Assembly: GCA_965247655.1 (NCBI GenBank)
Contig: OZ252032.1
Location: 5,339,843 to 5,403,842 of the forward strand
Reading direction: 5' to 3'
Origin: Candidatus Poribacteria bacterium
Lineage (GTDB): Bacteria > Poribacteria > WGA-4E > PCPOR2b
DNA length: 64,000 nt
Shown: piece by piece, positions 1-64,000 of the stretch
How positions within the stretch are numbered: the first letter of the stretch is position 1
How the letters are laid out: every line of letters starts with the position of its first letter
Notes under the pieces: generated by a model
Database searches by the model: none
What the model was told of the DNA's origin: nothing
What the model saw: the letters and a program-made list of their open reading frames with translations, nothing else
Made by a program: the position numbers and the translations under genes

Positions 1-182
1 GGAAAATAGGCAAAATCCAATCCCAATAACAAACATCGCGGTCATCGCAAACTTAAACCAGTCAAATCCCTTTTGTTGTTTCATCATTTTCTCCTGCACT
101 GTTCCAATACTAAATCTTCTGCACAGAAACCCCTTCGGAGTAACAATGGTTTTCACTATTCCCTTTAGCAGCGATTGTCTAT

Positions 183-1154
183 TCATTGCTTATCCGATTT
201 GAGATGCCCCCACAATGTGACATAGTTGCCTCGTGTATCAACAAGGAGCGAACGGTCGGGAATCACCCAAGTCGGATACATATCATTGCCCGGGTGAGTG
301 GTAACCTGCCTCGCCTCACCCCCATTGGCGTTAACGACGTGAATATCCCAGCCCGTTTGCCCTCGAAACGACATGAAGGCAATCCACCGCCCATCGGGGG
401 ACCACGCGGGTAAACGGGCTGATTTGGGGTGATTGGTCACTCTGACGATATTGGCACCATCGGCGTTCATCACGTAGATGTCCTGTTGGGCGATATTGTG
501 TAGGTTGGAATAGAAAGCAATCTTTCTCCCGTCGGGTGACCAATCGGGGTGTCGGCCCTTTGGACTCAGTTGTATCCGATTTCTTCCATTTCGGTCCATC
601 ACAAAGATTCCGCCCCCATGAAATGCGATTTTTTCGCCATCGGGAGACCAAGAGGGACCGCCATACTGGTGTTTATCTGCCGCGTTTGTTAGCTGTTTCC
701 AACCATCTCCGTCTGCTTTTATAATACAAATATTTGAACGGATCTCGTCCCGTAGCCGACATGTCAATGTCAACCACTTGCCATCCCCAGACCAAGCAGG
801 AAAAGAAAAATTCATCCCCAATCCTCGCAACCGGGCGGTGATGTTTTTCTGTTTTCCGGTGCGAAGTTCTAATATAAAGAGATTACCTTCTTGTTTGGCG
901 TTGCGCTGACTAAAGGCGACCCATTTGCCATCAGGAGACCATGCCATGCCAGCAGCGTTAGGGGTATGAAGCCACTTTCGCTCGTTAGTACCATCGGCGT
1001 TAATTAGGTAAACCTCCCTTTTTCGACCCTCTCGCTTCGAGTTAAACGCGATGATTCCGGTCGGCTCGGCGGACGCATAATCATAGATCAGTAGAAGAGA
1101 TAGGGCTAGCAGGTGTATCATCAAAAGGGAGTTGATGACAGATTTGAGTTTCAT
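183..1154 (-). CDS. TolB-like WD40-type beta-propeller periplasmic protein (signal peptide)
   Basis: Repeated PxWSPDGKxIAF motifs (AWSPDGKWVAF, PSWSPDGEKIAF, PDWSPDGRKIAF, PAWSPDGRWIAF); hydrophobic N-terminal signal MKLKSVINSLLMIHLLALSLLLIYDYASA. Confidence 0.85.
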   Translation of the reverse strand: MKLKSVINSLLMIHLLALSLLLIYDYASAEPTGIIAFNSKREGRKREVYLINADGTNERKWLHTPNAAGMAWSPDGKWVAFSQRNAKQEGNLFILELRTGKQKNITARLRGLGMNFSFPAWSGDGKWLTLTCRLRDEIRSNICIIKADGDGWKQLTNAADKHQYGGPSWSPDGEKIAFHGGGIFVMDRNGRNRIQLSPKGRHPDWSPDGRKIAFYSNLHNIAQQDIYVMNADGANIVRVTNHPKSARLPAWSPDGRWIAFMSFRGQTGWDIHVVNANGGEARQVTTHPGNDMYPTWVIPDRSLLVDTRGNYVTLWGHLKSDKQ

Positions 1155-1476
1155 CTATTTTCTCATTGCTTGCGCAGAAATTTAGAACTGCTGAAGGTAT
1201 CGCTTTGATAGCAGAGGTGTTCACACAGCTGCTGCTCAGGTATCTACTACATAACCTCGATTGCTTCAAACAAGCTCAGTTGAGGGATTTGAATCGTCAG
1301 CAGGTCATCTAACCAACTATGCACACATGTCTCCCCTGAGACAAGGCTTCGCACGGACTTCGGCGACTGCGCTGACGACAACTCGATCTCCAAATCTGCC
1401 ATTTTGACTGGCTCGTAAAAACTCACTCCGAAATGCCCCGAACCGTTCACCAGATGCACCAAGTGCAAAACGCAAA

Positions 1477-1512
1477 GAGCAACCGAGTTTTCAAGAAAAA
1501 ACTCGGTTGCTG
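1477..1512 (-). terminator. Hairpin (12-bp stem agcaaccgagtt/aactcggttgct) just downstream of the sulfatase stop; U-rich tract follows on the minus strand
   Basis: Perfect inverted repeat seen in sequence, located 40-75 nt after the stop of 1554..3047(-). Confidence 0.5.
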
Positions 1513-1553
1513 TTGCACGATTTCTTCACATGAACCTCTAGCTTTAGCACGCT

Positions 1554-3047
1554 TTATTTGTCTTTTCCCTCAGAGTGCCACTGTATTTGAGACATATTCG
1601 TGCGAGGCGGCGGGGGCCAATGCGAACCGCGTTGGCTGGTGAGCCCTCTGTTGGGACCGGGGATAAAGTCTCGGTCAGGCACACCGATGAGTTGCCCATT
1701 TTCAGCCCAAGCTTCGTCGCCACCATAGAGTTGACTGACGAGCAGATCAGTCAGATTGGTGAGGATGTCGGCATGTTCAGTGGAAGCGGAGAGATCTATC
1801 AATTCATCTGGATCGTTTTGTAAATCGAAAAGCTGCCGACAGTTGCCAACCGGATAATAGATGAGTTTGTAGCGTCCATCGCGGATCATGCGCGTGGCAT
1901 GGTTATCCTCGCCAACCTCACCATAGAACCAATCTCGTCTCTGCTCACCGACCATTGAAATCCCTTCAACCGTCTCAGGGATATCAATGCCCGCCAAGTC
2001 GAGCAGCGTTGGCATCACATCCGCCCAACCGACCAATCGGTCATCAACACGGTTGTAACCCACCCGCTCATCCCCAGCGACGCCGAGCAGAATCATCGGG
2101 ATGTTGGCGGAGTATTCGTAGAAGAGCCGCTTCGCCCACATACTATGGTTGCCGAGCATATCGCCGTGATCGGACGTGAAGCAGATAATGGTATTGTCGA
2201 GGATGCCTTCCTCACGCAATGTCCCGATAAGGACGCGCAGCTGATGGTCAATATGGGTGCAGAGGGCATAGAAGGCGCGACGGGCGGCAATGATCTGGTG
2301 CGGTGTGAACTTAGCCCCTCGAGCGGTGTTGGCTTTCAGGCTGAAAGGTAGGTCTTCTGAGGAGGTTGACCAGTCGCCGGAATACGGTTCATCAATCGGA
2401 ATATCGCGGTAAAGATCGAGATATGTTTGTAGGGGGACGATCGGAGGGTGGGGGTGACGGTAGGAGATAAACCAGAAAGCGGGACGATTCGGATCACGGC
2501 GTTTAACGAACCGTGCCATCTGATTCGTCGCCCAGTTGGTCGCATGGGTCTCCTCTGGAAGGTGCCATGGACGGTTGACGTATTCGTTGTTACCCATGCC
2601 GTGGTCGAAGTGTCGTCCGGCATATCCCTGATCGCCGAGAAAAAGTTCGTAATCATCTAACACCCCGTACTGGACGCGCCCTTCCTCATCCAATATCACA
2701 TCGTCGAAGCCGATGCGGTTACGCTGCGGGTAGACGTGCAGCTTTCCAACGGCATAGGCTTGATAGCCTGCGTCCCGAAAGGTTTGTGCCATAGTCGGGA
2801 CTGCGGGCATGGTCAGTTTATCTTTGAAAACCCGATCCCCGTGGGTGCGGGGTGTAGTCCCCGTCATAAGGGTCCGACGGGCGGGAATGCAGACCGGACA
2901 TTCGGTATAGGTGTTAGTAAAACGAACCCCGCTGCGGCAGAGTTCATCAAGGGTCGGGGTTTGGATGGTTGGATGTCCTGCAGCTCCGAATAGGGCAGCG
3001 GGCCAATGGTCGGTACTTATTAAAAGCACATTTGGTTGGGTAGACAT
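1554..3047 (-). CDS. Cys-type sulfatase (formylglycine-dependent arylsulfatase family)
   Basis: N-terminal LLISTDHW and sulfatase signature C-x-P-x-R (CPVCIPARRTLMTG); length 497 aa; AAGGAA RBS 8 nt upstream of ATG. Confidence 0.9.
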   Translation of the reverse strand: MSTQPNVLLISTDHWPAALFGAAGHPTIQTPTLDELCRSGVRFTNTYTECPVCIPARRTLMTGTTPRTHGDRVFKDKLTMPAVPTMAQTFRDAGYQAYAVGKLHVYPQRNRIGFDDVILDEEGRVQYGVLDDYELFLGDQGYAGRHFDHGMGNNEYVNRPWHLPEETHATNWATNQMARFVKRRDPNRPAFWFISYRHPHPPIVPLQTYLDLYRDIPIDEPYSGDWSTSSEDLPFSLKANTARGAKFTPHQIIAARRAFYALCTHIDHQLRVLIGTLREEGILDNTIICFTSDHGDMLGNHSMWAKRLFYEYSANIPMILLGVAGDERVGYNRVDDRLVGWADVMPTLLDLAGIDIPETVEGISMVGEQRRDWFYGEVGEDNHATRMIRDGRYKLIYYPVGNCRQLFDLQNDPDELIDLSASTEHADILTNLTDLLVSQLYGGDEAWAENGQLIGVPDRDFIPGPNRGLTSQRGSHWPPPPRTNMSQIQWHSEGKDK

Positions 3048-3354
3048 AAACTATTCCTTTTTTTGGTGCAAGTTTTCTATCACAGCGATAGATTTACTAT
3101 ATCCCGCCCCGGACCGCCCGTCGGAGGATTCTCTCCCGTGCGAAAGTTGCGGCTCCTTCGGCAAACTCAAGGTAGGCTTCTGGTCGGAACATAGACAACA
3201 CTGATTTGTAGGAGGGCGGGGCAAGGATCAAGGGGCTCGGAAATGCGTCACAGTCGAAACACAAGTGTGCCAAATCTTAGATGCTCTAGAGTTTGTGTCT
3301 CCGCTTTTATCTGCGTGAATCTGCGCCCCACAAAGACCAGTCGCCAGAAAAGGT

Positions 3355-4113
3355 TCAACAATCATAATCAAATAGGCATCGCGCCGCTTCACTGAGACGG
3401 GAAAAGGTTTTTGTATTGAGAACACCCCAATCCGACGCTGATCTGTCCACATGCGGATCGTGGCGGCGACACCAAAAACTGGTAACATTTGGGCGGTCGT
3501 TTTGGCTGCGATTCAACGTCGCCCCGTGCCACAGATGGCTATTGAAAACCACAACCGTACCAGCAGCGCCGATCAATTTTATCTCATCCGGGTGTGCTTC
3601 CTGCGGTGCTTCCATCATATCCTGTGGGTGTTTGCCGCTACGATGGGACCCGGGAACGGCACGAGTGGGACCATTCTCCTTGGTGAAGTCGGTCAGCATC
3701 CACATTGAGTTGCAGACATAATACGTGCCCGGTTTGGCTGGCGGTCCGCCGTAGTCAACATGAAGCGGTTGGTGACCACCCCCTGGCCGATTGGGGCGCG
3801 AATGGATTCCTAGAGATCTAAAATCTTCCCTCAACACATGAGCAACTGCCGCAAGTAAACGTGGGTGCGTGAAGCAGGCATCAAAAGCAAAGGATTTATT
3901 TTGCATGTTTGTGCACTCCTTCGGCATACCCGGTTCGGCGGTGCTTTCGAGGGTGAACAACGCCTCCATTTCCGACCGCATCCGAGCGACCGACTCGGCA
4001 GGGATGAGGTTTGGAAAGGGGAGAAAGCCATCTTGATCCAGCCTGAACTTTTCCTCGTCAGAAAGGGTGTTTTCCCGGACGCCGAGGGCATAAAGTGCCT
4101 CTTGAAATGTCAT
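3355..4113 (-). CDS. Phytanoyl-CoA dioxygenase (PhyH) family Fe(II)/2-oxoglutarate-type oxygenase
   Basis: HxD motif (LHVDYGG) plus distal His (HLWHGATLNRSQNDR) typical of PhyH-family dioxygenases. Confidence 0.6.
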   Translation of the reverse strand: MTFQEALYALGVRENTLSDEEKFRLDQDGFLPFPNLIPAESVARMRSEMEALFTLESTAEPGMPKECTNMQNKSFAFDACFTHPRLLAAVAHVLREDFRSLGIHSRPNRPGGGHQPLHVDYGGPPAKPGTYYVCNSMWMLTDFTKENGPTRAVPGSHRSGKHPQDMMEAPQEAHPDEIKLIGAAGTVVVFNSHLWHGATLNRSQNDRPNVTSFWCRRHDPHVDRSASDWGVLNTKTFSRLSEAARCLFDYDC

Positions 4114-4213
4114 AATGTTGCTTTCTGCCCGTTTACGTGAACCGACAATTTGTGTATTGACTCAATTACCTTTTTTAATCGCACCCCAAGTGGTTGCCAA
4201 TTTTTCTCGTGGG

Positions 4214-5095
4214 TCAACGGCAAAGCGCACTGGTCCCTCTGCCCACGCGGGCCCCCCCCCCTGGTCCCGGAAGACGCAGGGTCGGTTTGCCACCTTCGGC
4301 ATCAACAACATAAATCCCAACAGATTCGAGGTCGTTACCTTCCAGCCCCCCAAAGGCAATTTGATCTCCCGCCGGCGACCAAGCGGGACCTTGGCCCGAA
4401 AAAGGTAAGTCTGTTAATTGCCGAATCTTTTTACGTCCTATCATATCCATGATGTAAATTTGCGACTTTCCATTTCGATCTGAACTAAATGCTAACTCGG
4501 TGCCATCGGAGGACCAAGCGGGGTAGTGATCATCCCCCGGATCGACGGTGAGCCGCCTTGGATTCAGTGGATTTATATCAATATTTATATCCATGAGGTA
4601 GATATCCCAATTCCCTTCGGCAAAGAGGTCAGAACGGAAGGCAATCTGAAGACCGTCTGGAGACCAAGTAGGTGACATACTAACCTGTGTTCCATGGATT
4701 TCTTTGCCCTCGCGCGTCTCTACATCAAAGATCCAGAGAGATAGCCCCTTCATTACGGCAATTTGACGTCCATCTGGAGACCAAGCCGGCCGAAAGAACG
4801 TACCGGCAGCAATATTTCTTCGATTTTTCTCGGCATCCATTACAACGAGTCTTCCATCGGATATAAAGGCGAGAAGCGTCCCATCTGGGGACCAGGCGGG
4901 CCAGCTGTCCCGTGCCAAATCGTCAGTCAACTGTATTGGTTCGCCGCCTTTTCCATCAACGACATAAATGTCCATGTTTCCATTTGGGGGGCGACGGGTA
5001 TATGCGAACTTATCTTCAGCCGCTTGTATCTTCATCAATTCAACACCCGGGGCAGTAAAAATCAGTGCCCAGAACAGCAAAGTCAACCCTCTCAT
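4214..5095 (-). CDS. TolB-like beta-propeller periplasmic protein
   Basis: PAWSPDGxxxAF repeats x5; start placed at internal ATG (MRGLTLLFWALIFTAPG signal peptide) preceded by AGGAG RBS, not at the longer ORF start 5239. Confidence 0.8.
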   Translation of the reverse strand: MRGLTLLFWALIFTAPGVELMKIQAAEDKFAYTRRPPNGNMDIYVVDGKGGEPIQLTDDLARDSWPAWSPDGTLLAFISDGRLVVMDAEKNRRNIAAGTFFRPAWSPDGRQIAVMKGLSLWIFDVETREGKEIHGTQVSMSPTWSPDGLQIAFRSDLFAEGNWDIYLMDINIDINPLNPRRLTVDPGDDHYPAWSSDGTELAFSSDRNGKSQIYIMDMIGRKKIRQLTDLPFSGQGPAWSPAGDQIAFGGLEGNDLESVGIYVVDAEGGKPTLRLPGPGGGARVGRGTSALCR

Positions 5096-5222
5096 TTGAG
5101 ATCTCCTTTGATAAACATTCTTGCAACTAAGGGCGCATGAAAATAGGAGTGCGAGAACGTTGGGCCCCCGACGGAATCGGATGCAGGGTATCAATCTGTT
5201 TGTGAATCCTCCTGAACACCGT

Positions 5223-6173
5223 TCACAGATCAATGTCATCGGCTTCCAAATTCAACCATCGCATCTCGTCGGAGGACAGTTGAATCGCCAACGCCGCAAG
5301 ACATGAAGCGAGCTCCTCTTGAGTCAGGGGACCAACGAGCGGAAACGTCGGAAACGACTGGCGCAAAACGTATGCCAACGAAATCTGTATTGCCGTACAT
5401 CCTTTCTTCTCTCCAAGTGTTTGTGCCCGTCTGAGTCGCTCAAAATTGTCATCGGTATAGTACACCCGCACCATGTCCTGATTTTCCCGCTTTTCAGGGG
5501 CAAAACGCTCGCTGAAGAACCCTCGTGCCTGTGAGGACCAAGGTAGCAGCGGAAATTGTGTTTCGTGATGCCACTTCCACGCCGCTTCCGACACAGACAC
5601 AACACCCTTCCACATCGGTTCCATGGGAATAGCCAAGCTGATATTATTGCTGCTGACCACAAATCCGTGCAACCCATGTTCTGCAGCGTATTCATTCGCT
5701 TCTTGGAGGCGTTCAAGCTCCCAATTCGATGCGCCGATCGCTCGCAGGTTGCCCGCACGAATTTCTTGATTTAGGTGCTCGATGATTGTACCGGCGGGGA
5801 TGCTTGGGTCATCTCGATGCAGCAGAAATAGGTCGATATAATCGGTTTGTAGACGGAGGAGGCTTTCATGGATGTCATGCGCCAGTTCCTCTGGACTCAG
5901 GCGCGGACGTGGCACCGCAGCATGTGGATGTCCGCCCTTGTCAACCAAAAACACTTTAGATCGATTTTTCCGATTTTTCATCCACATACCGAGCAGCCGT
6001 TCGCTATCGCCACCGCCGTAGCTATGTGCGGTATCAAGTGCGTTGCCACCGGCTGCAAAAAATTCGTCTAGCATCGAATAGCTGTGTTCCATCGTATCGG
6101 GCGTAAAGAGCATACACCCAAGCACAAGCTGAGAAATCTCTTTCTCTATTCCTGGGATTGTTCCGTAATTCAT
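5223..6173 (-). CDS. Aldo/keto reductase
   Basis: AKR motifs (LDTAHSYGGGDSERLLG, IGASNW); start moved to ATG 6173 (MNYGTIP) behind GAGGAG RBS; track start 6188 is TTG. Confidence 0.85.
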   Translation of the reverse strand: MNYGTIPGIEKEISQLVLGCMLFTPDTMEHSYSMLDEFFAAGGNALDTAHSYGGGDSERLLGMWMKNRKNRSKVFLVDKGGHPHAAVPRPRLSPEELAHDIHESLLRLQTDYIDLFLLHRDDPSIPAGTIIEHLNQEIRAGNLRAIGASNWELERLQEANEYAAEHGLHGFVVSSNNISLAIPMEPMWKGVVSVSEAAWKWHHETQFPLLPWSSQARGFFSERFAPEKRENQDMVRVYYTDDNFERLRRAQTLGEKKGCTAIQISLAYVLRQSFPTFPLVGPLTQEELASCLAALAIQLSSDEMRWLNLEADDIDL

Positions 6174-6557
6174 TGCGTCTCCTCTCAATAAGTGTGTTGG
6201 ATATATGATAGCAAAAAAAGAGCAAAAGGTCTATGCTAACCACAATTTTTGCCCCGTAAACGAAAACTATGCTACAATGACGCAAGTTGCTAGATAGCCC
6301 GTAGGTCGAGTTTCCATACTCGACATCTAAGACGACACACATGTCGGCCCGCCGGGGCTTTAGGAGGCAGGCTTTGGGGTTCTATACACATACCGCCCCG
6401 CTGGGGCTATGGGTCGGGCAAGATGCCCGACCTACGGGTGTGGTCAGTTTTGATACACATATTGCCCCGCTGGAGATGTAAGTGGCAACTTGCGCTAACA
6501 CTAGCAACTTAGGTTACAATACACACTGGATTTTTAACCTTTGGGAGGATTTCAGCG

Positions 6558-7748
6558 ATGAAGATTAAAACCCTTGAAATGCTTACGCTACACATCCCTT
6601 TTTACACCGATTATGTCACCCGACACATGCAACGCGCTTTGACGCACTCGGAGCAGATAGAAATATATCGCGTTGAGTTAGATAACGGCGTTATCGGCTA
6701 TGGCGAAAATATGGGGGATGAGTCCGGCAACTTCGATCGGGTCATCGGACAAAACCCGTTTGCAATCATGCAGGACGACAGCATCGGTTTCGGTATTCAG
6801 ATGTCCCTGTTTGATGCCGTCGGCAAATCGGTTGGCGTCCCTGTTTACCAATTGTTAGGTGCAAAGGTTCGGGACCGCTGCCCGATTTCGTGGTGGGATA
6901 TTGATATGCCGCCGGAGGATTGGGTGAAAGAGGCGGAGGAGTCCGTGAAGCGTGGCTATACGTCGATTAAGCTGAAAGCCCGTCCGTGGCGAGACATCTT
7001 CGAGCAGGTGGAGGCTGTCGGAAAGGTTGTCCCAGAAGGTTACAAATTGGACATCGATTTCAACGGTTTTCTCCGAACAGCGGAAGGCGCACAACCCGTT
7101 TTGCAAGAGTTGGATAGGCATCCCAACGTCGCATACTACGAAAGCCCATACTATCTCGGCACAGATATCGAAGGTGCCGGACGTCTACAGGAAGTGGTAG
7201 AAAAACGGATTGTCGAACACTTCAATGAACCGTGCCTACACGCCCGCTGCTCTGGCGGGTTTGTCGTCGGAGGTGGGGCAACGGGGACGCGAAGAACCAA
7301 TGCGTTGTGCGCTTCGTTTGATAAACCGTTCTGGCTGCAGATGGTCGGAACGGGCATTACGACCGCGTACGCCATGCACATCGGCGCGGTCCTGTCCCAT
7401 GCACAACTGCCCGCAATTACCTGCTTCGAGTTGTGGGAGCATAATCTCTTAACGCAACAGTTGGAGGTAGTGGATGGAACAATTGCCACACCGGAAGCAC
7501 CGGGGCTGGGCATTGAGGTTGACGAGTACGCGCTAGAACGCTACCGTGTTGAGCCGGGAACACCTTCGCCTACGGCACTCTATAAGCAGAGGGAACGAAC
7601 TTGCCGTGTACATATTCCCGACAGCAGAGGCGGTGAGGTTGTCCACGATTTTACAGGCGAGGGTGTCTATTATCCCGCCTTTAGTGAAGGGGAATATCCG
7701 GGATTTGTTCGTGGTGTTCGGATGGAAGTAATCGAAGGGGAAGGGTAA
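6558..7748 (+). CDS. Enolase-superfamily enzyme (mandelate racemase / muconate lactonizing enzyme-like)
   Basis: KxK (IKLKA) and metal-ligand DIDFNG motifs; GGGAGGA RBS. Confidence 0.8.
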   Translation: MKIKTLEMLTLHIPFYTDYVTRHMQRALTHSEQIEIYRVELDNGVIGYGENMGDESGNFDRVIGQNPFAIMQDDSIGFGIQMSLFDAVGKSVGVPVYQLLGAKVRDRCPISWWDIDMPPEDWVKEAEESVKRGYTSIKLKARPWRDIFEQVEAVGKVVPEGYKLDIDFNGFLRTAEGAQPVLQELDRHPNVAYYESPYYLGTDIEGAGRLQEVVEKRIVEHFNEPCLHARCSGGFVVGGGATGTRRTNALCASFDKPFWLQMVGTGITTAYAMHIGAVLSHAQLPAITCFELWEHNLLTQQLEVVDGTIATPEAPGLGIEVDEYALERYRVEPGTPSPTALYKQRERTCRVHIPDSRGGEVVHDFTGEGVYYPAFSEGEYPGFVRGVRMEVIEGEG

Positions 7749-7819
7749 ATCTGAATGTTCAGATGACAGGTGCTAGGGGCAACGATCGCCGCTGCTCCTA
7801 GTACCTCGTCACTACAAAT

Positions 7820-8239
7820 CTAAGGCATATCGAGTTGAGCAGCAATCTCGGTCAACCTGCTTTCCATTTGACTTGCAACCACTTCAAGTTTTTCCCCATC
7901 AATTTTCAACTGTCGAATCCTATCATCTTGGTGTGACAGAATGCAAAACATGTAGTTTTTCCGCAAATCAAAACCCGATTGTTTGATGTTCTCTTTCACA
8001 GTGCCTTCCGGGTAATACCACCGTTGTCCTCGGGTCTGTTTCAGGTTCACATGACAATGACCCTCGTCACCACCAAAACAGTCGAACCGCAAAACCTCGT
8101 CATCATAGAAATATAAAGAGGCTGCCGGCCCATGGCCCCCTCGGTCAGACCTCCAATACACTTCTAATCTAACGTTATCCTGTACCGGGTACTCAACCCA
8201 ATCAAATCTCTCCTGATTATTTACTATCTTAGACGCCAT
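7820..8239 (-). CDS. Hypothetical protein (139 aa, CFGGDEGHCH motif)
   Basis: Clean ORF with GGAGGAA RBS; no family recognised. Confidence 0.5.
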   Translation of the reverse strand: MASKIVNNQERFDWVEYPVQDNVRLEVYWRSDRGGHGPAASLYFYDDEVLRFDCFGGDEGHCHVNLKQTRGQRWYYPEGTVKENIKQSGFDLRKNYMFCILSHQDDRIRQLKIDGEKLEVVASQMESRLTEIAAQLDMP

Positions 8240-8472
8240 CTGTTCCTCCAGTTATGAGCAAGTTCGCAGCCCTTCAAACAGAAGTAGGCTTCCTAATAAT
8301 GGACATGGGCTTAAAGCCCAGACCTATCAGGGAAATCTCCAATCCTTTAGCCGAATCTCCCCCGACTTTGTTATACAGTCTAGCACTACCGGAAAATAAT
8401 GTCAAGATTAAGATTCTGTTCATCGATTCTCAGGAATATCTAAAACCCCTTTTCCCATTTTTCACAGGTTCC

Positions 8473-9543
8473 TTAAGGGAGTTCAACCTCTACCCGGCGA
8501 CCCGTCTGACTGGATTCCAAAGCTGCATCAATTATGCGGGCGACTTGGAGTGCGTCCCGTCCCGAGGCAGGCGGGGTGCCTTCGCCTTGTCCTGAACGAA
8601 TAAAGTCACGGATGAACTCCTCTCCAGCAATGCCACCATACGCCGGAGATTGACCCAAGGTATAGTCAAATTCGCGCTGAGGCGCAGACGCCCAAGAACC
8701 TTGAGCTGTTTCAACACTCATATGTTCTGCAACGCCTGGGGAAGCCCAGTAAATCCGACCGTTCTGACCATTGACGCCAACATAGGTATCGTAACTGGGT
8801 TGGTTGGGATATTTTGATCCACTCAACGCAAGGGTATAGCCCGCATGTAGAGAACCAACCGCTCCCGAACGCAAACGAAAAGAGAGCGTAGCAATATCCT
8901 CCACATCAATATCCTCACCGCTGCGTGTTGCGACCTCGGCAGACACCGACACAATTTCGTCGTGGGTGATGTAGCGTAACATGTCAATATAGTGACAGCC
9001 CAACCACGCCAAGATTCCACTCCCCGCGTATTCGTGGCGAAATAGCCATCCTTGGGGGTTGCGGTATTGTACCTGTGTCGTCAGCATACGCATCTCAATC
9101 GACATCAGCGGTCCCAACAAGCCCTGTCCTATAAGATCCCGTGCTTCACGAATCATCGGATTGTACCGATTTTGATAGCAGACGCCCAACTGCATACCTG
9201 CGCGCTCCGCCGCATCAACAACTCGCTGTACATCTGGGGCGGTTCTGCCGACCGGCTTTTCTGCCATTAGGTGCTTGCCAGACTCCAATATCCGTATAAA
9301 AACATCTGGCTTCAAGTCCGTTCTCATGGTGGCAATGGCAAAGAAGACATCGTCCCGCGCTAGAATTTCATCCAAATCGGTGGTGATGCTTTCCACCTTA
9401 TGTTCCTCCGATTGTTGGATGGACTCTAGAGCAGCTTGGTCTTCTCCCCAAATAAAAATGCCTTCAACCTCCGGCAATTCCTGTAATGTGCCGAGATGTC
9501 CTTCAAAATGAGCATTTCCTGGGCTTAGCAGCAACACTTTCAT
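8473..9543 (-). CDS. Gfo/Idh/MocA family NAD(P)-dependent oxidoreductase
   Basis: N-terminal Rossmann fold MKVLLLSPGNAHF, family-typical EKP motif (LMAEKPVG); start at ATG 9543 behind GGAAAG. Confidence 0.8.
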   Translation of the reverse strand: MKVLLLSPGNAHFEGHLGTLQELPEVEGIFIWGEDQAALESIQQSEEHKVESITTDLDEILARDDVFFAIATMRTDLKPDVFIRILESGKHLMAEKPVGRTAPDVQRVVDAAERAGMQLGVCYQNRYNPMIREARDLIGQGLLGPLMSIEMRMLTTQVQYRNPQGWLFRHEYAGSGILAWLGCHYIDMLRYITHDEIVSVSAEVATRSGEDIDVEDIATLSFRLRSGAVGSLHAGYTLALSGSKYPNQPSYDTYVGVNGQNGRIYWASPGVAEHMSVETAQGSWASAPQREFDYTLGQSPAYGGIAGEEFIRDFIRSGQGEGTPPASGRDALQVARIIDAALESSQTGRRVEVELP

Positions 9544-9957
9544 TTTTTCTTTCCTTTCATTTAATAGAGTTGTTCGCAAAAATATTATCCCATAGAATAT
9601 GGCAAAGAGAATCGGTATAAGATCTGGTGGTTTCCTTATAACGCAATATTATAAATGGAATTGTAACATAATAACATCTTTTCACAAAATTGGGCAGATC
9701 AATTATTGATAAATCTTCGAGAAGCAGCATCGTACCTCCATCGAAGTTGAAAATGCGAAAAGCCGACCTCTCAACAGGTTAGGGTTATTTAGTGAGGTGT
9801 CGGGATTCGGAGATCCCTCCTACAGGAAAACTAAATGTCCCTACCAACAGGGATCCATCGTTTGACAGCCTAACGGCATTATGATATTCTTTTGTGGCAT
9901 TGAAGATGATTGGCTACAATTCGCCAAAAACAGGAAACGTCTGCTAAGAGGTGAAAC

Positions 9958-10425
9958 ATGCTTAAATTCTATATCGGCCTTGTACTTGCCCTGTTGGTAT
10001 TCGCCATATTTTTCGGCTTTGTGACATCGGCACAAAAGACGGAGGATGGAACTAAGAAGGAAGGGGTGACGTTAGAAGCACTTGGGGTGACAGCGGAACA
10101 AAAAGCACAAATCAAAGCTTTGTGGGAACTTAAACGTCAAAGGCATCGTCAAGCAATCAAAAATCTGAAGCCCCTGAATCGGCTTGCCAAAGATAAGATG
10201 GCATCAGATGACCAAGTCCGAGAGGTTTTGAAAAAATTTCGCCAGCAACACTTAGCGCGAGAACAGAAGGTTGAGATCGCTGAAGAAGATCTCATCAAAT
10301 CTCTGCCGCCACGTGCACAGCTGCATCTGACCATCTTAGGTGTGTTAGACAACGGTTTAGCTCCCCGGCGCTTCAGCACTGCTCCGAAGAGAGAAGACAA
10401 CATACCAAAACCGAGCGACAGGTAG
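9958..10425 (+). CDS. Secreted LTxxQ-motif protein (Spy/CpxP-like periplasmic protein)
   Basis: Signal peptide MLKFYIGLVLALLVFAIFFG; LGVTAEQKAQIKAL and charged helical repeats. Confidence 0.4.
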   Translation: MLKFYIGLVLALLVFAIFFGFVTSAQKTEDGTKKEGVTLEALGVTAEQKAQIKALWELKRQRHRQAIKNLKPLNRLAKDKMASDDQVREVLKKFRQQHLAREQKVEIAEEDLIKSLPPRAQLHLTILGVLDNGLAPRRFSTAPKREDNIPKPSDR

Positions 10426-10451
10426 GATAGATCTGTGGGCACAAAAGAAGG

Positions 10452-10524
10452 TGGAGCATATCGGACTTGAACCGATGACTTCTTGCATGCCATGCAAGCG
10501 CTCTCCCAACTGAGCTAATGCCCC
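10452..10524 (-). tRNA. tRNA-Ala (anticodon GGC)
   Basis: Minus-strand read GGGGCATTAGCTCAGTTGGGAGAGCGCTTGCATGGCATGCAAGAAGTCATCGGTTCAAGTCCGATATGCTCCA; G3:U70 Ala identity pair, anticodon loop ATGGCAT, T-loop GGTTCAAGTCC; CCA not encoded. Confidence 0.9.
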
Positions 10525-10594
10525 ACTTGAATATTTTTATTTTACCATATCAACCCGCGAAGCGCAAGGAAAAATCAGCCTTCTCTGAAAACCA

Positions 10595-11413
10595 TCATGA
10601 ACCTGTACTGTGATAGCACCGCAGCCCACTACACCAGAGCAGATAGCTAACACAGAGCATCACTAGTGCAACAACCGGTGCTCCAAATTGAAAGAGTTCA
10701 GGCATACCGAGAAACTCGTCTTTCTGAAGAAGCTGCTGGGCGGGATAATACGTCACAAAAGCGACGGGGAGAACAAACGTCAAAAGCAGCCGCACGGCGA
10801 GTGGATAGATGGAAATGGGAAACATTGCCGCTTCTTTGGTGGCGGTAATGAGCAGATCCGTCAATTTACCCGATTTTGTCGTCCATAGCGCGACGGTCGC
10901 ACTGATGAGCATGAGTGCGAACATAATCAGTGTGCCACTCAGAATCGTTGTGAGGGTGAACAGCGCGACGTTCAACGTCCAACGAATCTCGGTCAAGTGG
11001 AACGCAACAACGAAGATAACAACACTTGTCAATGCCCGCGAAACATGAATTAATTCTATACGGCTTGCAAGAATGTAGAATAGTGGTGGCACAGGTCTAA
11101 TCAGTACACCGTCCAACTCGCCGCGGATGATATATCGGTCAAAATCGTCCAACTGGCTCCCCAATATCCGCATGAATGAGTACGCCAAGTTCCCTAAGCC
11201 GTACAGGAATACCACTTCTGCCCACGTCCAGCCATTAACGGTGCGAAACTTGGCGAGCAGCGCGCCCAATAAACCGAGCAAGCAGACTTCGCTGATAACA
11301 ATGCCGAAGCACATAAAACCAAACGAGAGCCGGTATTGAAGCCGGGAACGCATATACGCGCCAGCGAGAAGAAAGTAGAGTTTGAAGTAGCGTCGCACAA
11401 TCGATCCTTCCAT
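10595..11413 (-). CDS. ABC-2 family transporter permease
   Basis: Six predicted TM helices; operon with ABC ATPase; AAGGAAG RBS. Confidence 0.65.
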   Translation of the reverse strand: MEGSIVRRYFKLYFLLAGAYMRSRLQYRLSFGFMCFGIVISEVCLLGLLGALLAKFRTVNGWTWAEVVFLYGLGNLAYSFMRILGSQLDDFDRYIIRGELDGVLIRPVPPLFYILASRIELIHVSRALTSVVIFVVAFHLTEIRWTLNVALFTLTTILSGTLIMFALMLISATVALWTTKSGKLTDLLITATKEAAMFPISIYPLAVRLLLTFVLPVAFVTYYPAQQLLQKDEFLGMPELFQFGAPVVALVMLCVSYLLWCSGLRCYHSTGS

Positions 11414-11472
11414 ACTTCCTTAAGATGTAGGGAACGCAGATCTGCGTTCCCTACGATTCCAATGTGCTCGCT

Positions 11473-12270
11473 CTATCCGCCCTGAATCACCAATTTACGG
11501 AAAGCCGCTCGGTATGCCAACCGTCCAACCCCGACCAACATAACCACCCAAGTCAATTGTATCAACAGTGCCGTAACGAGGTTCTCTCCTATTAATTGAC
11601 CGGTGTAAATGGCAGTTGGAAAATAGATAATAGCACGAAACGGCAAGACCGCCGCAACTTTGGCTAAAAAAGCAGGATAAAACTCCAAAGGCAAAAAGTA
11701 GCCGGAAAACAACATAGCCAGCCCCCATATAACAAAGGCGTAAATACCGCGGATCTCGACAAGCCAGAAGGCAAAGATACCGATTATAAATTCTATACTG
11801 AACAGAATGACATACCCTAAAACCACGCTAATGAGAAAGAGAAAAACAGTCAAAAGCGATGGCGGTAGCGATAGCCCAAACACACCGTAAAACAGCAAGA
11901 ATTTTGGGAGCATATTGAATAGCACCGTATGGCTTGAAGTTCCCGCAGCTGTCGCAAACGTCATCAATTGGAAATCAATTGGTTTCATTAAATCGGTGAC
12001 TACCTCGCCCGTGCGTACCTTCTCTTCGATAATACGCGCCACCCGGAGTGTGAATGTGAAGGTCAACAAGGTTTGTGAGACGACGATGTACGTCAGAATC
12101 CTGTTCAGGTCGTATCCTTCTACCGATGTCCGCCCTGTGTATAACGCCTTCCACAGATAGACATAGATCAGCATGAACAGCACGTTGATAAACAGTTCCA
12201 TCCACAACTCGAACCGATATGTCAGCGTCCGTTGAAAGGCTTTCGTCGTAAAAGTGAGATATTTTTTCAT
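11473..12270 (-). CDS. ABC-2 family transporter permease
   Basis: Polytopic membrane protein immediately downstream of the ABC ATPase. Confidence 0.65.
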   Translation of the reverse strand: MKKYLTFTTKAFQRTLTYRFELWMELFINVLFMLIYVYLWKALYTGRTSVEGYDLNRILTYIVVSQTLLTFTFTLRVARIIEEKVRTGEVVTDLMKPIDFQLMTFATAAGTSSHTVLFNMLPKFLLFYGVFGLSLPPSLLTVFLFLISVVLGYVILFSIEFIIGIFAFWLVEIRGIYAFVIWGLAMLFSGYFLPLEFYPAFLAKVAAVLPFRAIIYFPTAIYTGQLIGENLVTALLIQLTWVVMLVGVGRLAYRAAFRKLVIQGG

Positions 12271-12290
12271 TATGATACGATCGCCGGGTA

Positions 12291-13274
12291 TTAGTGCATG
12301 CCTAACTCATAGATGCGTCGGACAATCTCCTCAATCTCCGGTTCCGATATCGTTAAATCCTGAATCTCATAGCGCGCCGTCAACTGCGCGATGACTTCGG
12401 AGGCTGAAATGGTATCGCGGTCAAATGCGAGCCAGATACGATTTCCGTCGTGCCGGGTCAGATCTACCTCCTCAAGTTGAATATCGGAATACGCTTGTGC
12501 GAGGTCAACGACGAGCATCCGGGTTTTGCCGTAACGCTTTTTCAAGGCATCAATCCCACCGTCATAGATGATTTTGCCGCTGTCAATGATAACCAATCGC
12601 TGGCAAACCTTCTCGACATCGTTGAGGTCATGCGTCGTCAGAATAACCGTGACTTGGCGTTCCGCGTTGACTTGCCTCAGAAACTGACGCACCTGCTCTT
12701 TGGCAACCACATCCAAGCCGATCGTCGGCTCATCTAAGTATAAGATCTCCGGATTATGTAGCAGTGCTGCCGTCAGATCGCACCGCATCCGTTGTCCGAG
12801 ACTTAATCTTCGCACCGGCGTGGACAGAAATGGCTGCAATCGCAACAGTTCGCTGAAAAATTCGAGGTTCTGTTTGTACAGATTCTGCGGGATTTCGTAG
12901 ATATGCTTGAGCAGTTCAAAGGAGTCGATAACGGGTAGATCCCACCAGAGTTGGGTTCGTTGTCCAAACACCACGCCGATCCGGCGAGTATTTTCCTTCC
13001 GGTGGCGATATGGCGTCAATCCCATCACGTCAATATGTCCCGACGTTGGCACAAGGATCCCTGTCAGCATCTTGATGGTTGTCGATTTTCCCGCTCCGTT
13101 GGCTCCGATATATCCGACCAATTCCCCACGATCAAGGGTGAAATTCACATCATCAACCGCTTTGATAATATCGTGCTGGCGTGAGACCGTGCTACTAAGA
13201 TTTCCCCAGAACCCGGTGCGGCGTTTATGGACTTTGAAATGTTTGCTGAGGTGTTCGACTGTGATAATTGGCAT
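12291..13274 (-). CDS. ABC transporter ATP-binding protein
   Basis: Walker A GANGAGKST, signature LSLGQRMR, Walker B ILYLDEPT. Confidence 0.9.
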   Translation of the reverse strand: MPIITVEHLSKHFKVHKRRTGFWGNLSSTVSRQHDIIKAVDDVNFTLDRGELVGYIGANGAGKSTTIKMLTGILVPTSGHIDVMGLTPYRHRKENTRRIGVVFGQRTQLWWDLPVIDSFELLKHIYEIPQNLYKQNLEFFSELLRLQPFLSTPVRRLSLGQRMRCDLTAALLHNPEILYLDEPTIGLDVVAKEQVRQFLRQVNAERQVTVILTTHDLNDVEKVCQRLVIIDSGKIIYDGGIDALKKRYGKTRMLVVDLAQAYSDIQLEEVDLTRHDGNRIWLAFDRDTISASEVIAQLTARYEIQDLTISEPEIEEIVRRIYELGMH

Positions 13275-13400
13275 TTTTTTTAGCGTCAGGTTATCAGGAG
13301 GTTGATTTGAAAAAAAACAGAATTATTTGCATCAAGAGGGGGTTACATTATACCATATTTAATCTATGCCTTCTTCTTAGATGAGTTAGGAAGTAGAACT

Positions 13401-13719
13401 ATGACTATTATCAACCCCAAAATGACTGAAACGTTCATAAAAGTTGGTGGACTCCGGCTATGGACAATCGTGCAAGGGAGAGGTGTTCCAGTGGTTCTGT
13501 GCAGCGGCGGTCCCGGTTGCTGCGACTATCTCAGTCCGATTGCTGGAATGCTCGATGATCTGTGCCAAGTGATGCGATTCGATCACCGCGGTTGCGGTCG
13601 CTCCGACGAAACTGAATCCTATACGGTGGAAACGTGCATTGAGGATTTGGAGGGGATTCGTCAACACTACGGCATCGAGCGTTGGCTTATATTTGGGCAT
13701 TCATTCGGAGCAGACTTAG
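13401..13719 (+). pseudogene. Alpha/beta hydrolase (proline iminopeptidase-like), 5' part, interrupted by IS insertion
   Basis: Nucleophile elbow GHSFGAD at the break; reading frame continues in 14606..15040 after the IS. Confidence 0.8.
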
Positions 13720-14605
13720 AACCTGTTTTAAAAGTCATTTGATGCGGTTCCGCATCAAGTAAATGGAAGCAATATACACCATAGCCTCAGCGGTCTCAGC
13801 CGAGCGTTCATAGTCCAAAGTCAATCGGCGAAACCAACCGAACCAAGAAAAGGTGCGCTCCACAATCCAACGTAATGGGACGACCACAAATCCCGATTGC
13901 CCAAGAGATGGAGCAATGTCCAATTGACACTGATGCGTTAAATATAGCCAGTCGCCTAATTCTCCGCGATAGCCAGCATCAGCACAGACTAACTGAATCG
14001 TTATCTGCCAACTAAAGACCTCGTTTAGTAACTCTATTGCGACTCGATTATCACTGACATTGGCATCAGTGACTTTGACTCCCAATGGAATGCCAATTGT
14101 ATCGGTGACTATATGGCGTTTACGACCTTTGACTTTCTTGTGCCCATTAAACCCTCTACTATCTGCCAGTTCGGTCGTCTTGACCGATTGGCTGTCAATG
14201 ATAGCTACGGTCGGTGACGGGGATTTGCCAATATCACTACGGGTTTGCTCGTGAAGTGCTTGATGAATCATAACCCATGTCCCTAAAGTTTTCCACTTTC
14301 TGAAGTGGGAATAGACCGTTTGCCACGGTGGCATGTGACGCGGCAACATTCGCCACTGACACCCTGATTTGACTATATAGAAAATAGCGTTGATAATTGA
14401 GCGCATCTCCCACTTGAGAGGTCTACCTATGGGTGAAGGTTCTGGCAAATAGGGTAACAGTTTGTCCCACTGGGCATCGGTCAAATCTGTAGGATACTTT
14501 GGTGTAGTCATGTTTAGGCCTTTCATTAGGTCAGTAGTTTACTGCTCTAATGGTTTAACATAAACATTAACTTTTGAATAGCCTTTTTCTTTTTAAAACA
14601 GGTTC
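13720..14605 (-). mobile_element. IS5-family insertion sequence (IS427-like group, about 886 bp)
   Basis: Perfect 16-bp terminal inverted repeats (GAACCTGTTTTAAAAG at 13719-13734, CTTTTAAAACAGGTTC at 14589-14605), 4-bp target duplication TTAG (13716-13719 and 14606-14609; fits IS5 YTAR target), single DDE transposase ORF. Confidence 0.85.
13735..14526 (-). CDS. IS5-family DDE transposase
   Basis: N-terminal LPxxPPWQTVYSHFRKW motif (DUF4096-like) and DDE_Tnp_1-like C-terminus. Confidence 0.85.
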   Translation of the reverse strand: MKGLNMTTPKYPTDLTDAQWDKLLPYLPEPSPIGRPLKWEMRSIINAIFYIVKSGCQWRMLPRHMPPWQTVYSHFRKWKTLGTWVMIHQALHEQTRSDIGKSPSPTVAIIDSQSVKTTELADSRGFNGHKKVKGRKRHIVTDTIGIPLGVKVTDANVSDNRVAIELLNEVFSWQITIQLVCADAGYRGELGDWLYLTHQCQLDIAPSLGQSGFVVVPLRWIVERTFSWFGWFRRLTLDYERSAETAEAMVYIASIYLMRNRIK

Positions 14606-15040
14606 TTAGCGTTAGCTTATTCCCTGCGTTATGGTAAGCATGTACAAGGATTTGTTTGTCTATCGGGGGGCAGGATTCACAATGACCGTGACTGGCACCG
14701 GGTCTATAGCCAGCGACGCGATCAGGGGCTTGAAACACCACCAGAGCAAGACTATCCAGCAAATATGGAAGTCAACAGGCAAGTCAATAAATCATGGAAA
14801 CAGTTTATCAAGCGTCCATCACTACTTGCGGAATTGTCAAAATTGAAGATACCGGGTATTTTCATATATGGCGCACAAGATATCAGACCGAGTTGGCCCG
14901 TGGAACAAGTTGCTCAATTGATACCCAATGCAGAAATGGAAATCTTCGAGAGTGCGAATCACCAGATTTGGCTTGGGCATGAGGAATTGTTGCGAAGCTG
15001 TTTGAGAGAATTTGTACTCAAGCATATCCAAAGTAGATGA
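14606..15040 (+). pseudogene. Alpha/beta hydrolase, 3' part (continues 13401..13719)
   Basis: In-frame continuation LALAYSLRYGKHVQGFVCLSGG...ANHQIWLGHEELL (catalytic His region). Confidence 0.8.
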
Positions 15041-15138
15041 CAGTAGCATTTGCAGGCAGATCTTCCATTTTTACCAACCGAAACCTTGGCAAAGTACGTA
15101 ATCCTTTTCACCCTTCTGTTAAGAACTTGAGGTAACCA

Positions 15139-15543
15139 ATGCAAGATTACGACTATAGTCTTACATGGTATCACGGCTCTCAGCAAGAGCTGACCACACT
15201 TGGGGTCGGAAGTTCAATTACACAGAACAGAAATGTAGCAAAAGCGTTCTCTCACAGACCGTCCCTGCTCACCCTGTCTAAGGGCGGTACGGTGAAGCAC
15301 GATGGCGTGACACCCGGTTATCTCTATACCGTTGCCGATGAGATTGGTCCCAATGATGTGTATCCACATCCCCATCCGGCGAATGTCACTCGCTGGGAGT
15401 GGCTGACCAACCGAGAATTGAAACTGGAATTAATCGAACAGACTATCGTGACGGACAAGGAACGTCTGACAGACCAAGAAATTGCAGAGATAAAGCGGAA
15501 ACAGGAGGAAAGGGGCGAGCAGACTTTCACGGAGTGTGTTTGA
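15139..15543 (+). CDS. Hypothetical protein
   Basis: ORF with TGAGGT RBS; no family recognised. Confidence 0.45.
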   Translation: MQDYDYSLTWYHGSQQELTTLGVGSSITQNRNVAKAFSHRPSLLTLSKGGTVKHDGVTPGYLYTVADEIGPNDVYPHPHPANVTRWEWLTNRELKLELIEQTIVTDKERLTDQEIAEIKRKQEERGEQTFTECV

Positions 15544-15657
15544 TCTGAGTTGCTACCTATTCCAGAGAAACCAATTTTTGCAGATATTAAACAAGTCGGG
15601 TGTGTTTGCGCTCAAGCATAAATGCTTGGGATTCCATACCTAAAGGTTAATCATTGA

Positions 15658-16563
15658 ATGACTAACGCCGAAAACCACCCTATTATTGTGCTTGGTGTAG
15701 AGCGCAGTGGAACCTCTGTCGTTGCTGAGATGGTGCACAGATGGGGTGCGTATGCCGGAGTGCCTGAAATGTTGCATGAAGCGGATGCACATGCGCCCAG
15801 AGGGTATTGGGAATTTCTACCGTTATGGGATTTGTTGGCAGAGTTAGGCGATTTCGCTTCCGGGGCAACTTGGTGGGATCATGACTTCCAACAGCGAATC
15901 GAAGACAAAGCCGCTGACCCCGTGTATAGGACCAAAGCCACCAAATTGATGTCTCAAATGCACAAAGGTGGTCCTTGGTTTTGGAAGGATCCGGCACTCA
16001 GCCATTTTTTGCCGTTTTGGAAACAGATATGGGGCGATGCGATTTATATAATTACAGTTCGCAACCCCCTCGACACCGCAGTGTCGTGGCAGAAGTTCAT
16101 TATGCCATCCAATGTGAAAGTCTGTATTTCGTTTGTCGCAATGAATTTGCTGCGTTGGCAGCACATGATGACGCTGATACTACAGCACACGGAAGATGCA
16201 CAGCACCGACTCTTCCTTGGCTACGAAGATATTATACGTAAACCTCGTGTGCAGGCTGAGAGGCTAGCTGGGTTCCTGAATTTGAAGTTTGAGAACCGAA
16301 TCCCACCGATTCAGGCGATGGTTGAGGCGGTTGATCCCCAGCTATGGCGAAACGATTGCCGGATGCCGTTTGACCAAGTGCCGGAGGCAACAGAGAGCCA
16401 GAAGGCACTCTATTCCTTTGCAAGACAGAAGATCAAAAATCCATTGGAACCGTTCGACATTACAAAGTATCCACTGCCACCCGGATACCTTGAGTTCCTA
16501 AACATTCAAGAGGCTTTACTGAAAGCCTGTCGAGAACTTGAAACACCTCTGATAGAAAGTTGA
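15658..16563 (+). CDS. Sulfotransferase-family protein
   Basis: 5'-PSB-like IIVLGVERSGTS and 3'-PB-like RNPLDTAVS motifs. Confidence 0.55.
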   Translation: MTNAENHPIIVLGVERSGTSVVAEMVHRWGAYAGVPEMLHEADAHAPRGYWEFLPLWDLLAELGDFASGATWWDHDFQQRIEDKAADPVYRTKATKLMSQMHKGGPWFWKDPALSHFLPFWKQIWGDAIYIITVRNPLDTAVSWQKFIMPSNVKVCISFVAMNLLRWQHMMTLILQHTEDAQHRLFLGYEDIIRKPRVQAERLAGFLNLKFENRIPPIQAMVEAVDPQLWRNDCRMPFDQVPEATESQKALYSFARQKIKNPLEPFDITKYPLPPGYLEFLNIQEALLKACRELETPLIES

Positions 16564-17534
16564 TGAAAACACCGGTTGAGGTGCTATTCACGAGCAATAG
16601 CCCTCTATGGGATCGGATAGATAAAAATCTAACAGGAGTAGAGATGGAAATTGTCCAGTATACACCCAAGCTGCAAAGCGTTTTGACGGCATTCTATAAC
16701 CGTCAGACCGTCAATGTTCCACATTGCTACCCGGTCACGGAAGAGGAGTTCGCCCTTGCGATGTGCGGAGTTAATGGTAAACCGGATATACAGGAGACTG
16801 GACTCGATTTTGAGACAGCCTTCGTTGGGATAGAGAACCGTGCTGTACAGGCGTTTATTCACATAGGTATCGGTCAGGTTGGAGATAACAGGGGCGTTAT
16901 TCGGTTTTTGGGGTACGAGCGCGGTGCCCGGCGTGCCGGGCAAGCCGTGCTTGAAAAAGCGGAAGCCTATCTGGAAGCGTGTAACGTCGCCCACATTGAT
17001 GCCTTTTCACAAGACTCTCGATATCGTTTCTATCATTTTGAAAACGCTGGCTTATCGGACGGATTTGACCATGTTCAAGCACTCCTTGGATTCAACGGCT
17101 ATCAATGCTGTTCAGGGGAGGTTTTTTTAGATTGGGAGAACTATTCTGTCACACCAATACCTTCAAGTGCGCCGGTAACGTTTTCTATCGACTGGGAACA
17201 GGGGAGGGGGCAACGTCCCAATTGTACTGTACGTGCCTACCTAGATGGTGAAGAAGTTGGAGAATGTGAGTCTGTCTCCGGCGGCGAGTTTTCAAGCCAC
17301 CCCGATGCACAAGACTGGCTTCATACTATTGGGCTCGATATCGAAGACCCGTATCAAGGGCAAGGTATTGGGCGTTACCTGCTCCAACGCTCGCTTCAAG
17401 AGATGCGTAAAGTCGGGTATCGCCACGCAACGATTAGCACTGACTGGGAGAACTACCGTGCATTTCTGTTTTACAGCAACTGTGGCTATCGCGTCGTGGA
17501 TTGGACTTACGAATTAGAGAAACATTTCGATTAG
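16560..17534 (+). CDS. GNAT-family N-acetyltransferase (C-terminal GNAT, N-terminal uncharacterised domain)
   Basis: C-terminal QGQGIGRYLLQRSLQEMRKVGYRHATIST GNAT core. Confidence 0.6.
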   Translation: MMKTPVEVLFTSNSPLWDRIDKNLTGVEMEIVQYTPKLQSVLTAFYNRQTVNVPHCYPVTEEEFALAMCGVNGKPDIQETGLDFETAFVGIENRAVQAFIHIGIGQVGDNRGVIRFLGYERGARRAGQAVLEKAEAYLEACNVAHIDAFSQDSRYRFYHFENAGLSDGFDHVQALLGFNGYQCCSGEVFLDWENYSVTPIPSSAPVTFSIDWEQGRGQRPNCTVRAYLDGEEVGECESVSGGEFSSHPDAQDWLHTIGLDIEDPYQGQGIGRYLLQRSLQEMRKVGYRHATISTDWENYRAFLFYSNCGYRVVDWTYELEKHFD

Positions 17535-17648
17535 ACAGTCAGAGTAGAAACGCTAGTTGTAACAGGGATGTCCTCGCAAAGCCTGAAGTAATGTTCTTGA
17601 ACAAACTACTATAAGCAAGGCGGAATCCTAAAGGTGAAAGGTATTACC

Positions 17649-18533
17649 ATGGATGAAACAACTGAGATTGGAGCAGAGAACGTATACGATTTTCTTAAAC
17701 AGTTCGCTACAGATATCTCCCTAGCAGATCTGAAACCTGTATCCCATCGTCACCGGGGCGGTGATAGCCTGACCTTCTACTACCGTGACGACAGTATCCT
17801 CAAGGTTCCCCGCCTTAATGATTACCGCCCAGGACTCCTCAAAGAAATTAAACTCACAGAATACCTGCACACACAGTCACTACCCTTCGTTGTGGCAAAA
17901 CCGATCCTAGCGCATGAAGAGGGATTCTATGCGATGTTTTCAAGGATTGATGGTGCTTCGCTTCCGATAGAAGCACTTGAAGAACTTACCCCCGAAGAGT
18001 TGGAATCCTTTGGCAGATCTATCGGCACTTCCCTCTCTTTCTTGCACAATCACAAATTTCCGATCGAGGTCTTGGACTACATCCCACGCGCGGATGATCC
18101 CTTTGAAGTGGCACTTCGTGAGGCAAGGGGGCAGCTCGCTTTTATTGAGAAACACACTGTAGAAGTAGATACAACTCAATGGACTGAAAAGCTAGAAAGC
18201 CTGCGGGAATCCTTAAATCAGCGGTGGGCTGTGGTTCACTGCGATCTCCAAATAAACCACCTACTTTTTGTCCAAGGAAATCTGGAACAACTCGCCGTTA
18301 TCGATTTCGCGGATACGCTGATGCACGATCCCGCCGTAGATCTATCCGAGTTTGCCATAGAAATGTATTCAGATTTATCCCCTGACGGTATTGCAGCCAA
18401 AAAGATTATCAATGCGGTTCTAAAGCATTATCAAACAGACGATTCTGAGATTGAAGCGAAAATCGAGTTTGGACTTCTCCTTTTTGCAATTAGGTGCGCC
18501 TACCAAGAGGCAGTGAAACTTATCCGCTCATGA
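17649..18533 (+). CDS. Aminoglycoside/choline-kinase-type phosphotransferase (APH family)
   Basis: Catalytic loop VVHCDLQINHLLF and IDFADT motif; start at ATG 17649 behind AAAGGTGAAAGG (track start 17634 is GTG). Confidence 0.75.
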   Translation: MDETTEIGAENVYDFLKQFATDISLADLKPVSHRHRGGDSLTFYYRDDSILKVPRLNDYRPGLLKEIKLTEYLHTQSLPFVVAKPILAHEEGFYAMFSRIDGASLPIEALEELTPEELESFGRSIGTSLSFLHNHKFPIEVLDYIPRADDPFEVALREARGQLAFIEKHTVEVDTTQWTEKLESLRESLNQRWAVVHCDLQINHLLFVQGNLEQLAVIDFADTLMHDPAVDLSEFAIEMYSDLSPDGIAAKKIINAVLKHYQTDDSEIEAKIEFGLLLFAIRCAYQEAVKLIRS

Positions 18534-18675
18534 ACTTTCCCGTTGCCATTTCTCCGAAGATGGTATAATTAGACTTGGATGTTTTCAGGGTTATGGTCCT
18601 TTTGAGGTTGTCAAGTCACCATAGTCAATGAAGCTGCTATATTTATACTTTTCTCTGATACAGAAAGGAAATTCT

Positions 18676-19839
18676 ATGAAGATTAAAGAAATTCGCGTTG
18701 TAGAAATTGAGTTAAATCCGAAACCGACAACACCCCCACGGACACCGAGTCGGTCCGGAACGTATCAAATGAATCGACCCATTTCCCGTTACCCAACGTT
18801 CGACAAAAAAGAGGGAGATGTCTCCTTAGAATGGAAAAGGCCCGCATGTATTGTGACAGCGGAAGATGGCACTTGGGGATTTGGTATATCGCTTCATGGC
18901 GGTCCTGTGACCCGAATCATCACAGATTACTTTGCCCCGCGTCTCGTTGGCGAAAATTGCATGGCGACTGAGAAATTGTGGGACATGATGGTACGGTCAT
19001 CAGCCGCCTTTGGTACGACAGGTTTGACCAGTTACGCGATCAGCGCGATCGACTGTGCCCTGTGGGATCTCAAAGGCAAAATTCTGAAGAGACCTGTTTA
19101 TGAATTGCTGGGTGGACCACAGAAGGAGAAAATCTTCTGCTACGCTTCTGGCTTTGATCAGGAATGGTATATGGAGCTTGGATTCAAAGCGACAAAATTA
19201 TTCACACCTTACGGTCCGGAGCAGGGGAAAGAGGGCTTAATCAAGCTCGAAGAATTGGTGGCGAGCACGCGAGAAGTGATCGGCGATAAAGTTGAATTGA
19301 TGTTGGATGCTTGGACCGGTTTTGACGTTGAACATACCGTGCGCGTCTGCGAGATCATGAAACCTTACGGCTTGAAGTGGATGGAAGATTATATTCCCCC
19401 TGATGATTTTGTGGGGTACGAAACAGTCCGTCAACGCATTCCTTGGCAAACGCTCGCTACGGGAGAACACTGGTATCTACCAACTGTCTTTGCTGCTGCC
19501 GCGGGTCGGCGGTTAGTCGACATCTTCCAGCCAGACGTTTTGTGGTGTGGCGGTATCACTGCCGCAGCCAAAATCTGTCACATTGCTGAAGCGAACGGTA
19601 TCTCTGTGATTACGCACGGCGGAATGAATTATCCCTACGGTCAACATCTGTCATTTGCCATGCCTGCCATCACGTGGGGCGAGCGGTCCGAAGGTATTTC
19701 TCCTCCCGGTGTGCCGCTTGAAGAGATGGCCAAGTTGCCCGGTACTTCAGTCATCAAAGATGGTTACCTCGTACCATCGGAGGCCCCCGGTTTCGGTCTT
19801 GAAATTGATGAAGCTTGGATAGAGAGTGTCAGTAAATAG
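18676..19839 (+). CDS. Enolase-superfamily enzyme (mandelate racemase / sugar-acid dehydratase-like)
   Basis: AISAIDCALWDLKGK, LMLDAWTGFD, ATGEH motifs; start at ATG 18676 behind AAAGGAA. Confidence 0.8.
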   Translation: MKIKEIRVVEIELNPKPTTPPRTPSRSGTYQMNRPISRYPTFDKKEGDVSLEWKRPACIVTAEDGTWGFGISLHGGPVTRIITDYFAPRLVGENCMATEKLWDMMVRSSAAFGTTGLTSYAISAIDCALWDLKGKILKRPVYELLGGPQKEKIFCYASGFDQEWYMELGFKATKLFTPYGPEQGKEGLIKLEELVASTREVIGDKVELMLDAWTGFDVEHTVRVCEIMKPYGLKWMEDYIPPDDFVGYETVRQRIPWQTLATGEHWYLPTVFAAAAGRRLVDIFQPDVLWCGGITAAAKICHIAEANGISVITHGGMNYPYGQHLSFAMPAITWGERSEGISPPGVPLEEMAKLPGTSVIKDGYLVPSEAPGFGLEIDEAWIESVSK

Positions 19840-20080
19840 AATAACGCAAATTGCTAGGTATTCTAGTTGGTCAAGTTTCTTATTTCGCCCCGATACTTGG
19901 CAGGGCGGGTCTTCTAGACCGCTCTAACCTTTTCCATAATTTGTAGGTTGGGCTTCCTAGCCCAACCCTCAAAGTCTCAGCGGAGCGACAGGTAGCAACT
20001 TGCGTTAGAATATACAAAGAGGGGAAACATCCTCGGCTATGAATTAGAACAGGTAGATTCATAGAGGAGTATAATTTGAC

Positions 20081-21031
20081 ATGATGTATATTGATTTTGT
20101 CGAAGCCCTATCCGCGGACGATCTGGCGGCTATAAGGAAAGCCGCCAAAACTGACGTTCACTGTCATGCGTACTTTGGCACACGATTAGAGAATGTGGAA
20201 CACTGGTTGGGGCACTCACTGATGAAGGCACCTTCCAAAATGAGTGGACTCGATGCGATGATGGAGTACGCAGATGCGGTCCTAACCCCTCACATAAAAC
20301 ATCGCGAAGGTTTTGAGTTCGTCGCAGCGTCAGCGGTAAGCGATGCAATACAGGATGGCGTGGTTGTGTTTGAGATGAGCTTTGACATTCGGATGGCTGC
20401 CTACTATCCAGATGGCTTAGCTGGGGTTCGGACGTTTATTGAGGCGTTAGTTGACCGGTATCGGACGCAGATTAATCTACGGCCAGAACTTGGCTTTCCC
20501 CGGACGAGTGCCGACAATCCAAGCCTGATGAAGTTAGTGCACCAAGCGATAGAATTCGGTCTGTTTCAGTCAATTGATCTGTATGACCGTCAAGAGGCGT
20601 GCGCTCCTGAGGCTGTGAAGCCCTTGTATGCAAAGGCACAAGCTGCGGGAATGAAACTGAAAGCACATGTTGGAGAGTTTAGGGGTGCGGCGGAGATAAA
20701 GCGGACTGTCGAAGTCCTCGAATTGGACGAAGTCCAACACGGCATTGGCGCATCGGAATCGATTGAAGCCATGCGCTGGCTCTCCGAGAATCAGATTCAG
20801 TTGAATGTGTGCCCAACGAGCAACGTGATGTTGGATGCCGTGTCGGATCTCGCGTCTCATCCCATCCGCGTTTTGTTTGACAACGGTGTGCCGGTGACTA
20901 TTAATACAGATGATCCGATGATATTCGGTCAAAGCGTCTCAGACGAGTATCGAAATCTCTACCAAGCGGGTATCTTCACCGCTCAAGAGTTGGACGATAT
21001 TCGGTGTGCGTCACTTGAAGTGCTTGTTTGA
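20081..21031 (+). CDS. Adenosine/AMP deaminase-family metal-dependent hydrolase
   Basis: TDVHCHAY metal-binding start, HVGEF, and ADA signature-like TINTDDPMIFG. Confidence 0.7.
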   Translation: MMYIDFVEALSADDLAAIRKAAKTDVHCHAYFGTRLENVEHWLGHSLMKAPSKMSGLDAMMEYADAVLTPHIKHREGFEFVAASAVSDAIQDGVVVFEMSFDIRMAAYYPDGLAGVRTFIEALVDRYRTQINLRPELGFPRTSADNPSLMKLVHQAIEFGLFQSIDLYDRQEACAPEAVKPLYAKAQAAGMKLKAHVGEFRGAAEIKRTVEVLELDEVQHGIGASESIEAMRWLSENQIQLNVCPTSNVMLDAVSDLASHPIRVLFDNGVPVTINTDDPMIFGQSVSDEYRNLYQAGIFTAQELDDIRCASLEVLV

Positions 21032-21227
21032 TTTACTGTGACTTTTGATAGAAACCGAGACAACGTGTTTACGTTGTGGGCGACGAGGCACTTGGCTCCT
21101 TGGGCAACTTGAACTGGAATCTATATGGCGTTTTGTCCTGCTTGAAGAACAGGCAAAATTAGGATCACGGCAGTTGACACATAGTTGTCGCTGCGGCAGC
21201 TCTATTCTCATGACGTGGAGGAACACG

Positions 21228-22097
21228 GTGATTAATACCAAGTTAAAAGGCAAAGTCGCCCTGATCACAGGCACCAATCATGGCATTGGTGCTGCAACTG
21301 CTCTGGCTCTGGGCACCCAAGGCGTAAAGGTGTTTGCATCATTCTTTCGCCCACCGTGTCAATACAGCGAAACAGAATTGAAGAAAGCCGAGAAGACCGG
21401 ATTAGGTGGTGATGTTTTCTACCGAGCAATGCAACAAAAGTCTATTGAGCACCTCGTAAATCAGTTTGAAGAAAGGGGCATGAAGATATCTGTCTTAGAA
21501 GCCGACCTTGCTGATGCAACAAACATCTCGAAACTTTTCGATGCTTGTGAGAAGGAGCTAGGACCCGTTGATATCTTGATTAACAATCACACCTATTGCG
21601 TTCTGGAAACATTTGATCCTGAGCAAAGTTCAAAAGACGGGAGAGGCATTTTTCTACCCACCGCTTCAAGCATCGACGCACACTTTGTTATTAATTCCCG
21701 ATCGTATATATTGATGATGCAAGCGTATTTGAAGCGATACCTTAAAAACGGACTGAACTGGGGACGCATTGTAAACACCAGTACAGATGCCGCACATTGC
21801 CACCCGCTGAACATCAGCTATGCCGCAAGCAAACACGCAATCGAATCTTATAGCCGCTCTGCTGCATGTGAGATGGGAAAATACGGGATAACTGTCAACG
21901 TAATCGCTCCCGGACCGATTCAGACGGGCTACATCACACCTGAAGCTGAAAAAGGAATTGCAGAATCTACACCGTTAGGTAGGATTGGCAAACCTGAAGA
22001 TGTGGCGGAGGTTACTGTTTTCCTCTGTTCTGAGCAAGCCCGTTGGCTCACAGGGCAACTACTCTATGTTGGAGGCGGCTATCGAATGCCTCAATAG
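21228..22097 (+). CDS. SDR-family short-chain dehydrogenase/reductase
   Basis: TGTNHGIG cofactor motif, YAASK catalytic YxxxK; GTG start 6 nt after GGAGG (ATG 21210 is an alternative). Confidence 0.8.
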   Translation: MINTKLKGKVALITGTNHGIGAATALALGTQGVKVFASFFRPPCQYSETELKKAEKTGLGGDVFYRAMQQKSIEHLVNQFEERGMKISVLEADLADATNISKLFDACEKELGPVDILINNHTYCVLETFDPEQSSKDGRGIFLPTASSIDAHFVINSRSYILMMQAYLKRYLKNGLNWGRIVNTSTDAAHCHPLNISYAASKHAIESYSRSAACEMGKYGITVNVIAPGPIQTGYITPEAEKGIAESTPLGRIGKPEDVAEVTVFLCSEQARWLTGQLLYVGGGYRMPQ

Positions 22098-22160
22098 GTA
22101 GGCGTTCAGCGACTTGAAAATCTTAAGCGATATTTTGACACTTGAGAGGTTGAATCATCT

Positions 22161-22955
22161 ATGATTAAAATTCATGAAGCCAATCGTCGGCACTGGAATA
22201 ATCAGGCGGCAAGATGGGAGGAACGCTTGAATCGTGATGGACGTTGGCGCAAGTGCCATAAAGAGCCTGAATTGGCATTTGAGGGTGAGACACTTGCCAC
22301 AATCCGAGAGATGGTGGGTGATCTTCACAACAAGCAAGTGTGCGTAATTGGTAGCGGGGATAACATGGCAGCCTATGCACTTTCAGGATTAGGGGCAGCC
22401 GTGACTTCCACAGATATTTCGGAGGAACGATTGAAATTGGCAGCCGATCGTGCAAAAACCCTCGGCGTGTCAATTGATTTTGTTCATTCCGATGCCGCTG
22501 CTCTCGGATTTGCAGACGATTCGACCTTTGATCTTGTCTGCTCCACAAATGGCTTTTTCGTGTGGATTGCCGATCTTGGTGCGGTATTTCGTGAGGTTTC
22601 GAGAGTCCTGAAGCCAGGAGGCGCATACATTTTCTACGACATTCATCCATTCATGCGTCCATGGAAAGAGCAGGTAACGCCTATTGAAATGGCAAAGCCT
22701 TATTGGGACACCGGACCATTTCAAGAGTCCGCGGACGAATCGTACGAGTTTAACTGGACCTTAGCGGATTTGCTTAATCCACTAGTACAAGCAGGGTTGA
22801 CATTGAAAAAAGTTGTCGAAAGCTCAACACAAGATCCCGGATTTTGGCAGGGAAGCAGTGATGCGTCTGACATCGATGAATCATTACTTGATTGGAAAAG
22901 GAATCCCCGTGCTGGATTGCCGGTCTGGCTAACAGTCGCCTGCATCCAAAATTGA
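22161..22955 (+). CDS. Class I SAM-dependent methyltransferase (paralog of 27127..27923)
   Basis: Motif I VCVIGSGDNMAAYALSGLG and motif post-I TSTDISE. Confidence 0.8.
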   Translation: MIKIHEANRRHWNNQAARWEERLNRDGRWRKCHKEPELAFEGETLATIREMVGDLHNKQVCVIGSGDNMAAYALSGLGAAVTSTDISEERLKLAADRAKTLGVSIDFVHSDAAALGFADDSTFDLVCSTNGFFVWIADLGAVFREVSRVLKPGGAYIFYDIHPFMRPWKEQVTPIEMAKPYWDTGPFQESADESYEFNWTLADLLNPLVQAGLTLKKVVESSTQDPGFWQGSSDASDIDESLLDWKRNPRAGLPVWLTVACIQN

Positions 22956-23018
22956 TTAAGGTACGGTTAGCACACAATAGCAAATTACCCGGGTTACTTT
23001 GCGCAAGGAATCCACACA

Positions 23019-23540
23019 ATGATAGAAATACGGGAAGAGCAGCGAGGGGAGTATCAGGAAATCCGTCAGGTTATCGTCGCTGCATTCGGTGGTGACTCCG
23101 AAGAACCCGCAGCCAATGTCGTTGAATTGCTTAGAGACAGAAATAAGGCACCGGTTGCGCTCGTGGCAGTCAGTGACAATAAGATTGTTGGCCATATCAT
23201 GTTTTCGCCGGTTACGATAACACTCGCGCCCAAAGCGTTCTGTGCTGTTGGACTGGCACCCCTATCCGTCCTGCCAGAGTTTCAACGGCAGGGTATTGGC
23301 TCTATGTTGGCACGTGAAGGGTTAAAAAAATGTGCGGCGGCCGGATTTGAGGTCGTAGTCGTGTTGGGAAGTCGCTATTACTACCCACGATTCGGTTTCT
23401 CCCGTGCTAGCCTTTACGGCTTGGGCAATGAATATGACACTGACGAGCATTTCATGGCAATAGAACTGAAGAATGGCGTTCTTGATAAAGTCGGCGGCAC
23501 TGTGCAGTATTCACCAGAATTCAAAGAGTGTGGTTGCTGA
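23019..23540 (+). CDS. GNAT-family acetyltransferase (paralog of 27983..28504)
   Basis: QRQGIGSMLAREGLKKCAAAGFEVVVVLG acetyl-CoA binding core. Confidence 0.8.
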   Translation: MIEIREEQRGEYQEIRQVIVAAFGGDSEEPAANVVELLRDRNKAPVALVAVSDNKIVGHIMFSPVTITLAPKAFCAVGLAPLSVLPEFQRQGIGSMLAREGLKKCAAAGFEVVVVLGSRYYYPRFGFSRASLYGLGNEYDTDEHFMAIELKNGVLDKVGGTVQYSPEFKECGC

Positions 23541-23607
23541 GAAATCCATCTACAGGATAATCGGTCAATAAAACTGACAAACCAATCTGATGATTTCACA
23601 AACAAAG

Positions 23608-23636
23608 TTGACTTGCTCACCTAAATACAGTATATT
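23608..23636 (+). promoter_or_regulatory. Near-consensus sigma70-type promoter TTGACT-N17-TATATT
   Basis: Hexamers and 17-nt spacer read directly; about 210 nt upstream of the 23845 start. Confidence 0.45.
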
Positions 23637-23844
23637 GCCTCTGAAAACGACCCAAACAACTCAAGCGGTCGGGCTGGCGTTATCTCGTAGAGACTACATT
23701 GGTGCAGGTCTCAGCCGTTACTGATAATTGTTGTATCAGAACCCAGACCAGCAGTTGTCCTTAATAGCACTGAACAGTAGTAAACACTAAATGGTTCTCT
23801 CGCTCAGTTCGTATCGAGTAGCGTCGTTGTAAGTTTACCACATC

Positions 23845-24432
23845 GTGAGAATGAACAAGCCGTTTGTTATATCAGTCAATTCAGTATCGGGCGGTGGAAA
23901 GACGGCACTGTCAGCTCTGCTCCACAAGTCATTGCCGGATTCGTCTCTTTTCTGCTTCGACGATTTCGATGATTCAAATATTTATCCTGTTGATTTCTAC
24001 GATTGGAGCCAACGTGGCGGTGACATCGAAGAATTCGACTGTCCTGGAATGCAAGCGGCGGTCGCAGCTGAAGTTCACCGGGGAACAGCAAAGCAGATTA
24101 TTTTGGATTTCCCATTCGGTCGTCGCCACTCGCGCTTTTGTGATACCATTGATTTTGCTATTTTTGTTGACACTCCGCTTGATGTCGCCATGGCGCGACG
24201 AATTTTGAGAGACTATACAATCAACCACGATGAATCCCCAGAAGGAACTCTGAATCGCCTCCATAACGATATGTCGAACTATTTGGTAAGGGCACGCTAT
24301 CCATATTTGGATACTTACAAGGACAGGGACCATAGTGATCTCGTTTTGGATGGGTGGCGCAGTCTGGATGATTTGAAGAACGACGTGATAGCGGTGCTAA
24401 AATCGAGGAATCTGGTAACCCACGTCACTTAA
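23845..24432 (+). CDS. P-loop NTPase / small-molecule kinase-like protein
   Basis: Walker A SVSGGGKTAL at the N-terminus; uridine-kinase/chloramphenicol-phosphotransferase-like architecture. Confidence 0.5.
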   Translation: MRMNKPFVISVNSVSGGGKTALSALLHKSLPDSSLFCFDDFDDSNIYPVDFYDWSQRGGDIEEFDCPGMQAAVAAEVHRGTAKQIILDFPFGRRHSRFCDTIDFAIFVDTPLDVAMARRILRDYTINHDESPEGTLNRLHNDMSNYLVRARYPYLDTYKDRDHSDLVLDGWRSLDDLKNDVIAVLKSRNLVTHVT

Positions 24433-24546
24433 AAACACAGTTTGCGCTGCGCCCCTTGGCCTTCGGCAACTCCTCGACAAGCCTGGGGCTCACAAACCGG
24501 CAAAGCGTTTCCGGAAATGGGGATTAAATCTGTGAAAAACCTAGAG

Positions 24547-25338
24547 ATGAACTCTGAGAGCAGAAGCACTGCACTCTACGACTATCCAGATTACTACGAG
24601 CTGGCATTCTCATTTCGTGACATCTCTCACGAAGTAACGTGTTTCGAGCAGTTGTTCGAGAGGTTCGCTAAGGTGCCGGTGAGGCGAGTGCTGGAGTTAG
24701 CCTGTGGTCCGAGTCCGCACATTCGGGAATTGTGCCGACGGGGTTACGAGTATCACGGGCTAGATACGAATGAAAATATGCTCGCCGCCGGCCAAAGGAA
24801 GGTTACTGAAAGTACATGGACAGCAGAATTTCACAAAGCCTCTATGATAGATTTCAACGTGGACACAACATACCAGTTTGCTTTCGTCGCGCTCGGCTCG
24901 CTGTATGCACGGAACACAGAGGAACTGTCTATCCACTTCAGGTCGGTGGCAAGCGTCCTTGAACCTGGTGGGCTTTACATGCTGGACTGGTGCGTACAAT
25001 TCGGTCAATCCCTCACTTTTTCAGAGACAGGTCAGTCCTGGACAGTGGAGGAGGAAGGGATCGCAGTCGAAGTGAACGTCACATTGAGGGACGTTGATCC
25101 CATCGAGCAGATTGTCCAAGAAGTGGCCACTCTAAATGTGACAGACTACGGCCGATCCCTGACGATATCTAGTTCAGACCTACGAAGGGTGATGTATCCA
25201 CAGGAGTTTCTCTTGCTAACCGACGCTATGGAGGAGTTCAAGTTTCTGGGTTGGTGGAACGATTGGGACTTGAACCAGCCATTATCACAGGTAACAGGTG
25301 AGATTAATCGGCCAATCGTACTGCTTCGTCGGGTCTGA
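24547..25338 (+). CDS. Class I SAM-dependent methyltransferase
   Basis: Motif I VLELACGPSPH; start uncertain (24517 or 24547) because a repeat element overlaps the upstream region. Confidence 0.65.
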   Translation: MNSESRSTALYDYPDYYELAFSFRDISHEVTCFEQLFERFAKVPVRRVLELACGPSPHIRELCRRGYEYHGLDTNENMLAAGQRKVTESTWTAEFHKASMIDFNVDTTYQFAFVALGSLYARNTEELSIHFRSVASVLEPGGLYMLDWCVQFGQSLTFSETGQSWTVEEEGIAVEVNVTLRDVDPIEQIVQEVATLNVTDYGRSLTISSSDLRRVMYPQEFLLLTDAMEEFKFLGWWNDWDLNQPLSQVTGEINRPIVLLRRV

Positions 25339-25532
25339 GAGGTCTGAACTACTCAGTAGCTAGGAAACCGAACGTCCACATCCGGTAACACCCGGCTGCC
25401 ACTGCACCGTCCTGCAGCAGCTTGATCTTCGGCAACCCCTACACAAACCGCCTTTTCATAGGCACTGTTGTAGGGCCCAATGTCGAGTATAATAATGCTA
25501 GATAATCATTTGTAACATCTTGGGGTGGTATA

Positions 25533-26339
25533 TTGACTGATCACGACAATCTTGAGGAGTTTTCTGATCCAGCCAACTATGATTTGGAGGATGCTAGCGA
25601 TACAGGTATCGCTTTTTACACTGCCTTAGCACAGGAAACTGGCGATCCTGTACTCGAAATCGCCTGTGGTACGGGTCGTGTCAGCATCCCGATTGCACGA
25701 TTGGGTTTTTCTGTAACTGGTTTAGATATCGTACCGGGAATGATAGAGCGGGCGCGTAGCAAATCTGTTGGCTTACCTACACGCTGGATCGTGGGCGACG
25801 CCCGTACATTTGACCTCGGCGAACAATTTCGACTCATCTTCTTGACTGGCAATGCTTTTCAGGCTTTTTTAACAAACGCCGATCAAGAAGCACTGTTGCA
25901 ACGTGTGTATGCACATTTACACGACGAGGGATTGTTTGCCTTTGAAACGCGCAACCCGATTTTCCCCCACTCCCAGACTCCAGAGGGGCTATTTGTGCCC
26001 CTTGAAACGAATGTGGAAGAACAAGATTGGTCATCCTTTATTGATACAAGTGGGCACGAAGTGCGTGTGTCGAGAACTTACGTATATGACCATGTGGCTC
26101 AGATCCATCACTGGACGACCTACAAACGCTGGCACGAAGGTGGGGAGGAACACACCAAGATCACGCGTACTGCGTTGCGCTACATCTTCCCGCAGGAACT
26201 TGCAGCACTACTATACTACAATGGCTTCAGCATCGCACAGCAGTATGGTGATTGGAGTCTAGCACCGCTGACCGCTGATAACCCTAGCATCATCTCAGTC
26301 TGCCGCAAGCGCGGAGGATTTCAATCGCTTAATCAATGA
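25533..26339 (+). CDS. Class I SAM-dependent methyltransferase
   Basis: Motif I VLEIACGTGRVS, motif II GLDIVPGM; TTG start behind GGGGTGG. Confidence 0.7.
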   Translation: MTDHDNLEEFSDPANYDLEDASDTGIAFYTALAQETGDPVLEIACGTGRVSIPIARLGFSVTGLDIVPGMIERARSKSVGLPTRWIVGDARTFDLGEQFRLIFLTGNAFQAFLTNADQEALLQRVYAHLHDEGLFAFETRNPIFPHSQTPEGLFVPLETNVEEQDWSSFIDTSGHEVRVSRTYVYDHVAQIHHWTTYKRWHEGGEEHTKITRTALRYIFPQELAALLYYNGFSIAQQYGDWSLAPLTADNPSIISVCRKRGGFQSLNQ

Positions 26340-26408
26340 AACTGACAAATCCAAACGCACCAATCATAAACGGAACTGGTGCCTATACCAACGGATTGGA
26401 GGATCGAC

Positions 26409-26992
26409 ATGGATAAATACTTGCGTCCCACGGACGTGATGGATTATAACCACCCTGAAGTTCAAGATCTAGCGCGTACTTTAGGAAACGGGATCTCAGA
26501 GCAAACGATAATCTCAAAACGCTGCTTTGAGTGGGTACGAGATGAAATCAAGCATAGTGGGGACTTCAAGATGAATCCGACGACCTGCGCTGCGTCCGAG
26601 GTATTGCGTTATAAGACAGGATGGTTTTTGCCAAGAGTCATCTGCTGGCTGCGCTCTTAAGGGCAAACCATATACCCGCTGGATTGTGCTACCAACGGCT
26701 CACACGAAACGAGAAGACGGCCCCCCTCACACTACACGGTTTGAATGCAGTTCTGCTGCCTGAATTTGGGTGGTACAGAATTGATCCAAGAGGCAACAGA
26801 AACGGGGTAAACGCTCAATTCGATCCGCCCAACGAGAAATTAGCCTGGCCGATAGCCGTTGAGGGAGAAAGGAATCTCCGAGACGTGTGGGCAGATCCTC
26901 TGCCGACGGTGGTTGCTGTCTTGAGGAGCTACGACACTTGGGAAGGGATTCGTAATCACCTTCCAGACCTGCCCTTCCAGCAAGGAGACTGA
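26409..26992 (+). pseudogene. Transglutaminase-like cysteine protease superfamily gene, frameshifted at the catalytic Cys codon
   Basis: N-part ends ...SEVLRYKTGWF and continues in another frame as (V)FAKSHLLAALLRANHIPAG...H...D; two overlapping ORFs 26379..26660 and 26621..26992; break lies in a T5 run. Confidence 0.55.
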
Positions 26993-27126
26993 ACTTTCGT
27001 CTCTATATAACACCCAATCGCTGCTGCCGCGCTCACACACCTTTGGCTTTGGGCAAACCGCTTTGCGGGTTCAGCCACTTGAAAACCTTAAGCGATATTT
27101 TGATACTTGCGAGGTCGAATCGTCTA

Positions 27127-27923
27127 TGATTAAAATTCATGAAGCCAATCGTCGGCATTGGAATAGTCAAGCACCAACATGGGAGGAACGCTTGAACCGT
27201 GATGGTCGTTGGCGCAGATGTCATAAAGAGCCTGAATTGGCATTTGAGGGCGAAACACTTGCCACAATCCGAGAGATGGTAGGCGATCTTCGCAACAAAC
27301 AGGTGTGTGTAATTGGTAGTGGAGATAACATGGCAGCCTATGCACTTTCAGGATTAGGGGCAGTCGTGACTTCCACAGATATTTCGGAGGAACGATTGAA
27401 ATTGGCAGCAGATCGTGCAGAAATCCTCGGTGTGTCAATCGATTTTGTTCGTTCCGATGCCGCAGATCTCGGATTCGCAGACGATTCGACCTTTGATCTT
27501 GTCTGCTCCACAAATGGCTTTTTCGTGTGGATTGCCGATCCCGGTGCGGTATTTCGTGAGGTTTCAAGAATCCTGAAACCAGGAGGCGCATACGTTTTCT
27601 ACGACATCCATCCATTCATGCGCCCATGGAAAGAGCAGGTGACGCCCATTGAAATGGCGAAGCCTTATTGGGACACTGGACCGTTTCGAGAGTCAGCGGA
27701 CGGATCGTACGAGTTTAACTGGACCTTGGCCGATTTGCTTAATCCGCTGGCACAAACTGGATTGACATTGAAAAAAGTTGTCGAAAGTCCAGCGCAAGAT
27801 CCCGGATTTTGGCAGGGAAGCAGTGATATGTCTAGCACCGATGAATCTTTACTTGATTGGAAAAGGAATCCCCGCGCTGGATTGCCTGTTTGGCTAACAG
27901 TCGCTGCCTCCAGAATTGATTGA
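27127..27923 (+). CDS. Class I SAM-dependent methyltransferase (second copy, about 93 percent identical to 22161..22955)
   Basis: Same motifs as 22161; conserved 50-nt upstream leader. Confidence 0.8.
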
Positions 27924-27982
27924 GGTACGGTCAGAACACAGTGGCAAGTTACCCGGGTTACTTTGCGAAAGGAATCCACACA

Positions 27983-28504
27983 ATGATAGAGATACGGGAA
28001 GAACAGCAAGAGGAGTGTCAGGAAATCCATCAGGTTATCGTCGCTGCATTCGGTGGTGACCCCGAAGAACCCGTAGCCGACGTCGTTGAATTGCTTCGAG
28101 ATAGAAACAAGGCACCGGTTGCGCTTGTGGCAGTCAGGGACAACAAGATTGTCGGTCATATCATGTTTTCACCGGTTACGATAACACTCGCGCCCAAAGC
28201 GTTCCGTGCTGTTGGACTGGCACCCCTATCCGTCCTGCCAGAGTTCCAAAGGCAGGGCATTGGCTCTATGTTGGCACGCGAAGGGTTAAAAAAATGTGCG
28301 GCGGCAGGATTTGAGATAGCAGTCGTGTTGGGAAGTCGCTACTACTACCCACGATTCGGTTTCTCTCGTGCCAGTTTTTACGGCTTGGGCAATGAATATG
28401 ACACTGACGAGCATTTCATGGCAATAGAACTGAAGAATGGCGTTCTTGATAAAGTCAGCGGCACCGTGCAGTATTCGCCAGAATTCAAGGAGTGTGGTTG
28501 CTGA
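27983..28504 (+). CDS. GNAT-family acetyltransferase (second copy, about 93 percent identical to 23019..23540)
   Basis: Near-identical protein sequence to 23019 copy. Confidence 0.8.
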   Translation: MIEIREEQQEECQEIHQVIVAAFGGDPEEPVADVVELLRDRNKAPVALVAVRDNKIVGHIMFSPVTITLAPKAFRAVGLAPLSVLPEFQRQGIGSMLAREGLKKCAAAGFEIAVVLGSRYYYPRFGFSRASFYGLGNEYDTDEHFMAIELKNGVLDKVSGTVQYSPEFKECGC

Positions 28505-28559
28505 GAAATCCAGCCACAGGATAATCCGTGAAAACTTATACAAAACGGTAAGATTAGAA

Positions 28560-29627
28560 ATGACCTCGAGCACTAAAACCAACAATACACCCAACGATGG
28601 AACCGATTTCGTAAGTGGCATTGATTTAGCCCGGATGTTCTATGTTGAAATCGTTCGCCCACTCATAGAAGGGCGAGCCCACAGTGCAGCGAGGCTAGGG
28701 TCAGGGTCGGATGTTCTCGGTTTCGATACCCCTCGATCAACAGACCACGGCTGGGGACCACAATTACACCTTTTTGTGGCAGCCTCTGAGGTAGATGCCA
28801 TCCGCACGATTATCGATTCAAACCTACCGGAGGAGTTTCACGGGTGGCCCGTGCGCTTCGGCTGGGATGAGGTCGCCATTCAGCACCATGTGAGCGTTGT
28901 ATCTCTTGGGGAGTGGCTTGAATTGCATCTGGGATTCGATCCGCAAGTGGATATTACCGTCCAAAACTGGCTTACGACGCCACAACAACTACTGCTAGAA
29001 GTAACAGCAGGTGCGGTCTTTCATGATCCGGATGGAGATTTGAAACGGGTTCGCAGTAAACTGGAGTGGTTTCCAAACGATATTTGGCTATGGCTCTTGG
29101 CTTGTCAGTGGCGTCGAATTGCTCAAGAAGAGGCGTTCGTTGGTCGCACGGCTGAAATCGGCGATGAACTCGGTTCACGAATCCTGACAGCCCGAATTGT
29201 ACGCGATCTCATGAGGCTTTGCTTCCTTATAGAGCGGCAATATGCTCCATATAGCAAGTGGCTGGGCAGCGCATTCCGAAATCTCCGCATTGCCTTCAAA
29301 CTCACCCCGTATCTGGATGCAGCACTCAAGGCTACGGACTACCTTGCTAGAGAAACGGGGCTCTGTTCTGCCTACGAATATGTCGCACGTTGCTACAATC
29401 AACTGAACCTCACCCCTCCCGTTGATCCTGAAACCCGCTTGTTTTATAAACGTCCTTTTCGGGTGCTTGGAGGAGATCGATTTGCAGAGGCGTGCTTGGC
29501 AGCCATTCAAGATGAGTGGCTGAAAGGACAACCGCTTGTAGGGAGTGTCGATCAGTTTGTGGACAGTACGGATGTCTTGAGCAGCGCACACCGATCTCGG
29601 TGTCTTACCAATATCTATGACGACTGA
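28560..29627 (+). CDS. Nucleotidyltransferase-like / DUF4037-like protein (paralog 1 of 3)
   Basis: Degenerate pol-beta NTase motif LGSGSDVLGFDTPRSTDHGWGP; shared C-terminal region with 29727 and 32047 proteins (W..L..W... APY.KWL). Confidence 0.5.
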   Translation: MTSSTKTNNTPNDGTDFVSGIDLARMFYVEIVRPLIEGRAHSAARLGSGSDVLGFDTPRSTDHGWGPQLHLFVAASEVDAIRTIIDSNLPEEFHGWPVRFGWDEVAIQHHVSVVSLGEWLELHLGFDPQVDITVQNWLTTPQQLLLEVTAGAVFHDPDGDLKRVRSKLEWFPNDIWLWLLACQWRRIAQEEAFVGRTAEIGDELGSRILTARIVRDLMRLCFLIERQYAPYSKWLGSAFRNLRIAFKLTPYLDAALKATDYLARETGLCSAYEYVARCYNQLNLTPPVDPETRLFYKRPFRVLGGDRFAEACLAAIQDEWLKGQPLVGSVDQFVDSTDVLSSAHRSRCLTNIYDD

Positions 29628-29726
29628 ATTCTATTTGTCTAACAAGCTCGTCGCCCAATCGCTTCGTGGTTCGGGTACATTGGAAGTGTGGATTCAGGGT
29701 GTACAAACGGGCAAGCTAAGGAGACC

Positions 29727-30710
29727 GTGAAATTGACAACACCTATTAAGGCCCTTGAACTTTCACGCCGGTTGTTTGAGCAACGCGGACACCCCTTACT
29801 CCAGCAACTTGATCTGCTCGATGTATGTGCGGTGGGTTGTTTTGGAGGCACTTCACAGAACGCCAATCTTGATGACGATTGGTCTCGCGATCACATGTGG
29901 GGTCCGTACCTCACCTTCGTCTTGAAGGGCGAAGCCTACAATGAACATGAGTCCGCACTAGAAAAAGCTATCGCAAAGATGCCTGATGAAATTGATGGTG
30001 TGCACTGGATTGGCTACGATGGGCCCGAGCCACGCAGAACCGGTGTCCAAGAAGCGCATTCACTTCTGCGTTTGATAACAGGTCTTGAGGGTCCCGTAGA
30101 TAGCGAAGAGGATTGGATTTCGCTCATCGAGCGTAACGGTTTTCTGGGGTGTCGCTGGACCGAACAGCTTTTTGACGCAGGTCAAGGAGCAGTTTTTCAT
30201 GGGGCATGGTTTGAGGGGATGTGGCGGGACTGGACAAAATTCGTTCCGATAAACGTCAAGTTGGCGTTAATCAGTCGCTCCGTATTTCGAATCTGGAATG
30301 CGGGTCCGACCTATAATCTCAAGCGATTAATCGCTCGCAAGGATGCGATAGGAACGCTCCTCTGTACGAGTCGGTTCGTCGATGAGGTAATGGAGTTGGG
30401 GTTCACTCTGAGTGACCAGTTCACACCTTCCTTCAAGTGGCGATCTGCCCATTTCCAACGCCTCTCGGTCTTCTCAAAAGAAACCCAGACTGCGATTGCG
30501 AGATTAGTTGAAGTAAAAGACGTGGAAGAGATTCTATCCATTGCAAAATCTATCGAGTCTGAAATTAAAAGTGTATTGCGGTCTATGTTCTCTGTCAGAT
30601 GCGGACAGAGAACCGACTTGTCCATGTATGCACACGCAATCAAAAGAAAGATACGTCACAAGCGAGTGAAAGATATGACGAATCTAGATTGGTGGGTTCA
30701 TCTCGGATGA
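29727..30710 (+). CDS. Nucleotidyltransferase-like / DUF4037-like protein (paralog 2 of 3)
   Basis: GCFGGTSQNANLDDDWSRDHMWGP motif; start uncertain (GTG 29688, GTG 29727 or TTG 29733). Confidence 0.5.
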   Translation: MKLTTPIKALELSRRLFEQRGHPLLQQLDLLDVCAVGCFGGTSQNANLDDDWSRDHMWGPYLTFVLKGEAYNEHESALEKAIAKMPDEIDGVHWIGYDGPEPRRTGVQEAHSLLRLITGLEGPVDSEEDWISLIERNGFLGCRWTEQLFDAGQGAVFHGAWFEGMWRDWTKFVPINVKLALISRSVFRIWNAGPTYNLKRLIARKDAIGTLLCTSRFVDEVMELGFTLSDQFTPSFKWRSAHFQRLSVFSKETQTAIARLVEVKDVEEILSIAKSIESEIKSVLRSMFSVRCGQRTDLSMYAHAIKRKIRHKRVKDMTNLDWWVHLG

Positions 30711-30919
30711 ACAATAGGAGAATCTGAGAGGGTATAGGAGCAAGATAGAAGAAATAACCCGCGTCACTTAACAACACGGTTTGCGCTGCGGTGCTTAGCA
30801 CCTTGGCCTTCGGCAACCTAGTTGCACAGGTTTGCAAACCGGCAAACGTTAGCGGCCATGCATCCACACTTGAGCAATAGCCTTTGTTCAACAACCATTA
30901 CCAACATGAGATTCCCGCC

Positions 30920-31918
30920 ATGATGAATGTTGAAAACATGCGACTAGTAGTCGACGTTCTGGAGTCAACGAAAGCGTGTCCGGCTTTGACGGAGATCGCT
31001 GCTCGAAGGTGGTCTCCTGAACCTCATCTCTTTTCCTATGTGAGGAGCAGTGCCACTTTCATCTTCACGTTCTATCAGGGCGAGCAAAAGAGGATTCTCA
31101 GACTTCAACACTCGGCGGACACCACTCTCGAACGAATCACCTCTGAACTTGAATTTATCCATCACGTTTTCGAGACTGGAGTCCAAGCTGCCAAAGCGAT
31201 CCCGTCACGAAATGACCAAATCGTGGAGGTGGTGGACTGGGAGGGGCACACCTTCTACGCAACCGCGTTTGAGTACATGGTCGGGAGACACTGCGAGACT
31301 CAAGATCTCACATCTGAAATGTTGTTTCAGTGGGGCAAGACACTTGCGCTCATTCATCTGGCCTCACGCAGTTTTGTGGAACCGGAGGGTTTTGCCATCC
31401 CATCTTGGGAAAACGAACTGAATCAATTGGTTAAATACATTCCAGAAGATGAAAGCCGGACGCAAGACGAGCTAAAATGCGTTCGGGAGTGGCTCGGACA
31501 GCGGGAGAAGACCTCAAAAAATTATGGCTTGATCCATCGTGACTTGGAATTGGACAACATGAAATGGGATGGTGAGCACTTCCTGGTGTTTGATTTCAAC
31601 GACCTGATGTACCATTACTTCGCAGCAGATGTCGCATCCTCTCTTGAGGAAATTCTTGGGACCGAAGATGCTGAGAAGAACTCGACGCGGTTCCTTGAGG
31701 GATATGAGCGGTCCCTAGACGACCTCGAAATCAACGTAGACGAATTCCCAATGTTCTCCCGAGCCGCCAGACTTCGCAAGTACCTCAAGCTCCTTGCATC
31801 GTACTCGGGAACGCGTCCGGAATCTGATTCGGAATGGCTGTCGGGGATGCGCAAGCGACACGAAAGCGTAATGGATTATCTCCGTGAGTCGGTCGCGACT
31901 CCATTTAGCTGGCAATGA
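30920..31918 (+). CDS. APH-family phosphotransferase (aminoglycoside/choline kinase-like)
   Basis: Catalytic loop LIHRDLELDNMKW and FDFNDL motif; ATG 30920 preferred over TTG 30884. Confidence 0.7.
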   Translation: MMNVENMRLVVDVLESTKACPALTEIAARRWSPEPHLFSYVRSSATFIFTFYQGEQKRILRLQHSADTTLERITSELEFIHHVFETGVQAAKAIPSRNDQIVEVVDWEGHTFYATAFEYMVGRHCETQDLTSEMLFQWGKTLALIHLASRSFVEPEGFAIPSWENELNQLVKYIPEDESRTQDELKCVREWLGQREKTSKNYGLIHRDLELDNMKWDGEHFLVFDFNDLMYHYFAADVASSLEEILGTEDAEKNSTRFLEGYERSLDDLEINVDEFPMFSRAARLRKYLKLLASYSGTRPESDSEWLSGMRKRHESVMDYLRESVATPFSWQ

Positions 31919-32046
31919 GCCGCTGTGCACACCTGCTAATCTGTGCATCCACGGCTTCGCCAAGTTAGTTTTCAAAAAGGTTAGTCGTCTTTAGATCTGG
32001 AACTGGTATTAGGTGCCATCTAAGAAATGTCATCGTGGAGGACTCT

Positions 32047-33030
32047 ATGAAAGGATTTGAACTATCAGAGCGATTCTTCCGAGAGATTGGGCTTCCTACC
32101 ATTGAGCAGCAATTGCCTAGGTGTATCCCGAGACTGGCAGTAGGAGTTAGTGAAGGCTCGCAAGCGCACAAGAACGACGACGAGGTGTCTCGTGATCATG
32201 GTTGGGGACCGGGATTCACGGTGTGGTTTGCCAAAAACGATTTCGATGATTACGGCGAGCATCTACGGGAAGTACTCGATACGCTGCCCAATGCGTATAA
32301 CGGATTTCGATGGAAGAATCCACCGGCTAGGACCTGTGGTGTAATCGAAATCGGTAGCTATATAGAATCTGTAGTCGGATTTCCAGAGCCCCCCGAGTCA
32401 TCTATGGACTGGTTGCGAATACCAGAGTCGTATCTGTTTGAACTAACCCCGAGCAGGCTTTATCACGATGGGCCTGGCATTGTCAGTGCGCACTTCAGAG
32501 CGTTCTCCAAATACCCCGATGATGTATGGAAGCAGCGAATGGGGGCTTGTCTTTCCTGGCTCTGGGAGTGGGGACGAAAGCATCTCTTCAGGGCAGAAAC
32601 TCGAGAAGACTACGTGAGTGCGTCTTGCTATTGGGCGCGATTCGCTGAATACGCAATGAAGGTTGGTTTTCTGATGAGTCAGCGTCATGCACCCTACCAC
32701 AAATGGTTGTGGACAGAATTTAGAAAGTTGGGTGCTATTGCCGACGAAGTTTCTCCTTTGCTCGAGGAGGGGTTCGAGAAGGTAAATAGTAGACGAGAAC
32801 TGGTTGACCGCATAGAGATGCTCTATATGGAGAGGCTTCAGAAGTTGGGCTTTTCATTAGAACTCACGGTCCAAGTAGCCGCTAGAAGATTGGCCTATCC
32901 GGACAACGAACTACTTCAATATGCTCAGGGTATTCGGGGCACAATTGAAGATCCAGAAATCAAGAAACTACACTTGAGAGAAGAACTTGTCTATCCAGCA
33001 ACTAAGGCCGCGTGGACGTGGCTACGATAG
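32047..33030 (+). CDS. Nucleotidyltransferase-like / DUF4037-like protein (paralog 3 of 3)
   Basis: GVSEGSQAHKNDDEVSRDHGWGP motif; ATG 32047 behind GGAGG. Confidence 0.5.
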   Translation: MKGFELSERFFREIGLPTIEQQLPRCIPRLAVGVSEGSQAHKNDDEVSRDHGWGPGFTVWFAKNDFDDYGEHLREVLDTLPNAYNGFRWKNPPARTCGVIEIGSYIESVVGFPEPPESSMDWLRIPESYLFELTPSRLYHDGPGIVSAHFRAFSKYPDDVWKQRMGACLSWLWEWGRKHLFRAETREDYVSASCYWARFAEYAMKVGFLMSQRHAPYHKWLWTEFRKLGAIADEVSPLLEEGFEKVNSRRELVDRIEMLYMERLQKLGFSLELTVQVAARRLAYPDNELLQYAQGIRGTIEDPEIKKLHLREELVYPATKAAWTWLR

Positions 33031-33451
33031 GGACCCCCTAGTAGTCGGCACCTAAAATCATGCCCCCGGTCCTGGGCCCCTTCGCCCAACCGCTTCGCAG
33101 GTTCGGCAATTGGGACAACGCTATGGGAACAGCAAATCAGATTACTAACACCGTAGTTATGGTCGCATTACACAGAGACAGATGAACCCTATATGACACA
33201 ACTAACCCATGGTCTGAGTCTGCCAAGAAGCTTCTTCGGACAGGCTAGGGCTTCACCCAACCTGTACTTTGGATATGCTATCTGAAAGGTGTCTTTCGAT
33301 ATCAAGTAATAGTTCCATATCCTTGTGTTGCTACCGCTCCTTGGTTTGTAGGGCAACAGTTAATCACTATTTGTGTACGGATAAAACGTTACAAGAAAAT
33401 GCGACCTACAAAAGTGGTCACCTCTGGCCACTGTCTAAGACGAGGGTAAAA

Positions 33452-34366
33452 ATGAAAAAACTCACACACGCTGCATCTCAGAGCGCGAAGAACTTCATAA
33501 TGGATCAGGGGAGGGCGTTGGACCAAAAGCGTTTTAAATTTCACTTTGAAGCCGGATCTGCTAATGCCGTCCTTACCGAGCTGGCATCTTATCAAAACGA
33601 CGATGGGGGTTTTGGCAACAGTCTGGAACCTGACATCAGGACATCGGCTTCATCTGCGATTGCGACCACGGTAGGTTTTCAGGTTCTCAGGGAAATTCGG
33701 GCACCTGTGGGGCACGCGCTGGTACGGAAAGGAATCGAGTATTTTGTCGCTACCTACGATGAGTCCCGGCAGGTATGGCCAATCATTCCACCTGAAGTGG
33801 CTGAGGCACCTCACGCCCCCTGGTGGAATTACGAGAACAGTGCCGAAAGTTTCGGTCAGTTTCTGGTCAACCCACGTGCTGAGATTGTCGGATATTTGCA
33901 CGAATTTAGCGATGAAGTGCCGACGAAATTGCTGAAGCCATTAGCCGCGGCCGTTCTGGAGCATCTGGATTCCCTGACCGACGAAATGGAGATGCACAAC
34001 ATCCTCTGTTTCGCAAGGCTCGCGGAAACGGAGGCTCTACCGAATAGGGACAAGGTTTGGGAAAAACTGGCCCAGGCGGCGGCACTTCGTGTCGCCCGGA
34101 ATGCAGAGCAGCTGACTGGCTATGTTCTCAAGCCCCTGTGGTTGGTTTCCTCTCCGGAATCACCTCTCGCCGCTGGGCTTAAGGACGAAGTGGCGATGAA
34201 CTTGGACTTTGAGATCGAACAGCAGGGTGAGGACGGCTCTTGGTCTCCGAATTTCTCTTGGGGAGATCAATATCCAGAAACGTGGCGAACAGCCAAGAAA
34301 GAATGGCAATCTAGATTCACAGTTGATACCTTGAAAACGTTGAGAGATTTCGGGCGCATCGAATAA
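33452..34366 (+). CDS. Alpha/alpha-toroid repeat protein (prenyltransferase / terpene-cyclase-like QxxDGG(F/W) repeats)
   Basis: QNDDGGFGNS and QQGEDGSWSP motifs; GAGGG RBS before ATG 33452. Confidence 0.35.
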   Translation: MKKLTHAASQSAKNFIMDQGRALDQKRFKFHFEAGSANAVLTELASYQNDDGGFGNSLEPDIRTSASSAIATTVGFQVLREIRAPVGHALVRKGIEYFVATYDESRQVWPIIPPEVAEAPHAPWWNYENSAESFGQFLVNPRAEIVGYLHEFSDEVPTKLLKPLAAAVLEHLDSLTDEMEMHNILCFARLAETEALPNRDKVWEKLAQAAALRVARNAEQLTGYVLKPLWLVSSPESPLAAGLKDEVAMNLDFEIEQQGEDGSWSPNFSWGDQYPETWRTAKKEWQSRFTVDTLKTLRDFGRIE

Positions 34367-34385
34367 GTAGGGCCTTATGCTAGTT

Positions 34386-34425
34386 AGCTTCCCTTTTTTT
34401 ATGGGAACTAAAAAAAAGGGAAGCT
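34386..34425 (+). other. Strong hairpin (15-bp stem AGCTTCCCTTTTTTT / AAAAAAAGGGAAGCT) inside the IS982 left end, upstream of the transposase start
   Basis: Perfect inverted repeat read directly; may sequester read-through transcription into the transposase. Confidence 0.6.
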
Positions 34426-34491
34426 AAAAAGTCCTCCAGTCTGTTACTATAGATGAACTTGACAATCCATCTAAAACTGGAGGATAACCTT

Positions 34492-35400
34492 ATGATAACC
34501 GATTTTGATGACCTCTGTCTATGGACTTATGTCATTGTTGATGACATTCTGATAAAACTCGAACCATTACTCCGACGCCCAGGCCCCCCTCCCCCATGTA
34601 GCGATAGTGAGTTAATCACTATGATATTGGTTGCCGAATGTAAGGGGTGGGACATCGAAACACAACTGCTATCCGACTTTAGCCAGCACCCCCATCTGTT
34701 CCCTATACTGCCTTGTCAGACCCGACTCAACCGGCGAAGACGCAATTTGGGGACAATCATCAATCGGATTCGACAGATGCTCTTGTCAGACATTGAAGCG
34801 GCATCGGAGAAACTGTGTATTATTGATAGTTTGCCGATTCCAGTCATTCAGTTTCATCTGGCACCTTCGTCATCAAATAATTGGTCATGCTATGGTGCCG
34901 ATTATGGGCGGGTGGAATCGAGGAAACAGACCATTTTCGGCTATAAACTTCATCTGTTAGTCACCGCAAGTGGGGTGATTGTTGATTTTGAACTTGCCCC
35001 GGCTTCTGCAACCGATTTATCGGTTGGTTACGAATTGCTCTCTGGACACCAAGATAAGCAAGTGATAGGGGATAAAGCCTATATTAGCAACCAAGTCAAA
35101 GACCAATTAGCTCAACTCAACCGTATCGATCTGATAACGGTCCCCCGACGCAACCAGAAACAGCAGATTTCCAGACAAACCAAGCGGTGGATTAACGAAA
35201 TTAGGCAGAGGGTTGAAACGGTTAATGGTCAATTGAGTGAACAATTTCATATACAAAAGAATCATGCGCATAGTTTCTGGGGGGTATGCACTCGGTTATA
35301 CTCCAAACTCACCGCTCATACGCTATGCGTTTATCTCAATCAGCTATGCAAAAAAGAGGCGTTTTTACAGATTAAAGAGTTGGCGTTTCCAGTTCATTAG
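34492..35400 (+). CDS. IS982-family DDE transposase
   Basis: CSDSELITMILVAE, IDSLPIPV, GYKLHLLV, IGDKAY motifs; start at ATG 34492 behind GGAGGA. Confidence 0.8.
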   Translation: MITDFDDLCLWTYVIVDDILIKLEPLLRRPGPPPPCSDSELITMILVAECKGWDIETQLLSDFSQHPHLFPILPCQTRLNRRRRNLGTIINRIRQMLLSDIEAASEKLCIIDSLPIPVIQFHLAPSSSNNWSCYGADYGRVESRKQTIFGYKLHLLVTASGVIVDFELAPASATDLSVGYELLSGHQDKQVIGDKAYISNQVKDQLAQLNRIDLITVPRRNQKQQISRQTKRWINEIRQRVETVNGQLSEQFHIQKNHAHSFWGVCTRLYSKLTAHTLCVYLNQLCKKEAFLQIKELAFPVH

Positions 35401-35735
35401 TAACTAGCATAAGGCCCAAGTAGATAAATAGAATGCAGATACGGGTATGATGTTCTTGACACCGCGTGTTCATTCCGCTAAGGCAGCAATTTACGTTGCG
35501 TCGCCTGTGCTCTTTTGCCTTCGGTAATCCGCTAAGCGGGTACGGCAATTTGAAAACGCTAGGCCAAACTGTAAAACCCGAAATGTAAACACACTAGTCG
35601 ATGCTTGGAAATCTCGCCAATCCCCTAGCGCATTCGAGCGGATGGCTGCGCGAAAATGAACGCTCTTACTCGCTATCCCAATTAGACGTTCAGCATTATA
35701 TCGTATACCGGAGAGGTATATACTACAGCAGATTT

Positions 35736-37529
35736 CTACCCATCATCGCCATACATCTGCTCAATCGCCGCTTTATGGTTCTCCATAACGACCGATCGTT
35801 TGAGTTTGAGCGTCGGCGTCATCTCTCCCGATTTCTCTGAGAATTCCTCCGCCATTAAAGTGAACATCCGAACCCGCTCAAAGTCAGCAAGATCGCTCGA
35901 ATATTGGTTAATCTCACCCCGAATCAGTCGCTGAATCTCTTGCGTCTGAAGGAGTGCAGCCATGTCCCCTGTCTCAAGCTGCTGTTCTGTTGCGTACTCT
36001 TTAATCTCATCAAAATTTGGCACGATAAGCGCAGCAACACTTTTGTGTTGATCGCCGAGAAGCATAATTTCGCTGATGTAGGGACTCTGCTTGAGTTGGT
36101 TCTCAATGGGTTGCGGCGCGACGTTTTTCCCGTTGGAGAGAACGAGGATGTTTTTCTTACGGTCTGTTATTGTCAGGAATCCTTCCTCATCAATCTCCCC
36201 GATGTCGCCCGTGTGAAACCATCCATCCGTGTCAATAGCTTCCGCTGTATCTGACGGTTTGTTGAAATAGCCCTGCATGATGTGCGGTCCTCGCGACAAA
36301 ATCTCGCCATCCTCAGCAATTTTCACCTCTACGCCCGGAACGATGGGCCCCACAGTGCCAAACTTCCACCGGTCGGGCTGATTCACGCTGATGACAGGTG
36401 AGGTTTCCGTCAGACCATATCCTTCAAGGATGAGGATGCCCGCCGCATGGAAAAACTCCGCAATCGCCTTCGATAAGGGAGCACCGCCGGAGACAAAGAA
36501 GCGTAGCCGCCCACCGGTTACCGCCTTAAGTTTTTGGAAAACCAGTTTGTTGGCAATATTCGCTTTCAGCGATAAGATGGGAGATGGCTTCTTCTTCTGT
36601 TGGATGGCTTGACTCACCTTAGCGCCGACGCCGACACTCCAGTGGAAAATCTTCTGTTTGACAGCAGAACCTTCTTTGACAGAGCGGATAATTCTTTCGT
36701 GCATCCCCTCGTAGAGTCGGGGCACGCTCATCATAATTGTCGGGCGAACCTCCTGCATGTCCTGGCGAATAGTAAACAGGCTTTCAGCATACGCAATCTT
36801 CGCGCCACCGCTAAGTGGCAGATAGTGTCCCCCCATCCGTTCAAACACATGCGATAACGGAAGGAAAGAAAGGAAAACGTCATCAGGGTTGATTGTTACA
36901 ATCCCCGTGGCCGCTTGTACATTCGACATAAAATTGCTGTGGGTCAGCATTGCACCCTTCGGATCGCCTGTCGTCCCGGAGGTATAAATAATCGAGGCGA
37001 GGTCATCAGGTTCAATAGCCTCACTGGTTTGCTGGTAAATCTGATCCCCGTTTTCAACCTGCTGCCCAAGCTCGCATACCTGATCGAATGTGCGTACCGA
37101 GTCGTCTTGTAGGTCATCAAAAATAATAATATGCTGAAGACTCGTTGGGACATTTGCATCAAAGGCTTTAATTTTCTCCAACTGTCTTTCGCTGGATAGG
37201 CAGAGGATCTTTGCTCCCGAATCCCTGACGATATACTCCACCTGTGCGGACGTCAGCGTTGAAAACATTGGCACAGTAACCCCACCGTCGGCAAGTGTCG
37301 CTAGGTCTGTTATTGCCCACTCCGGACGGTTTTCTGATAGCAGTGCAACCCGATCTCCTTTCTGCAAGCCGAGTTCGGTCAGCCCTAAGCAGAAGTGTTT
37401 GATCTGGTCTGCAAGTGCTGCATAAGAGATGTCCTGATACCCCTTGTCAACTTTGTAAGATAACGCAGGCTTCGAGCCATGTTGCCGGATGGTATTTTGT
37501 AGCATTTGGTTGATTGTTATTTTGTCCAT
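35736..37529 (-). CDS. Long-chain fatty-acid--CoA ligase (AMP-dependent synthetase/ligase)
   Basis: AMP-binding motif IYTSGTTGDPKG; start at ATG 37529 behind AAGGAGG. Confidence 0.85.
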   Translation of the reverse strand: MDKITINQMLQNTIRQHGSKPALSYKVDKGYQDISYAALADQIKHFCLGLTELGLQKGDRVALLSENRPEWAITDLATLADGGVTVPMFSTLTSAQVEYIVRDSGAKILCLSSERQLEKIKAFDANVPTSLQHIIIFDDLQDDSVRTFDQVCELGQQVENGDQIYQQTSEAIEPDDLASIIYTSGTTGDPKGAMLTHSNFMSNVQAATGIVTINPDDVFLSFLPLSHVFERMGGHYLPLSGGAKIAYAESLFTIRQDMQEVRPTIMMSVPRLYEGMHERIIRSVKEGSAVKQKIFHWSVGVGAKVSQAIQQKKKPSPILSLKANIANKLVFQKLKAVTGGRLRFFVSGGAPLSKAIAEFFHAAGILILEGYGLTETSPVISVNQPDRWKFGTVGPIVPGVEVKIAEDGEILSRGPHIMQGYFNKPSDTAEAIDTDGWFHTGDIGEIDEEGFLTITDRKKNILVLSNGKNVAPQPIENQLKQSPYISEIMLLGDQHKSVAALIVPNFDEIKEYATEQQLETGDMAALLQTQEIQRLIRGEINQYSSDLADFERVRMFTLMAEEFSEKSGEMTPTLKLKRSVVMENHKAAIEQMYGDDG

Positions 37530-37749
37530 GACCAGCCTCCTTATATTCGGATTATCGGAAATATGGGAAAGGTTTTCGTAATTATCCTTCGTCTGTTTCG
37601 GTCGCCAAACGAATTTCAACGCTCACGGCACTTGTCAGTCACCTTTTGCGACGATGTGCATTATACCCCCACTTACGAAAAAGGGTCAACTGAAAAACAA
37701 AAAATAAGAGCACGTTGGAACGCAGTTGTCATGGGCTCCCCCTCCCATC

Positions 37750-39747
37750 CTACTCATCACCTTCCACATCATGGGTCACGTACTTGTTGTACCACGCCAA
37801 CTGACGCTTGAGCATATCCAGCTGATGCCGCGGCTCTCCAATGCTATGACCTTCGCGCGGATATTTGACGAATACCGTCTCAACACCGCCAGCTTTGAGC
37901 CCGGCGTAGAATTCCTCCGATTGTGGCAAAGGCACCCGGATATCTTCCTCGCCATGCAGGATGAGGGTTGGGGTTTGAACGCGATCGACATGGCTGATCG
38001 GTGATCGCTCACGGTACAATTCTAAACTCTGTGATGGAGAACCGGCGAAGTAGAGCGACATAAAGTTCGGAATATCGGTTTGTGCATAAAAGCTGACCAG
38101 ATTGATAACGCCACAAACATTACAAGCGGCTTTGAAGCGATCGGTGTGAGTGATAATCCAGCCTGTCATGTAGCCGCCATAGCTTGAACCACCGACGATT
38201 AGACGGTCGGGATCGGCAATCCCCCCCTCAATCAGAAAATCGACACCCGTCATGATGTCCTGATAGTCACCGCCACCCCAGTCATTATAGTTCGCCGTGG
38301 CGAAGCCGTTTCCGTATCCATCCCCACCGCGGAAGTTAGGAGCAAAGTAAGCAAACCCTTCGCCGCTGAAATAGTGCCATGTCGGTTTGAAACCCAAATC
38401 GCGTGAACTACGGGGTCCACCGTGTGGCTCCACAATGAGTGGATAGCTTCTACCCGCTTCATAGCCAACAGGTAAACAGAGCAAACCTTCGATCTCAAGT
38501 CCATCCCTGCTTTGCCATTGAATCACCCGCACTTCGCCGAGTGCGAAGTTTTCTAGTTGTGGATTGAGTTTCGTAAGCTGCTTCATCTCCCCTGTGCGGA
38601 TAGACCCGACCCAAACATCCGTTGGAGCGTAGGGCTCGCTGCGAGTACACAGGAATGTGTCGGCATCATTGGCGATGGAAATCCCGCCAATGACGCAATC
38701 ATCACGGGTGATTTGACGAATTTCGTCCCCTGCTTTGGAAACGGAATAAAGCGGCCAACGCACCCGATCCATTGCGATGAAGTAGATGGTTTCTCCATCT
38801 GGGGACCAGACTGGTGCATCGGCGTTCCGATCGAGCTGGGTGGCGGTCAGGTTTGTTGATGCGCCGCCTGCCGCTGAAATGATGTGAAGATCTTTCTGTC
38901 CATACCGTTCTGGGCTGTGTAAGTATGCGATTTGCCCCCCATCCGGCGACCAACGCGGCGAACTTTCACCGCCGGTGTGCGCTGTCAATTTCCGTACGCT
39001 CTTGGTTTCGATGTCAACGAGGTGAACAATCCCGTTGAACATCATATCATCTGCATTTGGGGAAGGTGCGGAGACAAAGGCAATCTGCTTCCCATCCGCC
39101 GACCACCGCGGCTCGCTGACGTGAAAGTCTCCCGCTGTTAGTCTCTGAGATTTGTCCACATTGACATTCTCATCTGATCCCTCCTCCGGTAAATTAAAGA
39201 GCAATTCAGGTTCATCGTCTAGCGTTTCGACCTCAATAACCCACAGGTGCTGCTGCTTGAAGTCATCTACCCCCATGACTATTCGGTCATCCTTGGCTTT
39301 CTTCCGCTTCTCATCAGCCTCGCTATCCTGCTCTGTCTTGAGAAATGCGATTTGCTTCCCATCAAATGACCATTGCGGATTTGATGCGCCGTTTTTTGTA
39401 TGGGTGAGTTGCTTGGCCTCGCCACCTGTGATCGGAATAATCCAGATCTGCGTTTTGTCGCCGCGCCTTGAGACAAAGGCGAGTTGCGTGCTGTCAGGTG
39501 CCCATTGCGGATTGCTGTCCCCATTGGGACCGTTCGTCAACTGGAACGGTTCACCACCATCGGTTGAAACCAGCCAGATATGACCTCGGTATTCGCTTTT
39601 TTCAGTTTCAAGGACGGGAACAGCGCGGACAAACGCCGCCCATTTACCGTCAGGCGAGATTACTGATCCACTGAGTCCTTTCATCCCGACAATATCCTCC
39701 GGTTGAAGTGTCCTCAGTTCTCGACGTTCTTGCGTGTTGTCAGTCAT
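37750..39747 (-). CDS. S9-family serine peptidase with N-terminal TolB-like beta-propeller (acylaminoacyl/dipeptidyl peptidase-like)
   Basis: Propeller repeats (WSPDG), nucleophile GGSSYGG, Asp in LHGEEDIRVP, His in EGHS. Confidence 0.85.
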   Translation of the reverse strand: MTDNTQERRELRTLQPEDIVGMKGLSGSVISPDGKWAAFVRAVPVLETEKSEYRGHIWLVSTDGGEPFQLTNGPNGDSNPQWAPDSTQLAFVSRRGDKTQIWIIPITGGEAKQLTHTKNGASNPQWSFDGKQIAFLKTEQDSEADEKRKKAKDDRIVMGVDDFKQQHLWVIEVETLDDEPELLFNLPEEGSDENVNVDKSQRLTAGDFHVSEPRWSADGKQIAFVSAPSPNADDMMFNGIVHLVDIETKSVRKLTAHTGGESSPRWSPDGGQIAYLHSPERYGQKDLHIISAAGGASTNLTATQLDRNADAPVWSPDGETIYFIAMDRVRWPLYSVSKAGDEIRQITRDDCVIGGISIANDADTFLCTRSEPYAPTDVWVGSIRTGEMKQLTKLNPQLENFALGEVRVIQWQSRDGLEIEGLLCLPVGYEAGRSYPLIVEPHGGPRSSRDLGFKPTWHYFSGEGFAYFAPNFRGGDGYGNGFATANYNDWGGGDYQDIMTGVDFLIEGGIADPDRLIVGGSSYGGYMTGWIITHTDRFKAACNVCGVINLVSFYAQTDIPNFMSLYFAGSPSQSLELYRERSPISHVDRVQTPTLILHGEEDIRVPLPQSEEFYAGLKAGGVETVFVKYPREGHSIGEPRHQLDMLKRQLAWYNKYVTHDVEGDE

Positions 39748-40028
39748 GATATTCTTTGCTCCTACTGCCGGCGGCTTTTAGAGAATAGATGTAGGCAAGT
39801 CGGGTCAATTGTGGTAAAATATCTTCTGACCCAGTAATGTGAGTTTCAGCAGGGCGGTATTATCAAACGAAAAGATCGCCCAATACGGGTGAATCCGATG
39901 CCCATGATACCCCATTTTTCAGAGATTTTCAAGCCTGTTTCAAAAAGCCTGAGACTCACACCGATAAAGATCTCATCTGAGAATATCAAAAAAGGGGAAG
40001 GTGGAGGACACAAACTCCGCCAACAGTT

Positions 40029-40859
40029 ATGAAAAACGCAACTGGAGACGCTCTTTTTGAGCTTGCACAACTAGAAAATGACCAGATTGATCTGGCTAAG
40101 GGTGCCCTCCTGATTGCCAAAGATGCCTATGCTGATTTGGACATTGAGATGTATCTACAGCGGTTAAATCAGATGGCTGAAGAACTTCAATCGCAGATTG
40201 GTAACGCAGCGGATACGAGTGACCAAATTAACCATCTAAATCGCTACCTATTTGAAGAACAGGGGTTCGCGGGCAGCAGCCAAGAACATTATTACGATGC
40301 ACGGAACAGCTATCTCAACGAAGTGCTTGAGCGCAAAACTGGCATTCCGATTACACTTTCAATTGTGTATATGGAAATTGGCAAGCGGATTGGGTTGCCG
40401 TTGGTGGGAGTCGGTTTCCCCGGACATTTTATCGTCAAGCATCGGGATTTAGAGGCCGTGATCGATCCCTTTGAGAGAGGGCAAATTTTATCGGATGAGG
40501 ATCTCTCCGAAAGGTTGACGCGGATTTTCCGTGAGTCCATGCCGATGCATCCGCGTTTTTTGCAAGCGGTTACGAATAAGGAGATCCTCGCACGGATGCT
40601 GCGGAACCTGAGACAGATCCATTTCAGGAAAGAAGAGCACGAGAAAGCGGTCAATGTCGGCGAGCAGATCACATGGCTTGCCCCTCAATCCGCGCAGGAC
40701 TATCGAGATCTCGGTTATCTATACTACCAAGTCAACGCCTACGGTAAGTCTCTGGCTGCCTTCAATACTTATCTCCGCTTATCGGATGATCCACCAGATC
40801 GGGAGGAAATTTCTAGGAATATCCGTGTCCTGACCCAACAGATTGCTAAACTGAATTAA
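40029..40859 (+). CDS. Transglutaminase-like / TPR-repeat protein (SirB1-like family)
   Basis: SIVYMEIGKRIGLPLVGVGFPGHFIVKH core followed by TPR-like C-terminus. Confidence 0.5.
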   Translation: MKNATGDALFELAQLENDQIDLAKGALLIAKDAYADLDIEMYLQRLNQMAEELQSQIGNAADTSDQINHLNRYLFEEQGFAGSSQEHYYDARNSYLNEVLERKTGIPITLSIVYMEIGKRIGLPLVGVGFPGHFIVKHRDLEAVIDPFERGQILSDEDLSERLTRIFRESMPMHPRFLQAVTNKEILARMLRNLRQIHFRKEEHEKAVNVGEQITWLAPQSAQDYRDLGYLYYQVNAYGKSLAAFNTYLRLSDDPPDREEISRNIRVLTQQIAKLN

Positions 40860-40951
40860 CCCGGCTAAACTTATCCGTTTGAATCTTCACGCGATTTAAC
40901 CCCTACGCTCCCTCACGAAAGACAAGTAAGGTAGGAACAAGGAGAAACTGC

Positions 40952-42029
40952 ATGGACCGCAAACTCCGTTTTGCCGTGATTGGTGCCGGTGGATTTGCAG
41001 AGGTATGTCAGATTCCCGGCTTGCAGCGTCACCCCAACGCTGAGGTTGTCGCACTGTGCCGACGTAACCGCGATCTGTGCGAGCAAACTGCGCTTAAATT
41101 TGGTGTTCCAACAGTCTACACAGACTATGCAGATGTGATCGCCGATGACACAATCGATGCAGTAACAATCGTAACACCAAACGTCTTCCACCATCCCATT
41201 GCGGTACAGGCACTCCAAGCGGGAAAGCACGTTTTCTGCGAGAAACCCTTAGCAATGAATGCCTCCGAGGCGCGTGAGATGTACGACATTGCCGAAGCCA
41301 AGGGTAAGATTCATCATGTCGCGTTCACGTTCCGTTACACGCATTGCCTCTATAAATTGCGTAAAATGCTTAAGAACGGCAAGATTGGCGAACCGCTCTA
41401 TGTTCGTATTCAAGCTGACGGTTGGAGTGCGCTCCAATCATCGGCAACGGCAGCATGGCGTAACCAAAGAAGCCTTTCTGGCACCGGCATTCTTGGCGAT
41501 ATGGGATCGCACTTTTTTGATGCGATTCGGTGGGTATGTGGCGATATTACACAGGTGTGCGGCGTGTTGCATAACGTGCCGCGCGTTCGTCCGCATAGCA
41601 GCACAGGTGAACCGACCCAGATCGATACCGATGATCTTGCTGCCGCTTGGTTCGAGACCAAATCCGGCTTGAAAGGTCAATTTTTCGTCAGTAGTATTAC
41701 GCCGTCACGTCCGGAAAACAAATATATTGAGGTCGTCGGTGAGGAGGGGGCACTGTTCGCTTACTTAAGCCGTGGCCAAGAGGAGGGCTTACGGTTTCGC
41801 CACCGATTGGGAGACAGTCGATCTGCCACCCGAAGCTGCCGAAGGCAAACCGCACGCTTTGGGTCGAATGATGGGGTGTTTCGTTGACGGAATTCTGAAT
41901 GGACAACTTAATCCGGATCGAGATGCCTCTTTCTTCGATGGCTGGAAGGCACAGTTGGCGATTGATGCTGTCGTCGAATCTGCAGAGCAGAAGAGATGGA
42001 TTGAGATTGGAAACGGGAAAAATGATTAA
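40952..42029 (+). CDS. Gfo/Idh/MocA family oxidoreductase, apparent frameshift near 41790
   Basis: Rossmann N-terminus RFAVIGAGGFAE, EKP motif; C-terminus continues in a second frame (ORFs 40952..41887 and 41772..42029). Confidence 0.65.
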
Positions 42030-42061
42030 TGATGTGTGATAGAAGTAGGCTCATTTTTTTC

Positions 42062-42090
42062 TTGACCGAATGGTGATTTTAGCATACAAT
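42062..42090 (+). promoter_or_regulatory. Near-consensus sigma70-type promoter TTGACC-N17-TACAAT, giving an about 310-nt leader to 42399
   Basis: Hexamers and spacer read directly. Confidence 0.4.
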
Positions 42091-42398
42091 TAATAAGGTG
42101 ACTGATAATATCAAGAAATCTCTAAGTTGTTCGGGTGATTTCTGCGTTTTAACAGTGAGTGCAAGGTTAGGGTATGAGAATTTCACTTTTTCGCGAGGCT
42201 TTCTGCGTGAATAGCCGGTGGAGGACAGCTCGACGCTGACTCTGTACATCCTCCTAGTCAGGGACCTATCGCGTGAGTGTCTCTCTATCAACTGGTAAAT
42301 CGTCTACCACAAAAAAAACAAGCCCGCTTTAGCATCCCATGTAAGATGATACAAAGGGTTACCCAACTGTTGACGCAAACTATTTCTGGAGGTAACAA

Positions 42399-43877
42399 AT
42401 GAGTGCCAAAAAAACCTCAGGGGCTTTGATGACCTCGTTGATTGTTCACGGAGTCGCCTTCTTTATCACGGGTATCTACCTCGTTACCCAAACCCAGCAG
42501 TTCAAAGATTTAGTCGGTGCCGAAGTTTTAAAGGCAAAGGAACCCCCTAAACCACAAGTTCGTAAACCGGTAATTAAGCCGGTAATTAAGCCAACTGTTC
42601 CAACCACAAACACAGTGGTAGTTGAGCAAGTTCAAGTCCAACCCAGAGTGACGACAGCAGCAGTTGTGCGACCAACCTCGGTGCAGCCACAAACCGTTTT
42701 GGAATTTGCTAATAAAGTAGTGAAGTTGGATGCTCCCCTTAATCCCAACATTCCGAAAGTGACACGCCCGAATCAGCCTGTGCCGCAAGTCGTGACACAT
42801 GCTAACCTACCGGTCTCTGATGCGCCAGGGGCGTTGGCATTTTCCGCACCCGTTGCAACGGCTCCAAGTGCCGTACCCGCCAACATCGGTCGTGGGATTG
42901 GCGGCATTGTGCAGGTGAAGGTTGCCTTTGCGCGTCCGAAGGGACTCGCTATGGTCGAACATGTCGGTGCCGTTCGCGATGCTTTGAGCGATGTCGTTGA
43001 GAACATTAACCTCGGTAACGTTGAGGTGCCTCCATTGCCACGTGGCGAACCCGGTGGGAGTGTTGTTGGTCGTGGTGCTGATATCCGCGGCGTCTTCCGT
43101 TTTACGCGTCTCCGTCACAGTCTCGCTGACTGGTGGGCAGATGCCTCCTCGCTGAACGCTTTTACCAAGTGGCTCAATGAACGTACCAAGATCAAGACCG
43201 ACATGAACGTTGAAGGCGGCGCGTTGAAGCTAAACGACGCTAACCTGATGAAATGTCCATTAGTCTTCATGACGGGACATGACCCGGCACACGTCCGTTC
43301 CAAGAACCTGATGGGTCGTCAATATGGCGGTGGCAAGATGGATAGCCGATTTTCCGAGGCAGAAATGACTGCATTGCGGCGATATCTCGTTGAAAAAGGC
43401 GGCCTCCTCGTCTTTGACGACTGCGGTATTGACGCGGCGACGCAAGCGATGCCTCGCCTATTCTTGGCACAGATGCGATATGTGATGCCAGAATATCAGG
43501 TCCAACGCATCCCAAACGAACATGAAATCTACGATAACTTCTATGAGATGGGTGGTCCACCGACCGGATTCGACATTTTCTGGTGGGGGTCTCGCCCGGG
43601 TAGGCGAAACTTCCTTGAAGGCATTTCCGTTGGCGACAAGATTTCGGTCATTTTAGTTCGCCGTGACTACATGTGCGCGATGGAGTCGGTCAGCTTACCA
43701 ACCCGCTCCGTCAAATACTCTCCCGGCGTCTATCGTTTCATGACCAACGTCGCAATTTATGCCCTGACGCATGGCTCAATTTCGGACTACTCTGGCTATG
43801 TGCCAGAAGATAGAATGGCAGCGCGGAAGCTGCCGACCGAAATACCAGAGGCAGCAAAAATTGGGGTACTTGAATAG
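42399..43877 (+). CDS. Membrane-anchored DUF4159-like protein (N-terminal TM helix, Pro/Val-rich linker, C-terminal class-I-GATase-like domain)
   Basis: TM segment LMTSLIVHGVAFFITGIYLV; CPLVFMTGHD and LLVFDDCG motifs; GGAGGT RBS. Confidence 0.45.
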   Translation: MSAKKTSGALMTSLIVHGVAFFITGIYLVTQTQQFKDLVGAEVLKAKEPPKPQVRKPVIKPVIKPTVPTTNTVVVEQVQVQPRVTTAAVVRPTSVQPQTVLEFANKVVKLDAPLNPNIPKVTRPNQPVPQVVTHANLPVSDAPGALAFSAPVATAPSAVPANIGRGIGGIVQVKVAFARPKGLAMVEHVGAVRDALSDVVENINLGNVEVPPLPRGEPGGSVVGRGADIRGVFRFTRLRHSLADWWADASSLNAFTKWLNERTKIKTDMNVEGGALKLNDANLMKCPLVFMTGHDPAHVRSKNLMGRQYGGGKMDSRFSEAEMTALRRYLVEKGGLLVFDDCGIDAATQAMPRLFLAQMRYVMPEYQVQRIPNEHEIYDNFYEMGGPPTGFDIFWWGSRPGRRNFLEGISVGDKISVILVRRDYMCAMESVSLPTRSVKYSPGVYRFMTNVAIYALTHGSISDYSGYVPEDRMAARKLPTEIPEAAKIGVLE

Positions 43878-43913
43878 AATCTTTTGATTCGGACACCTCT
43901 CGAATCAAGCAAT

Positions 43914-43947
43914 AAAAAAAGCAGCCATTCATTTGGCTGCTTTTTTT
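43914..43947. terminator. Bidirectional rho-independent terminator (A7-GCAGCCA-loop-TGGCTGC-T7)
   Basis: 7-bp GC-rich stem flanked by A-run and T-run, 37 nt after stop of 42399..43877; second small hairpin at 43886..43906. Confidence 0.75.
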
Positions 43948-43977
43948 ATTGCCTTTCCAGCCAAGAAGGAGATTTGT

Positions 43978-45363
43978 ATGGAAGTATATAAGGCACAGTT
44001 AGCCTTTTCAGAAGTACAGTTGCGCCCACTTTATATCGAAGGGTACACCGACCAACTCAGTTACGCACCGGGCGAAGAGATCGGGTTTCATATTTCCACC
44101 AGCGCATCGGAGTATTCATTGGAGATTGTGCGCGTCGGTGCAACCCGTGAGTTGGTCTGGAGCGAGAACGAACTCCCCGGATCTGCACATTCAATACCAG
44201 AGGATGCATCGTCGCACGGCTGCCGCTGGCCCACGAGTTTCAAGCTGCGTGTACCAGATACATGGCGGAGCGGATACTACGAAGTGTCAATGCGAGCGGA
44301 GGATAACGGTGGGGATTTCACGTACAGAAACCGCCGAACCGCTGAAGGAACGATGCACTTCGTTGTGCGGTCTGCACAGCCGGGACGTGACACGAAGATT
44401 CTGCTTCAACTGGCGACGAACACTTATAACGCCTACAACAACTGGGGCGGATATAGCGTCTACAGTTATCATGGCCACAGCAACTTACAGGGGCATCGTA
44501 TTTCTTTCGACCGACCGATGGCGGGACTTTTTAGCAGATGGGAGTCATTCTTTGTGGAATGGGCGGAACAGAATGGCTACACACTCGATTATGCTGCTAA
44601 CAGCGACCTTGAGTTTCACCCGGAAATTTTGCAGGGATATCGGTTAGTGTTGAGCATCGGTCACGATGAATACTGGTCTGGAGGGATGCGAAACAACCTA
44701 GAGGCATTCATCGCTGACGGTGGAAATGCGGCGTTCTTTAGCGGAAATTCGGTCTGTTGGCAAGTCCGCAACGAAGACGAAGGACGCGCCTTGACCTGCT
44801 GGAAACAGTGGTACAATACGGATCCTATTTACAAGACAGGCGACTATCGAACCTTGAGTACCCTGTGGAGTCATTACCTCGTCGGTCGGCCTGAAAACGA
44901 ATTGACTGGCGTCGGTTTTCTCCACGGCGGCTACCACCTCAGCCACGGTCAGTTCATGGATGGTTCAGGTGAATACACAGTGCATCGCCCGGATCATTGG
45001 ATTTTTGAAGGGACAGATCTCAAACAGGAAGATACCTTCGGCGGTAAGCACACCATCGTGGGCTACGAGTGCGACGGCTGCGAGCTGAAAATTGTGGATG
45101 GGCTTCCCGTCCCAACACATCGGGATGGCACTCCCGATAGCTTCCTCATTCTTTGCACTGCCCCGGTACGTTGGCATCCAGACGACTGTGAGTGGTACGA
45201 ACGTTGGGATAGAGGTCACACCGGCACCGCGACGATGGGGATTTATACCCGTGGGGGAACCGTTTTCACCGCTGCTACAACCGATTGGGCACATGGACTG
45301 CAAGGCGGTGATCCGGTTGTGGAGCGCATCACACAAAATGTGCTTGATCGGTTGTCCCGTTAA
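43978..45363 (+). CDS. N,N-dimethylformamidase large-subunit-like family protein
   Basis: Overall similarity pattern to DmfA2-like proteins; AAGGAG RBS before ATG 43978. Confidence 0.4.
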   Translation: MEVYKAQLAFSEVQLRPLYIEGYTDQLSYAPGEEIGFHISTSASEYSLEIVRVGATRELVWSENELPGSAHSIPEDASSHGCRWPTSFKLRVPDTWRSGYYEVSMRAEDNGGDFTYRNRRTAEGTMHFVVRSAQPGRDTKILLQLATNTYNAYNNWGGYSVYSYHGHSNLQGHRISFDRPMAGLFSRWESFFVEWAEQNGYTLDYAANSDLEFHPEILQGYRLVLSIGHDEYWSGGMRNNLEAFIADGGNAAFFSGNSVCWQVRNEDEGRALTCWKQWYNTDPIYKTGDYRTLSTLWSHYLVGRPENELTGVGFLHGGYHLSHGQFMDGSGEYTVHRPDHWIFEGTDLKQEDTFGGKHTIVGYECDGCELKIVDGLPVPTHRDGTPDSFLILCTAPVRWHPDDCEWYERWDRGHTGTATMGIYTRGGTVFTAATTDWAHGLQGGDPVVERITQNVLDRLSR

Positions 45364-45375
45364 ACCGAATCAGGA

Positions 45376-46350
45376 TTAAAGTCTCCCCCGATGCCCTCGC
45401 TCAACGGCTTCGCACAGTTCCATCGTCTTCACCGCCTCCTCCAGCGGACTCCAAGGAGTGGTGTCGTTCAGGATGCAGTCGGCGAAATGGCGAGTTTCAT
45501 TGAAGTCGGGTCCACCAACAGCATCGAGGTCGAGCGGTTCCTCACATAGCACCCCGTCTAAGTAAAGAGTGATTTCCGGTGTGCGTGTCAAGTCGAGGTA
45601 CGCCGACATATCTTCGGTGTGGACCTCCGCTGACTGAATTCGGTAGCCGACCCCGTAGTGGCTCATCATTGTTCCGTGACAACCGTTGTCAAAGGCGATG
45701 ACAGCGTTGTAGCGAGGTGTGCCTTCCCGCTTGCCGTGCCACGAATGACCGTATACCTCTACAGCGGTTGCTGCTTCAGTTGGTGTGCGTCCTGCCATCC
45801 AACGCAGCAGATCGACATGGTGAATTGCATCGCAGATAATCTCCGGTGGTGCAACCTCCCGGAGGCCCGGACGTTGCAACCCCGATGGCGGTTTATGATA
45901 ATTTGCCGCGACCTGCACCGCTCCGCCACGCTCTTGCAGTAATTTGCGTACCGCCAACACCTCTGGCTTGTAACGGCGATTGACGGACAGAATCGCTTTG
46001 CCCTTACTCTTGCGGGCAGCGTCAAGCATCTGCTGTGTTTCTCCGACGTTCATTCCGGGTGATTTTTCGACCGACGTATGCAGATCACGCCCCAAACATT
46101 CTACCACAATCGGCAGCAGATGGCCGGGCATGGTAACGACGTAGACAATATCTAGGTCGACCTGATCCAGCATCTCGCGGTAATCGCTGAACGCCAATTC
46201 GGGTTTATGGGTGAGCTTTGCCTGCTCCAACCGTTGGTCATCAAGCTCCGCGACTGAGATGAGTGCCATCCGGGGTTCATCTTTAATCATCGCAAAGTGC
46301 CCCTGCGCGTGCCCACCACAGCCAATAACACCCACTTTCAGATCCGCCAT
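45376..46350 (-). CDS. Gfo/Idh/MocA family oxidoreductase
   Basis: LKVGVIGCGGHAQGH Rossmann N-terminus; GAGGAGGG RBS. Confidence 0.8.
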   Translation of the reverse strand: MADLKVGVIGCGGHAQGHFAMIKDEPRMALISVAELDDQRLEQAKLTHKPELAFSDYREMLDQVDLDIVYVVTMPGHLLPIVVECLGRDLHTSVEKSPGMNVGETQQMLDAARKSKGKAILSVNRRYKPEVLAVRKLLQERGGAVQVAANYHKPPSGLQRPGLREVAPPEIICDAIHHVDLLRWMAGRTPTEAATAVEVYGHSWHGKREGTPRYNAVIAFDNGCHGTMMSHYGVGYRIQSAEVHTEDMSAYLDLTRTPEITLYLDGVLCEEPLDLDAVGGPDFNETRHFADCILNDTTPWSPLEEAVKTMELCEAVERGHRGRL

Positions 46351-46648
46351 TGTACAAATCCCTCCTCTGTTGCTAAATTTTATCCAACGTGAATTTCCAT
46401 AGGGCTGCTAATCATAGCTTTGAGCCCCTGATCACCGGTCTGTTCCGCGAGTGCCAACGCAGTTTGGAAATCCTGCGCCGCTTCCGAGACACGACCTAGA
46501 TTGGTCGTCGCACAGAAACCTCTCTTCATCAAGCGTCTCCATCCATTCGTGTCGATCCACGGAATAATCGCCTTTGCCATCTTTGTACTGAAAAATTCTC
46601 TCCAAAAGCGCGTGAACCTCTGGATTCAGACGACGGAGTTTATTCATC

Positions 46649-47140
46649 TCAGCTTCTAGCAGATCTCGTATGTTCATCTTCAGCGATCTCCTCTAACCAT
46701 GCGTAAGGGTTTTCAACACGAACGCGAAGTTGCGAATGGAAGCGTTTCGCCCTTCTAAGCATCCGATCGTCTGTAGTTAGAAGGATATCCGTTCCACTGT
46801 TTTCGGCACAGGCAATATGCAAAGCATCCAACCACTTAAATCCCAACGATTTAAGTTGTGTGCATCGCATTTATTCCGACGCACCAACCGAGACATTTTG
46901 ATGTGCAAGACTTAGTAAGGCTTCCATATCATCGCGTAGTGTTGCATCAGGGGTTTTGCTGATTTCATTCACTAGAACCGTGCTAGTAGCCCACTGCCAG
47001 TCACTTGTGAAAAACCGAGCGAGAATTGTCTGAACGGCTTCAGTGTCACGGCGAATCCGCGCTTGCGTCTGATCATTAAAAAGACGATTCAAACAACAAG
47101 TATCAAGATATATTTTCCAGATTTGAAGAAGAGTTTGCAC
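46649..47140 (-). pseudogene. PIN-domain (VapC-like) toxin gene interrupted by in-frame TAA (plus-strand TTA at 46868..46870)
   Basis: N-part KIYLDTCCL...VNEISK and C-part LDALHIACAE...LLTTDDRM together give the four acidic PIN residues; split into ORFs 46871..47140 and 46649..46870 that are in the same frame. Confidence 0.65.
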
Positions 47141-47430
47141 ATGCTTTACTCTATTGGACAGACCTGTTTTTGTGGATTTGGTATCCCTCCGTACCTACCT
47201 GTCCATCTGTAGGCACCGCTGAGAGTTTAGAGACCCCCATTATTAATTCTACTCCTTAAGAAGCGCATGACAACTGCCCCCACCTCCGTTTTGGGAGCGA
47301 GAGGCAATCGCCGATACGCGTTAGACGTTACTCACCTTCAAAATAGAGGGGCGATGGTATTCACCACTCCTCCTAGTATTGATAGTGAGATTCTTTGGAC
47401 ATGCTCAAGCATGTCATTTATAGATTGAAC

Positions 47431-48324
47431 TTAAAAGAAAAACGGATTTGACCACGCTTTCTTGCCGGTCTCATCGGTAATCTCGACGCGGACGTACTTG
47501 ACGCTGTTCGGCACTTCATATGTTGCCTCGGTCAGGGCTTCCCCTTCGGGGGCGACAATGCGTTTTCCACGACTACGCTGGGCTTTGAACACGATGGATT
47601 GTGCCGGTGAACATTTGACGGAAACGCTCCGTTTCTCTTCACCTTCGTCCATCACGTCCAGATCAATTAGCTCCGGTCCGAGGGTTGAATAGAAAGCTCC
47701 GGTGCGAAACCCTGTCATAATAGCATCGGTGGTGAGTTCAGTAGCCTTCACCATGACCCATCCGTGAAAACAGTCGTGTTCCGTGCCGTGTGCGTCGTCG
47801 GAAGCGATGCCGAAGACGGGACGACCTGCCTTGTCCAATAAATCGTCCCAAGCCTGCTCAGAAAAGCCCTTGCCGATGCCCATGCAGGTGTCGTTGTAAA
47901 CTTCAACCGCGAAGTATCCATTCAGTGGCAGATAGTCCAAAAGCGTATGTCCACACCAGTAGGGGTGGCAGAGCACCGCCGCGCCCCCTTGCCGGTTTAT
48001 CTCTTCGATGACGGCGTTGGGATGCAATTCGGCGCAGTTGATGCGCTCATGGAGGTTTATACCGACGATATGATATGTGTCACCGCCATAGGGATTGCTG
48101 GGGTGGACCTCACTGCCAGAGATTGCCAAGAAGCCGTCCCTGCTGTGGGCGGAAACATCGTTGACCTTTCGATGATCGGTCAGCACTAAGAAATCGTAGC
48201 CTGCTTCACGATAAGCTGCGAAGCGGTCTGCCATCGGCAGCCTGCCGTCCGACTCGGTGCTATGGCTGTGGGTATTGCCGCGATACCACTGCCCGGACTG
48301 TTTGAAGGGGTTAACGTTTGACAT
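47431..48324 (-). CDS. PHP-domain metal-dependent phosphoesterase
   Basis: YRGNTHSHSTESDG PHP motif I; AAGGAGA RBS. Confidence 0.75.
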   Translation of the reverse strand: MSNVNPFKQSGQWYRGNTHSHSTESDGRLPMADRFAAYREAGYDFLVLTDHRKVNDVSAHSRDGFLAISGSEVHPSNPYGGDTYHIVGINLHERINCAELHPNAVIEEINRQGGAAVLCHPYWCGHTLLDYLPLNGYFAVEVYNDTCMGIGKGFSEQAWDDLLDKAGRPVFGIASDDAHGTEHDCFHGWVMVKATELTTDAIMTGFRTGAFYSTLGPELIDLDVMDEGEEKRSVSVKCSPAQSIVFKAQRSRGKRIVAPEGEALTEATYEVPNSVKYVRVEITDETGKKAWSNPFFF

Positions 48325-48706
48325 AAAAAATCTCCTTGTTGGTTTCGACAGTTTCGGTTGGGTACTTGTATTTTAACGCAAGTTGCTAGTTGAAAAACAC
48401 CGTTAAAAAATTCTCGGAATTTTCATAGTTTTCATAGTTTTCTCAAGTATTGGATAAAGATAAAAAAGCGGGGAACCCGCGCTACGACCCGTTTCTGTAC
48501 AATTTATACGGGAAGGCTACTCGGACATACTATGAAATCCACGTCGTTTCCTATTTCTGACGATTGGCTGATTAAAGTGGCAGCTTACGTTATTTTAACA
48601 CACTGCTTTCAAAACGAAAATGGAAAAACGATTCAAAACCGCCGAAAAAAAAGATTTACGATCGGGGTGCAGTCGTGTAAAATATAATTAAGGAGAATTG
48701 GTATAA

Positions 48707-49453
48707 ATGAAGACGATTATTATCGGTGCCGGACGTGGCAGACGACTTATGCCTTTAACAGAAGATACACCTAAGTGCTTTGCAGCGGTTAAAGGAAAAC
48801 GCATCCTCGATTGGATACTCGAAGCGTGGCGTGCAGCAGATGTGGGGGATATTGTCTTCGTCGGTGGGTATCAGATTCAACGCATCCAGCACGATTACCC
48901 TGCCTTCCGTTTTTACCACAACACAGATTGGCAGCAGAATAATATCTTAGCCTCGCTTTTTCGCGCCGCAGCCGAAATGAATGAGCCGTTTGCCTGCACC
49001 TATGCGGACATTATCTATCGCCCTTGGGTGACACAGACGTTGATGGATACCCCTTACGACATCACGCTCGTCGTCGATACCGCTTGGCGAGAGCGTTACG
49101 CTGCGCGTACACTTCACCCCGAAGATGATGGTGAAAAAATCCTCGCAGACGGAGCGCGCGTCACAAGAATCAGCCGTGATATAGCACCCGAAGACGCGCA
49201 CGGGGAGTATATCGGCGTTGCAAAATTTAGCGAGCGCGGGGCGGTTCTCCTACGGGACCATTTCCACCGGGTTTGTCATGAATATGACGGCACACCTTTT
49301 CAAGGGGCAGCCTCTGTGCAGAAAGCGTATCTAATTCAACTCTTTCAGGAGATGGTTGAGCAGGGCGTGGAAATCCACAAGGTGGATATTACAGGTGGGT
49401 ATTACGAGATTGATACCACGCAGGATTATGAGATTGCGAATGAAGTTTGGTAG
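48707..49453 (+). CDS. Sugar/alcohol-phosphate nucleotidyltransferase (MobA/LicC-like NTP transferase)
   Basis: IIIGAGRGRRLMPLTEDTPKCF N-terminal signature; AAGGAGA RBS. Confidence 0.7.
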   Translation: MKTIIIGAGRGRRLMPLTEDTPKCFAAVKGKRILDWILEAWRAADVGDIVFVGGYQIQRIQHDYPAFRFYHNTDWQQNNILASLFRAAAEMNEPFACTYADIIYRPWVTQTLMDTPYDITLVVDTAWRERYAARTLHPEDDGEKILADGARVTRISRDIAPEDAHGEYIGVAKFSERGAVLLRDHFHRVCHEYDGTPFQGAASVQKAYLIQLFQEMVEQGVEIHKVDITGGYYEIDTTQDYEIANEVW

Positions 49454-49462
49454 GGATAAAAA

Positions 49463-50626
49463 ATGGCTCAACGCAAAGCACCCCCGGATTCGGCAAGAAC
49501 CGTCCCTGTTCAAAAGCCCTTTGTTCGGTTAGATGATATCGGTAATACCGGTCTTATCTTAGGAATAATAATTGGGGTGCTCATCTTCGGCAGTATTATT
49601 GTCTTTATTGTGTTTTTTGAAGACGATGTTTCTCTTCCCAACGATGCTCTTCCCCTAGGTGTGTCCCTTTTTATTGCAGGGGTTCCATCTGTCGGATTTG
49701 GGGTGGCGAGTTACGCGCTCGTGCGGCGAAAATATGGACTGCAGTGGTCTGCAATCGGACTAACATTCGACAACTGGCGACGCGGTTTGCTCTGGGTACT
49801 AGCACTGCTCCCTATGGCATTGCTCGCCTGTTGGTTGGAAGATCAGGGATGGCGGTGGCTGCTTTATCGGCATTCGATTCCGATTTTGAGCCCGTGGCAT
49901 AGTCCATTAGAATCAATTTCTCTGTGGAGAGAGGATTACGGTATTCTCGGGCATTGTGCAGCAGTGATTGTCGCTATTTTCGTTGTGATTAGTCAAGGCG
50001 TCTTCTTTTGGGGACTCGGATATAACGCTATAGAGCGCGAACATTCATCAGTCTTATCCGGAATTTTTAACGTAGCGTTCGCGCTCCTATTAGCATACTT
50101 GGTGGGATTTCCCTTTCTCCTACCTCTCCCATTTGTATCTGCGTGCGTCATCACCTTTGCATTTACACGCACACGTACTCTACTCACGCCGTTAACAATG
50201 ACAATCGGGGTTTTCGTGTTTTTTCAATGCGTCGTTCAGCCAACATGGTATGCCGTTAATCGATTTACGATACACGGGAATTGTATATGTGCTGACGACG
50301 GCACCCCTTTAGATAACGGGATTGTCACGTATGGTGGCAACGATTACAAAAATGTAACGGTGGTTAAATGGGAGGGGGGGCAGCGAGAGGGTGAGACAAC
50401 GGCTACGTCGTCAGGTGCGTACACATTTCAAAATGTATTGCCACGCGGATATAATATTGCACTCACTGTAACGTCTACGCACTACCATTGGCATGGAACA
50501 GAATCGTTTCCCCCTCTTAAAAAATGTACCTATTCCCATACCGAATTACTCCGTGGGGTCAAAAATGCGCCAAAAAACGTGGAGAGGAATTTTGGCTTGG
50601 AGCCTGACACGGTTGAGACGCCTTGA
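49463..50626 (+). CDS. Polytopic membrane protein with C-terminal carboxypeptidase-regulatory-like beta-sandwich domain
   Basis: Multiple TM helices; C-terminal DDGTPLDNGIVTYGG...GAYTFQNVLPRGYNIALT pattern. Confidence 0.35.
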   Translation: MAQRKAPPDSARTVPVQKPFVRLDDIGNTGLILGIIIGVLIFGSIIVFIVFFEDDVSLPNDALPLGVSLFIAGVPSVGFGVASYALVRRKYGLQWSAIGLTFDNWRRGLLWVLALLPMALLACWLEDQGWRWLLYRHSIPILSPWHSPLESISLWREDYGILGHCAAVIVAIFVVISQGVFFWGLGYNAIEREHSSVLSGIFNVAFALLLAYLVGFPFLLPLPFVSACVITFAFTRTRTLLTPLTMTIGVFVFFQCVVQPTWYAVNRFTIHGNCICADDGTPLDNGIVTYGGNDYKNVTVVKWEGGQREGETTATSSGAYTFQNVLPRGYNIALTVTSTHYHWHGTESFPPLKKCTYSHTELLRGVKNAPKNVERNFGLEPDTVETP

Positions 50627-50698
50627 ATTCAAATTAGCTTTACCAAATCCGAATTGGATGTTGGCATTTGTGAGAAGAATTAGAACAGGAGGGTCCTT

Positions 50699-51424
50699 AT
50701 GCAAATTCTTAATCTCGAATCAGGAACGCCTTTCCAGATGGGCAAGGGAAAAAATTGGCGGGTCGTCCATCCCGATATGGGGGCGACACAGATAACCCTT
50801 AACCACGGACAACATGCGCCCGGTCAGGAGTTCACGCAACATCTTCACGACGAATCGGAGGATATGATTGTGGTGCTTGAGGGTGGCGGTCATATCCGGC
50901 AGGGAGCGGTTTACACGCCAATTATTGCGGGCGATGGAATCTTTGTCCCAGCGCGTGAGGTTCACGGCACTGTCAATACGACAGATCAACCGGCACGACT
51001 TATAAGTTTCCAATCCCCGCCGGATATGGCACTGTACCGTGGCGAACGGGATCACCCCAACGATTCACCGAAACCGGAACTGGGGCACCGAAGCGGTGTA
51101 CAAGTGATTTCGATGGCAAAAGCGGGGCCTGTGTTCGGTAAATCGGGAGATTGGCGTAGTGTTGTTTCACCCCAGAAGGGGAGTCAACATCTGTCGCTCG
51201 ATTACGTCCAACTCAATATCGGCGAAGCGTTCACGCATAAACCCATCGGCGCAGAATCAATTTATGTGCTGATTGGTGGAGGCGCAACGGTACAGACGAA
51301 TGGAGAAACATCAACGCTTGGCTTGAGAGATGTACTCTTTCTCAGTCCTGAAGATACCTTCTCGTTATCACAGGCTGGCAGTGAACCGACCACACTGCTT
51401 CATTGTTGGGCGTTAGCAAAATAG
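50699..51424 (+). CDS. Bicupin-domain protein
   Basis: Two cupin cores (HLHDESEDMIVVLEGGG...VHGTVN and a second C-terminal beta-barrel); GGAGGG RBS. Confidence 0.65.
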   Translation: MQILNLESGTPFQMGKGKNWRVVHPDMGATQITLNHGQHAPGQEFTQHLHDESEDMIVVLEGGGHIRQGAVYTPIIAGDGIFVPAREVHGTVNTTDQPARLISFQSPPDMALYRGERDHPNDSPKPELGHRSGVQVISMAKAGPVFGKSGDWRSVVSPQKGSQHLSLDYVQLNIGEAFTHKPIGAESIYVLIGGGATVQTNGETSTLGLRDVLFLSPEDTFSLSQAGSEPTTLLHCWALAK

Positions 51425-51539
51425 GCAATCAAAGAATGGAAATAGGGGAACAGATTCATAATTTTGAGATAAATTTGCCTCAACGTCTATCAAACTCATC
51501 CAATCACGTTTCATGTTTCACGTTTCATGTATGGAGGCA

Positions 51540-51880
51540 TATTACAGGTCAGCTACCCCGCCCTGAAGGACGGGGCTTGTTGCCCGTCCCGGGACTTACA
51601 GGGTTTTCGGTCTCGGCTCGTAACTTTACACACCCGCCACCGTCCCGAGCAGCTCGGGATTAGAAGCAGCCACAGCGTGTCGGGGACAGCACCGTTTCAA
51701 CTTCCGGGCGAAACCTCAGACAAACAACGTCCCGATCCTATCGGGAGGAGCGAAAAACGAGCGTTTTTCCTAAGTCATCGAGTTACGAGAGAATTATACC
51801 CTATCAACACTTTTTAATCAACAAAAAGGAGGCACAGTGGAGACCCCGCTCTAAAGAACGGGGTCTCCACTGCGAAGATT
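51540..51880 (-). mobile_element. tnpB-less remnant of an IS200/IS605-family element (MITE/PATE-like): RE/tnpB-3' segment plus LE-like hairpin segment
   Basis: 51552-51575 is identical (24/24) to the tnpB 3' end/stop region at 54365-54388 and still encodes ...APSFRAG*; 51826-51877 is homologous to 55741-55798 including TCTCCACTGCGAAGATTTTG and a 10-bp perfect hairpin (51838-51867). Confidence 0.55.
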
Positions 51881-54289
51881 TTGATGAAAGAAGAAACTGG
51901 TGATCTGGCGATTAGCCGACAAGGCAGTCAGGTTATCGCGAAAAACAATCTATTCCAAATCAATTTTGATCTTTCCGAGGGAACCTGGAACTACACCGAT
52001 AAAACGGGTTATAGCATCATCAGGAACGCGTATACGAAGATTATTTTGCAAGATGGGACAGTCCTAACAACACTGGATCCGGGAAGTTCAGAGTTTATTA
52101 CAAGTCCTGCCACCGAAGATGAATCTGGCGTTTACCAACCAATTACATTTGCGCACCAACCCGAAGGGCATGGGGTGCGGACCCATCTCTATCTGAAATG
52201 TTATCCCAGAAAGCCTTATGTTGTATTGACCGTCGGCGTAAAAAACACGCACGAGGCACCAATTACCTTAGAACAGATTTCCACCATTGACGTCTCCCCT
52301 CACAACGGTAAAGCCAAAGGCGGTGTTTATTTAGGAGGTGCACCATCGGGCTATCATACTTTTCTAGACATGAATACACCGATGACATCTGGACTTAAAG
52401 AGATCCACGACGGGTTTCGCATCAACGAAGAGGCTTCGACCACCTCCTGTTACAACGGAGTTCTCTATGACACGGAGAGCAAGCGATCTCTCGTCTTCGG
52501 CTTTTTGAGTTTTCAAAAATGGTGGTCTGCTGTCCAAATGGGATATGATGGAGGCACGCAACAGGGTAAGGAAGAAAACCACGGCGTGAATCACTGGGCT
52601 CTCTACCATAAGTGTGAAAACCATATCTGCCGTCAAGGTGAGGAGGTATACGCTGAGTCTGTTTACTTGAATTTCGCGCATCAGGGGCGGGCGGCATACC
52701 ATGATTACGCCGAGATGGTCGGACGCCGTGTGAAACCAAAATCGCTAAATCGTGTTTTCTCAGGTTGGTGTGCTCAGGATAGTGAGGACAGGACGATAAG
52801 TGCCGCGCAAATTTCCGAACAGATTGAACAGATTACCAAAGACCGATTATCTGACCCATCAATTCCCGGCGGATTTGAGTACATCCAGATTGGAAAGGGT
52901 TGGGAAGCATCAATCGGCAGCTATCAAGCGGATGTGCAGAAGTTTCCAAGTGGGATGAAATCGGTTGCTGACCAGATTCATGCCAAAGGACTAAAAGCCG
53001 GCATCCGATTTACGCCGTTTTGCGTGGAGGCTAGCTCCGAACTCTTGAGAACGCGCTCAGGGTATTTCCTCCAAGAGCGTGGCACAAAGAAGCCTGCCTC
53101 CATCGTTTTGCCGGAAGATGGGAGGGAGGTTGCCGTACTCGATGTATCGCAACCGGGGACGCAGGCGCATATTCGTGAAAATATCCGGAAATTGATTGAT
53201 GAGTGGGGATACGATCTGGTCAAAGCGGATTTACTCGCATACGCAATAGGACCGCTGACAGAACTGAACAACTTTGTGGCACACAACTCATCGCTTACTG
53301 CTGTTGAACTGTATCGCCTCGGGGTTCAGTTACTAAATCAGATTATTGATGACAATGAAAAAGAGGTTGTGCTTGCAGCGTGTAATACATGCCGGGGACC
53401 AAGTATCGGAGACTTTGTGCTGAACGAAACATCTTCAGGTTATGGCGGCTACATCGGCGAAGGGTCTTGGGAGAGTCCGCAAGGGTTAAAACCGATTGTC
53501 AATACCCACGCGGCACATCTTCCGATGTATGGCAACGCATGGACAAATGAGTTTGGCACCCTAAGCATCAACGAACCACTCCCTCTGAATGAAGCACTTA
53601 TTGCAATGACAATGGCAGGAATGAGTGGCGGGGTTGTCACTTGCGGTGATGATTTCACGACACTCAAGCCGGAGCGAGCGGAATTGCTCGCCAAGATTTT
53701 TCCGCTAACTGGTGATTCCGCAATACCTGTTGATCTTTATGAAAACAAATTCCCGCAAATCTGGAATCTACCGGTGATATCTCCCTACGAATCCTACAAT
53801 GTCGTTGGGGTTTTTAACTGGACGAATATAAAGGCAGATGTCGATTTGGCTTTGGATTCGCTCGGTTTAAATCGCTCTCAATATTATCTTGTGCACGATT
53901 TCTGGAACCGTGAATTCCTCGGCAATGTTCGAGAGCGGGTAGCTCTGTTCGATATTCCACCCCGCTCTGTCAAGCTACTGTGTCTACGCGCTGAACAGAA
54001 GGTCCCCCAACTACTCGCTACAGATACTCACCTTACGCAAGGTAGCGTGGATGTCTTGTCCGCCGGCTGGGATAAGCGAAGCCAGAGTTTTTTAGCGGTC
54101 TGCAAGCCCCCTAGGCGCAGCAAAGCAACATTGTTCCTTCATGTACCTGAAGGTTACGCCCCTGCCACAATCGCGTGTTACGGTGCCGACTACCGCTTTC
54201 GTTGGGACAGACAGATCTATGAATTTGAATTCAATTCAAGCACAGCACTCGTACAGGTCAGCGTTCAATTTTCCAAGACATCGGGGTAA
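51881..54289 (+). CDS. Glycoside hydrolase, alpha-galactosidase-like (clan GH-D, GH36/GH27-type)
   Basis: Catalytic-region motifs GIRFTPF and YDLVKADL (KxD); 802 aa. Confidence 0.55.
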   Translation: MMKEETGDLAISRQGSQVIAKNNLFQINFDLSEGTWNYTDKTGYSIIRNAYTKIILQDGTVLTTLDPGSSEFITSPATEDESGVYQPITFAHQPEGHGVRTHLYLKCYPRKPYVVLTVGVKNTHEAPITLEQISTIDVSPHNGKAKGGVYLGGAPSGYHTFLDMNTPMTSGLKEIHDGFRINEEASTTSCYNGVLYDTESKRSLVFGFLSFQKWWSAVQMGYDGGTQQGKEENHGVNHWALYHKCENHICRQGEEVYAESVYLNFAHQGRAAYHDYAEMVGRRVKPKSLNRVFSGWCAQDSEDRTISAAQISEQIEQITKDRLSDPSIPGGFEYIQIGKGWEASIGSYQADVQKFPSGMKSVADQIHAKGLKAGIRFTPFCVEASSELLRTRSGYFLQERGTKKPASIVLPEDGREVAVLDVSQPGTQAHIRENIRKLIDEWGYDLVKADLLAYAIGPLTELNNFVAHNSSLTAVELYRLGVQLLNQIIDDNEKEVVLAACNTCRGPSIGDFVLNETSSGYGGYIGEGSWESPQGLKPIVNTHAAHLPMYGNAWTNEFGTLSINEPLPLNEALIAMTMAGMSGGVVTCGDDFTTLKPERAELLAKIFPLTGDSAIPVDLYENKFPQIWNLPVISPYESYNVVGVFNWTNIKADVDLALDSLGLNRSQYYLVHDFWNREFLGNVRERVALFDIPPRSVKLLCLRAEQKVPQLLATDTHLTQGSVDVLSAGWDKRSQSFLAVCKPPRRSKATLFLHVPEGYAPATIACYGADYRFRWDRQIYEFEFNSSTALVQVSVQFSKTSG

Positions 54290-54480
54290 AACGACGCTGT
54301 ACACCCCGATAGAATCAGGAGATTTCGCTGCGCTCAACACGATACAAAAGGAGGGATTGTCAACTACCCCGCCCTGAAGGACGGGGCCCCCGACAAGTCG
54401 GGATACAAGCACTTGTGATACCGTCCACGGGGGCTTACAGGTTTCGCGCTTCCTTCTCTTTCGAGGGTTTCAGAGCCGTT
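54290..54480 (-). ncRNA. Candidate omega-RNA (reRNA) locus overlapping the tnpB 3' end and right end
   Basis: Position rule for IS200/IS605 TnpB guide RNAs; the segment is conserved in the tnpB-less copy at 51552 and begins next to an 8-bp hairpin (54284-54314). Confidence 0.25.
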
Positions 54481-55800
54481 AGTTACCGGCGTCCCTCCAC
54501 GCAGGGCAGCAGCTGCCCGATTACCAATGTTGATTGCTGCGTTGTGGTCACGGTCAATTATCAACCCACAATCGGGGCAGTAATGGACACGGACAGACAA
54601 CGACTTCTTTACAACCGAACCACACCCTGAGCATTCCTGAGACGTGCCTTGAGGCTTAACTTGCAACAGATGCTTACCAGCTTTTGCAGCTTTGCTTTGC
54701 AGTGTTAAGCGAAAATTACCCCATGCAGCATCAGATATGCTTTTAGAAAGATAGTGGTTTTGAACCATGTTAGTGATTTTCAAGACCTCAACAGCTACCG
54801 CGTCACACTGGGTAAAAAGTTGGTGTGCGGTCTTGTAGTGGAAGTCACGGCGTTGGTTGACAATATGCTCGTGTATCTTGGCAACCCGTTCCCGTTGGTT
54901 ACTATAGCGTCTGCTCCCCTTCTGCCTTTTGGATAACCGACCTTGTGCTTGGCTCAACTTGTGTTCTGATTGACGAAAGTGGCGAGGATTGGCAACCTTA
55001 TCCCCATTGGAAGTGGTTAGAAACGATGCCAAACCGACGTCAATCCCTGTAATCGTTTGGATAGATGCTTCGGGAATCTCAGGTACATCAGGGAGCTGGA
55101 CAGTAATATTTGCATACCAGCCACTGGCTTTCCGTTGTATGGTCAGATTCTTAATTTTGCCATTGGGAAGCGCGCGGTGATAACAAATGGCAACATGCCC
55201 AATCTTGGGCACAACTATCCGAGCCATCCGTTTACGGATATTGCGAATCAACCGTTTAGATAGGTGGCTAAAGGTCATTGAGCGGTATCGGCCTTCACCT
55301 TTGAAGCGTGGGAACCCGGGTGCTTCACCTTTTTCGACACGGACAAAGAACGCTTGATAGGCTTTGTCCAAACGGCGTAAAGTGTCCTGCAAAACATCAC
55401 AGTGCTTGGTTTGCCAGAATTGAGAGACATTGCGAAGTGTGGTCAAATAGGCAGCTTGCGTTCTGTAAGTGATATTTTCCTTGTGCTTGTCGTAGGCTTG
55501 CTTTTTCATATCAAGTGCTTGGTTATAAAGCGTACGACACGCATCAAGCCAAACTTCAAGTGCCTTGCGTTGTTTCATCGTCGGATAAATGCGATATTGA
55601 TATGTTGTTTTCATGGGATTCGGTTTTCTGGATTTCAATCCGGTACTAACGGAGGTGGGAAGCAGCCCGATGGGATCGGGACGTAGTACCTTCCCACGAA
55701 AGCCAACTATAGTATACCATAAAGCCTTTAACAATACATGGAAAAGGAGCGCAGTTTCCTCCCCTCCCTAAAGGGAAGGGATCTCCACTGCGAAGATTTG
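54306..55800 (-). mobile_element. IS200/IS605-family element carrying only tnpB (IS1341-like), about 1.5 kb
   Basis: TnpB ORF flanked by end segments that recur elsewhere in the window (54306-54339 = 56921-56955; 55741-55798 = 51826-51877); no tnpA. Confidence 0.65.
54364..55614 (-). CDS. tnpB: TnpB (OrfB) RNA-guided endonuclease-like transposon protein
   Basis: N-terminal MKTTYQYRIYPT, RuvC-like ITGIDVGL, AVAVEVLK and DRDHNAAINI, zinc finger CSGCG...CPDCG; start at ATG 55614. Confidence 0.85.
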   Translation of the reverse strand: MKTTYQYRIYPTMKQRKALEVWLDACRTLYNQALDMKKQAYDKHKENITYRTQAAYLTTLRNVSQFWQTKHCDVLQDTLRRLDKAYQAFFVRVEKGEAPGFPRFKGEGRYRSMTFSHLSKRLIRNIRKRMARIVVPKIGHVAICYHRALPNGKIKNLTIQRKASGWYANITVQLPDVPEIPEASIQTITGIDVGLASFLTTSNGDKVANPRHFRQSEHKLSQAQGRLSKRQKGSRRYSNQRERVAKIHEHIVNQRRDFHYKTAHQLFTQCDAVAVEVLKITNMVQNHYLSKSISDAAWGNFRLTLQSKAAKAGKHLLQVKPQGTSQECSGCGSVVKKSLSVRVHYCPDCGLIIDRDHNAAINIGNRAAAALRGGTPVTNGSETLEREGSAKPVSPRGRYHKCLYPDLSGAPSFRAG

Positions 55801-56817
55801 ATGAACTATTCTCAAGTATTAAAGGAACTTGAAGGTCTCGTCAATGAGACCTACGGTTTATGGGATCATAACCGTGTTGGATTCCAATGGCGGCACTACA
55901 CATGGAACCACACGATGCGGGTCCGCGCCATGAGCATGGAACTTGGCAGGCGCGAGGGTGGCGACGTCACCAAGCTCGAAGTCGCGGGAACCCTGCACGA
56001 TATCACCAAGCGGTATGATGGTGAAATTTTGTCGGATGAAAACGGCAAGCGGGTCGTTAATCATGACGGACTCTGGCTGAATGAACAACTCACGCCGAGT
56101 CGAGAGAATCTCGTCACCCGGCTTTATGACGAAAACAATCTTGGCGGCACGGTTCACCACGAGTCAGGAGCAGTTGTCACCGAGAAGATACTGGCGATGT
56201 ATGATTTCGATCAGGATTTTGTTGACGCGGTCCGTGCCATTGTGTTAGCACACCTGAAACCGATGAACCTCACCGAGGATCGGTATGATTTCCTCTACGG
56301 AAACGTCGAAAATCAGATTCTCTATGACGCTGACACAATGGATCCAAATGTCGGCTATACCGCATTTTTCCGCAACGTCCACATCCACAGCTATTCCGCT
56401 ATCCGGCGCAACGGCAAGTTCGATCTTGAGGAGTATGTCCAGAGTCTACCTCGCTGGGTCAATTCCAAGCAGGCTTTCGTCGAACATTTATTGACAGAAT
56501 CGGCGAAGGAGATCGGGCAGGCACGACAGGATCGAAACCGGGAGTTGGCGGATCAGATCGCAGCGGAAGCAGGAGATATGGAGACGAATCGAAAATACGG
56601 GCTGCTCGGCGTCATTGAATACTTCGTCAGCGACACCGAAGATCCGCACTTTATGAACCAATTGGCGTATCTCAAGGAGCATTGGATCCCGGAGCGGCAG
56701 AAACAACTCGCTGAGGAAGAAACCACGGAGGCGGCTCGGGATCGTGCGAGTGAGGCGTTGGATCGGGTGATTGATTTCACTAATACGCTTGAGCGGGAGT
56801 ATCAGGGGGAAATTTGA
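55801..56817 (+). CDS. HD-domain phosphohydrolase
   Basis: H...HD motif (HTMRV...VAGTLHDITK); ATG 55801 preferred because the upstream 60 nt is the IS end segment. Confidence 0.65.
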   Translation: MNYSQVLKELEGLVNETYGLWDHNRVGFQWRHYTWNHTMRVRAMSMELGRREGGDVTKLEVAGTLHDITKRYDGEILSDENGKRVVNHDGLWLNEQLTPSRENLVTRLYDENNLGGTVHHESGAVVTEKILAMYDFDQDFVDAVRAIVLAHLKPMNLTEDRYDFLYGNVENQILYDADTMDPNVGYTAFFRNVHIHSYSAIRRNGKFDLEEYVQSLPRWVNSKQAFVEHLLTESAKEIGQARQDRNRELADQIAAEAGDMETNRKYGLLGVIEYFVSDTEDPHFMNQLAYLKEHWIPERQKQLAEEETTEAARDRASEALDRVIDFTNTLEREYQGEI

Positions 56818-56955
56818 GGTAGACAGGCGAGAAGATATGTTTTGATAGGAACGACGATATTCTGTACAACTGAGGGATTGGGGCAACCTAATCCCTCAAT
56901 TTCTCAAACCCTATAGACGCCGCCCCGATAGATTGGGATTTCGCTGCGCTCAACT

Positions 56956-57342
56956 TCACTCTTCAACCAACTCTCTTCCGGCAAACCCGGCATCAATCTC
57001 GTGCCAGTATAAGATTGCTTCTTCCCCAGCCCTCCAGCAGAGGTAGACTTCCCTACCCTCGCGAAGGTGAGGGAAGTCAATTAACCCCGGATTTATATCT
57101 TTTATCGTGCATCCATAGGACTGAATTTCTTCAATAGCGTCCCGGAACTTTCCTGTTAATCCGAGAAACTGCGGTGTTTTTCGATGCCCACCGTTGTGAC
57201 GAATGACCTCAAAGAGCGGAGTCAATTCTGCCCCAAGTTGTTCTAACTCCACCCGAAATTCCCTCAATTCTGACAATCTCTGTTCTAGCGTAGGGATCAG
57301 CCGGTTCGCTTCTTCTACAGTAAAATATCTCTTTTGTCGCAT
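56956..57342 (-). CDS. DUF2203-family protein
   Basis: YFTVEEANRLIPTLE N-terminus and DINPGLIDFPHL motif characteristic of DUF2203. Confidence 0.55.
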   Translation of the reverse strand: MRQKRYFTVEEANRLIPTLEQRLSELREFRVELEQLGAELTPLFEVIRHNGGHRKTPQFLGLTGKFRDAIEEIQSYGCTIKDINPGLIDFPHLREGREVYLCWRAGEEAILYWHEIDAGFAGRELVEE

Positions 57343-57484
57343 TGTTCACCCAACCTTTATTCTATGATAAGTTTTGATGCTGTCCGCTAATAACGATTTA
57401 CAGAAGTGTAACCCATATCCGATAAAATGTCAAAAGAGTTAATTGGATGTAGAAATTCACAAAATAATTTGGAGGCTTTTACCA

Positions 57485-60400
57485 GTGCGTATTAGCAGTT
57501 ATCTGTTCCGCCCCCGATGGATCGGGAGGCAAACACCTGTCCGTTTTTGCACACTCGTTGGCTCTTTTTTTCTATTTGGAGTTAGCGTTATTCTGATGTT
57601 AGTTTTTTGCGGAGCAGCATCAGCCGACGAAGACTCGTCAGATGTGAAACCTTACGGAATCGATCGGCGGATCCCGTGGGAGACATCCCGCGTCGTGGGT
57701 GCACCTGATGCCACCGATGATCTCTCAATCTTAGGACGCGAACCGGGGCGGTTTGTGGAGGCAGGAAAAGTAATCTTCAACGGGAAGGGTTCCTGCTATT
57801 CATGCCACACACTAAATCCTTCGGCACTGCCGGGAAGGGGACCGGATCTCACCGATATTGGGGCGCACGCTGCAACCCGAAAACCGGGGATGGGGGCAAA
57901 GGCGTATCTGATCGAATCCCTCTATGACCCAGCCATATTCCTCGTCCATGGGTACGGTAGGATTATGACGCCGGCGTGGAAACCCCCAATCAGTCTGTCA
58001 AATTTAGAGATTGAAACAGTCATCGCATTCCTTCAGAGTCAGGGAGGAGAAGTGAATCTAGCACCGTTTGAACCACCGGTTGATATACAAACCGTTGCAA
58101 GGGAGATGGAGGCACGTCCACTTATCCATGTCGCAGACGCCGAACGAGGGGCGGATGTATTTGTCAATGTCGTAAAATGTATTGCATGTCACGATGTTGA
58201 TAGAGTTGAGAAGCCGGAGGATCAAATCCTCGACGATGGGGTTGAGGTCTTTCCGGGTCCTGACCTAACGGGCATTGCAGCATTAAATAGCATCGGTTAT
58301 ATCGAAGAATCAATTTTGAAACCGAACGCCGAGATTGTGCGCGGATACGGTGTGGCATCCGTTGCAACCGGCGGCGTGGTTCTTCAGGGGACGCTTATCT
58401 CACAGGATAATGAAAAAATCGTTCTGCATATCGAAGGATCGACGGAGCCAACGGAAAGGACGCTCCTTTTGAGCGAGACTGATCCTGAACCCATTGAAGT
58501 GTTGACGGATTTGGCAGAGAAAGGGTATTTTTGGATTCAGGTGACGCCCGCCAATTCGGAACCGATTCGCGGAGATTTCGTCCGAGAGGATGAAGAGACG
58601 GTTACGCTCAAGGTTGAAACTTCCCCCGAAGGGATGCAAACGGTATCAAAATCAAATTTGAAGACCTACGTAACTGTCACCTTATTTGACAGCGAGTCGG
58701 TTGTTGGTACGTCAGTCTCTGAAAACGAGAACCAAATTGTCTTAGAGGTTAGCGGTGTGGAACGAACCATAGATAAATTCGATATTGACGAGGGTCCAAC
58801 CTACAGCCGCGCTTTCGGGAAGCGAATCAATGTGAAATCCGCGATGCCGGATAACTATGCACAACTCCTATCGGTTGATGACCACTACAACCTGCTCGCA
58901 TTCCTATCAACGCTGACCGGCAAAACGTCAGGGTCAGAGTCCGGACCGACTTTATCACTCCGCCCCAAACAGACATTCACTAAATTTCCATTAGATCAAC
59001 CGGTGTATATTGAGCCTGAGCCGGGCACTGACCAACTGCTTGTCATCGAACTAGGGGGTAAGATTCGTCGTTTCAAAGACGATACGGAGGCAGAAAACGC
59101 CGAATTTCTGATTAATACTGGGCGCGAGACTTACGGCTTGACATTCCATCCAAATTACGAAGAAAACGGCTATCTCTATGTTGTCAGCAATGGACCGATA
59201 GGAGGGAAAGTTACTGAGACCAAAAACTATGTTTCGCGCTTTACGGTGGAGCGTCAGTCCCCGTATCGCTGTGATCCGAACTCCGAGCTGATTATCCTAG
59301 AGTGGCAATCGAACAATCACAACGGCGGCGATCTTGCGTTCGGTCCCGATGGATACCTCTACATCTCCGCCGGCGATGGCGCAATGGATTCCGATACCAA
59401 CCTTACCGGTCTTCCCGGAAGCTACGATAGAGATCCCAAGGGGCAAGATCTCAGCAACCTGCCTGCGACAATTATGCGCATTGATGTCGATCATCCGGAG
59501 ATGGAACGCCCCTATTCAATTCCAAGCGATAACCCTTTCGTCCATCTTGAGGGTGCGCGTCCCGAAATTTGGGTCTACGGGATTCGCAACCCTTGGCGAA
59601 TCACCTTCGACCACGAGACCGGGCATCTGTGGGCGGGAAACGTCGGGCAGGATCGGTGGGAGATGATTCATCTGGTACGTCGCGGGGCCAACTACGGCTG
59701 GAGCCTTTACGAAGGCAGCCATCCCTTCTTTCTCAACCGCAAACCGGGGCCCACGCCGGTTGTCAAACCAACGGTCGAACACCCCCACTCCGAAGCCCGT
59801 TCAATCACCGGGGGAGTCGTCTATTATGGCTCAAAGTTTCCCGAATTGCGGGGTGCCTACGTCTACGGCGACTACGCAACTGGAAAGATGTGGGCACTGC
59901 GGCACGACGGAGAGAAACTGATCTGGCATCGGGAAATTGCCGATACAACGCTACAGATCGTGAGTTTCGGCGTTGACCATAACGACGAAATATTAATCGC
60001 AGATCTAGCACGTGGTATCTATCAATTAGAGCGCGAGTCCGAATCTACAGAAAAGTTTCCGACCCGCTTGAGCGAAACGGGCTTATTTATATCAGTGAAA
60101 GACCTTCAGACCGACCCGGGACTGATTCCCTATTCAGTAAACGCACCGCTGTGGGTGGATGGGGCGCACGTAGAACGATTCATCGCCTTACCGGGTGATT
60201 CTCAGATTGAGATGTCGGCTGCCGATGGGGTTGGCTGGAGTTTCCTCGATGAAGCGGCACTGATTCAAACCTTCGCGCTCGATCTGGAAACGGGAAACCC
60301 CACCTCCAGACACCGGATTGAAACACGGCTGCTGACCCGACAACAGGGTGAGTGGGTGGGATATTCTTATATCTGGAACGACGAGCAAACCGACGCAACC

Positions 60401-61039
60401 CTTGTGGATGCCGCTGGAACAGATCGTGTCTTCACGGTTCAGGATTCAAGTGCCCCTGATGGCAACCGAGAACAGTCTTGGCACTATCCCAGCCGGAAGG
60501 AGTGTATGGAATGCCACAGTCGCGCTGTCAACTACGTCTTGGGAGTTACCACGCTCCAGATGAACAAAGTCCACAATTACGGCACCGTTTCGGACAATCA
60601 ACTGCGGACGTTGAACCATATCGGCGTTTTCAAGAAACCGCTGTCGAAGCCGCCGGAGGAGTACCCCAAACTAGCTGACCCATACAACTCCAAAGAACCT
60701 CTTGAGGCAAGGGCGCGGTCCTATTTACACGCTGCGTGTGCAAATTGCCATGTCCACACAGGCGGTGGCAATGCTCGTATCGTGTTAGACTTCACAACGG
60801 AACTAGATAAAACCTACAGCGTTGGTTTTCGTCCGCAGCACGATACCTATGGCATCCCTGATGCAATGCTCATTGCACCGGGTGATCCAGGACGTTCGAT
60901 CCTTTACCAGCGTGTTGCTCGGCACGGTGAGGGTCAAATGCCGCCTCTGGCAACCTCACAAAAAGACGAACAAGCGGCGCAACTGCTATACGATTGGATC
61001 TCACAGATGAAACCGACTCCTGAAAATGAGAGGCATTAG
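57485..61039 (+). CDS. Multidomain cytochrome c / PQQ-type soluble sugar (glucose/sorbosone) dehydrogenase fusion protein
   Basis: Heme CxxCH motifs CYSCH, CIACH, CMECH, CANCH; beta-propeller GSDH motifs LAFGPDGYLYISAGDG, WVYGIRNPW; signal peptide; GTG start 9 nt after GGAGG. Confidence 0.7.
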   Translation: MRISSYLFRPRWIGRQTPVRFCTLVGSFFLFGVSVILMLVFCGAASADEDSSDVKPYGIDRRIPWETSRVVGAPDATDDLSILGREPGRFVEAGKVIFNGKGSCYSCHTLNPSALPGRGPDLTDIGAHAATRKPGMGAKAYLIESLYDPAIFLVHGYGRIMTPAWKPPISLSNLEIETVIAFLQSQGGEVNLAPFEPPVDIQTVAREMEARPLIHVADAERGADVFVNVVKCIACHDVDRVEKPEDQILDDGVEVFPGPDLTGIAALNSIGYIEESILKPNAEIVRGYGVASVATGGVVLQGTLISQDNEKIVLHIEGSTEPTERTLLLSETDPEPIEVLTDLAEKGYFWIQVTPANSEPIRGDFVREDEETVTLKVETSPEGMQTVSKSNLKTYVTVTLFDSESVVGTSVSENENQIVLEVSGVERTIDKFDIDEGPTYSRAFGKRINVKSAMPDNYAQLLSVDDHYNLLAFLSTLTGKTSGSESGPTLSLRPKQTFTKFPLDQPVYIEPEPGTDQLLVIELGGKIRRFKDDTEAENAEFLINTGRETYGLTFHPNYEENGYLYVVSNGPIGGKVTETKNYVSRFTVERQSPYRCDPNSELIILEWQSNNHNGGDLAFGPDGYLYISAGDGAMDSDTNLTGLPGSYDRDPKGQDLSNLPATIMRIDVDHPEMERPYSIPSDNPFVHLEGARPEIWVYGIRNPWRITFDHETGHLWAGNVGQDRWEMIHLVRRGANYGWSLYEGSHPFFLNRKPGPTPVVKPTVEHPHSEARSITGGVVYYGSKFPELRGAYVYGDYATGKMWALRHDGEKLIWHREIADTTLQIVSFGVDHNDEILIADLARGIYQLERESESTEKFPTRLSETGLFISVKDLQTDPGLIPYSVNAPLWVDGAHVERFIALPGDSQIEMSAADGVGWSFLDEAALIQTFALDLETGNPTSRHRIETRLLTRQQGEWVGYSYIWNDEQTDATLVDAAGTDRVFTVQDSSAPDGNREQSWHYPSRKECMECHSRAVNYVLGVTTLQMNKVHNYGTVSDNQLRTLNHIGVFKKPLSKPPEEYPKLADPYNSKEPLEARARSYLHAACANCHVHTGGGNARIVLDFTTELDKTYSVGFRPQHDTYGIPDAMLIAPGDPGRSILYQRVARHGEGQMPPLATSQKDEQAAQLLYDWISQMKPTPENERH

Positions 61040-61050
61040 GAGGAATGGCG

Positions 61051-62040
61051 TCAATCTATCCTATATGACAAATCAATCTGCGCTGAACTGCCAATGTTGA
61101 ACTGATGGAAACCTCCGTATATCCTTGCATCGGTACCAATGACTGATTGGTGGATTAGGACATCTTGTACTTCCGCATTCGGGTGGATAATCGCATCTTT
61201 AATAATCGCATTGACAACCCGCGTTCCATTGCCAATCGAGGCATGGGGACCGATAATAGTGCCCTCAATAACAGTGCCCTCCCCGATAAAGACGGGCGGG
61301 ATAACCACACTGTTGGGAAAGCGATAAATTTGCGGTGCCCGTTTTTCTAAAATAGACTGATTGGCTGCCAAGAGTTGGTCTGTTGTGCCGCAATGTAGCG
61401 AGTTAATGAACTCGACCTTCATCTGCTCGCCATATTCTAACATCAACTGCAACCCATCTGTCAACTGATATTCGTTGTGGGTACGGATATCTCTTTCAAT
61501 AATCTCATCTAGACAGCGGAACAGCAGTTCGCTATTTTGGATGTAATACGCGCCTTCAATAACAAGGTTTGTCGGTGGATTTTCAGGCTTCTCGATCAGG
61601 CGCGTAATAAACTTGCCATCCGTCTCAACGATACCGACTCCTTGCGGATTCTCGACCATCTTAACGCCGATAACCGTGTAAGGATTCTGGACAATTTTTT
61701 GATAGCCACATTCAAAGATTTTATCACCGAGCAGAATCAGAAGGGGTTCTCCATTGTCGCACTCTTTAGCCAGTGAGATAGCATGTCCGAGTCCCTTTGG
61801 TTCATTTTGCCAAATATAGGTTGCGGGCAGATTGTAGTACCTGTCGACATATTCGCGGAGCTGCTCTCCCTTGTCACCGACGATGAGAATCAGTTCGGAG
61901 AGATCGGGAAGTTCAAGGAGCGATTCAAGGAGATAGTTGAGGATGGGACGTCCTGCGACATGTATGAGCGTTTTAGGGGAAGTGAAAGTGTGAGGTCTGA
62001 GTCGTGTGCCGCTGCCTGCGGTAGGGATAATGACTTTCAT
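61051..62040 (-). CDS. Sugar-1-phosphate nucleotidyltransferase with C-terminal left-handed beta-helix (hexapeptide) domain
   Basis: MKVIIPTAGSGTRLRP signature, hexapeptide repeats at the C-terminus; AAGGAAGGAA RBS before ATG 62040. Confidence 0.75.
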   Translation of the reverse strand: MKVIIPTAGSGTRLRPHTFTSPKTLIHVAGRPILNYLLESLLELPDLSELILIVGDKGEQLREYVDRYYNLPATYIWQNEPKGLGHAISLAKECDNGEPLLILLGDKIFECGYQKIVQNPYTVIGVKMVENPQGVGIVETDGKFITRLIEKPENPPTNLVIEGAYYIQNSELLFRCLDEIIERDIRTHNEYQLTDGLQLMLEYGEQMKVEFINSLHCGTTDQLLAANQSILEKRAPQIYRFPNSVVIPPVFIGEGTVIEGTIIGPHASIGNGTRVVNAIIKDAIIHPNAEVQDVLIHQSVIGTDARIYGGFHQFNIGSSAQIDLSYRID

Positions 62041-62127
62041 CAAGGTTCCTTCCTTCGATGATCTGGCTGCCTTTGGGTTCAAAGCGAAACTTCAACGGCA
62101 AGAGTCCCAAATCCGAAAGGGCCGCTA

Positions 62128-63087
62128 TTACCGCCCCCTGTTTCTTTTTGGGACATAAAACAGAAAGTATCCCCCGCCTCCTGCTCCTAGAATCTTGCCG
62201 CCCAGCGCACCCGCAGTGATAGCACGCTCATAGATGGTATCCAGCTTATGGTTTGAAATGCTATCACAGAGGGTGCGCTTCAGCTGCCAAGCACGATGTA
62301 ACAGATGTCCAACCTCATAGAGGCAATCCCCCGATAGATCGGCGTCTTCGTCCCGACGTGTCGGGGGATTAAGAAACTCGCGGTTGCCCTCGACGAGGAC
62401 ATCATAAAACGTAGGCACAAGTCCCTTGATTTCCAGAAGCGTCTGGGGACTCGCATCACGTTTCTGTTCGTGTAGGATGGTCTCGGCGCATCGTTGAATC
62501 CCTGTATAGAACAGGATGAAATTTTCTTCCAAATACGCTATCGTTTCGGGGATTACTGGGATGTCTTGTATGTGGACACTCTCATCTCTGTTAAACTGAA
62601 TCCGCCTCAACCCGCCGTAGGCGGCGATATACTGATCTTGCTTCCCGATAGGTTGGTTCAAGCGTTCTATCTCAATCTCGCACGCTTGATGCGCTAGGCT
62701 TTCCGGTGACATTTCAATTCCTTGATAGGCGTACAGCGCATTGAGTAATCCGACGGTTAATGCACTTGACGATCCCAATCCACAGCCGCGCGAGGGGACA
62801 TCAGATGTCACTGTGATGGATAGTCCACCCCCGCTAGCGGGGGGGAAGGTTTTCCGCACCGTTTCTCTAATCAGAGGATGCTGGATGTAGTCAGGGTCAG
62901 AAACCGTTTCATGGCGATCTGGAGTGTTGATAGCAATTTGAGAATTTTGCTCCCTTGTGATGTGGACGGTGATATATTTGTCAATAGCGGTGCTGATGAC
63001 CTCTCCACCATATTGCCGATAAAAGTTGGAGATATCGGTTCCGCCCCCAACAAAACTGATGCGTATCGGTGTGAGCGAAATAATCAT
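62128..63087 (-). CDS. GHMP-family sugar kinase
   Basis: GHMP motif PSRGCGLGSSSALTVG; operon with the nucleotidyltransferase. Confidence 0.75.
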   Translation of the reverse strand: MIISLTPIRISFVGGGTDISNFYRQYGGEVISTAIDKYITVHITREQNSQIAINTPDRHETVSDPDYIQHPLIRETVRKTFPPASGGGLSITVTSDVPSRGCGLGSSSALTVGLLNALYAYQGIEMSPESLAHQACEIEIERLNQPIGKQDQYIAAYGGLRRIQFNRDESVHIQDIPVIPETIAYLEENFILFYTGIQRCAETILHEQKRDASPQTLLEIKGLVPTFYDVLVEGNREFLNPPTRRDEDADLSGDCLYEVGHLLHRAWQLKRTLCDSISNHKLDTIYERAITAGALGGKILGAGGGGYFLFYVPKRNRGR

Positions 63088-63166
63088 GAGGTCTCCCTGA
63101 CGGATTTCGGAAAGATTGAGAATGGTTTCCCTGTGCGAAAATCGGACGATTGAAGTTTAATCAGAT

Positions 63167-64000
63167 TCATGATGACACCAGCGAATGGCAGTACGGAACG
63201 GTTTGTTCCAAACCGTCTCGGAGAGAGGTCTGGGGTGCCCACCCCAAATCCCGCCGAATTTTCTCAGGACTGAGTGCGATGCGATGGATTTCGCCAAGCC
63301 GTGGCTCGGCATACACCGGACACATTTCAACGATGTCTTTACGCTCCGTGATAGAACCAATAATCCCTTTCAATCGGCAAAACAGGTCGTTGAGACTGGT
63401 GTGTTGCCCGGTGCTCACATGATAGATCTCCCGGTCACCGCCTGTTAGTGCGAGCAAATTTGCCGCAATGGCATCCTCAACAAAGAGGTAGTCGCGTGTC
63501 GAACTGCCATCCCCAAAGATGGTTGGAGGGACCCCTTTTAGCATGGATGCTGCGAAAATGGCAACCACCCCTGCACCCCCATGTGGCTGTTGACGGGGGC
63601 CATAGATATTGGCGTAACGCAGGACGGTGTAGTTAAGTTCCGCGTTGACCGATGCCAGAAACAGGAATGCTCGACGGTGTGTTTGCTGATCCCGTAGGGA
63701 GAGATAGGGGCGATAGGATGCGCTTCATCAACGGGGAGGTAGCTTGGCTCGCCGTAGACGGTGCCGCCGCTGGAGGCGTAAATCACCTTTTTTACATCAT
63801 ATTCGATACAACACTGGATGAGACGGATTGAGCCGATGATATTGTGTTGTGCATCGAAAACCGGATCGACGTTGGATCGGCGCACGTCGTTTTGTGCCGC
63901 ATGGTGGTTGACAATATCCGGTTTCTCTCGCTGGAAGATTTCATCAAGCGACGAATCCAAGAGGGATGCGTGGTAAAATTTCGCACACGGGTTGAGGTTG
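63167..64000 (-). CDS. NAD-dependent nucleotide-sugar epimerase/dehydratase (GalE-like); 5' end beyond window edge; apparent frameshift near 63660
   Basis: ASSGGTVYGEP, PYGISKHTVEH (YxxxK) and, in a second frame, LRYANIYGPRQQPHGGAGVVAIF...; two overlapping ORFs 63538..63960 and 63167..63568. Confidence 0.7.

What the first reader, a model, noticed from the sequence alone, without database searches (positions are those of the whole stretch)
24418..24512. Family of about 90-nt intergenic repeat elements in the accessory island
CGTCACTTAA(N)AACAC(N)GTTTGCGCTGCG ... CCTTGGCCTTCGGCAAC ... CAAACCGGCAAA(G)CGTT occurs at 24418-24512 and 30758-30860 at about 85 percent identity. In the first copy it overlaps the stop codon of the preceding gene. 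Shorter relatives sharing CTTCGGCAAC / ACAAACCG occur at 25405-25450, 33080-33110 and 35510-35560. All are intergenic and plus-oriented. The family could be REP/MITE-like elements, transcription attenuators, or small-RNA loci.
Basis: seen in the sequence. Interest (0 to 1): 0.5.

Follow-up and report, generated by a model that had tools for sequence, protein, structure and literature searches.

The report
Integron attC sites, integrase-less cassette array
The repeats are attC sites, the recombination sites that end mobile integron gene cassettes. They lie in a variable gene array with no integrase in a Candidatus Poribacteria chromosome, and the same site family and some of the same genes occur in Latescibacterota integrons.

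Summary
24418-24512 and 30758-30860 are 87% identical over aligned positions, and all three shorter relatives belong to the same family.

They are not REP/MITE elements, attenuators or sRNAs. They are integron attC sites. Covariance models built only from sites in another phylum (Latescibacterota) hit the window at:
- 30765-30854 (84.5 bits, E 3e-22)
- 24426-24513 (E 8e-10)
- 27004-27093
- 33049-33126
- 33303-33394
- 35475-35564

All hits are on the + strand, downstream of + strand accessory genes. There were no hits in about 46 unrelated control loci.

In the Latescibacterota arrays, 30 of 42 consecutive sites show the integron cassette signature. The inverse core (R'') is complementary to the tail of the preceding site's core (R'), which implies crossover at G|TT. 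The rule also holds in a sister Poribacteria genome and partly in the window.

Gene content between conserved flanks differs among five Poribacteria genomes. The window holds no integrase or integrase remnant, so the array is a CALIN. One site is intact and the rest are decayed.

Outside the window, the recombinase next to these arrays is closest to IntI but lacks the IntI-specific I2 domain.

The parts
15140..35564 (+). Cassette array with no integrase (CALIN). It holds about 20 co-oriented accessory genes: sulfotransferase, GNAT acetyltransferases, APH-type kinases, SAM methyltransferases, three DUF4037 genes, an SDR, an adenosine-deaminase-like gene and an enolase-superfamily gene. The left limit is uncertain. 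The clearly cassette-like part runs 20081-35564, and 13.3-19.8 kb is partly conserved in other genomes.
   Evidence: Pfam. Content differs among five Poribacteria genomes between the same flanks, a GFO_IDH_MocA gene on the left and AMP-binding plus Peptidase_S9 genes on the right. tblastn with two integrases finds nothing better than E 0.27.
30765..30854 (+). Intact attC site (subfamily A) ending the second DUF4037 cassette. R'' is ACTTAAC, L'' is CGGTTTGC, L' is GCAAACCG and R' is GTTAGCG.
   Evidence: R1 84.5 bits, E 3e-22. R2 73.6 bits. nhmmer E 6.5e-17.
24426..24513 (+). Decayed attC (subfamily A) ending the kinase-like cassette 23845-24432. R'' has changed from TTAAC to TTAAA, the first inner hairpin is deleted, and R' is GTTTCCG. 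The gene's stop codon lies inside R''.
   Evidence: R1 43.1 bits, E 7.8e-10. R2 35.1 bits. nhmmer E 2.5e-9.
25382..25473 (+). Decayed attC ending the methyltransferase cassette (ORF 24442-25338 as listed). R'' is CCGGTAAC at 25382 and R' is GTTGTAG at 25467.
   Evidence: nhmmer 25384-25440, E 0.02, model positions 3-58. The variable triplet of R'' is complementary to the R' tail of the preceding site, GTTTCCG. Synteny with L001 breaks exactly at the GTT of R'.
27004..27093 (+). attC site after the NodS-like methyltransferase and NUDIX-fragment segment. R'' is ATATAAC and R' as aligned is CTTAAGC.
   Evidence: R2 34.2 bits, E 3.2e-5. nhmmer E 3.8e-8. Its orthologue is L001 5607-5696.
28523..28541 (+). 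3' remnant of an attC (L', spacer, R'), AATCCGTGAAAACTTATAC, with the G of GTT lost. It lies upstream of the first DUF4037 gene.
   Evidence: It aligns with the 3' end of the full site in L001, AAACCGTGAAGACGTTAGGC. Assigned by inspection.
29637..29692 (+). Decayed attC (subfamily B) of the first DUF4037 cassette. R'' is GTCTAAC, there is an internal deletion, and R' has degenerated to GTGTGGA.
   Evidence: nhmmer with the subfamily B profile hits 29649-29680, E 0.0035. The covariance-model hit is not significant (E 1.4). The orthologous cassette in L073 (81% nt identity) has the same R'', GTCTAAC.
29704..29721 (+). Probable 3' remnant of a subfamily A attC, CAAACGGGCAAGCTAAGG. Tentative.
   Evidence: Resemblance to the consensus CAAACCGGCAAAC|GTTAnnn, by inspection only.
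31919..31970 (+). Heavily deleted attC remnant after the APH gene. It begins GCCGCT and ends in R' GTTAGTT at 31964.
   Evidence: GCCGCT is the exact complement of the six bases AGCGGC that follow GTT in the preceding site's R', GTTAGCGGC. No model hit.
33049..33126 (+). Decayed attC (subfamily B) after the third DUF4037 gene. R'' has changed from TAAC to TAAA, and R' from GTTA to GCTA.
   Evidence: R3 31.5 bits, E 3.9e-6. nhmmer E 8.7e-9.
33303..33394 (+). attC-like site upstream of the 308-aa gene. The listed ORF start at 33269 is probably too early. R' is GTTACAA.
   Evidence: R2 28.9 bits, E 4.7e-4. Orthologues are L001 12321-12412 and L003 11294-11385.
35475..35564 (+). Decayed attC ending the array. 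R'' is CGCTAAG and R' is GCTAGGC. An IS separates it from its gene.
   Evidence: R1 27.5 bits, E 3.5e-5. nhmmer E 1.4e-6. Its orthologue L001 13434-13522 directly follows the gene.
15654..16548 (+). Sulfotransferase gene shared with a Latescibacterota integron cassette.
   Evidence: 85-87% nucleotide identity to L069 4571-5365 and 2743-2852. There it lies between two attC sites whose boxes obey the cassette rule, GTTAGGC ... GCCTAAC.
28544..29644 (+). DUF4037 gene shared with a cassette of an integron that has a recombinase.
   Evidence: 81% nucleotide identity to L073 5643-6743, where it is flanked by attC hits at 6745-6835 and 5573-5651.
34370..35417 (+). IS element with a DDE transposase (34453-35400) and 17-bp terminal inverted repeats. 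It is inserted between the 308-aa gene and its attC.
   Evidence: Pfam. Inverted repeats and flanking AAGTAG. Absent at this position in L001.

Best explanation
The repeats are attC sites, the imperfect palindromes that end integron gene cassettes. Each has a conserved inverse core R'' (yyyTAAC), an unpaired spacer, an L''/L' stem, a variable branched middle and a core R' (GTTAnnn).

From established integron biology, one strand of an attC folds into a hairpin. A tyrosine recombinase binds the hairpin and exchanges strands at G|TT. This excises a cassette as a circle or inserts one into an array.

The window holds an array of such cassettes in a Candidatus Poribacteria chromosome with no integrase, which makes it a CALIN. 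One site (30765-30854) is intact and would probably still recombine if an integrase were supplied. The other sites carry mutations in R''/R' and internal deletions, so the array is mostly a decaying relic.

The sites belong to two subfamilies that fill large arrays in Latescibacterota genomes. At least two window genes occur there as cassettes. The cassettes therefore come from a pool shared across phyla.

Shown here: family membership, structure with covariation, the G|TT cassette signature, variable array content and absence of an integrase. Inferred: single-strand folding, the identity of the enzyme, and present inactivity.
For: 1. A pattern scan of 185,579 species genomes found about 20 clean copies in Latescibacterota MAGs and one in Poribacteria. 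The other matches look random.

2. Model R1, built from 18 Latescibacterota sites, hits window 30765-30854 (84.5 bits), 24426-24513 (43.1), 35475-35564 (27.5), 33303-33394 and 27004-27093. It also hits eight sites in sister loci. All hits are + strand and inside the arrays.

3. R1 gives 61 hits in the Latescibacterota/Poribacteria loci and none in the roughly 46 unrelated control loci, about 350 kb.

4. In the 61-site alignment 91.7% of cells are paired, 21 of 26 pairs show compensatory change, and no shuffle of 500 reaches these values. The TAAC/GTTA core is nearly invariant.

5. Cassette rule: in 30 of 42 consecutive site pairs the R'' triplet is perfectly complementary to the preceding site's R' tail. 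The figure is 2 of 54 for a site's own tail, and random pairing gives a mean of 2.2 and a maximum of 8.
- The rule holds in L073 from the attI junction onward.
- It holds in Poribacteria L001: GTTATGA to TCATAAC, and GTTAACG to CGTTAAC.
- It holds in the window: GTTTCCG to CGGTAAC, and GTTAGCGGC to GCCGCT.

6. Arrays in L041, L037, L071/L072 and L073 start next to a divergently oriented IntI-like recombinase.

7. Five Poribacteria genomes carry 3 to about 20 different genes between the same flanks. One junction falls exactly on an R' GTT.

8. The window's sulfotransferase and DUF4037 genes are 85% and 81% nucleotide-identical to cassettes in those arrays.
Against: - No integrase or remnant lies in the window or in four sister loci, so nothing shows these cassettes move today.
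- Most window sites are degenerate. Several R' boxes read GCT or GTG instead of GTT, and only 2 of 8 consecutive window pairs obey the cassette rule perfectly.
- Many adjacent genes have no attC between them.
- Several synteny junctions are ordinary deletions. The 1.2-kb duplication 22104/27069 starts inside an attC, not at R'.
- Single-sequence folding energies do not differ from shuffled sequence.
- The L box is perfectly complementary, with no obvious extrahelical base, unlike textbook attC.
- The associated recombinase lacks the IntI-specific domain.
- The standard IntegronFinder attC model could not be run.
Confidence: 0.9

Rival explanations
1. The elements are recombination sites of an integron-like cassette system that differs from classical integrons. 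Its recombinase is IntI-related but lacks the I2 helix, so the sites would be recognised differently from textbook attC.
For: - In four independent array starts the adjacent recombinase lacks about 40 residues where IntI has its additional domain.
- The L''/L' stem has no extra base.
- The spacers are asymmetric, 4 nt against 7 nt.
- Cury et al. 2016 treat recombinases without this domain as not IntI (PMC4889954).
Against: - IntI is still the best match for the recombinase, both in NCBIfam (TIGR02249, 239.6 bits) and in the PDB (VchIntIA, 164 bits against 133 for XerA-like).
- Layout, core sequences, G|TT crossover and the R''/R' complementarity that implies a folded substrate are all classical.
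- A canonical IntI elsewhere in those genomes was not excluded.
Confidence: 0.3
2. The similarity is only a by-product of local duplication. Paralogous genes (three DUF4037 genes, several methyltransferases and GNATs) carried their 3' flanks along, and the repeats have no role of their own.
For: - The array contains paralogues and a 1.2-kb duplication at 91% identity.
- Three of the copies follow DUF4037 genes.
Against: - Copies also follow unrelated genes: a kinase-like gene, a methyltransferase, a NUDIX fragment and a 308-aa gene.
- The same elements follow unrelated genes in another phylum.
- Covariation and the cassette rule show selection on the sites themselves.
Confidence: 0.03
3. REP or MITE-like dispersed repeats that spread by transposition.
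Against: - With filters off, searches of 64 kb plus 84 kb of Poribacteria DNA find them only inside the array and only on the coding strand.
- The strict pattern occurs once in the 6.76-Mb Poribacteria representative genome, at this locus.
- There are no terminal inverted repeats with target-site duplications.
- Spacing is one per gene or gene pair.
Confidence: 0.02
4. Transcription terminators, attenuators or small-RNA genes.
For: They are structured and lie downstream of genes.
Against: - No + strand terminator-like hairpin with a T tract coincides with any copy, and counts equal those of shuffled sequence.
- No Rfam family matches.
- The conserved parts are the TAAC/GTTA cores, whose pairing partner lies in the preceding element. 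An RNA element gives no reason for that.
Confidence: 0.02

Closest known systems
attC sites of sedentary chromosomal integrons (for example the Vibrio cholerae repeats), as modelled by IntegronFinder (Cury et al. 2016, PMC4889954)
   Same: - R'' ...TAAC and R' GTTA... cores.
- An L''/L' stem conserved in structure rather than in sequence.
- A variable middle and a length of 75-143 nt.
- One site per cassette, downstream of co-oriented genes.
- High similarity among the sites of one array.
- Crossover at G|TT, shown by the complementarity between R'' and the preceding R' tail.
   Different: - No extra base is evident in the L box.
- Spacers are 4 nt and 7 nt.
- The middle folds as two or three short hairpins around a conserved CTTGGCCTTCGGCAAC motif.
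- The hosts are Poribacteria and Latescibacterota. No paper in the searched library reports integrons in either.
- The neighbouring recombinase lacks the I2 domain.
CALIN, a cluster of attC sites lacking an integron integrase (Cury et al. 2016)
   Same: The window has at least six model-supported attC sites on one strand, spaced 0.2-3 kb apart. No integrase or pseudogene lies within 15 kb upstream or 28 kb downstream. IS elements sit in and beside the array.
   Different: This array occupies the same chromosomal locus in five genomes with different content. Most of its sites are decayed, and many genes have lost their site altogether.
Taxon- or habitat-specific attC families used to trace cassette origin (Ghaly et al. 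2021, PMC8352920)
   Same: A covariance model from one taxon's arrays recognises cassettes that now sit in another taxon, which points to their source pool.
   Different: Latescibacterota and Poribacteria are not among the 11 taxa modelled in that paper. Transfer here is between two candidate phyla, at 81-85% nucleotide identity for the genes.
REP/BIME and MITE repeats
   Same: Short, palindromic, intergenic and repeated.
   Different: The window elements lie on one strand only and are confined to one array. They lack transposon ends, and their conserved cores pair across neighbouring elements.

Membership tests
integron attC site | Inverse core R'' (RYYYAAC) at the 5' end and core R' (GTTRRRY) at the 3' end | tested here: met
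   30765-30854 has ACTTAAC ... GTTAGCG. TAAC/GTTA is present in 56-60 of 61 family members. Other window copies carry point mutations: TAAA, TAAG, GCTA, GTTT.
integron attC site | Internal imperfect inverted repeat (L''/L') kept by structure rather than by sequence, with a variable terminal structure | tested here: met
   All six L-stem pairs show compensatory changes. Overall 91.7% of cells are paired and no shuffle of 500 reaches this. Lengths run from 75 to 143 nt. Caveat: the alignment was fitted to the model.
integron attC site | Strand exchange at G|TT of R', so that a cassette's first bases are complementary to its own R'' | tested here: met
   30 of 42 consecutive pairs are perfect, against 2 of 54 for a site's own tail and a random mean of 2.2. 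L073 is perfect or 6/7 from the attI junction through five cassettes. L001 is 2 of 2. In the window 2 of 8 are perfect, and one of these extends to 6 nt.
integron attC site | Extrahelical bases in the folded stem | tested here: not met
   L'' CGGTTTGCG and L' CGCAAACCG are exact complements with no extra base. The asymmetry lies in the spacers instead, 4 nt against 7 nt. This rests on sequence inspection only, not on structure determination.
integron attC site | Position at the 3' end of cassettes in a co-oriented array | tested here: met
   All window and locus hits are on the coding strand downstream of genes. Whether the cassettes lack promoters was not tested.
integron attC site | Detection by the reference attC covariance model of IntegronFinder | not testable with these tools
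   The model is not in Rfam and the paper's supplementary files are not held. The three model builds allowed were used on the family itself.
integron attC site | Recombination by an integron integrase | not testable with these tools
   Only association is shown. An IntI-like gene lies divergent from the arrays in L041, L037, L071/L072 and L073.
CALIN | At least two attC sites clustered on one strand, with no integron integrase nearby | tested here: met
   Six model-supported sites lie between 24.4 and 35.6 kb. tblastn with IntI1 and with the Latescibacterota recombinase finds nothing better than E 0.27 in 64 kb. No Phage_integrase hit appears among the 30 ORFs scanned.
complete integron | intI gene, attI site and promoter next to the first cassette | tested here: not met
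   None is present in the window. An IntI-like gene and an attI junction (G|TTATACG) are present in L073.
integron integrase IntI (for the recombinase next to related arrays) | Tyrosine recombinase fold plus the IntI-specific additional domain (I2 helix) | tested here: not met
   TIGR02249 scores 239.6 bits, below the 265 cut-off, and profile positions 178-234 are unmatched. About 40 residues are missing relative to IntI1 and VchIntIA 178-236.
REP/BIME or MITE | Dispersed copies in both orientations; for MITEs, terminal inverted repeats and target-site duplications | tested here: not met
   Copies lie on one strand and in one locus in all DNA examined. The strict pattern matches once in a 6.76-Mb Poribacteria genome. 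The whole genome of the window's own organism was not available.
intrinsic terminator or Rfam RNA family | GC-rich hairpin with a T tract, or a match to a curated RNA model | tested here: not met

The most novel reading that the evidence does not exclude
The attC family in this window may belong to an undescribed integron lineage shared by Latescibacterota and Poribacteria. Its integrase is the closest relative of IntI but lacks the I2 helix, which is held to be the innovation that lets integrases recognise folded single-stranded attC sites through their extrahelical bases. Its attC sites correspondingly have no extrahelical base in the L box. Even so, its cassettes show the classical G|TT crossover and the R''/R' complementarity that implies a folded substrate.
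Probability: 0.45. Interest if true: 0.8.

Novelty: new member of a known kind. Interest (0 to 1): 0.55.

Why it matters
The finding explains a hypervariable 'accessory island' in Candidatus Poribacteria as an integron cassette array. It also shows that cassettes, with their recombination sites, are shared between two candidate phyla at 81-85% nucleotide identity. I found no paper in the searched library that reports integrons in either phylum.

For annotation, it sets cassette boundaries and corrects several ORF starts that run into attC sites.

The wider point is the recombinase beside the intact arrays. It is IntI-like but lacks the I2 domain. If it is the working enzyme, the accepted view that this domain is required for attC recombination needs revision, and tools that define integrons by that domain would miss this lineage.

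Tried and rejected
- Looking up the window's own contig by exact protein failed twice. The organism was inferred from homologue names and from a sister genome about 90% identical.
- Single-sequence DNA folding of ten candidates on either strand gave z-scores between -0.9 and +0.6, which is uninformative.
- Rfam gave nothing at the repeats.
- I first read the shared GTT at 22104/27069 as an R' crossover. The model alignment shows it is the internal GGTTC motif of the attC, so that duplication edge lies inside a site and is not a clean cassette boundary.
- I planned a reference attC model from classical resistance cassettes and verified the aadA1 attC sequence in R100. I dropped the plan because the IntegronFinder alignment is not held and the cassette-rule test proved more decisive.
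This is not proof of absence.
- One protein (P0129) could not be located.
- A possible attC remnant at about 15585-15651, upstream of the sulfotransferase gene, got no model or HMM support and is left as tentative.

Full report
**1. The observation**

The repeat finder links 24416-24460 with 30755-30799 at 84% and 24446-24470 with 30793-30817 at 88%. A global alignment gives 87% identity over aligned positions. It has two indels: a short hairpin missing from the first copy and a longer inner hairpin in it. The stop codon of ORF 23845-24432 lies inside the first copy.

**2. Surroundings**

From about 15 kb to 35.6 kb every substantial ORF is on the + strand. The genes encode small accessory enzymes: a sulfotransferase, GNAT acetyltransferases, APH-type kinases, SAM methyltransferases, three DUF4037 proteins, an SDR and others.

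A homologue search placed the window in Candidatus Poribacteria. The same locus was recovered from four related genomes, L001-L004. All share the flanks, a GFO_IDH_MocA gene on the left and AMP-binding plus Peptidase_S9 genes on the right. Between the flanks they carry from 3 to about 20 different + strand genes.

The copies read like integron attC sites. The second copy reads cacTTAAC-aaca-CGGTTTGC ... GCAAACCG-gcaaac-GTTAGCG. This is an inverse core, a spacer, an inner inverted repeat, a spacer and a core. L001 has still cleaner examples ending AAAC|GTTAnnn.

**3. Relatives elsewhere**

One scan of 185,579 species genomes used a pattern taken from the long copies. It returned 66 stretches. 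About 20 matches lie in complete Candidatus Latescibacterota genomes, up to seven per genome. One lies in the Poribacteria genome of L001. The rest have no flanking TAAC or GTTA and look like chance.

The Latescibacterota copies form a tight family: yyyTAAC-nnca-CGGTTTKCGCTGCG-hairpin-CTTGGCCTTCGGCAAC-hairpin-GTTCGCAAACCG-nnnnAAC-GTTAnnn.

**4. An independent model test**

Model R1 was built only from 18 Latescibacterota sites. Its hits, all on the + strand and inside the arrays, were:

| Source | Position | Bits | E-value |
|---|---|---|---|
| window | 30765-30854 | 84.5 | 3e-22 |
| window | 24426-24513 | 43.1 | 7.8e-10 |
| window | 35475-35564 | 27.5 | 3.5e-5 |
| window | 33303-33394 | 20.8 | 0.0036 |
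| window | 27004-27093 | 17.7 | 0.032 |
| sister loci | eight sites | 19.8-59.1 | 1.3e-14 to 0.0071 |

Run over the 66 genome loci, R1 gave 61 hits. All are in Latescibacterota or Poribacteria DNA, spaced 0.4-2.8 kb apart (mostly under 1.7 kb) on one strand. None lies in the roughly 46 unrelated loci, which serve as about 350 kb of negative control.

- **Covariation:** in the 61-site alignment 91.7% of cells pair and 21 of 26 pairs show compensatory change. No shuffle of 500 reaches these values, and slid controls fall to 19-44% paired. The TAAC/GTTA core is almost invariant. The alignment was fitted to the model, so these counts lean towards it.
- **Broader model R2 (61 sites):** run with filters off on both strands of the whole window, it found five sites below E 1e-3, all + strand between 24.4 and 35.6 kb.
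- **Model R3, for a second shorter subfamily:** it hit 33049-33126 at 31.5 bits, E 3.9e-6. It also hit three consecutive L001 sites.
- **Sequence-only profiles:** these added 25384-25440 (E 0.02) and 29649-29680 (E 0.0035).

**5. The cassette signature**

In an integron, strand exchange occurs between the G and the TT of R'. The bases after that G therefore belong to the next cassette and must pair with that cassette's own R''.

- **Latescibacterota arrays:** the three variable bases of R'' are perfectly complementary to the three bases after GTTA of the preceding site in 30 of 42 consecutive pairs (28 of 35 pairs closer than 1.7 kb). The figure is 2 of 54 for a site's own tail. Random pairing gives a mean of 2.2 and a maximum of 8.
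- **L073:** the rule holds from the attI junction (..CAAGCAG|TTATACG.., complementary to R'' CGTATAAC of the first site) through five cassettes.
- **Poribacteria L001:** it holds for GTTATGA then TCATAAC, and for GTTAACG then CGTTAAC.
- **The window:**
  - R' of the first copy (GTTTCCG) matches R'' of the next site (CGGTAAC) in 6 of 7 positions.
  - The bases after R' of the intact copy (GTT-AGCGGC) are exactly complementary to the GCCGCT that follows the stop of the next gene, where the AAC has been lost.
  - The other window pairs match 0-2 of 3.
- **Synteny:** one break between the window and L001 falls exactly on the GTT of R' at 25467. Other breaks are ordinary deletions, and the 1.2-kb duplication at 22104/27069 starts inside a site.

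**6. Recombinase**

The window and the four sister loci contain no integrase or remnant. The best tblastn E-value is 0.27. By the definition of Cury et al. (PMC4889954) the window array is a CALIN.

In Latescibacterota-type arrays a tyrosine recombinase lies divergent from the first cassette. This is seen in L041, L037 (with an in-frame stop), L071/L072 and L073. It is 36% identical to IntI1. Its best matches are the integron-integrase model TIGR02249 and the VchIntIA structure 2a3v.

About 40 residues are missing exactly where IntI has its specific additional domain. That domain, the I2 helix, is described as the element that docks the extrahelical bases of attC (PMC7790495). The sites here show no extra base in the L box.

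Close homologues of the recombinase were not seen on contigs with the sizes of the five Poribacteria genomes. This does not exclude their presence.

**7. Shared cargo**

The window's sulfotransferase gene is 85-87% nucleotide-identical to a cassette in Latescibacterota locus L069. Its first DUF4037 gene is 81% identical to a cassette in L073 and has the same R'', GTCTAAC.

**8. Rivals**

- **Terminators:** terminator-like sites are at chance level and none coincides with a copy.
- **Known RNAs:** Rfam finds only a tRNA at 10452-10524.
- **REP/MITE:** this does not fit the single strand, the single locus, the one-per-gene spacing or the pairing between neighbouring elements.
- **Co-duplicated flanks:** this cannot explain copies behind unrelated genes in two phyla.

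**9. Verdict**

The finding is a real family, and it consists of integron attC sites in an integrase-less, partly decayed cassette array. That is a known kind of element in a host group where I found no published report (the library is incomplete). The I2-less recombinase next to the intact arrays lies outside the window. It is unproven as the enzyme, but it is the part most worth following.

Noticed in passing
L041 2213-3118(-), L037 5303-6121(+), L071 7234-8163, L072 6326-7255, L073 10001-10888: The tyrosine recombinase at the start of each Latescibacterota-type attC array is most similar to integron integrases. It lacks the roughly 40-residue IntI-specific I2/additional domain. The L037 copy has an in-frame stop.
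   Followed up: partly
L073 about 9755-9765 (reverse strand): Probable attI junction ..CAAGCAG|TTATACG.., about 245 nt from the recombinase start. It is exactly complementary to R'' (CGTATAAC) of the first attC.
   Followed up: partly
window 15654-16548 and L069 4571-5365 / 2743-2852: A sulfotransferase gene is 85-87% nucleotide-identical between a Poribacteria chromosome and a Latescibacterota integron cassette. In L069 the cassette is interrupted by an insertion of about 1.7 kb.
   Followed up: partly
window 34370-35417: IS element with a DDE transposase and 17-bp terminal inverted repeats (GGGCCTTATGCTAGTTA), flanked by AAGTAG on both sides. It is inserted between a gene and its attC and is absent in L001.
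   Followed up: partly
window 13735-14526 (-), within about 13400-15040: An IS4/IS5-family transposase (DUF4096 plus DDE_Tnp_1) splits a + strand alpha/beta-hydrolase gene that is intact in L003 and L004. The same IS family sits in the L073 array.
   Followed up: no
window 10452-10524 (-): A tRNA gene (Rfam 64.7 bits) lies between the conserved left flank and the ABC-transporter genes, close to the variable region.
   Followed up: no
window 22104-23310 and 27069-28274: A 1.2-kb direct duplication (91% identity) carries a UbiE-type methyltransferase and a GNAT gene. Its left edge lies inside an attC, at the GGTTC motif.
   Followed up: partly
L002 3324-3757: An insertion of about 440 bp between the SDR gene and the methyltransferase is flanked by CTCAATAG on both sides. 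This looks like a small mobile element with a target duplication.
   Followed up: no
L071 3033-4358 (-), L072 2124-3449 (-): A group II intron reverse transcriptase (RVT_1 plus GIIM) lies inside the cassette array next to an attC hit. From general knowledge, one class of group II introns targets attC sites.
   Followed up: no
window 375-4900 and 38795-39513: Repeat families D3-D6 (GGCAATnnnnnnCCCATCnGGnGACCA) appear to be PD40/WD40-like beta-propeller repeats. The second cluster lies in the Peptidase_S9 gene, which has PD40 hits. The first cluster's ORFs were not scanned. They are not related to the attC family.
   Followed up: no
window 33269-34366, 24442-25338, 29688-30710: The mechanical ORF starts run upstream into attC sites. 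The true starts are probably later: about 33440 by comparison with the 308-aa orthologue in L001, about 24519-24540, and about 29730.
   Followed up: no

What the first reader, a model, noticed from the sequence alone, without database searches (positions are those of the whole stretch)
28560..33030. Three tandem paralogs of a nucleotidyltransferase-like/DUF4037-like family interleaved with an APH kinase
The three proteins span 28560..29627, 29727..30710 and 32047..33030. Each carries a degenerate pol-beta nucleotidyltransferase motif ending in S(R/T)DH(G/M)WGP (GSGSDVLGFDTPRSTDHGWGP, GGTSQNANLDDDWSRDHMWGP, GSQAHKNDDEVSRDHGWGP). They also share a conserved C-terminal helical region (W..L..W, APY.KWL). 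They are only about 25-30 percent identical to each other, which indicates old duplication and divergence, and an APH-family kinase sits between copies 2 and 3. The family is poorly characterised. A triple expansion next to kinase, GNAT and methyltransferase genes suggests a substrate-diversifying modification system.
Basis: partly seen in the sequence, partly recalled or inferred. Interest (0 to 1): 0.65.

Follow-up and report, generated by a model that had tools for sequence, protein, structure and literature searches.

The report
Three DUF4037 genes in cassette array
The three genes really are distant relatives of one uncharacterised enzyme family shaped like antibiotic-modifying nucleotidyltransferases, but they look like separately captured mobile gene cassettes in a decaying integron-type array of a sponge-symbiont genome, not parts of one co-operating system.

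Summary
There are three + strand genes: 28560-29627, 29727/29733-30710 and 32047-33030. All hit Pfam DUF4037, are 24-28% identical pairwise, and flank an APH-family kinase (30920-31918).

The motif is not degenerate. GS..D..SxDH..WGP, D141, R182 and K219-W220 are near-invariant in 149 diverse representatives. The canonical DxD is absent.

The "tandem expansion / modification system" reading is not supported:
- The genes belong to three old subfamilies, each with closer relatives in other phyla.
- Window 22.1-35.6 kb is an integron-type cassette array, with attC-like sites after P2 and P3, a partial one after P1 and an undetected remnant after the kinase.
- Related strains carry the same cassettes in other orders. 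The P3 cassette's left edge falls exactly at G|TTAGGT.
- No integrase lies in the window, and its attC sites are decayed.

Function remains unknown. My best guess is NMP transfer to small molecules. Overall this is a new member of known kinds, of moderate interest.

The parts
28560..29627 (+). P1, DUF4037 protein, 355 aa (largest subfamily; motif GSGSDVLGFDTPRSTDHGWGP)
   Evidence: Pfam PF13228 E = 5.5e-35. The exact protein is in public collections on a 6.74 Mb contig. The orthologous cassette occurs in L003 (90%), L006, L052 and L015.
29636..29721 (+). Decayed attC-like site after P1 (R''-like TGTCTAAC, conserved core TCGCCCAATCGCTTCGTGGTTCGGG, R'-like GCTAAGG)
   Evidence: Partial covariance-model hit at 29637-29671, 13.2 bits, E = 0.52, so weak on its own. 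The core motif occurs at 29651 and 33082, with 0 matches expected by chance. Homology with L003 breaks at 29634.
29727..30710 (+). P2, DUF4037 protein (325-327 aa; public gene call starts at TTG 29733; motif GGTSQNANLDDDWSRDHMWGP)
   Evidence: Pfam PF13228 E = 5.6e-15. The 325-aa form is in the collection. The module w29720-30765 equals L006 9988-11032 at 91% and sits there in a different context.
30760..30863 (+). Canonical attC-like site after P2 (R'' ACTTAAC, L'' CGGTTTGC / L' GCAAACCG, R' GTTAGCG)
   Evidence: Covariance model R1 scores 51.9 bits, but this site was part of the training alignment. The hairpin pairing CGGTTTGC/GCAAACCG appears in the ssDNA fold.
30920..31918 (+). APH-family kinase cassette (ORF opens at TTG 30884; likely start ATG 30920, 332 aa)
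   Evidence: PF01636 E = 4e-21. Only weak NCBIfam hits, to homoserine-kinase and CotS types, far below cut-off. It is 99.4% identical to the 332-aa gene in L052.
31933..32008 (+). Remnant of the attC of the kinase cassette (5' half CTGCTAAT-CTGTGCATCCACGGCTTCGCC; the 3' end runs into the TTAGGT that opens the P3 cassette)
   Evidence: Read directly from the sequence. The covariance model does not detect it. Its right edge is set by the P3 cassette boundary at 32009.
32047..33030 (+). P3, DUF4037 protein, 327 aa (motif GSQAHKNDDEVSRDHGWGP); the protein whose structure was modelled
33044..33135 (+). attC-like site after P3 (decayed: R'' CCTAAA, R' GCTATGG, L''/L' no longer pair)
   Evidence: R1 scores 33.8 bits, E = 2.1e-6, and this site was not in the training set. 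Its 5' half is homologous to the intact attC L007 6425-6521.
22100..35580 (+). Whole cassette array between the SDR gene (ends 22097) and the convergent AMP-binding gene (35736-37619, - strand). Further attC-like sites at 24421-24522, 26999-27102, 33298-33403 and 35482-35573. Also holds an internal 1.46-kb duplication and an IS insertion (34453-35400).
   Evidence: All covariance-model hits with E < 0.1 are on the + strand and inside this interval. The sister strain L003 has the same two flanks but different content. A transposase is present.
27983..28504 (+). GNAT acetyltransferase directly upstream of P1 (56-nt spacer holding only the last ~20 nt of an attC)
   Evidence: PF13527 and PF00583 hits. 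A GNAT also precedes P1 or P2 orthologs in L003, L006 and L052. GNAT-DUF4037 fusions exist elsewhere.

Best explanation
Window 22.1-35.6 kb is a decaying integron-type gene-cassette array, that is, a cluster of attC sites with no integrase in the window. The genome belongs to a sponge-associated lineage that public records label Candidatus Poribacteria or Candidatus Latescibacterota.

P1, P2, the APH kinase and P3 are four separate single-gene cassettes that happen to be neighbours in this strain lineage.

Each DUF4037 protein is a stand-alone two-domain protein. The N-terminal alpha/beta domain has the pol-beta nucleotidyltransferase fold. The C-terminal four-helix bundle is of the non-catalytic HEPN / KNTase_C type.

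The family keeps the G-S nucleotide-binding turn. It replaces the canonical DxD with a strictly conserved D44...S48-x-D50-H51-x-W-G-P loop. D141 on a neighbouring strand and R182 and K219-W220 on the helical domain are also conserved.

Inferred, not shown: these residues bind NTP and metal, and the enzymes transfer NMP to a hydroxyl of a small-molecule acceptor held between the two domains, as ANT(4') and LinB do. The three old subfamilies would have different acceptors, and each would work on its own rather than with the kinase.
For: Family and fold:
- All three proteins hit PF13228.

Conserved site:
- In 149 aligned sequences (146 cluster representatives plus P1-P3), S38, S48, D50 and W220 are in 149. 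H51 and D44 are in 146, W122 in 148, R182 and K219 in 147, and D141 in 143.
- The family is large: 4220 representative clusters at E <= 1e-3.

Link to small-molecule modification:
- GNAT-DUF4037 and DUF4037-GNAT fusions exist.
- GNAT, methyltransferase, PhyH, NUDIX and MazG genes are recurrent neighbours.

Cassette array:
- There are 21 canonical attC sites (xxTAAC...GTTRRRY) in L007, which carries the P3 ortholog.
- The attC structure is 88.9% paired. Ten pairs show compensatory changes, 0 of 500 shuffles reach that, and slide controls give about 40%.
- Seven + strand covariance-model hits, confined to 24.4-35.6 kb, lie in the window.
- The P3 cassette's left edge in L007 falls exactly at G|TTAGGT. 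The same edges are seen in L025, where intact attC sites flank it.
- The P1 ortholog in L003 and in L015 is directly preceded by an attC.
- Sister strain L003 has the same flanks but PhyH instead of P2-APH-P3.
- An IntI-like recombinase lies divergent from arrays of this attC family in L033 and L010.

Separate origins:
- The three proteins fall into three distinct clusters.
Against: Against the proposed activity:
- The catalytic activity is not shown.
- No sequence method links the N-domain to NTases. None of 83 members hits PF01909. The profile search against PDB is empty. hhalign against KNTase finds nothing.
- The canonical DxD at the start of strand 2 is missing. The model places SxDH in a helical turn 7 residues before the strand.
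- I could not inspect coordinates to see whether D44, D50 and D141 cluster.
- The N-domain's best structural matches are protein AMPylators (DrrA, GlnE), not antibiotic NTases.

Against the cassette reading:
- Most attC sites in the window are degraded, and their ssDNA folds are no better than shuffles.
- The attC after P1 is only a partial hit at E = 0.52.
- The model does not detect the kinase's attC.
- The attC after P2 differs from the one after its ortholog in L006.
- The 1.46-kb duplication begins inside an attC, not at R'. Homologous recombination therefore also shaped the array.
- No integrase lies within 64 kb.
- The recombinase found in relatives scores below the curated IntI cut-off and lacks the IntI-specific insertion.
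- The order P1-P2-APH-P3 is kept in a second sample.
Confidence: 0.6

Rival explanations
1. P1, P2, APH and P3, with the upstream GNAT and methyltransferases, form one co-transcribed system that modifies a set of related substrates in several ways (nucleotidylation, phosphorylation, acetylation, methylation).
For: - All genes are co-directional with short spacers.
- The order P1-P2-APH-P3 recurs at 94.7% identity in L052.
- GNAT-DUF4037 fusions exist.
- In Paenibacillus, a methyltransferase, a DUF4037 gene and an APH are adjacent.
Against: - Related strains split the set. L003 has P1 then PhyH. L006 has P1 and P2 six genes apart. L007 and L025 have P3 alone among unrelated cassettes.
- attC-like sites or remnants separate the genes, though they are clear only after P2 and P3.
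- The Paenibacillus APH is not an ortholog of the window's APH: 28% identity over 81 aa.
- L052 is a close relative, so it does not count as independent conservation.
- Promoter and terminator scans show nothing beyond chance.
Confidence: 0.12
2. The DUF4037 proteins are not small-molecule nucleotidyltransferases. They could be protein AMPylators of the GlnE/DrrA kind, fused MNT-HEPN-like regulators, or enzymes with a different chemistry built on the Asp/His site.
For: - The canonical DxD is absent, and an invariant His follows the Asp.
- TPR-DUF4037 fusions suggest protein partners.
- DUF4037 is listed among the HEPN-related C-terminal domains of NTases (PMC3710099).
Against: - The full-length architecture matches KNTase, LinB and 3c18 best.
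- No Rx4-6H HEPN nuclease motif follows the invariant R182 (consensus).
- There are no PADLOC hits.
- GNAT fusions and resistance-like neighbours point to small molecules.
Confidence: 0.2
3. The three genes arose by tandem duplication in this genome and then diverged.
For: They are adjacent, on the same strand and in the same family.
Against: - Pairwise identity is only 24-28%, while each has 87-93% orthologs in related strains and 39-64% relatives in other phyla.
- They fall into three separate clusters.
- Each occurs on its own in other arrays.
Confidence: 0.03
4. The intergenic repeats are a lineage-specific REP- or MITE-like palindromic element rather than integron attC sites, and the region is an ordinary variable island.
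For: - Copies in the window fold no better than shuffled sequence.
- There is no integrase in the window.
- The neighbouring recombinase in relatives lacks the IntI insertion and scores below the curated IntI cut-off.
Against: - The R''/R' boxes TAAC/GTTA are invariant in 20 of 20 copies, and the L''/L' stem co-varies.
- In L007 there is one copy after nearly every gene, always on the coding strand.
- A cassette edge falls exactly at G|TT.
- The recombinase is divergent from the array in two genomes, and its best PDB match is VchIntIA.
Confidence: 0.1

Closest known systems
Kanamycin nucleotidyltransferase ANT(4')-Ia (PDB 1kny, 6nlt, 6un8) and lincosamide nucleotidyltransferase LinB (3jyy)
   Different: There is no detectable sequence similarity. 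KNTase has S49-D50-I-E52 at the start of strand 2. The window proteins have S48-x-D50-H51-x-W-G-P in a loop or helical turn ahead of the strand. No substrate or activity is known.
Pfam DUF4037 (PF13228), grouped with KNTase_C as the non-catalytic HEPN-like 'Aminoglycoside_NT_C' domain (PMC3710099)
   Same: All three proteins and all 83 aligned relatives hit the model above its cut-off. They lack the Rx4-6H motif, as that paper's table states for this group.
   Different: The Pfam model covers only about 100 residues (P3 122-221). That stretch straddles the end of the alpha/beta domain and the first long helices. The conserved N-terminal GS...SxDH...WGP part has no model at all.
GlnE adenylyltransferase domains (3k7d, 1v4a) and Legionella DrrA/SidM AMPylation domain (6yx5, 3nku)
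   Different: They are protein AMPylators, much larger and multi-domain, with a canonical G-x11-D-x-D motif. Sequence identity is 7-12%.
Sedentary chromosomal integrons and clusters of attC sites lacking an integrase (CALIN)
   Same: The array is co-directional, with attC sites carrying RYYYAAC / GTTRRRY boxes and a co-varying L''/L' stem. Cassette edges fall at G|TT. Cassette content varies between strains that share the same flanks. The cargo is typical: GNAT, methyltransferases, toxin-antitoxin-like genes and unknowns.
   Different: The window has no integrase and no recognisable attI or Pc. Most of its attC sites are degraded (GCT instead of GTT, unpaired stems). The recombinase next to intact arrays in relatives is Xer-like, lacks the IntI-specific insertion and scores below the curated IntI cut-off.

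Membership tests
Pfam DUF4037 (PF13228) | Match to the family HMM above its gathering score (22.1 bits) | tested here: met
   P1 scores 120.6 bits, P2 56.3 bits and P3 70.9 bits. All 83 aligned relatives match.
Pol-beta-type nucleotidyltransferase superfamily | The alpha/beta NTase fold (mixed sheet with helices; hG[GS] turn after strand 1) | tested here: met
Pol-beta-type nucleotidyltransferase superfamily | Catalytic [DE]h[DE]h at the start of strand 2, 9-13 residues after the GS | tested here: not met
   The sequence there is S48-x-D50-H51-x-W-G-P. Strand 2 (residues 58-61, TVWF) carries no acidic residue. Only one Asp and one His are conserved at the expected place.
Pol-beta-type nucleotidyltransferase superfamily | A third carboxylate on a neighbouring strand that completes the metal site | tested here: inconclusive
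   D141, at the end of strand 138-141, is conserved in 143 of 149 sequences.
Pol-beta-type nucleotidyltransferase superfamily | Sequence-level match to an NTase domain model (e.g. PF01909 NTP_transf_2) | tested here: not met
   None of 83 members matches at E <= 1. The profile search against PDB sequences finds no NTase. hhalign against KNTase gives probability 0.1.
Antibiotic nucleotidyltransferases (ANT(4'), LinB, ANT(6)) | Two-domain NTase plus helical substrate-binding domain architecture | tested here: met
Antibiotic nucleotidyltransferases (ANT(4'), LinB, ANT(6)) | Demonstrated NMP transfer to an antibiotic, or a resistance phenotype | not testable with these tools
   This needs enzyme assays or MIC tests. 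No characterised DUF4037 member turned up in the four of five DUF4037-mentioning papers that were checked.
Catalytic HEPN RNases | Rx4-6H motif at the end of helix 3 | tested here: not met
   The invariant R182 is followed by AxxRGD, with no conserved His within 4-6 residues (consensus). This agrees with the table in PMC3710099.
Integron gene-cassette array | attC sites: R'' RYYYAAC and R' GTTRRRY boxes, an imperfect palindrome with L''/L', one after each cassette, all in one orientation | tested here: met
   In relatives the sites are canonical and co-varying. In the window there are seven + strand covariance-model hits, of which four have E < 0.01. Most show degraded boxes and stems.
Integron gene-cassette array | Cassette boundaries at the G|TT of R' | tested here: met
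   The P3 cassette's homology with L007 starts exactly at TTAGGT, after the G of the upstream attC. The same edges (32009-33106) are seen in L025. The other edges (P1, P2) lie within a few nt of R'-like boxes and are less clean.
Integron gene-cassette array | Adjacent integron integrase (tyrosine recombinase with the IntI-specific insertion), attI and Pc | tested here: not met
   No tyrosine recombinase was found next to the array among the ORFs scanned; the only recombinase-type genes nearby are the IS5 and DDE transposases at its edges. In relatives L033 and L010, a divergent recombinase hits TIGR02249 at 223 bits, below the 265 cut-off. It has only about 18 aa where VchIntIA has about 60.
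APH / protein-kinase-like phosphotransferases (PF01636) | Match to the family HMM above its cut-off (the gene between P2 and P3) | tested here: met
   76.3 bits against a cut-off of 23.2. No NCBIfam equivalog comes near its cut-off, so the substrate is unknown.

The most novel reading that the evidence does not exclude
The GS...D...SxDH.WGP clade of DUF4037 (thousands of clusters) is a distinct catalytic class of pol-beta-fold enzymes that uses an Asp/His site instead of DxD. It would travel as integron cassettes and inactivate natural products or antibiotics, making it an unrecognised family of mobile resistance or detoxification enzymes. Separately, the attC arrays of these sponge symbionts would be serviced by an insertion-less, Xer-like integrase.
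Probability: 0.2. Interest if true: 0.65.

Novelty: new member of a known kind. Interest (0 to 1): 0.4.

Why it matters
If the proteins are active, this is a very large uncharacterised family. The profile finds 4220 clusters at 50% identity. It has the ANT build but a remodelled, strictly conserved active site, and it is carried on mobile cassettes. That makes it a candidate reservoir of new small-molecule-modifying or resistance enzymes, and a clean target for structure-guided biochemistry.

The context result matters for annotation. Neighbouring 'paralogs' in cassette arrays should not be read as operons or local expansions.

The result also documents attC-type cassette arrays, and a possible unusual integrase, in sponge-associated Latescibacterota/Poribacteria. 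I found no description of these in the searchable literature. That library is incomplete, so this is not proof of novelty.

Tried and rejected
Searches that found nothing:
- Sequence searches of P1, P3 and the family profile against PDB.
- NCBIfam.
- hhalign of the family against KNTase.
- PADLOC defence models for P1-P3, the kinase and the downstream unknown.
- Rfam on 15-36 kb.

Tools that failed or returned nothing usable:
- The afdb50 fold library was not available.
- Exact look-ups of the window's own P1, P3 and APH products returned no record. The source record could therefore not be named.

Tests that went against a working idea:
- ssDNA folding of the window's intergenic repeats gave z-scores from -1 to +0.8. 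This first argued against the attC idea. It is explained by decay of the window's copies, because intact copies in relatives co-vary.
- The search for an integrase next to the array found only an IS5 transposase splitting a hydrolase gene.
- The promoter and terminator scan of 27-35.8 kb gave counts equal to those of shuffles.
- DUF4037-APH adjacency in Paenibacillus was tested as support for a conserved gene pair. The kinases are not orthologous.

Literature searches for DUF4037 function, and for integrons in Poribacteria, Latescibacteria or sponges, found nothing specific.

Full report
OBSERVATION

The three ORFs exist on the + strand. P1 (28560-29627, 355 aa) and P3 (32047-33030, 327 aa) occur with exactly these sequences in public collections, on a 6.74-Mb contig.

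All three hit Pfam DUF4037, at E = 5.5e-35, 5.6e-15 and 1.6e-19. They hit nothing else. BLASTP pairs are 24%, 28% and 24% identical, at E = 2e-9, 2e-25 and 2e-25.

The gene between P2 and P3 is an APH-family kinase (PF01636, E = 4e-21). Its likely start is ATG 30920. The quoted motifs are present.

WHAT THE PROTEINS ARE

Sequence methods give no relative of known structure or function:
- NCBIfam finds nothing.
- The protein and family-profile searches against PDB sequences find nothing.
- None of 83 family members touches an NTase-domain model such as PF01909.
- hhalign against kanamycin nucleotidyltransferase finds nothing.

Structure prediction is clear. P3 folds with mean pLDDT 93.6 and pTM 0.91. 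The model has an alpha/beta domain (about residues 1-155) and a helical domain (158-300).

Foldseek ranks ANT(4'), 3c18 and LinB first, at probability 1.0 and E about 3e-3.

THE MOTIF

The motif is not degenerate. I aligned the three window proteins with 146 representatives of 50%-identity clusters, 149 sequences in all. The counts, in P3 numbering, are:
- 149 of 149: S38, S48, D50, W220
- 148: W122, P216
- 147: P157, R182, K219
- 146: H51, D44
- 143: D141

The profile finds 4220 representative clusters at E <= 1e-3 and 1278 at E <= 1e-30.

The consensus is GS[EDQ]xxGxD[DT]xxSxDHx[WF]GP. Laid ungapped against KNTase (GSLGRQTDGPYSDIE), the G-S and the Ser align. KNTase D50-I-E52 then corresponds to x-D-H. 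In the model, the SxDH residues sit in a short helical turn, and strand 2 (residues 58-61) has no acidic residue.

The canonical DxD feature is therefore not met. A conserved alternative constellation exists instead: D44, D50, H51 and D141, plus R182 and K219 from the helical domain. That these residues form an NTP/metal site is inference, because I had no access to the coordinates.

No paper in the library reports a function for DUF4037. The HEPN survey lists it with KNTase_C as a non-catalytic C-terminal domain of aminoglycoside-type NTases (PMC3710099). The other mentions checked are incidental.

Clues to function:
- Fusions include GNAT-DUF4037 in both orders, TPR-DUF4037 and TPR-DUF4037-DUF4125.
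- Recurrent neighbours are GNAT, methyltransferase, PhyH, NUDIX and MazG genes.
- There are no PADLOC hits.

THE CONTEXT CHANGES THE INTERPRETATION

From 15.6 to 34.4 kb, every gene is on the + strand and encodes a small, unrelated enzyme. In order they are:
- a sulfotransferase, a GNAT, an APH, an enolase-superfamily protein, an adenosine-deaminase-like protein and an SDR
- a methyltransferase and a GNAT
- a P-loop kinase-like protein and two methyltransferases
- a transglutaminase-like fragment, then a second methyltransferase and GNAT
- P1, P2, APH, P3, an unknown protein and a transposase

The spacers between 24 and 35.6 kb share recurring motifs, all in one orientation.

The decisive evidence came from relatives. 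L007 carries an 87% ortholog of P3. It has 21 elements of about 97 nt, one after almost every gene and all on the coding strand. Each has the boxes xxTAAC ... GTTRRRY.

I aligned 20 such elements and tested a structure of R''/R' plus a 9-bp L''/L' stem plus an inner hairpin:
- The structure is 88.9% paired.
- Ten pairs show compensatory changes.
- None of 500 shuffles reaches these values.
- Sliding the partners by 1-3 columns drops pairing to about 40%.

These are attC-type sites.

A covariance model built from them, run unfiltered over the 64-kb window, finds hits only on the + strand and only inside the array:

| Window position | Bits | E-value | Note |
|---|---|---|---|
| 30760-30863 | 51.9 | 3.9e-11 | after P2; was in the training set |
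| 33044-33135 | 33.8 | 2.1e-6 | after P3 |
| 26999-27102 | 29.5 | 2.8e-5 | |
| 33298-33403 | 20.4 | 0.0069 | |
| 24421-24522 | 18.4 | 0.022 | |
| 35482-35573 | 17.8 | 0.032 | |
| 29637-29671 | 13.2 | 0.52 | after P1; partial |

All remaining hits have E > 3 and are scattered on both strands.

The window's copies are degraded. Their R' boxes read GCTATGG, GCTAGGC or CTTAAGC, and their stems are unpaired. That explains why their ssDNA folds are no better than shuffles.

CASSETTE BEHAVIOUR

Nucleotide comparison with relatives shows the following.

- Sister strain L003 is about 90% identical and has the same flanks, namely the SDR on one side and the AMP-binding and S9-peptidase genes on the other. 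It has P1 followed by PhyH, with no P2, APH or P3. Its P1 is directly preceded by an attC (40.8 bits).
- L006 has P1 followed by only the first ~480 nt of P2. The full P2 lies six genes further on, between a GNAT and an M20 peptidase.
- The P3 module (w32009-33106) recurs in L007 and in L025, among unrelated cassettes and with identical edges. In L007 the left edge is exactly the TTAGGT after the G of the upstream attC. In L025 it is flanked by attC sites of 87.7 and 46.3 bits.
- P1 recurs at 78.6% in L015, with an attC right upstream.
- L052, from another sample, keeps P1-P2-APH-P3 at 94.7% identity but differs just upstream of P1. The block is therefore lineage-specific, not unique to this genome.

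An exact-pattern scan for the attC core in species-representative genomes found 44 loci. Almost all are in Candidatus Latescibacterota MAG chromosomes, plus three sponge-derived Gemmatimonadota MAGs. The closest named protein homolog of P1 (86%) is labelled Candidatus Poribacteria.

In two of these genomes (L033 and L010), a tyrosine recombinase lies divergent from such an array. Its best NCBIfam model is the integron integrase TIGR02249, at E = 5.7e-66 and 223 bits. That is below the curated cut-off of 265. Its best PDB match is VchIntIA, at E = 4e-45. It has only about 18 residues where IntI4 has about 60, so it appears to lack the IntI-specific insertion.

The window holds no integrase. The array is bounded by IS elements, and a 1.46-kb internal duplication starts inside an attC. 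Homologous recombination and IS activity therefore also shaped it.

ORIGIN OF THE THREE COPIES

In a clustering of 83 homologs, P1, P2 and P3 fall into three separate groups. Each group contains members from other phyla. They are not products of local duplication.

MECHANISM

Shown:
- membership of the DUF4037 family
- the conserved site residues
- the cassette context

Inferred:
- Each protein binds NTP and metal through G37-S38, D44, D50, H51 and D141, with R182 and K219 on the phosphates.
- Each transfers NMP to a hydroxyl of a small molecule bound between the domains, as ANT(4') and LinB do.
- The three subfamilies have different acceptors.
- Each acts independently of the kinase.

I put about 0.85 on the fold, about 0.8 on the cassette-array context and about 0.35 on small-molecule nucleotidylation specifically. 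The main rival for activity is protein AMPylation or a different chemistry, because DrrA and GlnE are the best matches to the N-domain and the DxD is missing.

COMPARISON AND NOVELTY

The proteins are members of DUF4037. They work like, but cannot be filed as, ANT-type nucleotidyltransferases, because the defining DxD was tested and not met and no activity is known.

The locus behaves like a cluster of attC sites lacking an integrase. It is not a complete integron.

Both are new members of known kinds. The interest lies in the size and strict conservation of an uncharacterised, cassette-borne enzyme family. It also lies in attC arrays, possibly with an unusual integrase, in sponge symbionts. 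I found no description of these in the searchable literature.

Noticed in passing
window 22104-23562 and 27069-28526: A 1459-nt segmental duplication at 91.6% identity carries a methyltransferase + GNAT gene pair. Its left edge lies inside the 3' half of an attC-like site rather than at the R' crossover point. This suggests homologous recombination between attC copies.
   Followed up: partly
window 13401-15040: An IS5-family transposase (13735-14526, - strand; NF033580 E = 5e-66) splits what looks like one alpha/beta-hydrolase gene into 13401-13742 and 14765-15040.
   Followed up: no
window 34453-35400: A DDE (IS4-like) transposase is inserted in the array. It is absent at this position in sister strain L003. 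A 40-nt palindrome lies just upstream, at 34367-34452.
   Followed up: no
L033 2492-3451 (-) and L010 4229-5092 (+) (Ca. Latescibacterota OZ242214.1, CBDCNM010000002.1): A tyrosine recombinase lies divergent from arrays of the same attC family. Its best matches are the integron integrase model TIGR02249 (223 bits, below the 265 cut-off) and VchIntIA (E = 4e-45). It has only about 18 aa where IntI4 has about 60, so it seems to lack the IntI-specific insertion. This may be an unusual Xer-like cassette integrase.
   Followed up: partly
L007 1-15000 (ENA ERZ25067264 ctg828696): This locus has 21 intact attC sites in 15 kb. They include five nearly identical ~420-nt units (at 207, 625, 1859, 2277 and 4388) that look like repeated tiny or empty cassettes.
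   Followed up: no
L006 5114-5658: In this related strain, P1 is followed by only the first ~480 nt of P2 (called as two small ORFs). An intact P2 copy lies 4.4 kb downstream. This looks like a rearrangement scar inside a DUF4037 gene.
   Followed up: partly
window 15658-22097: Upstream of the attC-bearing part lies another co-directional run of small enzyme genes: a sulfotransferase, a GNAT, a second APH kinase, an enolase-superfamily protein, an adenosine-deaminase-like protein and an SDR. No detectable attC sites were found there.
   Followed up: partly
window 19860-19990: Two strong hairpins lie in the 241-nt spacer after the enolase-superfamily gene. The fold energy is -21.4 kcal/mol against -12.4 for shuffles, z = -3.45. 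They look terminator-like.
   Followed up: no
L053 4983-8170 (Paenibacillus rhizosphaerae JACHXJ010000001.1) and L054: A P3-subfamily DUF4037 gene (39% identity) sits between a methyltransferase and an APH kinase in a Firmicute. That kinase is not an ortholog of the window's kinase (28% over 81 aa).
   Followed up: yes
window 10001-12000: AT skew of 0.246 in this 2-kb bin, far above the rest of the window. It lies over two - strand ORFs with no family match (10595-11413 and 11473-12270).
   Followed up: no
window 33298-33403 and 33452-34366: The long ORF listed as 33269-34366 begins inside an attC-like site. The real gene most likely starts at ATG 33452 (304 aa; no Pfam, NCBIfam or PADLOC match). 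The stretch 33136-33297 between two attC-like sites looks like an empty cassette.
   Followed up: partly

What the first reader, a model, noticed from the sequence alone, without database searches (positions are those of the whole stretch)
46649..47430. Orphan PIN (VapC-like) toxin gene inactivated by an in-frame stop
The 89-aa and 73-aa ORFs are in the same frame, separated only by TAA at 46868-46870. Together they form a complete PIN domain carrying the conserved D, E, D and D residues. No antitoxin-sized ORF of 60 aa or more lies upstream (47141-47430) or overlaps the start. The gene begins with GTG. This looks like a decaying toxin-antitoxin locus, or one fixed after antitoxin loss. A stop-codon readthrough or sequencing-error explanation is also possible.
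Basis: seen in the sequence. Interest (0 to 1): 0.5.

Follow-up and report, generated by a model that had tools for sequence, protein, structure and literature searches.

The report
Dead PIN toxin gene, broken partner
This is a recently killed copy of a PIN-nuclease gene from a sponge-symbiont (Poribacteria) genome; its partner gene lies downstream, not upstream, is also broken, and relatives show the same order of decay repeatedly, partner truncated first and nuclease knocked out afterwards.

Summary
The premature TAA is at 46871-46873; 46868-46870 is the ATG of the second ORF. The fused 163 aa form one PIN domain with D13/E59/D105/D124. Over 1,000 homologues are single proteins of about 160 aa. 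A contig 98.6% identical in DNA reads CAA-ACG where the window reads TAA-ATG, so this is a recent nonsense mutation (Q90*).

"Orphan" is wrong. In 80 of 81 family loci, all Candidatus Poribacteria or unnamed MAGs, the PIN gene sits beside a roughly 55-aa helical module with no Pfam or NCBIfam match. It usually starts 13-37 nt before the PIN stop, and in four loci it is fused in frame to PIN. At this locus the module heads a 564-aa trypsin-like-protease/TPR protein. In the window a frameshifting internal deletion (989-1396 bp, depending on the reference) has reduced that protein to an 81-aa ORF (46432-46677).

Other assemblies carry the same deletion with a different PIN stop (W48*). Further independent partner deletions come with Q137*, a 5' deletion, multiple frameshifts or a TnpB insertion. 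Every deletion spares the module.

Best reading: a decaying reverse-order, toxin-antitoxin-like cassette. The pseudogene is ordinary; the family and its ordered decay are mildly novel.

The parts
46871..47140 (-). N-terminal fragment of the PIN pseudogene. It covers codons 1-89 plus the premature stop, starts with GTG at 47140-47138, and carries D13 and E59.
   Evidence: ORF list and translation. Alignment to intact 163-aa orthologues. The 89-aa product is on record as P0081, from a 6.74-Mb contig.
46871..46873 (-). Premature TAA, i.e. Q90* from CAA>TAA, a C>T transition. It falls in helix 87-98, just after strand 81-83 of the modelled PIN fold.
   Evidence: In DNA alignment A2 the window reads GGAA TAA ATG CGATGC where L001 and L003 read GGAA CAA ACG CGATGC. 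Codon table against L082. AF2 model of the 96%-identical P0001, pLDDT 91.6.
46868..46870 (-). ATG created by a second C>T change 4 nt away (T91M, ACG>ATG). It opens the 73-aa ORF directly after the stop.
46649..46870 (-). C-terminal fragment of the PIN pseudogene, codons 91-163 plus the native TGA stop. It carries D105 and D124.
46513..46677 (-). Retained native N-terminus of the partner gene, 55 codons (MNIRDLLEAEMNKLRRLNPEVHALLERIFQYKDGKGDYSVDRHEWMETLDEERFL). This is the PIN-associated helical module. Its ATG at 46677 lies 29 nt inside the PIN reading frame.
   Evidence: A module HMM hits window 46677-46507 at E 1.8e-17. Alignment A3/A4. No Pfam, NCBIfam or PADLOC match.
46432..46677 (-). 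81-aa ORF left by the deletion: 55 native residues followed by 26 out-of-frame residues.
   Evidence: An identical protein, P0217, is on record from the 6.74-Mb contig.
46512..46513 (-). Deletion junction inside the partner gene (TTTCTG|TGCGAC, about 2 bp of microhomology). Missing are 1396 bp relative to L001-L003 and 989 bp relative to L005: the trypsin-like protease domain and nearly all TPR repeats. The deletion shifts the frame.
   Evidence: blastn breakpoints. Junction sequences. The same junction occurs, with no gaps, in L083 and L086-L089.
46380..46512 (-). Stranded 3' remnant of the partner gene: the last TPR and C-terminus (..TNLGRVSEAAQDFQTALALAEQTGDQGLKAMISSPMEIHVG*). It is now out of frame with the 5' part.
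   Evidence: Weak TPR hits for the 66-aa ORF. Alignment to the ends of the 564-aa and 444-aa partners.
47141..47430 (-). Upstream spacer with no antitoxin-like ORF. It holds one promoter-like site at 47273-47246 (10 of 12 matches). The same spacer occurs in L082, which has an intact cassette.
47431..48324 (-). Upstream flank: a conserved 297-aa gene. It is not part of the cassette and serves as the synteny anchor.
45376..46350 (-). Downstream flank: a Gfo/Idh/MocA-type oxidoreductase gene of 324 aa. It is not part of the cassette and serves as the synteny anchor.

Best explanation
The window holds the wreck of a two-gene cassette specific to Candidatus Poribacteria.

Gene 1 encodes a 163-aa nuclease with a VapC-like PIN fold. 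Gene 2 starts 29 nt before the PIN stop. It encodes a roughly 55-aa helical module that is the constant companion of this PIN family, and at this locus the module is fused to a trypsin-like protease and a TPR array (564 aa in intact relatives).

In the window's lineage an internal, frameshifting deletion first removed the protease and TPR part. It left the module inside an 81-aa ORF. Later a CAA>TAA transition stopped PIN at codon 90. The product therefore lacks D105 and D124 and cannot form the four-carboxylate active site. This part is shown by sequence comparison.

Inferred mechanism of the intact cassette: PIN is a Mg-dependent RNase toxin, and the module binds and neutralises it, acting as an antitoxin encoded after the toxin and translationally coupled to it. 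The protease/TPR extension modulates or senses.

Inferred logic of the decay: the module cannot be lost while PIN is active, so deletions always spare it. Once the partner is crippled, PIN is either harmful or useless and gets knocked out.
For: PIN identity
- Pfam match across the stop.
- Invariant D13/E59/D105/D124.
- AF2 pLDDT 91.6.
- The best solved folds are VapC toxins from VapBC complexes, TM 0.6-0.7 normalised to the target.

Recent nonsense mutation
- L082 is 98.6% identical with no gaps. It carries an intact PIN and an intact 564-aa partner.
- L001-L005 are intact too.

Partner linkage
- The module lies on the same strand in 81 of 81 loci and is never on the opposite strand.
- It overlaps downstream in 65, lies upstream-adjacent in 12, is fused in frame in 4 and is distant in 1.

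Deletion
-.

Order of events
- L083 and L086-L089 share the window's junction exactly but carry W48* with Q90 intact.
- L091/L092 and L093 appear to share a second deletion, with breakpoints agreeing within about 4 nt by blastn. One has lost PIN codons 1-103; the other has multiple stops and frameshifts.
- L090 has an independent deletion plus Q137*.
- L085 has an independent deletion plus an IS605 TnpB insertion in the PIN 3' end.
- All four deletions begin at partner codons ~54-81 and so spare the module.
- All ten assemblies with a truncated partner have a damaged PIN. Six of seven with an intact partner have an intact PIN; the exception is L084, where an IS replaces codons 1-55.

Function where intact
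- PIN dN/dS is 0.15-0.38 between distant intact orthologues.
Against: - No biochemical evidence exists that this PIN is toxic or that the module neutralises it.
- The module model is low-confidence (pLDDT 62) and matches no known antitoxin family.
- Neutral decay after loss of function would also give dead PINs in lineages with a deleted partner. The statistical case for selection is only suggestive. About 4.2% of random substitutions in this gene create stops. L083's single lineage-specific PIN substitution is the stop, and the window has one stop among six lineage-specific changes.
- Q90* itself is seen only in this one assembly and could not be checked against reads.
- Metagenome assemblies may mix strains.
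Confidence: 0.82

Rival explanations
1. Sequencing or assembly error: the real genome has CAA (Gln) at codon 90 and the PIN gene is intact.
For: Q90* is found only in this assembly; P0081 is a cluster of one sequence on one contig. No reads could be examined.
Against: The lesion is two substitutions (C>T, C>T), not a homopolymer indel. The 64-kb window is otherwise packed with 44 uninterrupted ORFs of 200 aa or more. The same operon carries an independent large deletion that is confirmed in at least five other assemblies. Three other PIN nonsense or deletion alleles exist at this locus, so inactivation here is expected.
Confidence: 0.05
2. Classical orphan VapC: an upstream RHH/AbrB/Phd-type antitoxin was lost and the toxin was then fixed in inactive form.
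For: No ORF of 60 aa or more lies upstream. L001-L004 carry an extra upstream ORF of 86-264 aa that the window lacks.
Against: That extra ORF has a transmembrane-like N-terminus and no Pfam match. It is absent from L005 and L082, whose cassettes are intact. The small upstream ORFs have no family match. The family's constant partner is the downstream module.
Confidence: 0.03
3. A functional split PIN. The TAA-ATG junction allows termination and re-initiation, and the 89-aa and 73-aa pieces reassemble into an active or regulatory nuclease.
For: A second mutation 4 nt from the stop creates an ATG immediately after it. The cut lies near a strand/helix boundary. Each fragment carries two of the four acidic residues.
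Against: No clear Shine-Dalgarno sequence precedes the ATG. The cut is inside helix 87-98. The sister allele is cut elsewhere, at W48*, with no adjacent start codon. The window lineage has accumulated mostly non-synonymous changes (6 of 7 against L082). The partner gene is broken as well.
Confidence: 0.04
4. Stop-codon readthrough or a reassigned TAA gives a full-length PIN.
For: None beyond the in-frame arrangement.
Against: TAA ends 11 of 44 long ORFs in the window, including both flanking genes, whose lengths match their orthologues. The only tRNA in the window is tRNA-Ala. Orthologues encode Gln with CAA at this codon.
Confidence: 0.02
5. The cassette is not a toxin-antitoxin pair. It is a cooperative defence or signalling module in which PIN and the protease/TPR protein act together. 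Loss of the protease/TPR part made PIN useless, and the stop is neutral decay.
For: The protease domain resembles protease effectors in PADLOC models: RT-Protease_XI at E 4e-15, plus LmuA and HamA variants. Partners are fused to TPR or protease in several paralogues. The expected number of neutral nonsense hits is not negligible.
Against: Most family members pair PIN with only the short module, as one or two copies in proteins of 60-165 aa. So the protease/TPR part is an add-on, not the core. All four independent deletions start just after the module, which neutral decay does not predict.
Confidence: 0.15

Closest known systems
VapBC type II toxin-antitoxin systems (PIN-domain VapC toxin)
   Same: PIN fold with four conserved acidic residues. 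The best structural matches are VapC toxins from solved VapBC complexes. It is a small two-gene operon with overlapping reading frames, present in many copies per genome. Sponge symbionts are reported to be enriched in TA genes, including VapC (PMC5649159).
   Different: The partner is encoded after the toxin rather than before it in 65 of 81 loci. The partner has no RHH, AbrB, Phd or HTH DNA-binding domain and no Pfam or NCBIfam match. No NCBIfam VapC model hits this PIN. The protein is about 30 aa longer than typical VapC proteins and has a KIYLDTCC motif. In the window the toxin gene is a pseudogene.
Reverse-order type II TA systems (toxin gene first, for example HigBA and MqsRA; from general knowledge, not tested here)
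   Same: The toxin gene precedes its partner and is translationally coupled to it.
   Different: Those toxins are RelE-like or MqsR folds, not PIN. Their antitoxins are HTH DNA binders. No homology was found.
PIN-associated antitoxin COG2442/DUF433 (Makarova et al. 2009, as cited in PMC5649159)
   Same: A small non-canonical protein genetically linked to PIN toxins. It is reported as enriched in sponge symbionts, Cyanobacteria and Chloroflexi.
   Different: The module here gives no Pfam hit at E<=1, so it is not DUF433.
Protease-containing anti-phage systems in PADLOC (RT-Protease class XI, Lamassu LmuA and Hachiman HamA variants)
   Same: The trypsin-like domain of the intact 564-aa partner matches these protease models at E 4e-15 to 3e-3.
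   Different: Only the protease domain matches. No reverse transcriptase, LmuB/C or HamB partner is present, and the whole domain is deleted in the window.

Membership tests
PIN domain (Pfam PF01850) | Profile match above the curated cut-off | tested here: met
   The fused translation scores 35.2 bits against a 23.6 cut-off, covering profile positions 1-118 of 120. Neither fragment alone passes: no hit, and 23.0 bits.
PIN domain (Pfam PF01850) | Four conserved acidic residues | tested here: met
   D13, E59, D105 and D124 are present in the window's two fragments and invariant in 40 homologues.
PIN domain (Pfam PF01850) | PIN alpha/beta fold | tested here: met
   AF2 model of the 96%-identical P0001, pLDDT 91.6. 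The top 17 Foldseek PDB hits are PIN/VapC proteins with probability 1.00. The first hit not named as PIN or VapC is the cyclodehydratase RohQ at rank 18.
PIN domain (Pfam PF01850) | One uninterrupted polypeptide carrying all four residues | tested here: not met
   TAA at codon 90 separates D13/E59 from D105/D124.
VapBC type II toxin-antitoxin system | Upstream antitoxin gene with a DNA-binding domain (RHH, AbrB, Phd/YefM or HTH) | tested here: not met
   No such ORF lies in 47141-47430, and small ORFs there have no Pfam hit. The intact relative L082 has the same empty spacer. The partner is downstream and matches no family.
VapBC type II toxin-antitoxin system | Match to curated VapC family models | tested here: not met
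   NCBIfam gives no VapC-type hit at E<=1. There is no sequence match to any PDB chain at E<=0.1. The similarity is at the fold level only.
VapBC type II toxin-antitoxin system | Toxin is an RNase whose toxicity is neutralised by direct binding of the partner | not testable with these tools
   The evidence is indirect: universal adjacency, overlap, four in-frame fusions, and retention of the module in every decayed allele.
Poribacterial PIN-plus-module cassette (uncharacterised; defined here from 81 loci) | PIN with the K[IV]YLDTCC motif, about 150-165 aa | tested here: met
   The window reads KIYLDTCC and the fused length is 163 aa.
Poribacterial PIN-plus-module cassette (uncharacterised; defined here from 81 loci) | Same-strand partner bearing the ..GDY[ST]x[DE]RHxW.. 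module, adjacent to or overlapping the PIN gene | tested here: met
   Module HMM hit at 46677-46507, E 1.8e-17, starting 29 nt before the PIN stop.
Poribacterial PIN-plus-module cassette (uncharacterised; defined here from 81 loci) | Full-length partner as in orthologues (module plus Trypsin_2 plus TPR, 428-565 aa) | tested here: not met
   An internal deletion of 989-1396 bp with a frameshift.
Pseudogene | Premature stop relative to near-identical intact orthologues | tested here: met
   L082 (98.6% nucleotide identity) and L001-L005 read CAA or AAA/AGA at codon 90 and are uninterrupted.
Pseudogene | The stop is real in the organism (read support) | not testable with these tools
   No reads are available, and the allele is seen in one assembly only.

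The most novel reading that the evidence does not exclude
The roughly 55-aa module is a previously undescribed PIN-neutralising antitoxin domain. Poribacteria have fused it repeatedly to sensor or effector parts (a second module, TPR arrays, a trypsin-like protease, or PIN itself). This locus is a natural record of addiction logic. Deletions may remove the protease/TPR sensor but never the module. Once the sensor is gone, the unregulated or poorly neutralised PIN is selected against, giving at least five independent knock-outs (Q90*, W48*, Q137*, a 5' deletion, multiple frameshifts), plus a TnpB-disrupted 3' end in L085.
Probability: 0.3. Interest if true: 0.55.

Novelty: new variant of a known kind. 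Interest (0 to 1): 0.35.

Why it matters
The pseudogene alone is ordinary. Three things give it some value.

1. It corrects the annotation logic. In this large Poribacteria-wide PIN family, searching upstream for an antitoxin will always fail, because the partner is a downstream, overlapping module that no database recognises.

2. The locus offers a replicated natural experiment on the order in which a toxin-partner cassette decays. There are four independent partner deletions that all spare the module, and each is followed by independent toxin knock-outs. This is testable evidence that the module is the neutralising part.

3. Fusions of the module to protease/TPR proteins suggest sensor-coupled PIN systems in sponge symbionts, a group already reported to be rich in TA and defence genes.

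Tried and rejected
- Upstream antitoxin search: Pfam at E<=10 on all six small ORFs in or overlapping 47141-47430 found nothing, and Rfam on 46200-47600 found nothing. The promoter and terminator scan gave counts close to those of shuffled sequence.
- Partner module: NCBIfam and PADLOC found nothing. A PDB sequence search with the module profile gave only chance-level hits at E>=0.045, and the PIN profile found nothing.
- Module structure: the AF2 model had pLDDT 62, too poor for a fold search, so none was run.
- Source genome: exact look-ups of the window's own products (P0081, P0217) to recover the source contig found no gene on record.
- Variable upstream ORF in L001-L004: considered as a candidate antitoxin and rejected, because it is absent from the intact cassettes L005 and L082.
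- ThiG-like (256 aa) and sulfite-reductase-like (814 aa) neighbours of paralogues: considered and rejected as housekeeping flanks.
- Literature searches found only general statements on TA enrichment in sponge symbionts and nothing on this family.
- A control dN/dS calculation on the 297-aa flank failed with a script error and was not repeated.

Full report
**1. What is in the sequence**

On the minus strand an 89-aa ORF (46871..47140, GTG start) is followed in the same frame by a 73-aa ORF (46649..46870). The stop between them is TAA at 46873-46871.

Joined, the 163 residues match Pfam PIN (PF01850) from profile position 1 to 118 of 120 (35.2 bits, cut-off 23.6). Neither half passes alone. 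D13, E59, D105 and D124 are present, and they are invariant across 40 homologues.

**2. It is a recent nonsense mutation, not two genes**

A protein search found 1,167 relatives. Those listed are nearly all single proteins of 146-170 aa, up to 96% identical. Every source name is 'Candidatus Poribacteria'.

Five syntenic loci (L001-L005) and a 2.7-kb contig (L082) carry an uninterrupted 163-aa gene. L082 is 98.6% identical to window 47639-46513 without a gap.

Where the window reads GAA TAA ATG, L082, L001 and L003 read [GA]AA CAA ACG. That is two C>T transitions 4 nt apart, giving Q90* and T91M.

- The stop falls in helix 87-98 of a confident model (pLDDT 91.6), so the product lacks D105 and D124.
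- TAA is a normal stop here, ending 11 of 44 long ORFs including both neighbours.
- The window encodes only tRNA-Ala.

**3. The partner is downstream, and it is broken too**

In the syntenic loci the PIN gene is followed by a 564-aa gene (444-565 aa in some relatives). It starts 28-29 nt before the PIN stop and encodes Trypsin_2 plus eight TPR repeats. After it comes the Gfo/Idh/MocA gene that also flanks the window's locus.

blastn shows that the window lacks 1396 bp relative to L001-L003, or 989 bp relative to L005, from inside this gene. The junction is at 46513/46512 (TTTCTG|TGCGAC, about 2 bp of microhomology) and it shifts the frame. Two pieces remain:

- an 81-aa ORF (46432..46677) made of 55 native residues and 26 out-of-frame residues;
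- a stranded C-terminal TPR remnant (46380-46512).

**4. What the partner is**

I built an HMM from the first ~60 residues of the downstream genes and searched it against six-frame translations of 81 family loci from 185,579 species genomes. All of these loci are Poribacteria or unnamed MAGs.

The HMM hit every locus, always on the PIN strand:

| Position of the module | Loci |
|---|---|
| Starts 13-37 nt before, or at, the PIN stop | 65 |
| Just upstream of PIN (one of these loci also has the downstream module and is counted in the row above) | 12 |
| Fused in frame to PIN (222-230 aa proteins) | 4 |
| 1.35 kb away | 1 |

The module has the consensus M..L.MTD.EIYELG...L..KLGP.G..RFL.Q...G.GDYSV[DE]RH.W. 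It occurs alone (60-70 aa), doubled (about 160 aa), or fused to TPR or protease-TPR.

It has no Pfam, NCBIfam, PADLOC or PDB-sequence match. It models as four helices at low confidence (pLDDT 62). The window keeps it intact (46677-46507, E 1.8e-17).

**5. The empty upstream region is normal for this cassette**

- L082 has the same 290-bp spacer and an intact cassette.
- The small ORFs in the spacer match nothing, and Rfam finds nothing.
- An extra ORF seen upstream in L001-L004 is missing from the intact L005 and L082, so it is not a required part.

**6. Alleles elsewhere give the order of events**

| Loci | Partner gene | PIN gene |
|---|---|---|
| L001-L005, L082 | intact | intact |
| L084 | intact (428 aa) | codons 1-55 replaced by an IS |
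| Window | deletion A | Q90* |
| L083, L086-L089 (four samples, one a 6.94-Mb genome) | deletion A, identical junction, no gaps | W48* (TGG>TAG), Q90 intact |
| L091/L092 | second deletion (about L005 5706\|6656) | codons 1-103 deleted |
| L093 | apparently the same second deletion (within about 4 nt) | several stops and frameshifts |
| L090 | independent deletion/replacement after codon ~54 | Q137* |
| L085 | independent deletion after codon ~59 | IS605 TnpB element in the 3' end |

- Two partner deletions are each shared by lineages with different PIN lesions, so in both cases the deletion came first.
- All four deletions start at partner codons ~54-81 of 564, directly after the module.
- Every allele with a truncated partner has a damaged PIN.

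Between distant intact orthologues PIN dN/dS is 0.15-0.38, so the gene is under constraint where the cassette is whole.

**7. Interpretation**

Shown by the sequence comparisons:

- a PIN pseudogene in a cassette whose partner gene is also disrupted;
- the partner lies downstream;
- the same locus has decayed repeatedly in related genomes.

Inferred: the module is the PIN-neutralising (antitoxin-like) part. The grounds are constant linkage, overlap that suggests translational coupling, natural fusions, and the fact that no decayed allele has lost the module. The protease/TPR part is an accessory sensor or regulator. Its protease domain resembles protease effectors of defence systems.

Whether the PIN knock-outs were selected or neutral is open. 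About 4.2% of random substitutions in this gene create a stop. In L083 the only lineage-specific PIN change is the stop, and in the window one of six is. That is suggestive, not decisive.

**8. Rivals**

- Sequencing error (about 0.05): this allele is seen in one assembly only. But it consists of substitutions, the window is otherwise clean, and the operon has a second, independently confirmed lesion.
- Split functional PIN through the TAA-ATG junction (about 0.04): there is no clear ribosome-binding site, and the sister allele is cut at a different place.
- Readthrough (about 0.02).
- Classical loss of an upstream antitoxin (about 0.03).
- A cooperative, non-TA defence module that decayed neutrally (about 0.15).

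**9. Comparison with known systems**

The fold is VapC-like. Membership of VapBC fails on two defining features: there is no upstream DNA-binding antitoxin, and no curated VapC model matches.

The cassette is best described as a reverse-order, VapC-like TA-type cassette with an undescribed partner domain. It is a new variant of a known kind, and the window's copy is a dead member. Sponge symbionts are already reported to be enriched in TA genes (PMC5649159).

**10. Verdict**

Interest is low to moderate (0.35). The pseudogene is ordinary. The uncharacterised partner module and the replicated decay order are the parts worth following up.

Noticed in passing
window 45001-48600, compared with L001/L003 and L005: Mosaic ancestry. 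The flanks are 95.5-96.4% identical to L005 (OZ244950.1) but 86-89% to L001/L003. The PIN-plus-module segment 47213-46513 is 96% identical to L001/L003 and only 90% to L005. PIN dS is 0.009 against L001 and 0.205 against L005. The cassette allele seems to have been exchanged between Poribacteria lineages by recombination.
   Followed up: partly
L030, L040, L042, L065 (PIN ORFs starting at position 5001): Four loci encode in-frame PIN::module fusion proteins of 222-230 aa. This is a Rosetta-stone argument for a physical PIN-module interaction.
   Followed up: partly
L001 4293-4991, L002 4533-4880, L004 (264-aa ORF): A variable extra ORF of 86-264 aa lies between the 297-aa gene and PIN in some orthologous loci only. 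It has a hydrophobic N-terminus and no Pfam match. It is absent from the window, L005 and L082.
   Followed up: partly
L082 963-2657 (intact 564-aa partner): Its trypsin-like domain matches PADLOC protease models from defence systems: RT-Protease_XI at E 4e-15, LmuA at 8e-7 and HamA at 3e-3.
   Followed up: no
L084 3311-3766 and L085 4503-5603: Mobile elements sit in the same cassette in other genomes. A DDE_Tnp_1 transposase replaces the PIN 5' end in L084, and an IS605 OrfB/TnpB gene is inserted at the PIN 3' end in L085.
   Followed up: partly
L090 about 3130-3243: About 110 bp of unrelated sequence replaces the deleted partner body. It contains the inverted repeat GGTCGAGATTCATATCTCGAC and may be a mobile-element footprint.
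   Followed up: no
PIN genes of L082, L001, L003 and the window: Among the closest alleles almost every difference is non-synonymous (L082-L001 7:0, L001-L003 3:1, window-L003 11:0). Distant intact orthologues give dN/dS of 0.15-0.38. The counts are too small to tell relaxed from diversifying selection.
   Followed up: partly
window 47313-47415: About 100 bp of the upstream spacer has no counterpart in L005 but is present in L082 and L083.
   Followed up: no
Paralogous loci such as L012, L013, L017, L020-L023: Many paralogous PIN-module cassettes sit directly downstream of a 256-aa ThiG-like gene. The closest short-partner clade (L006-L011) sits after an 814-aa sulfite-reductase-like gene. This suggests a few preferred insertion sites.
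   Followed up: no
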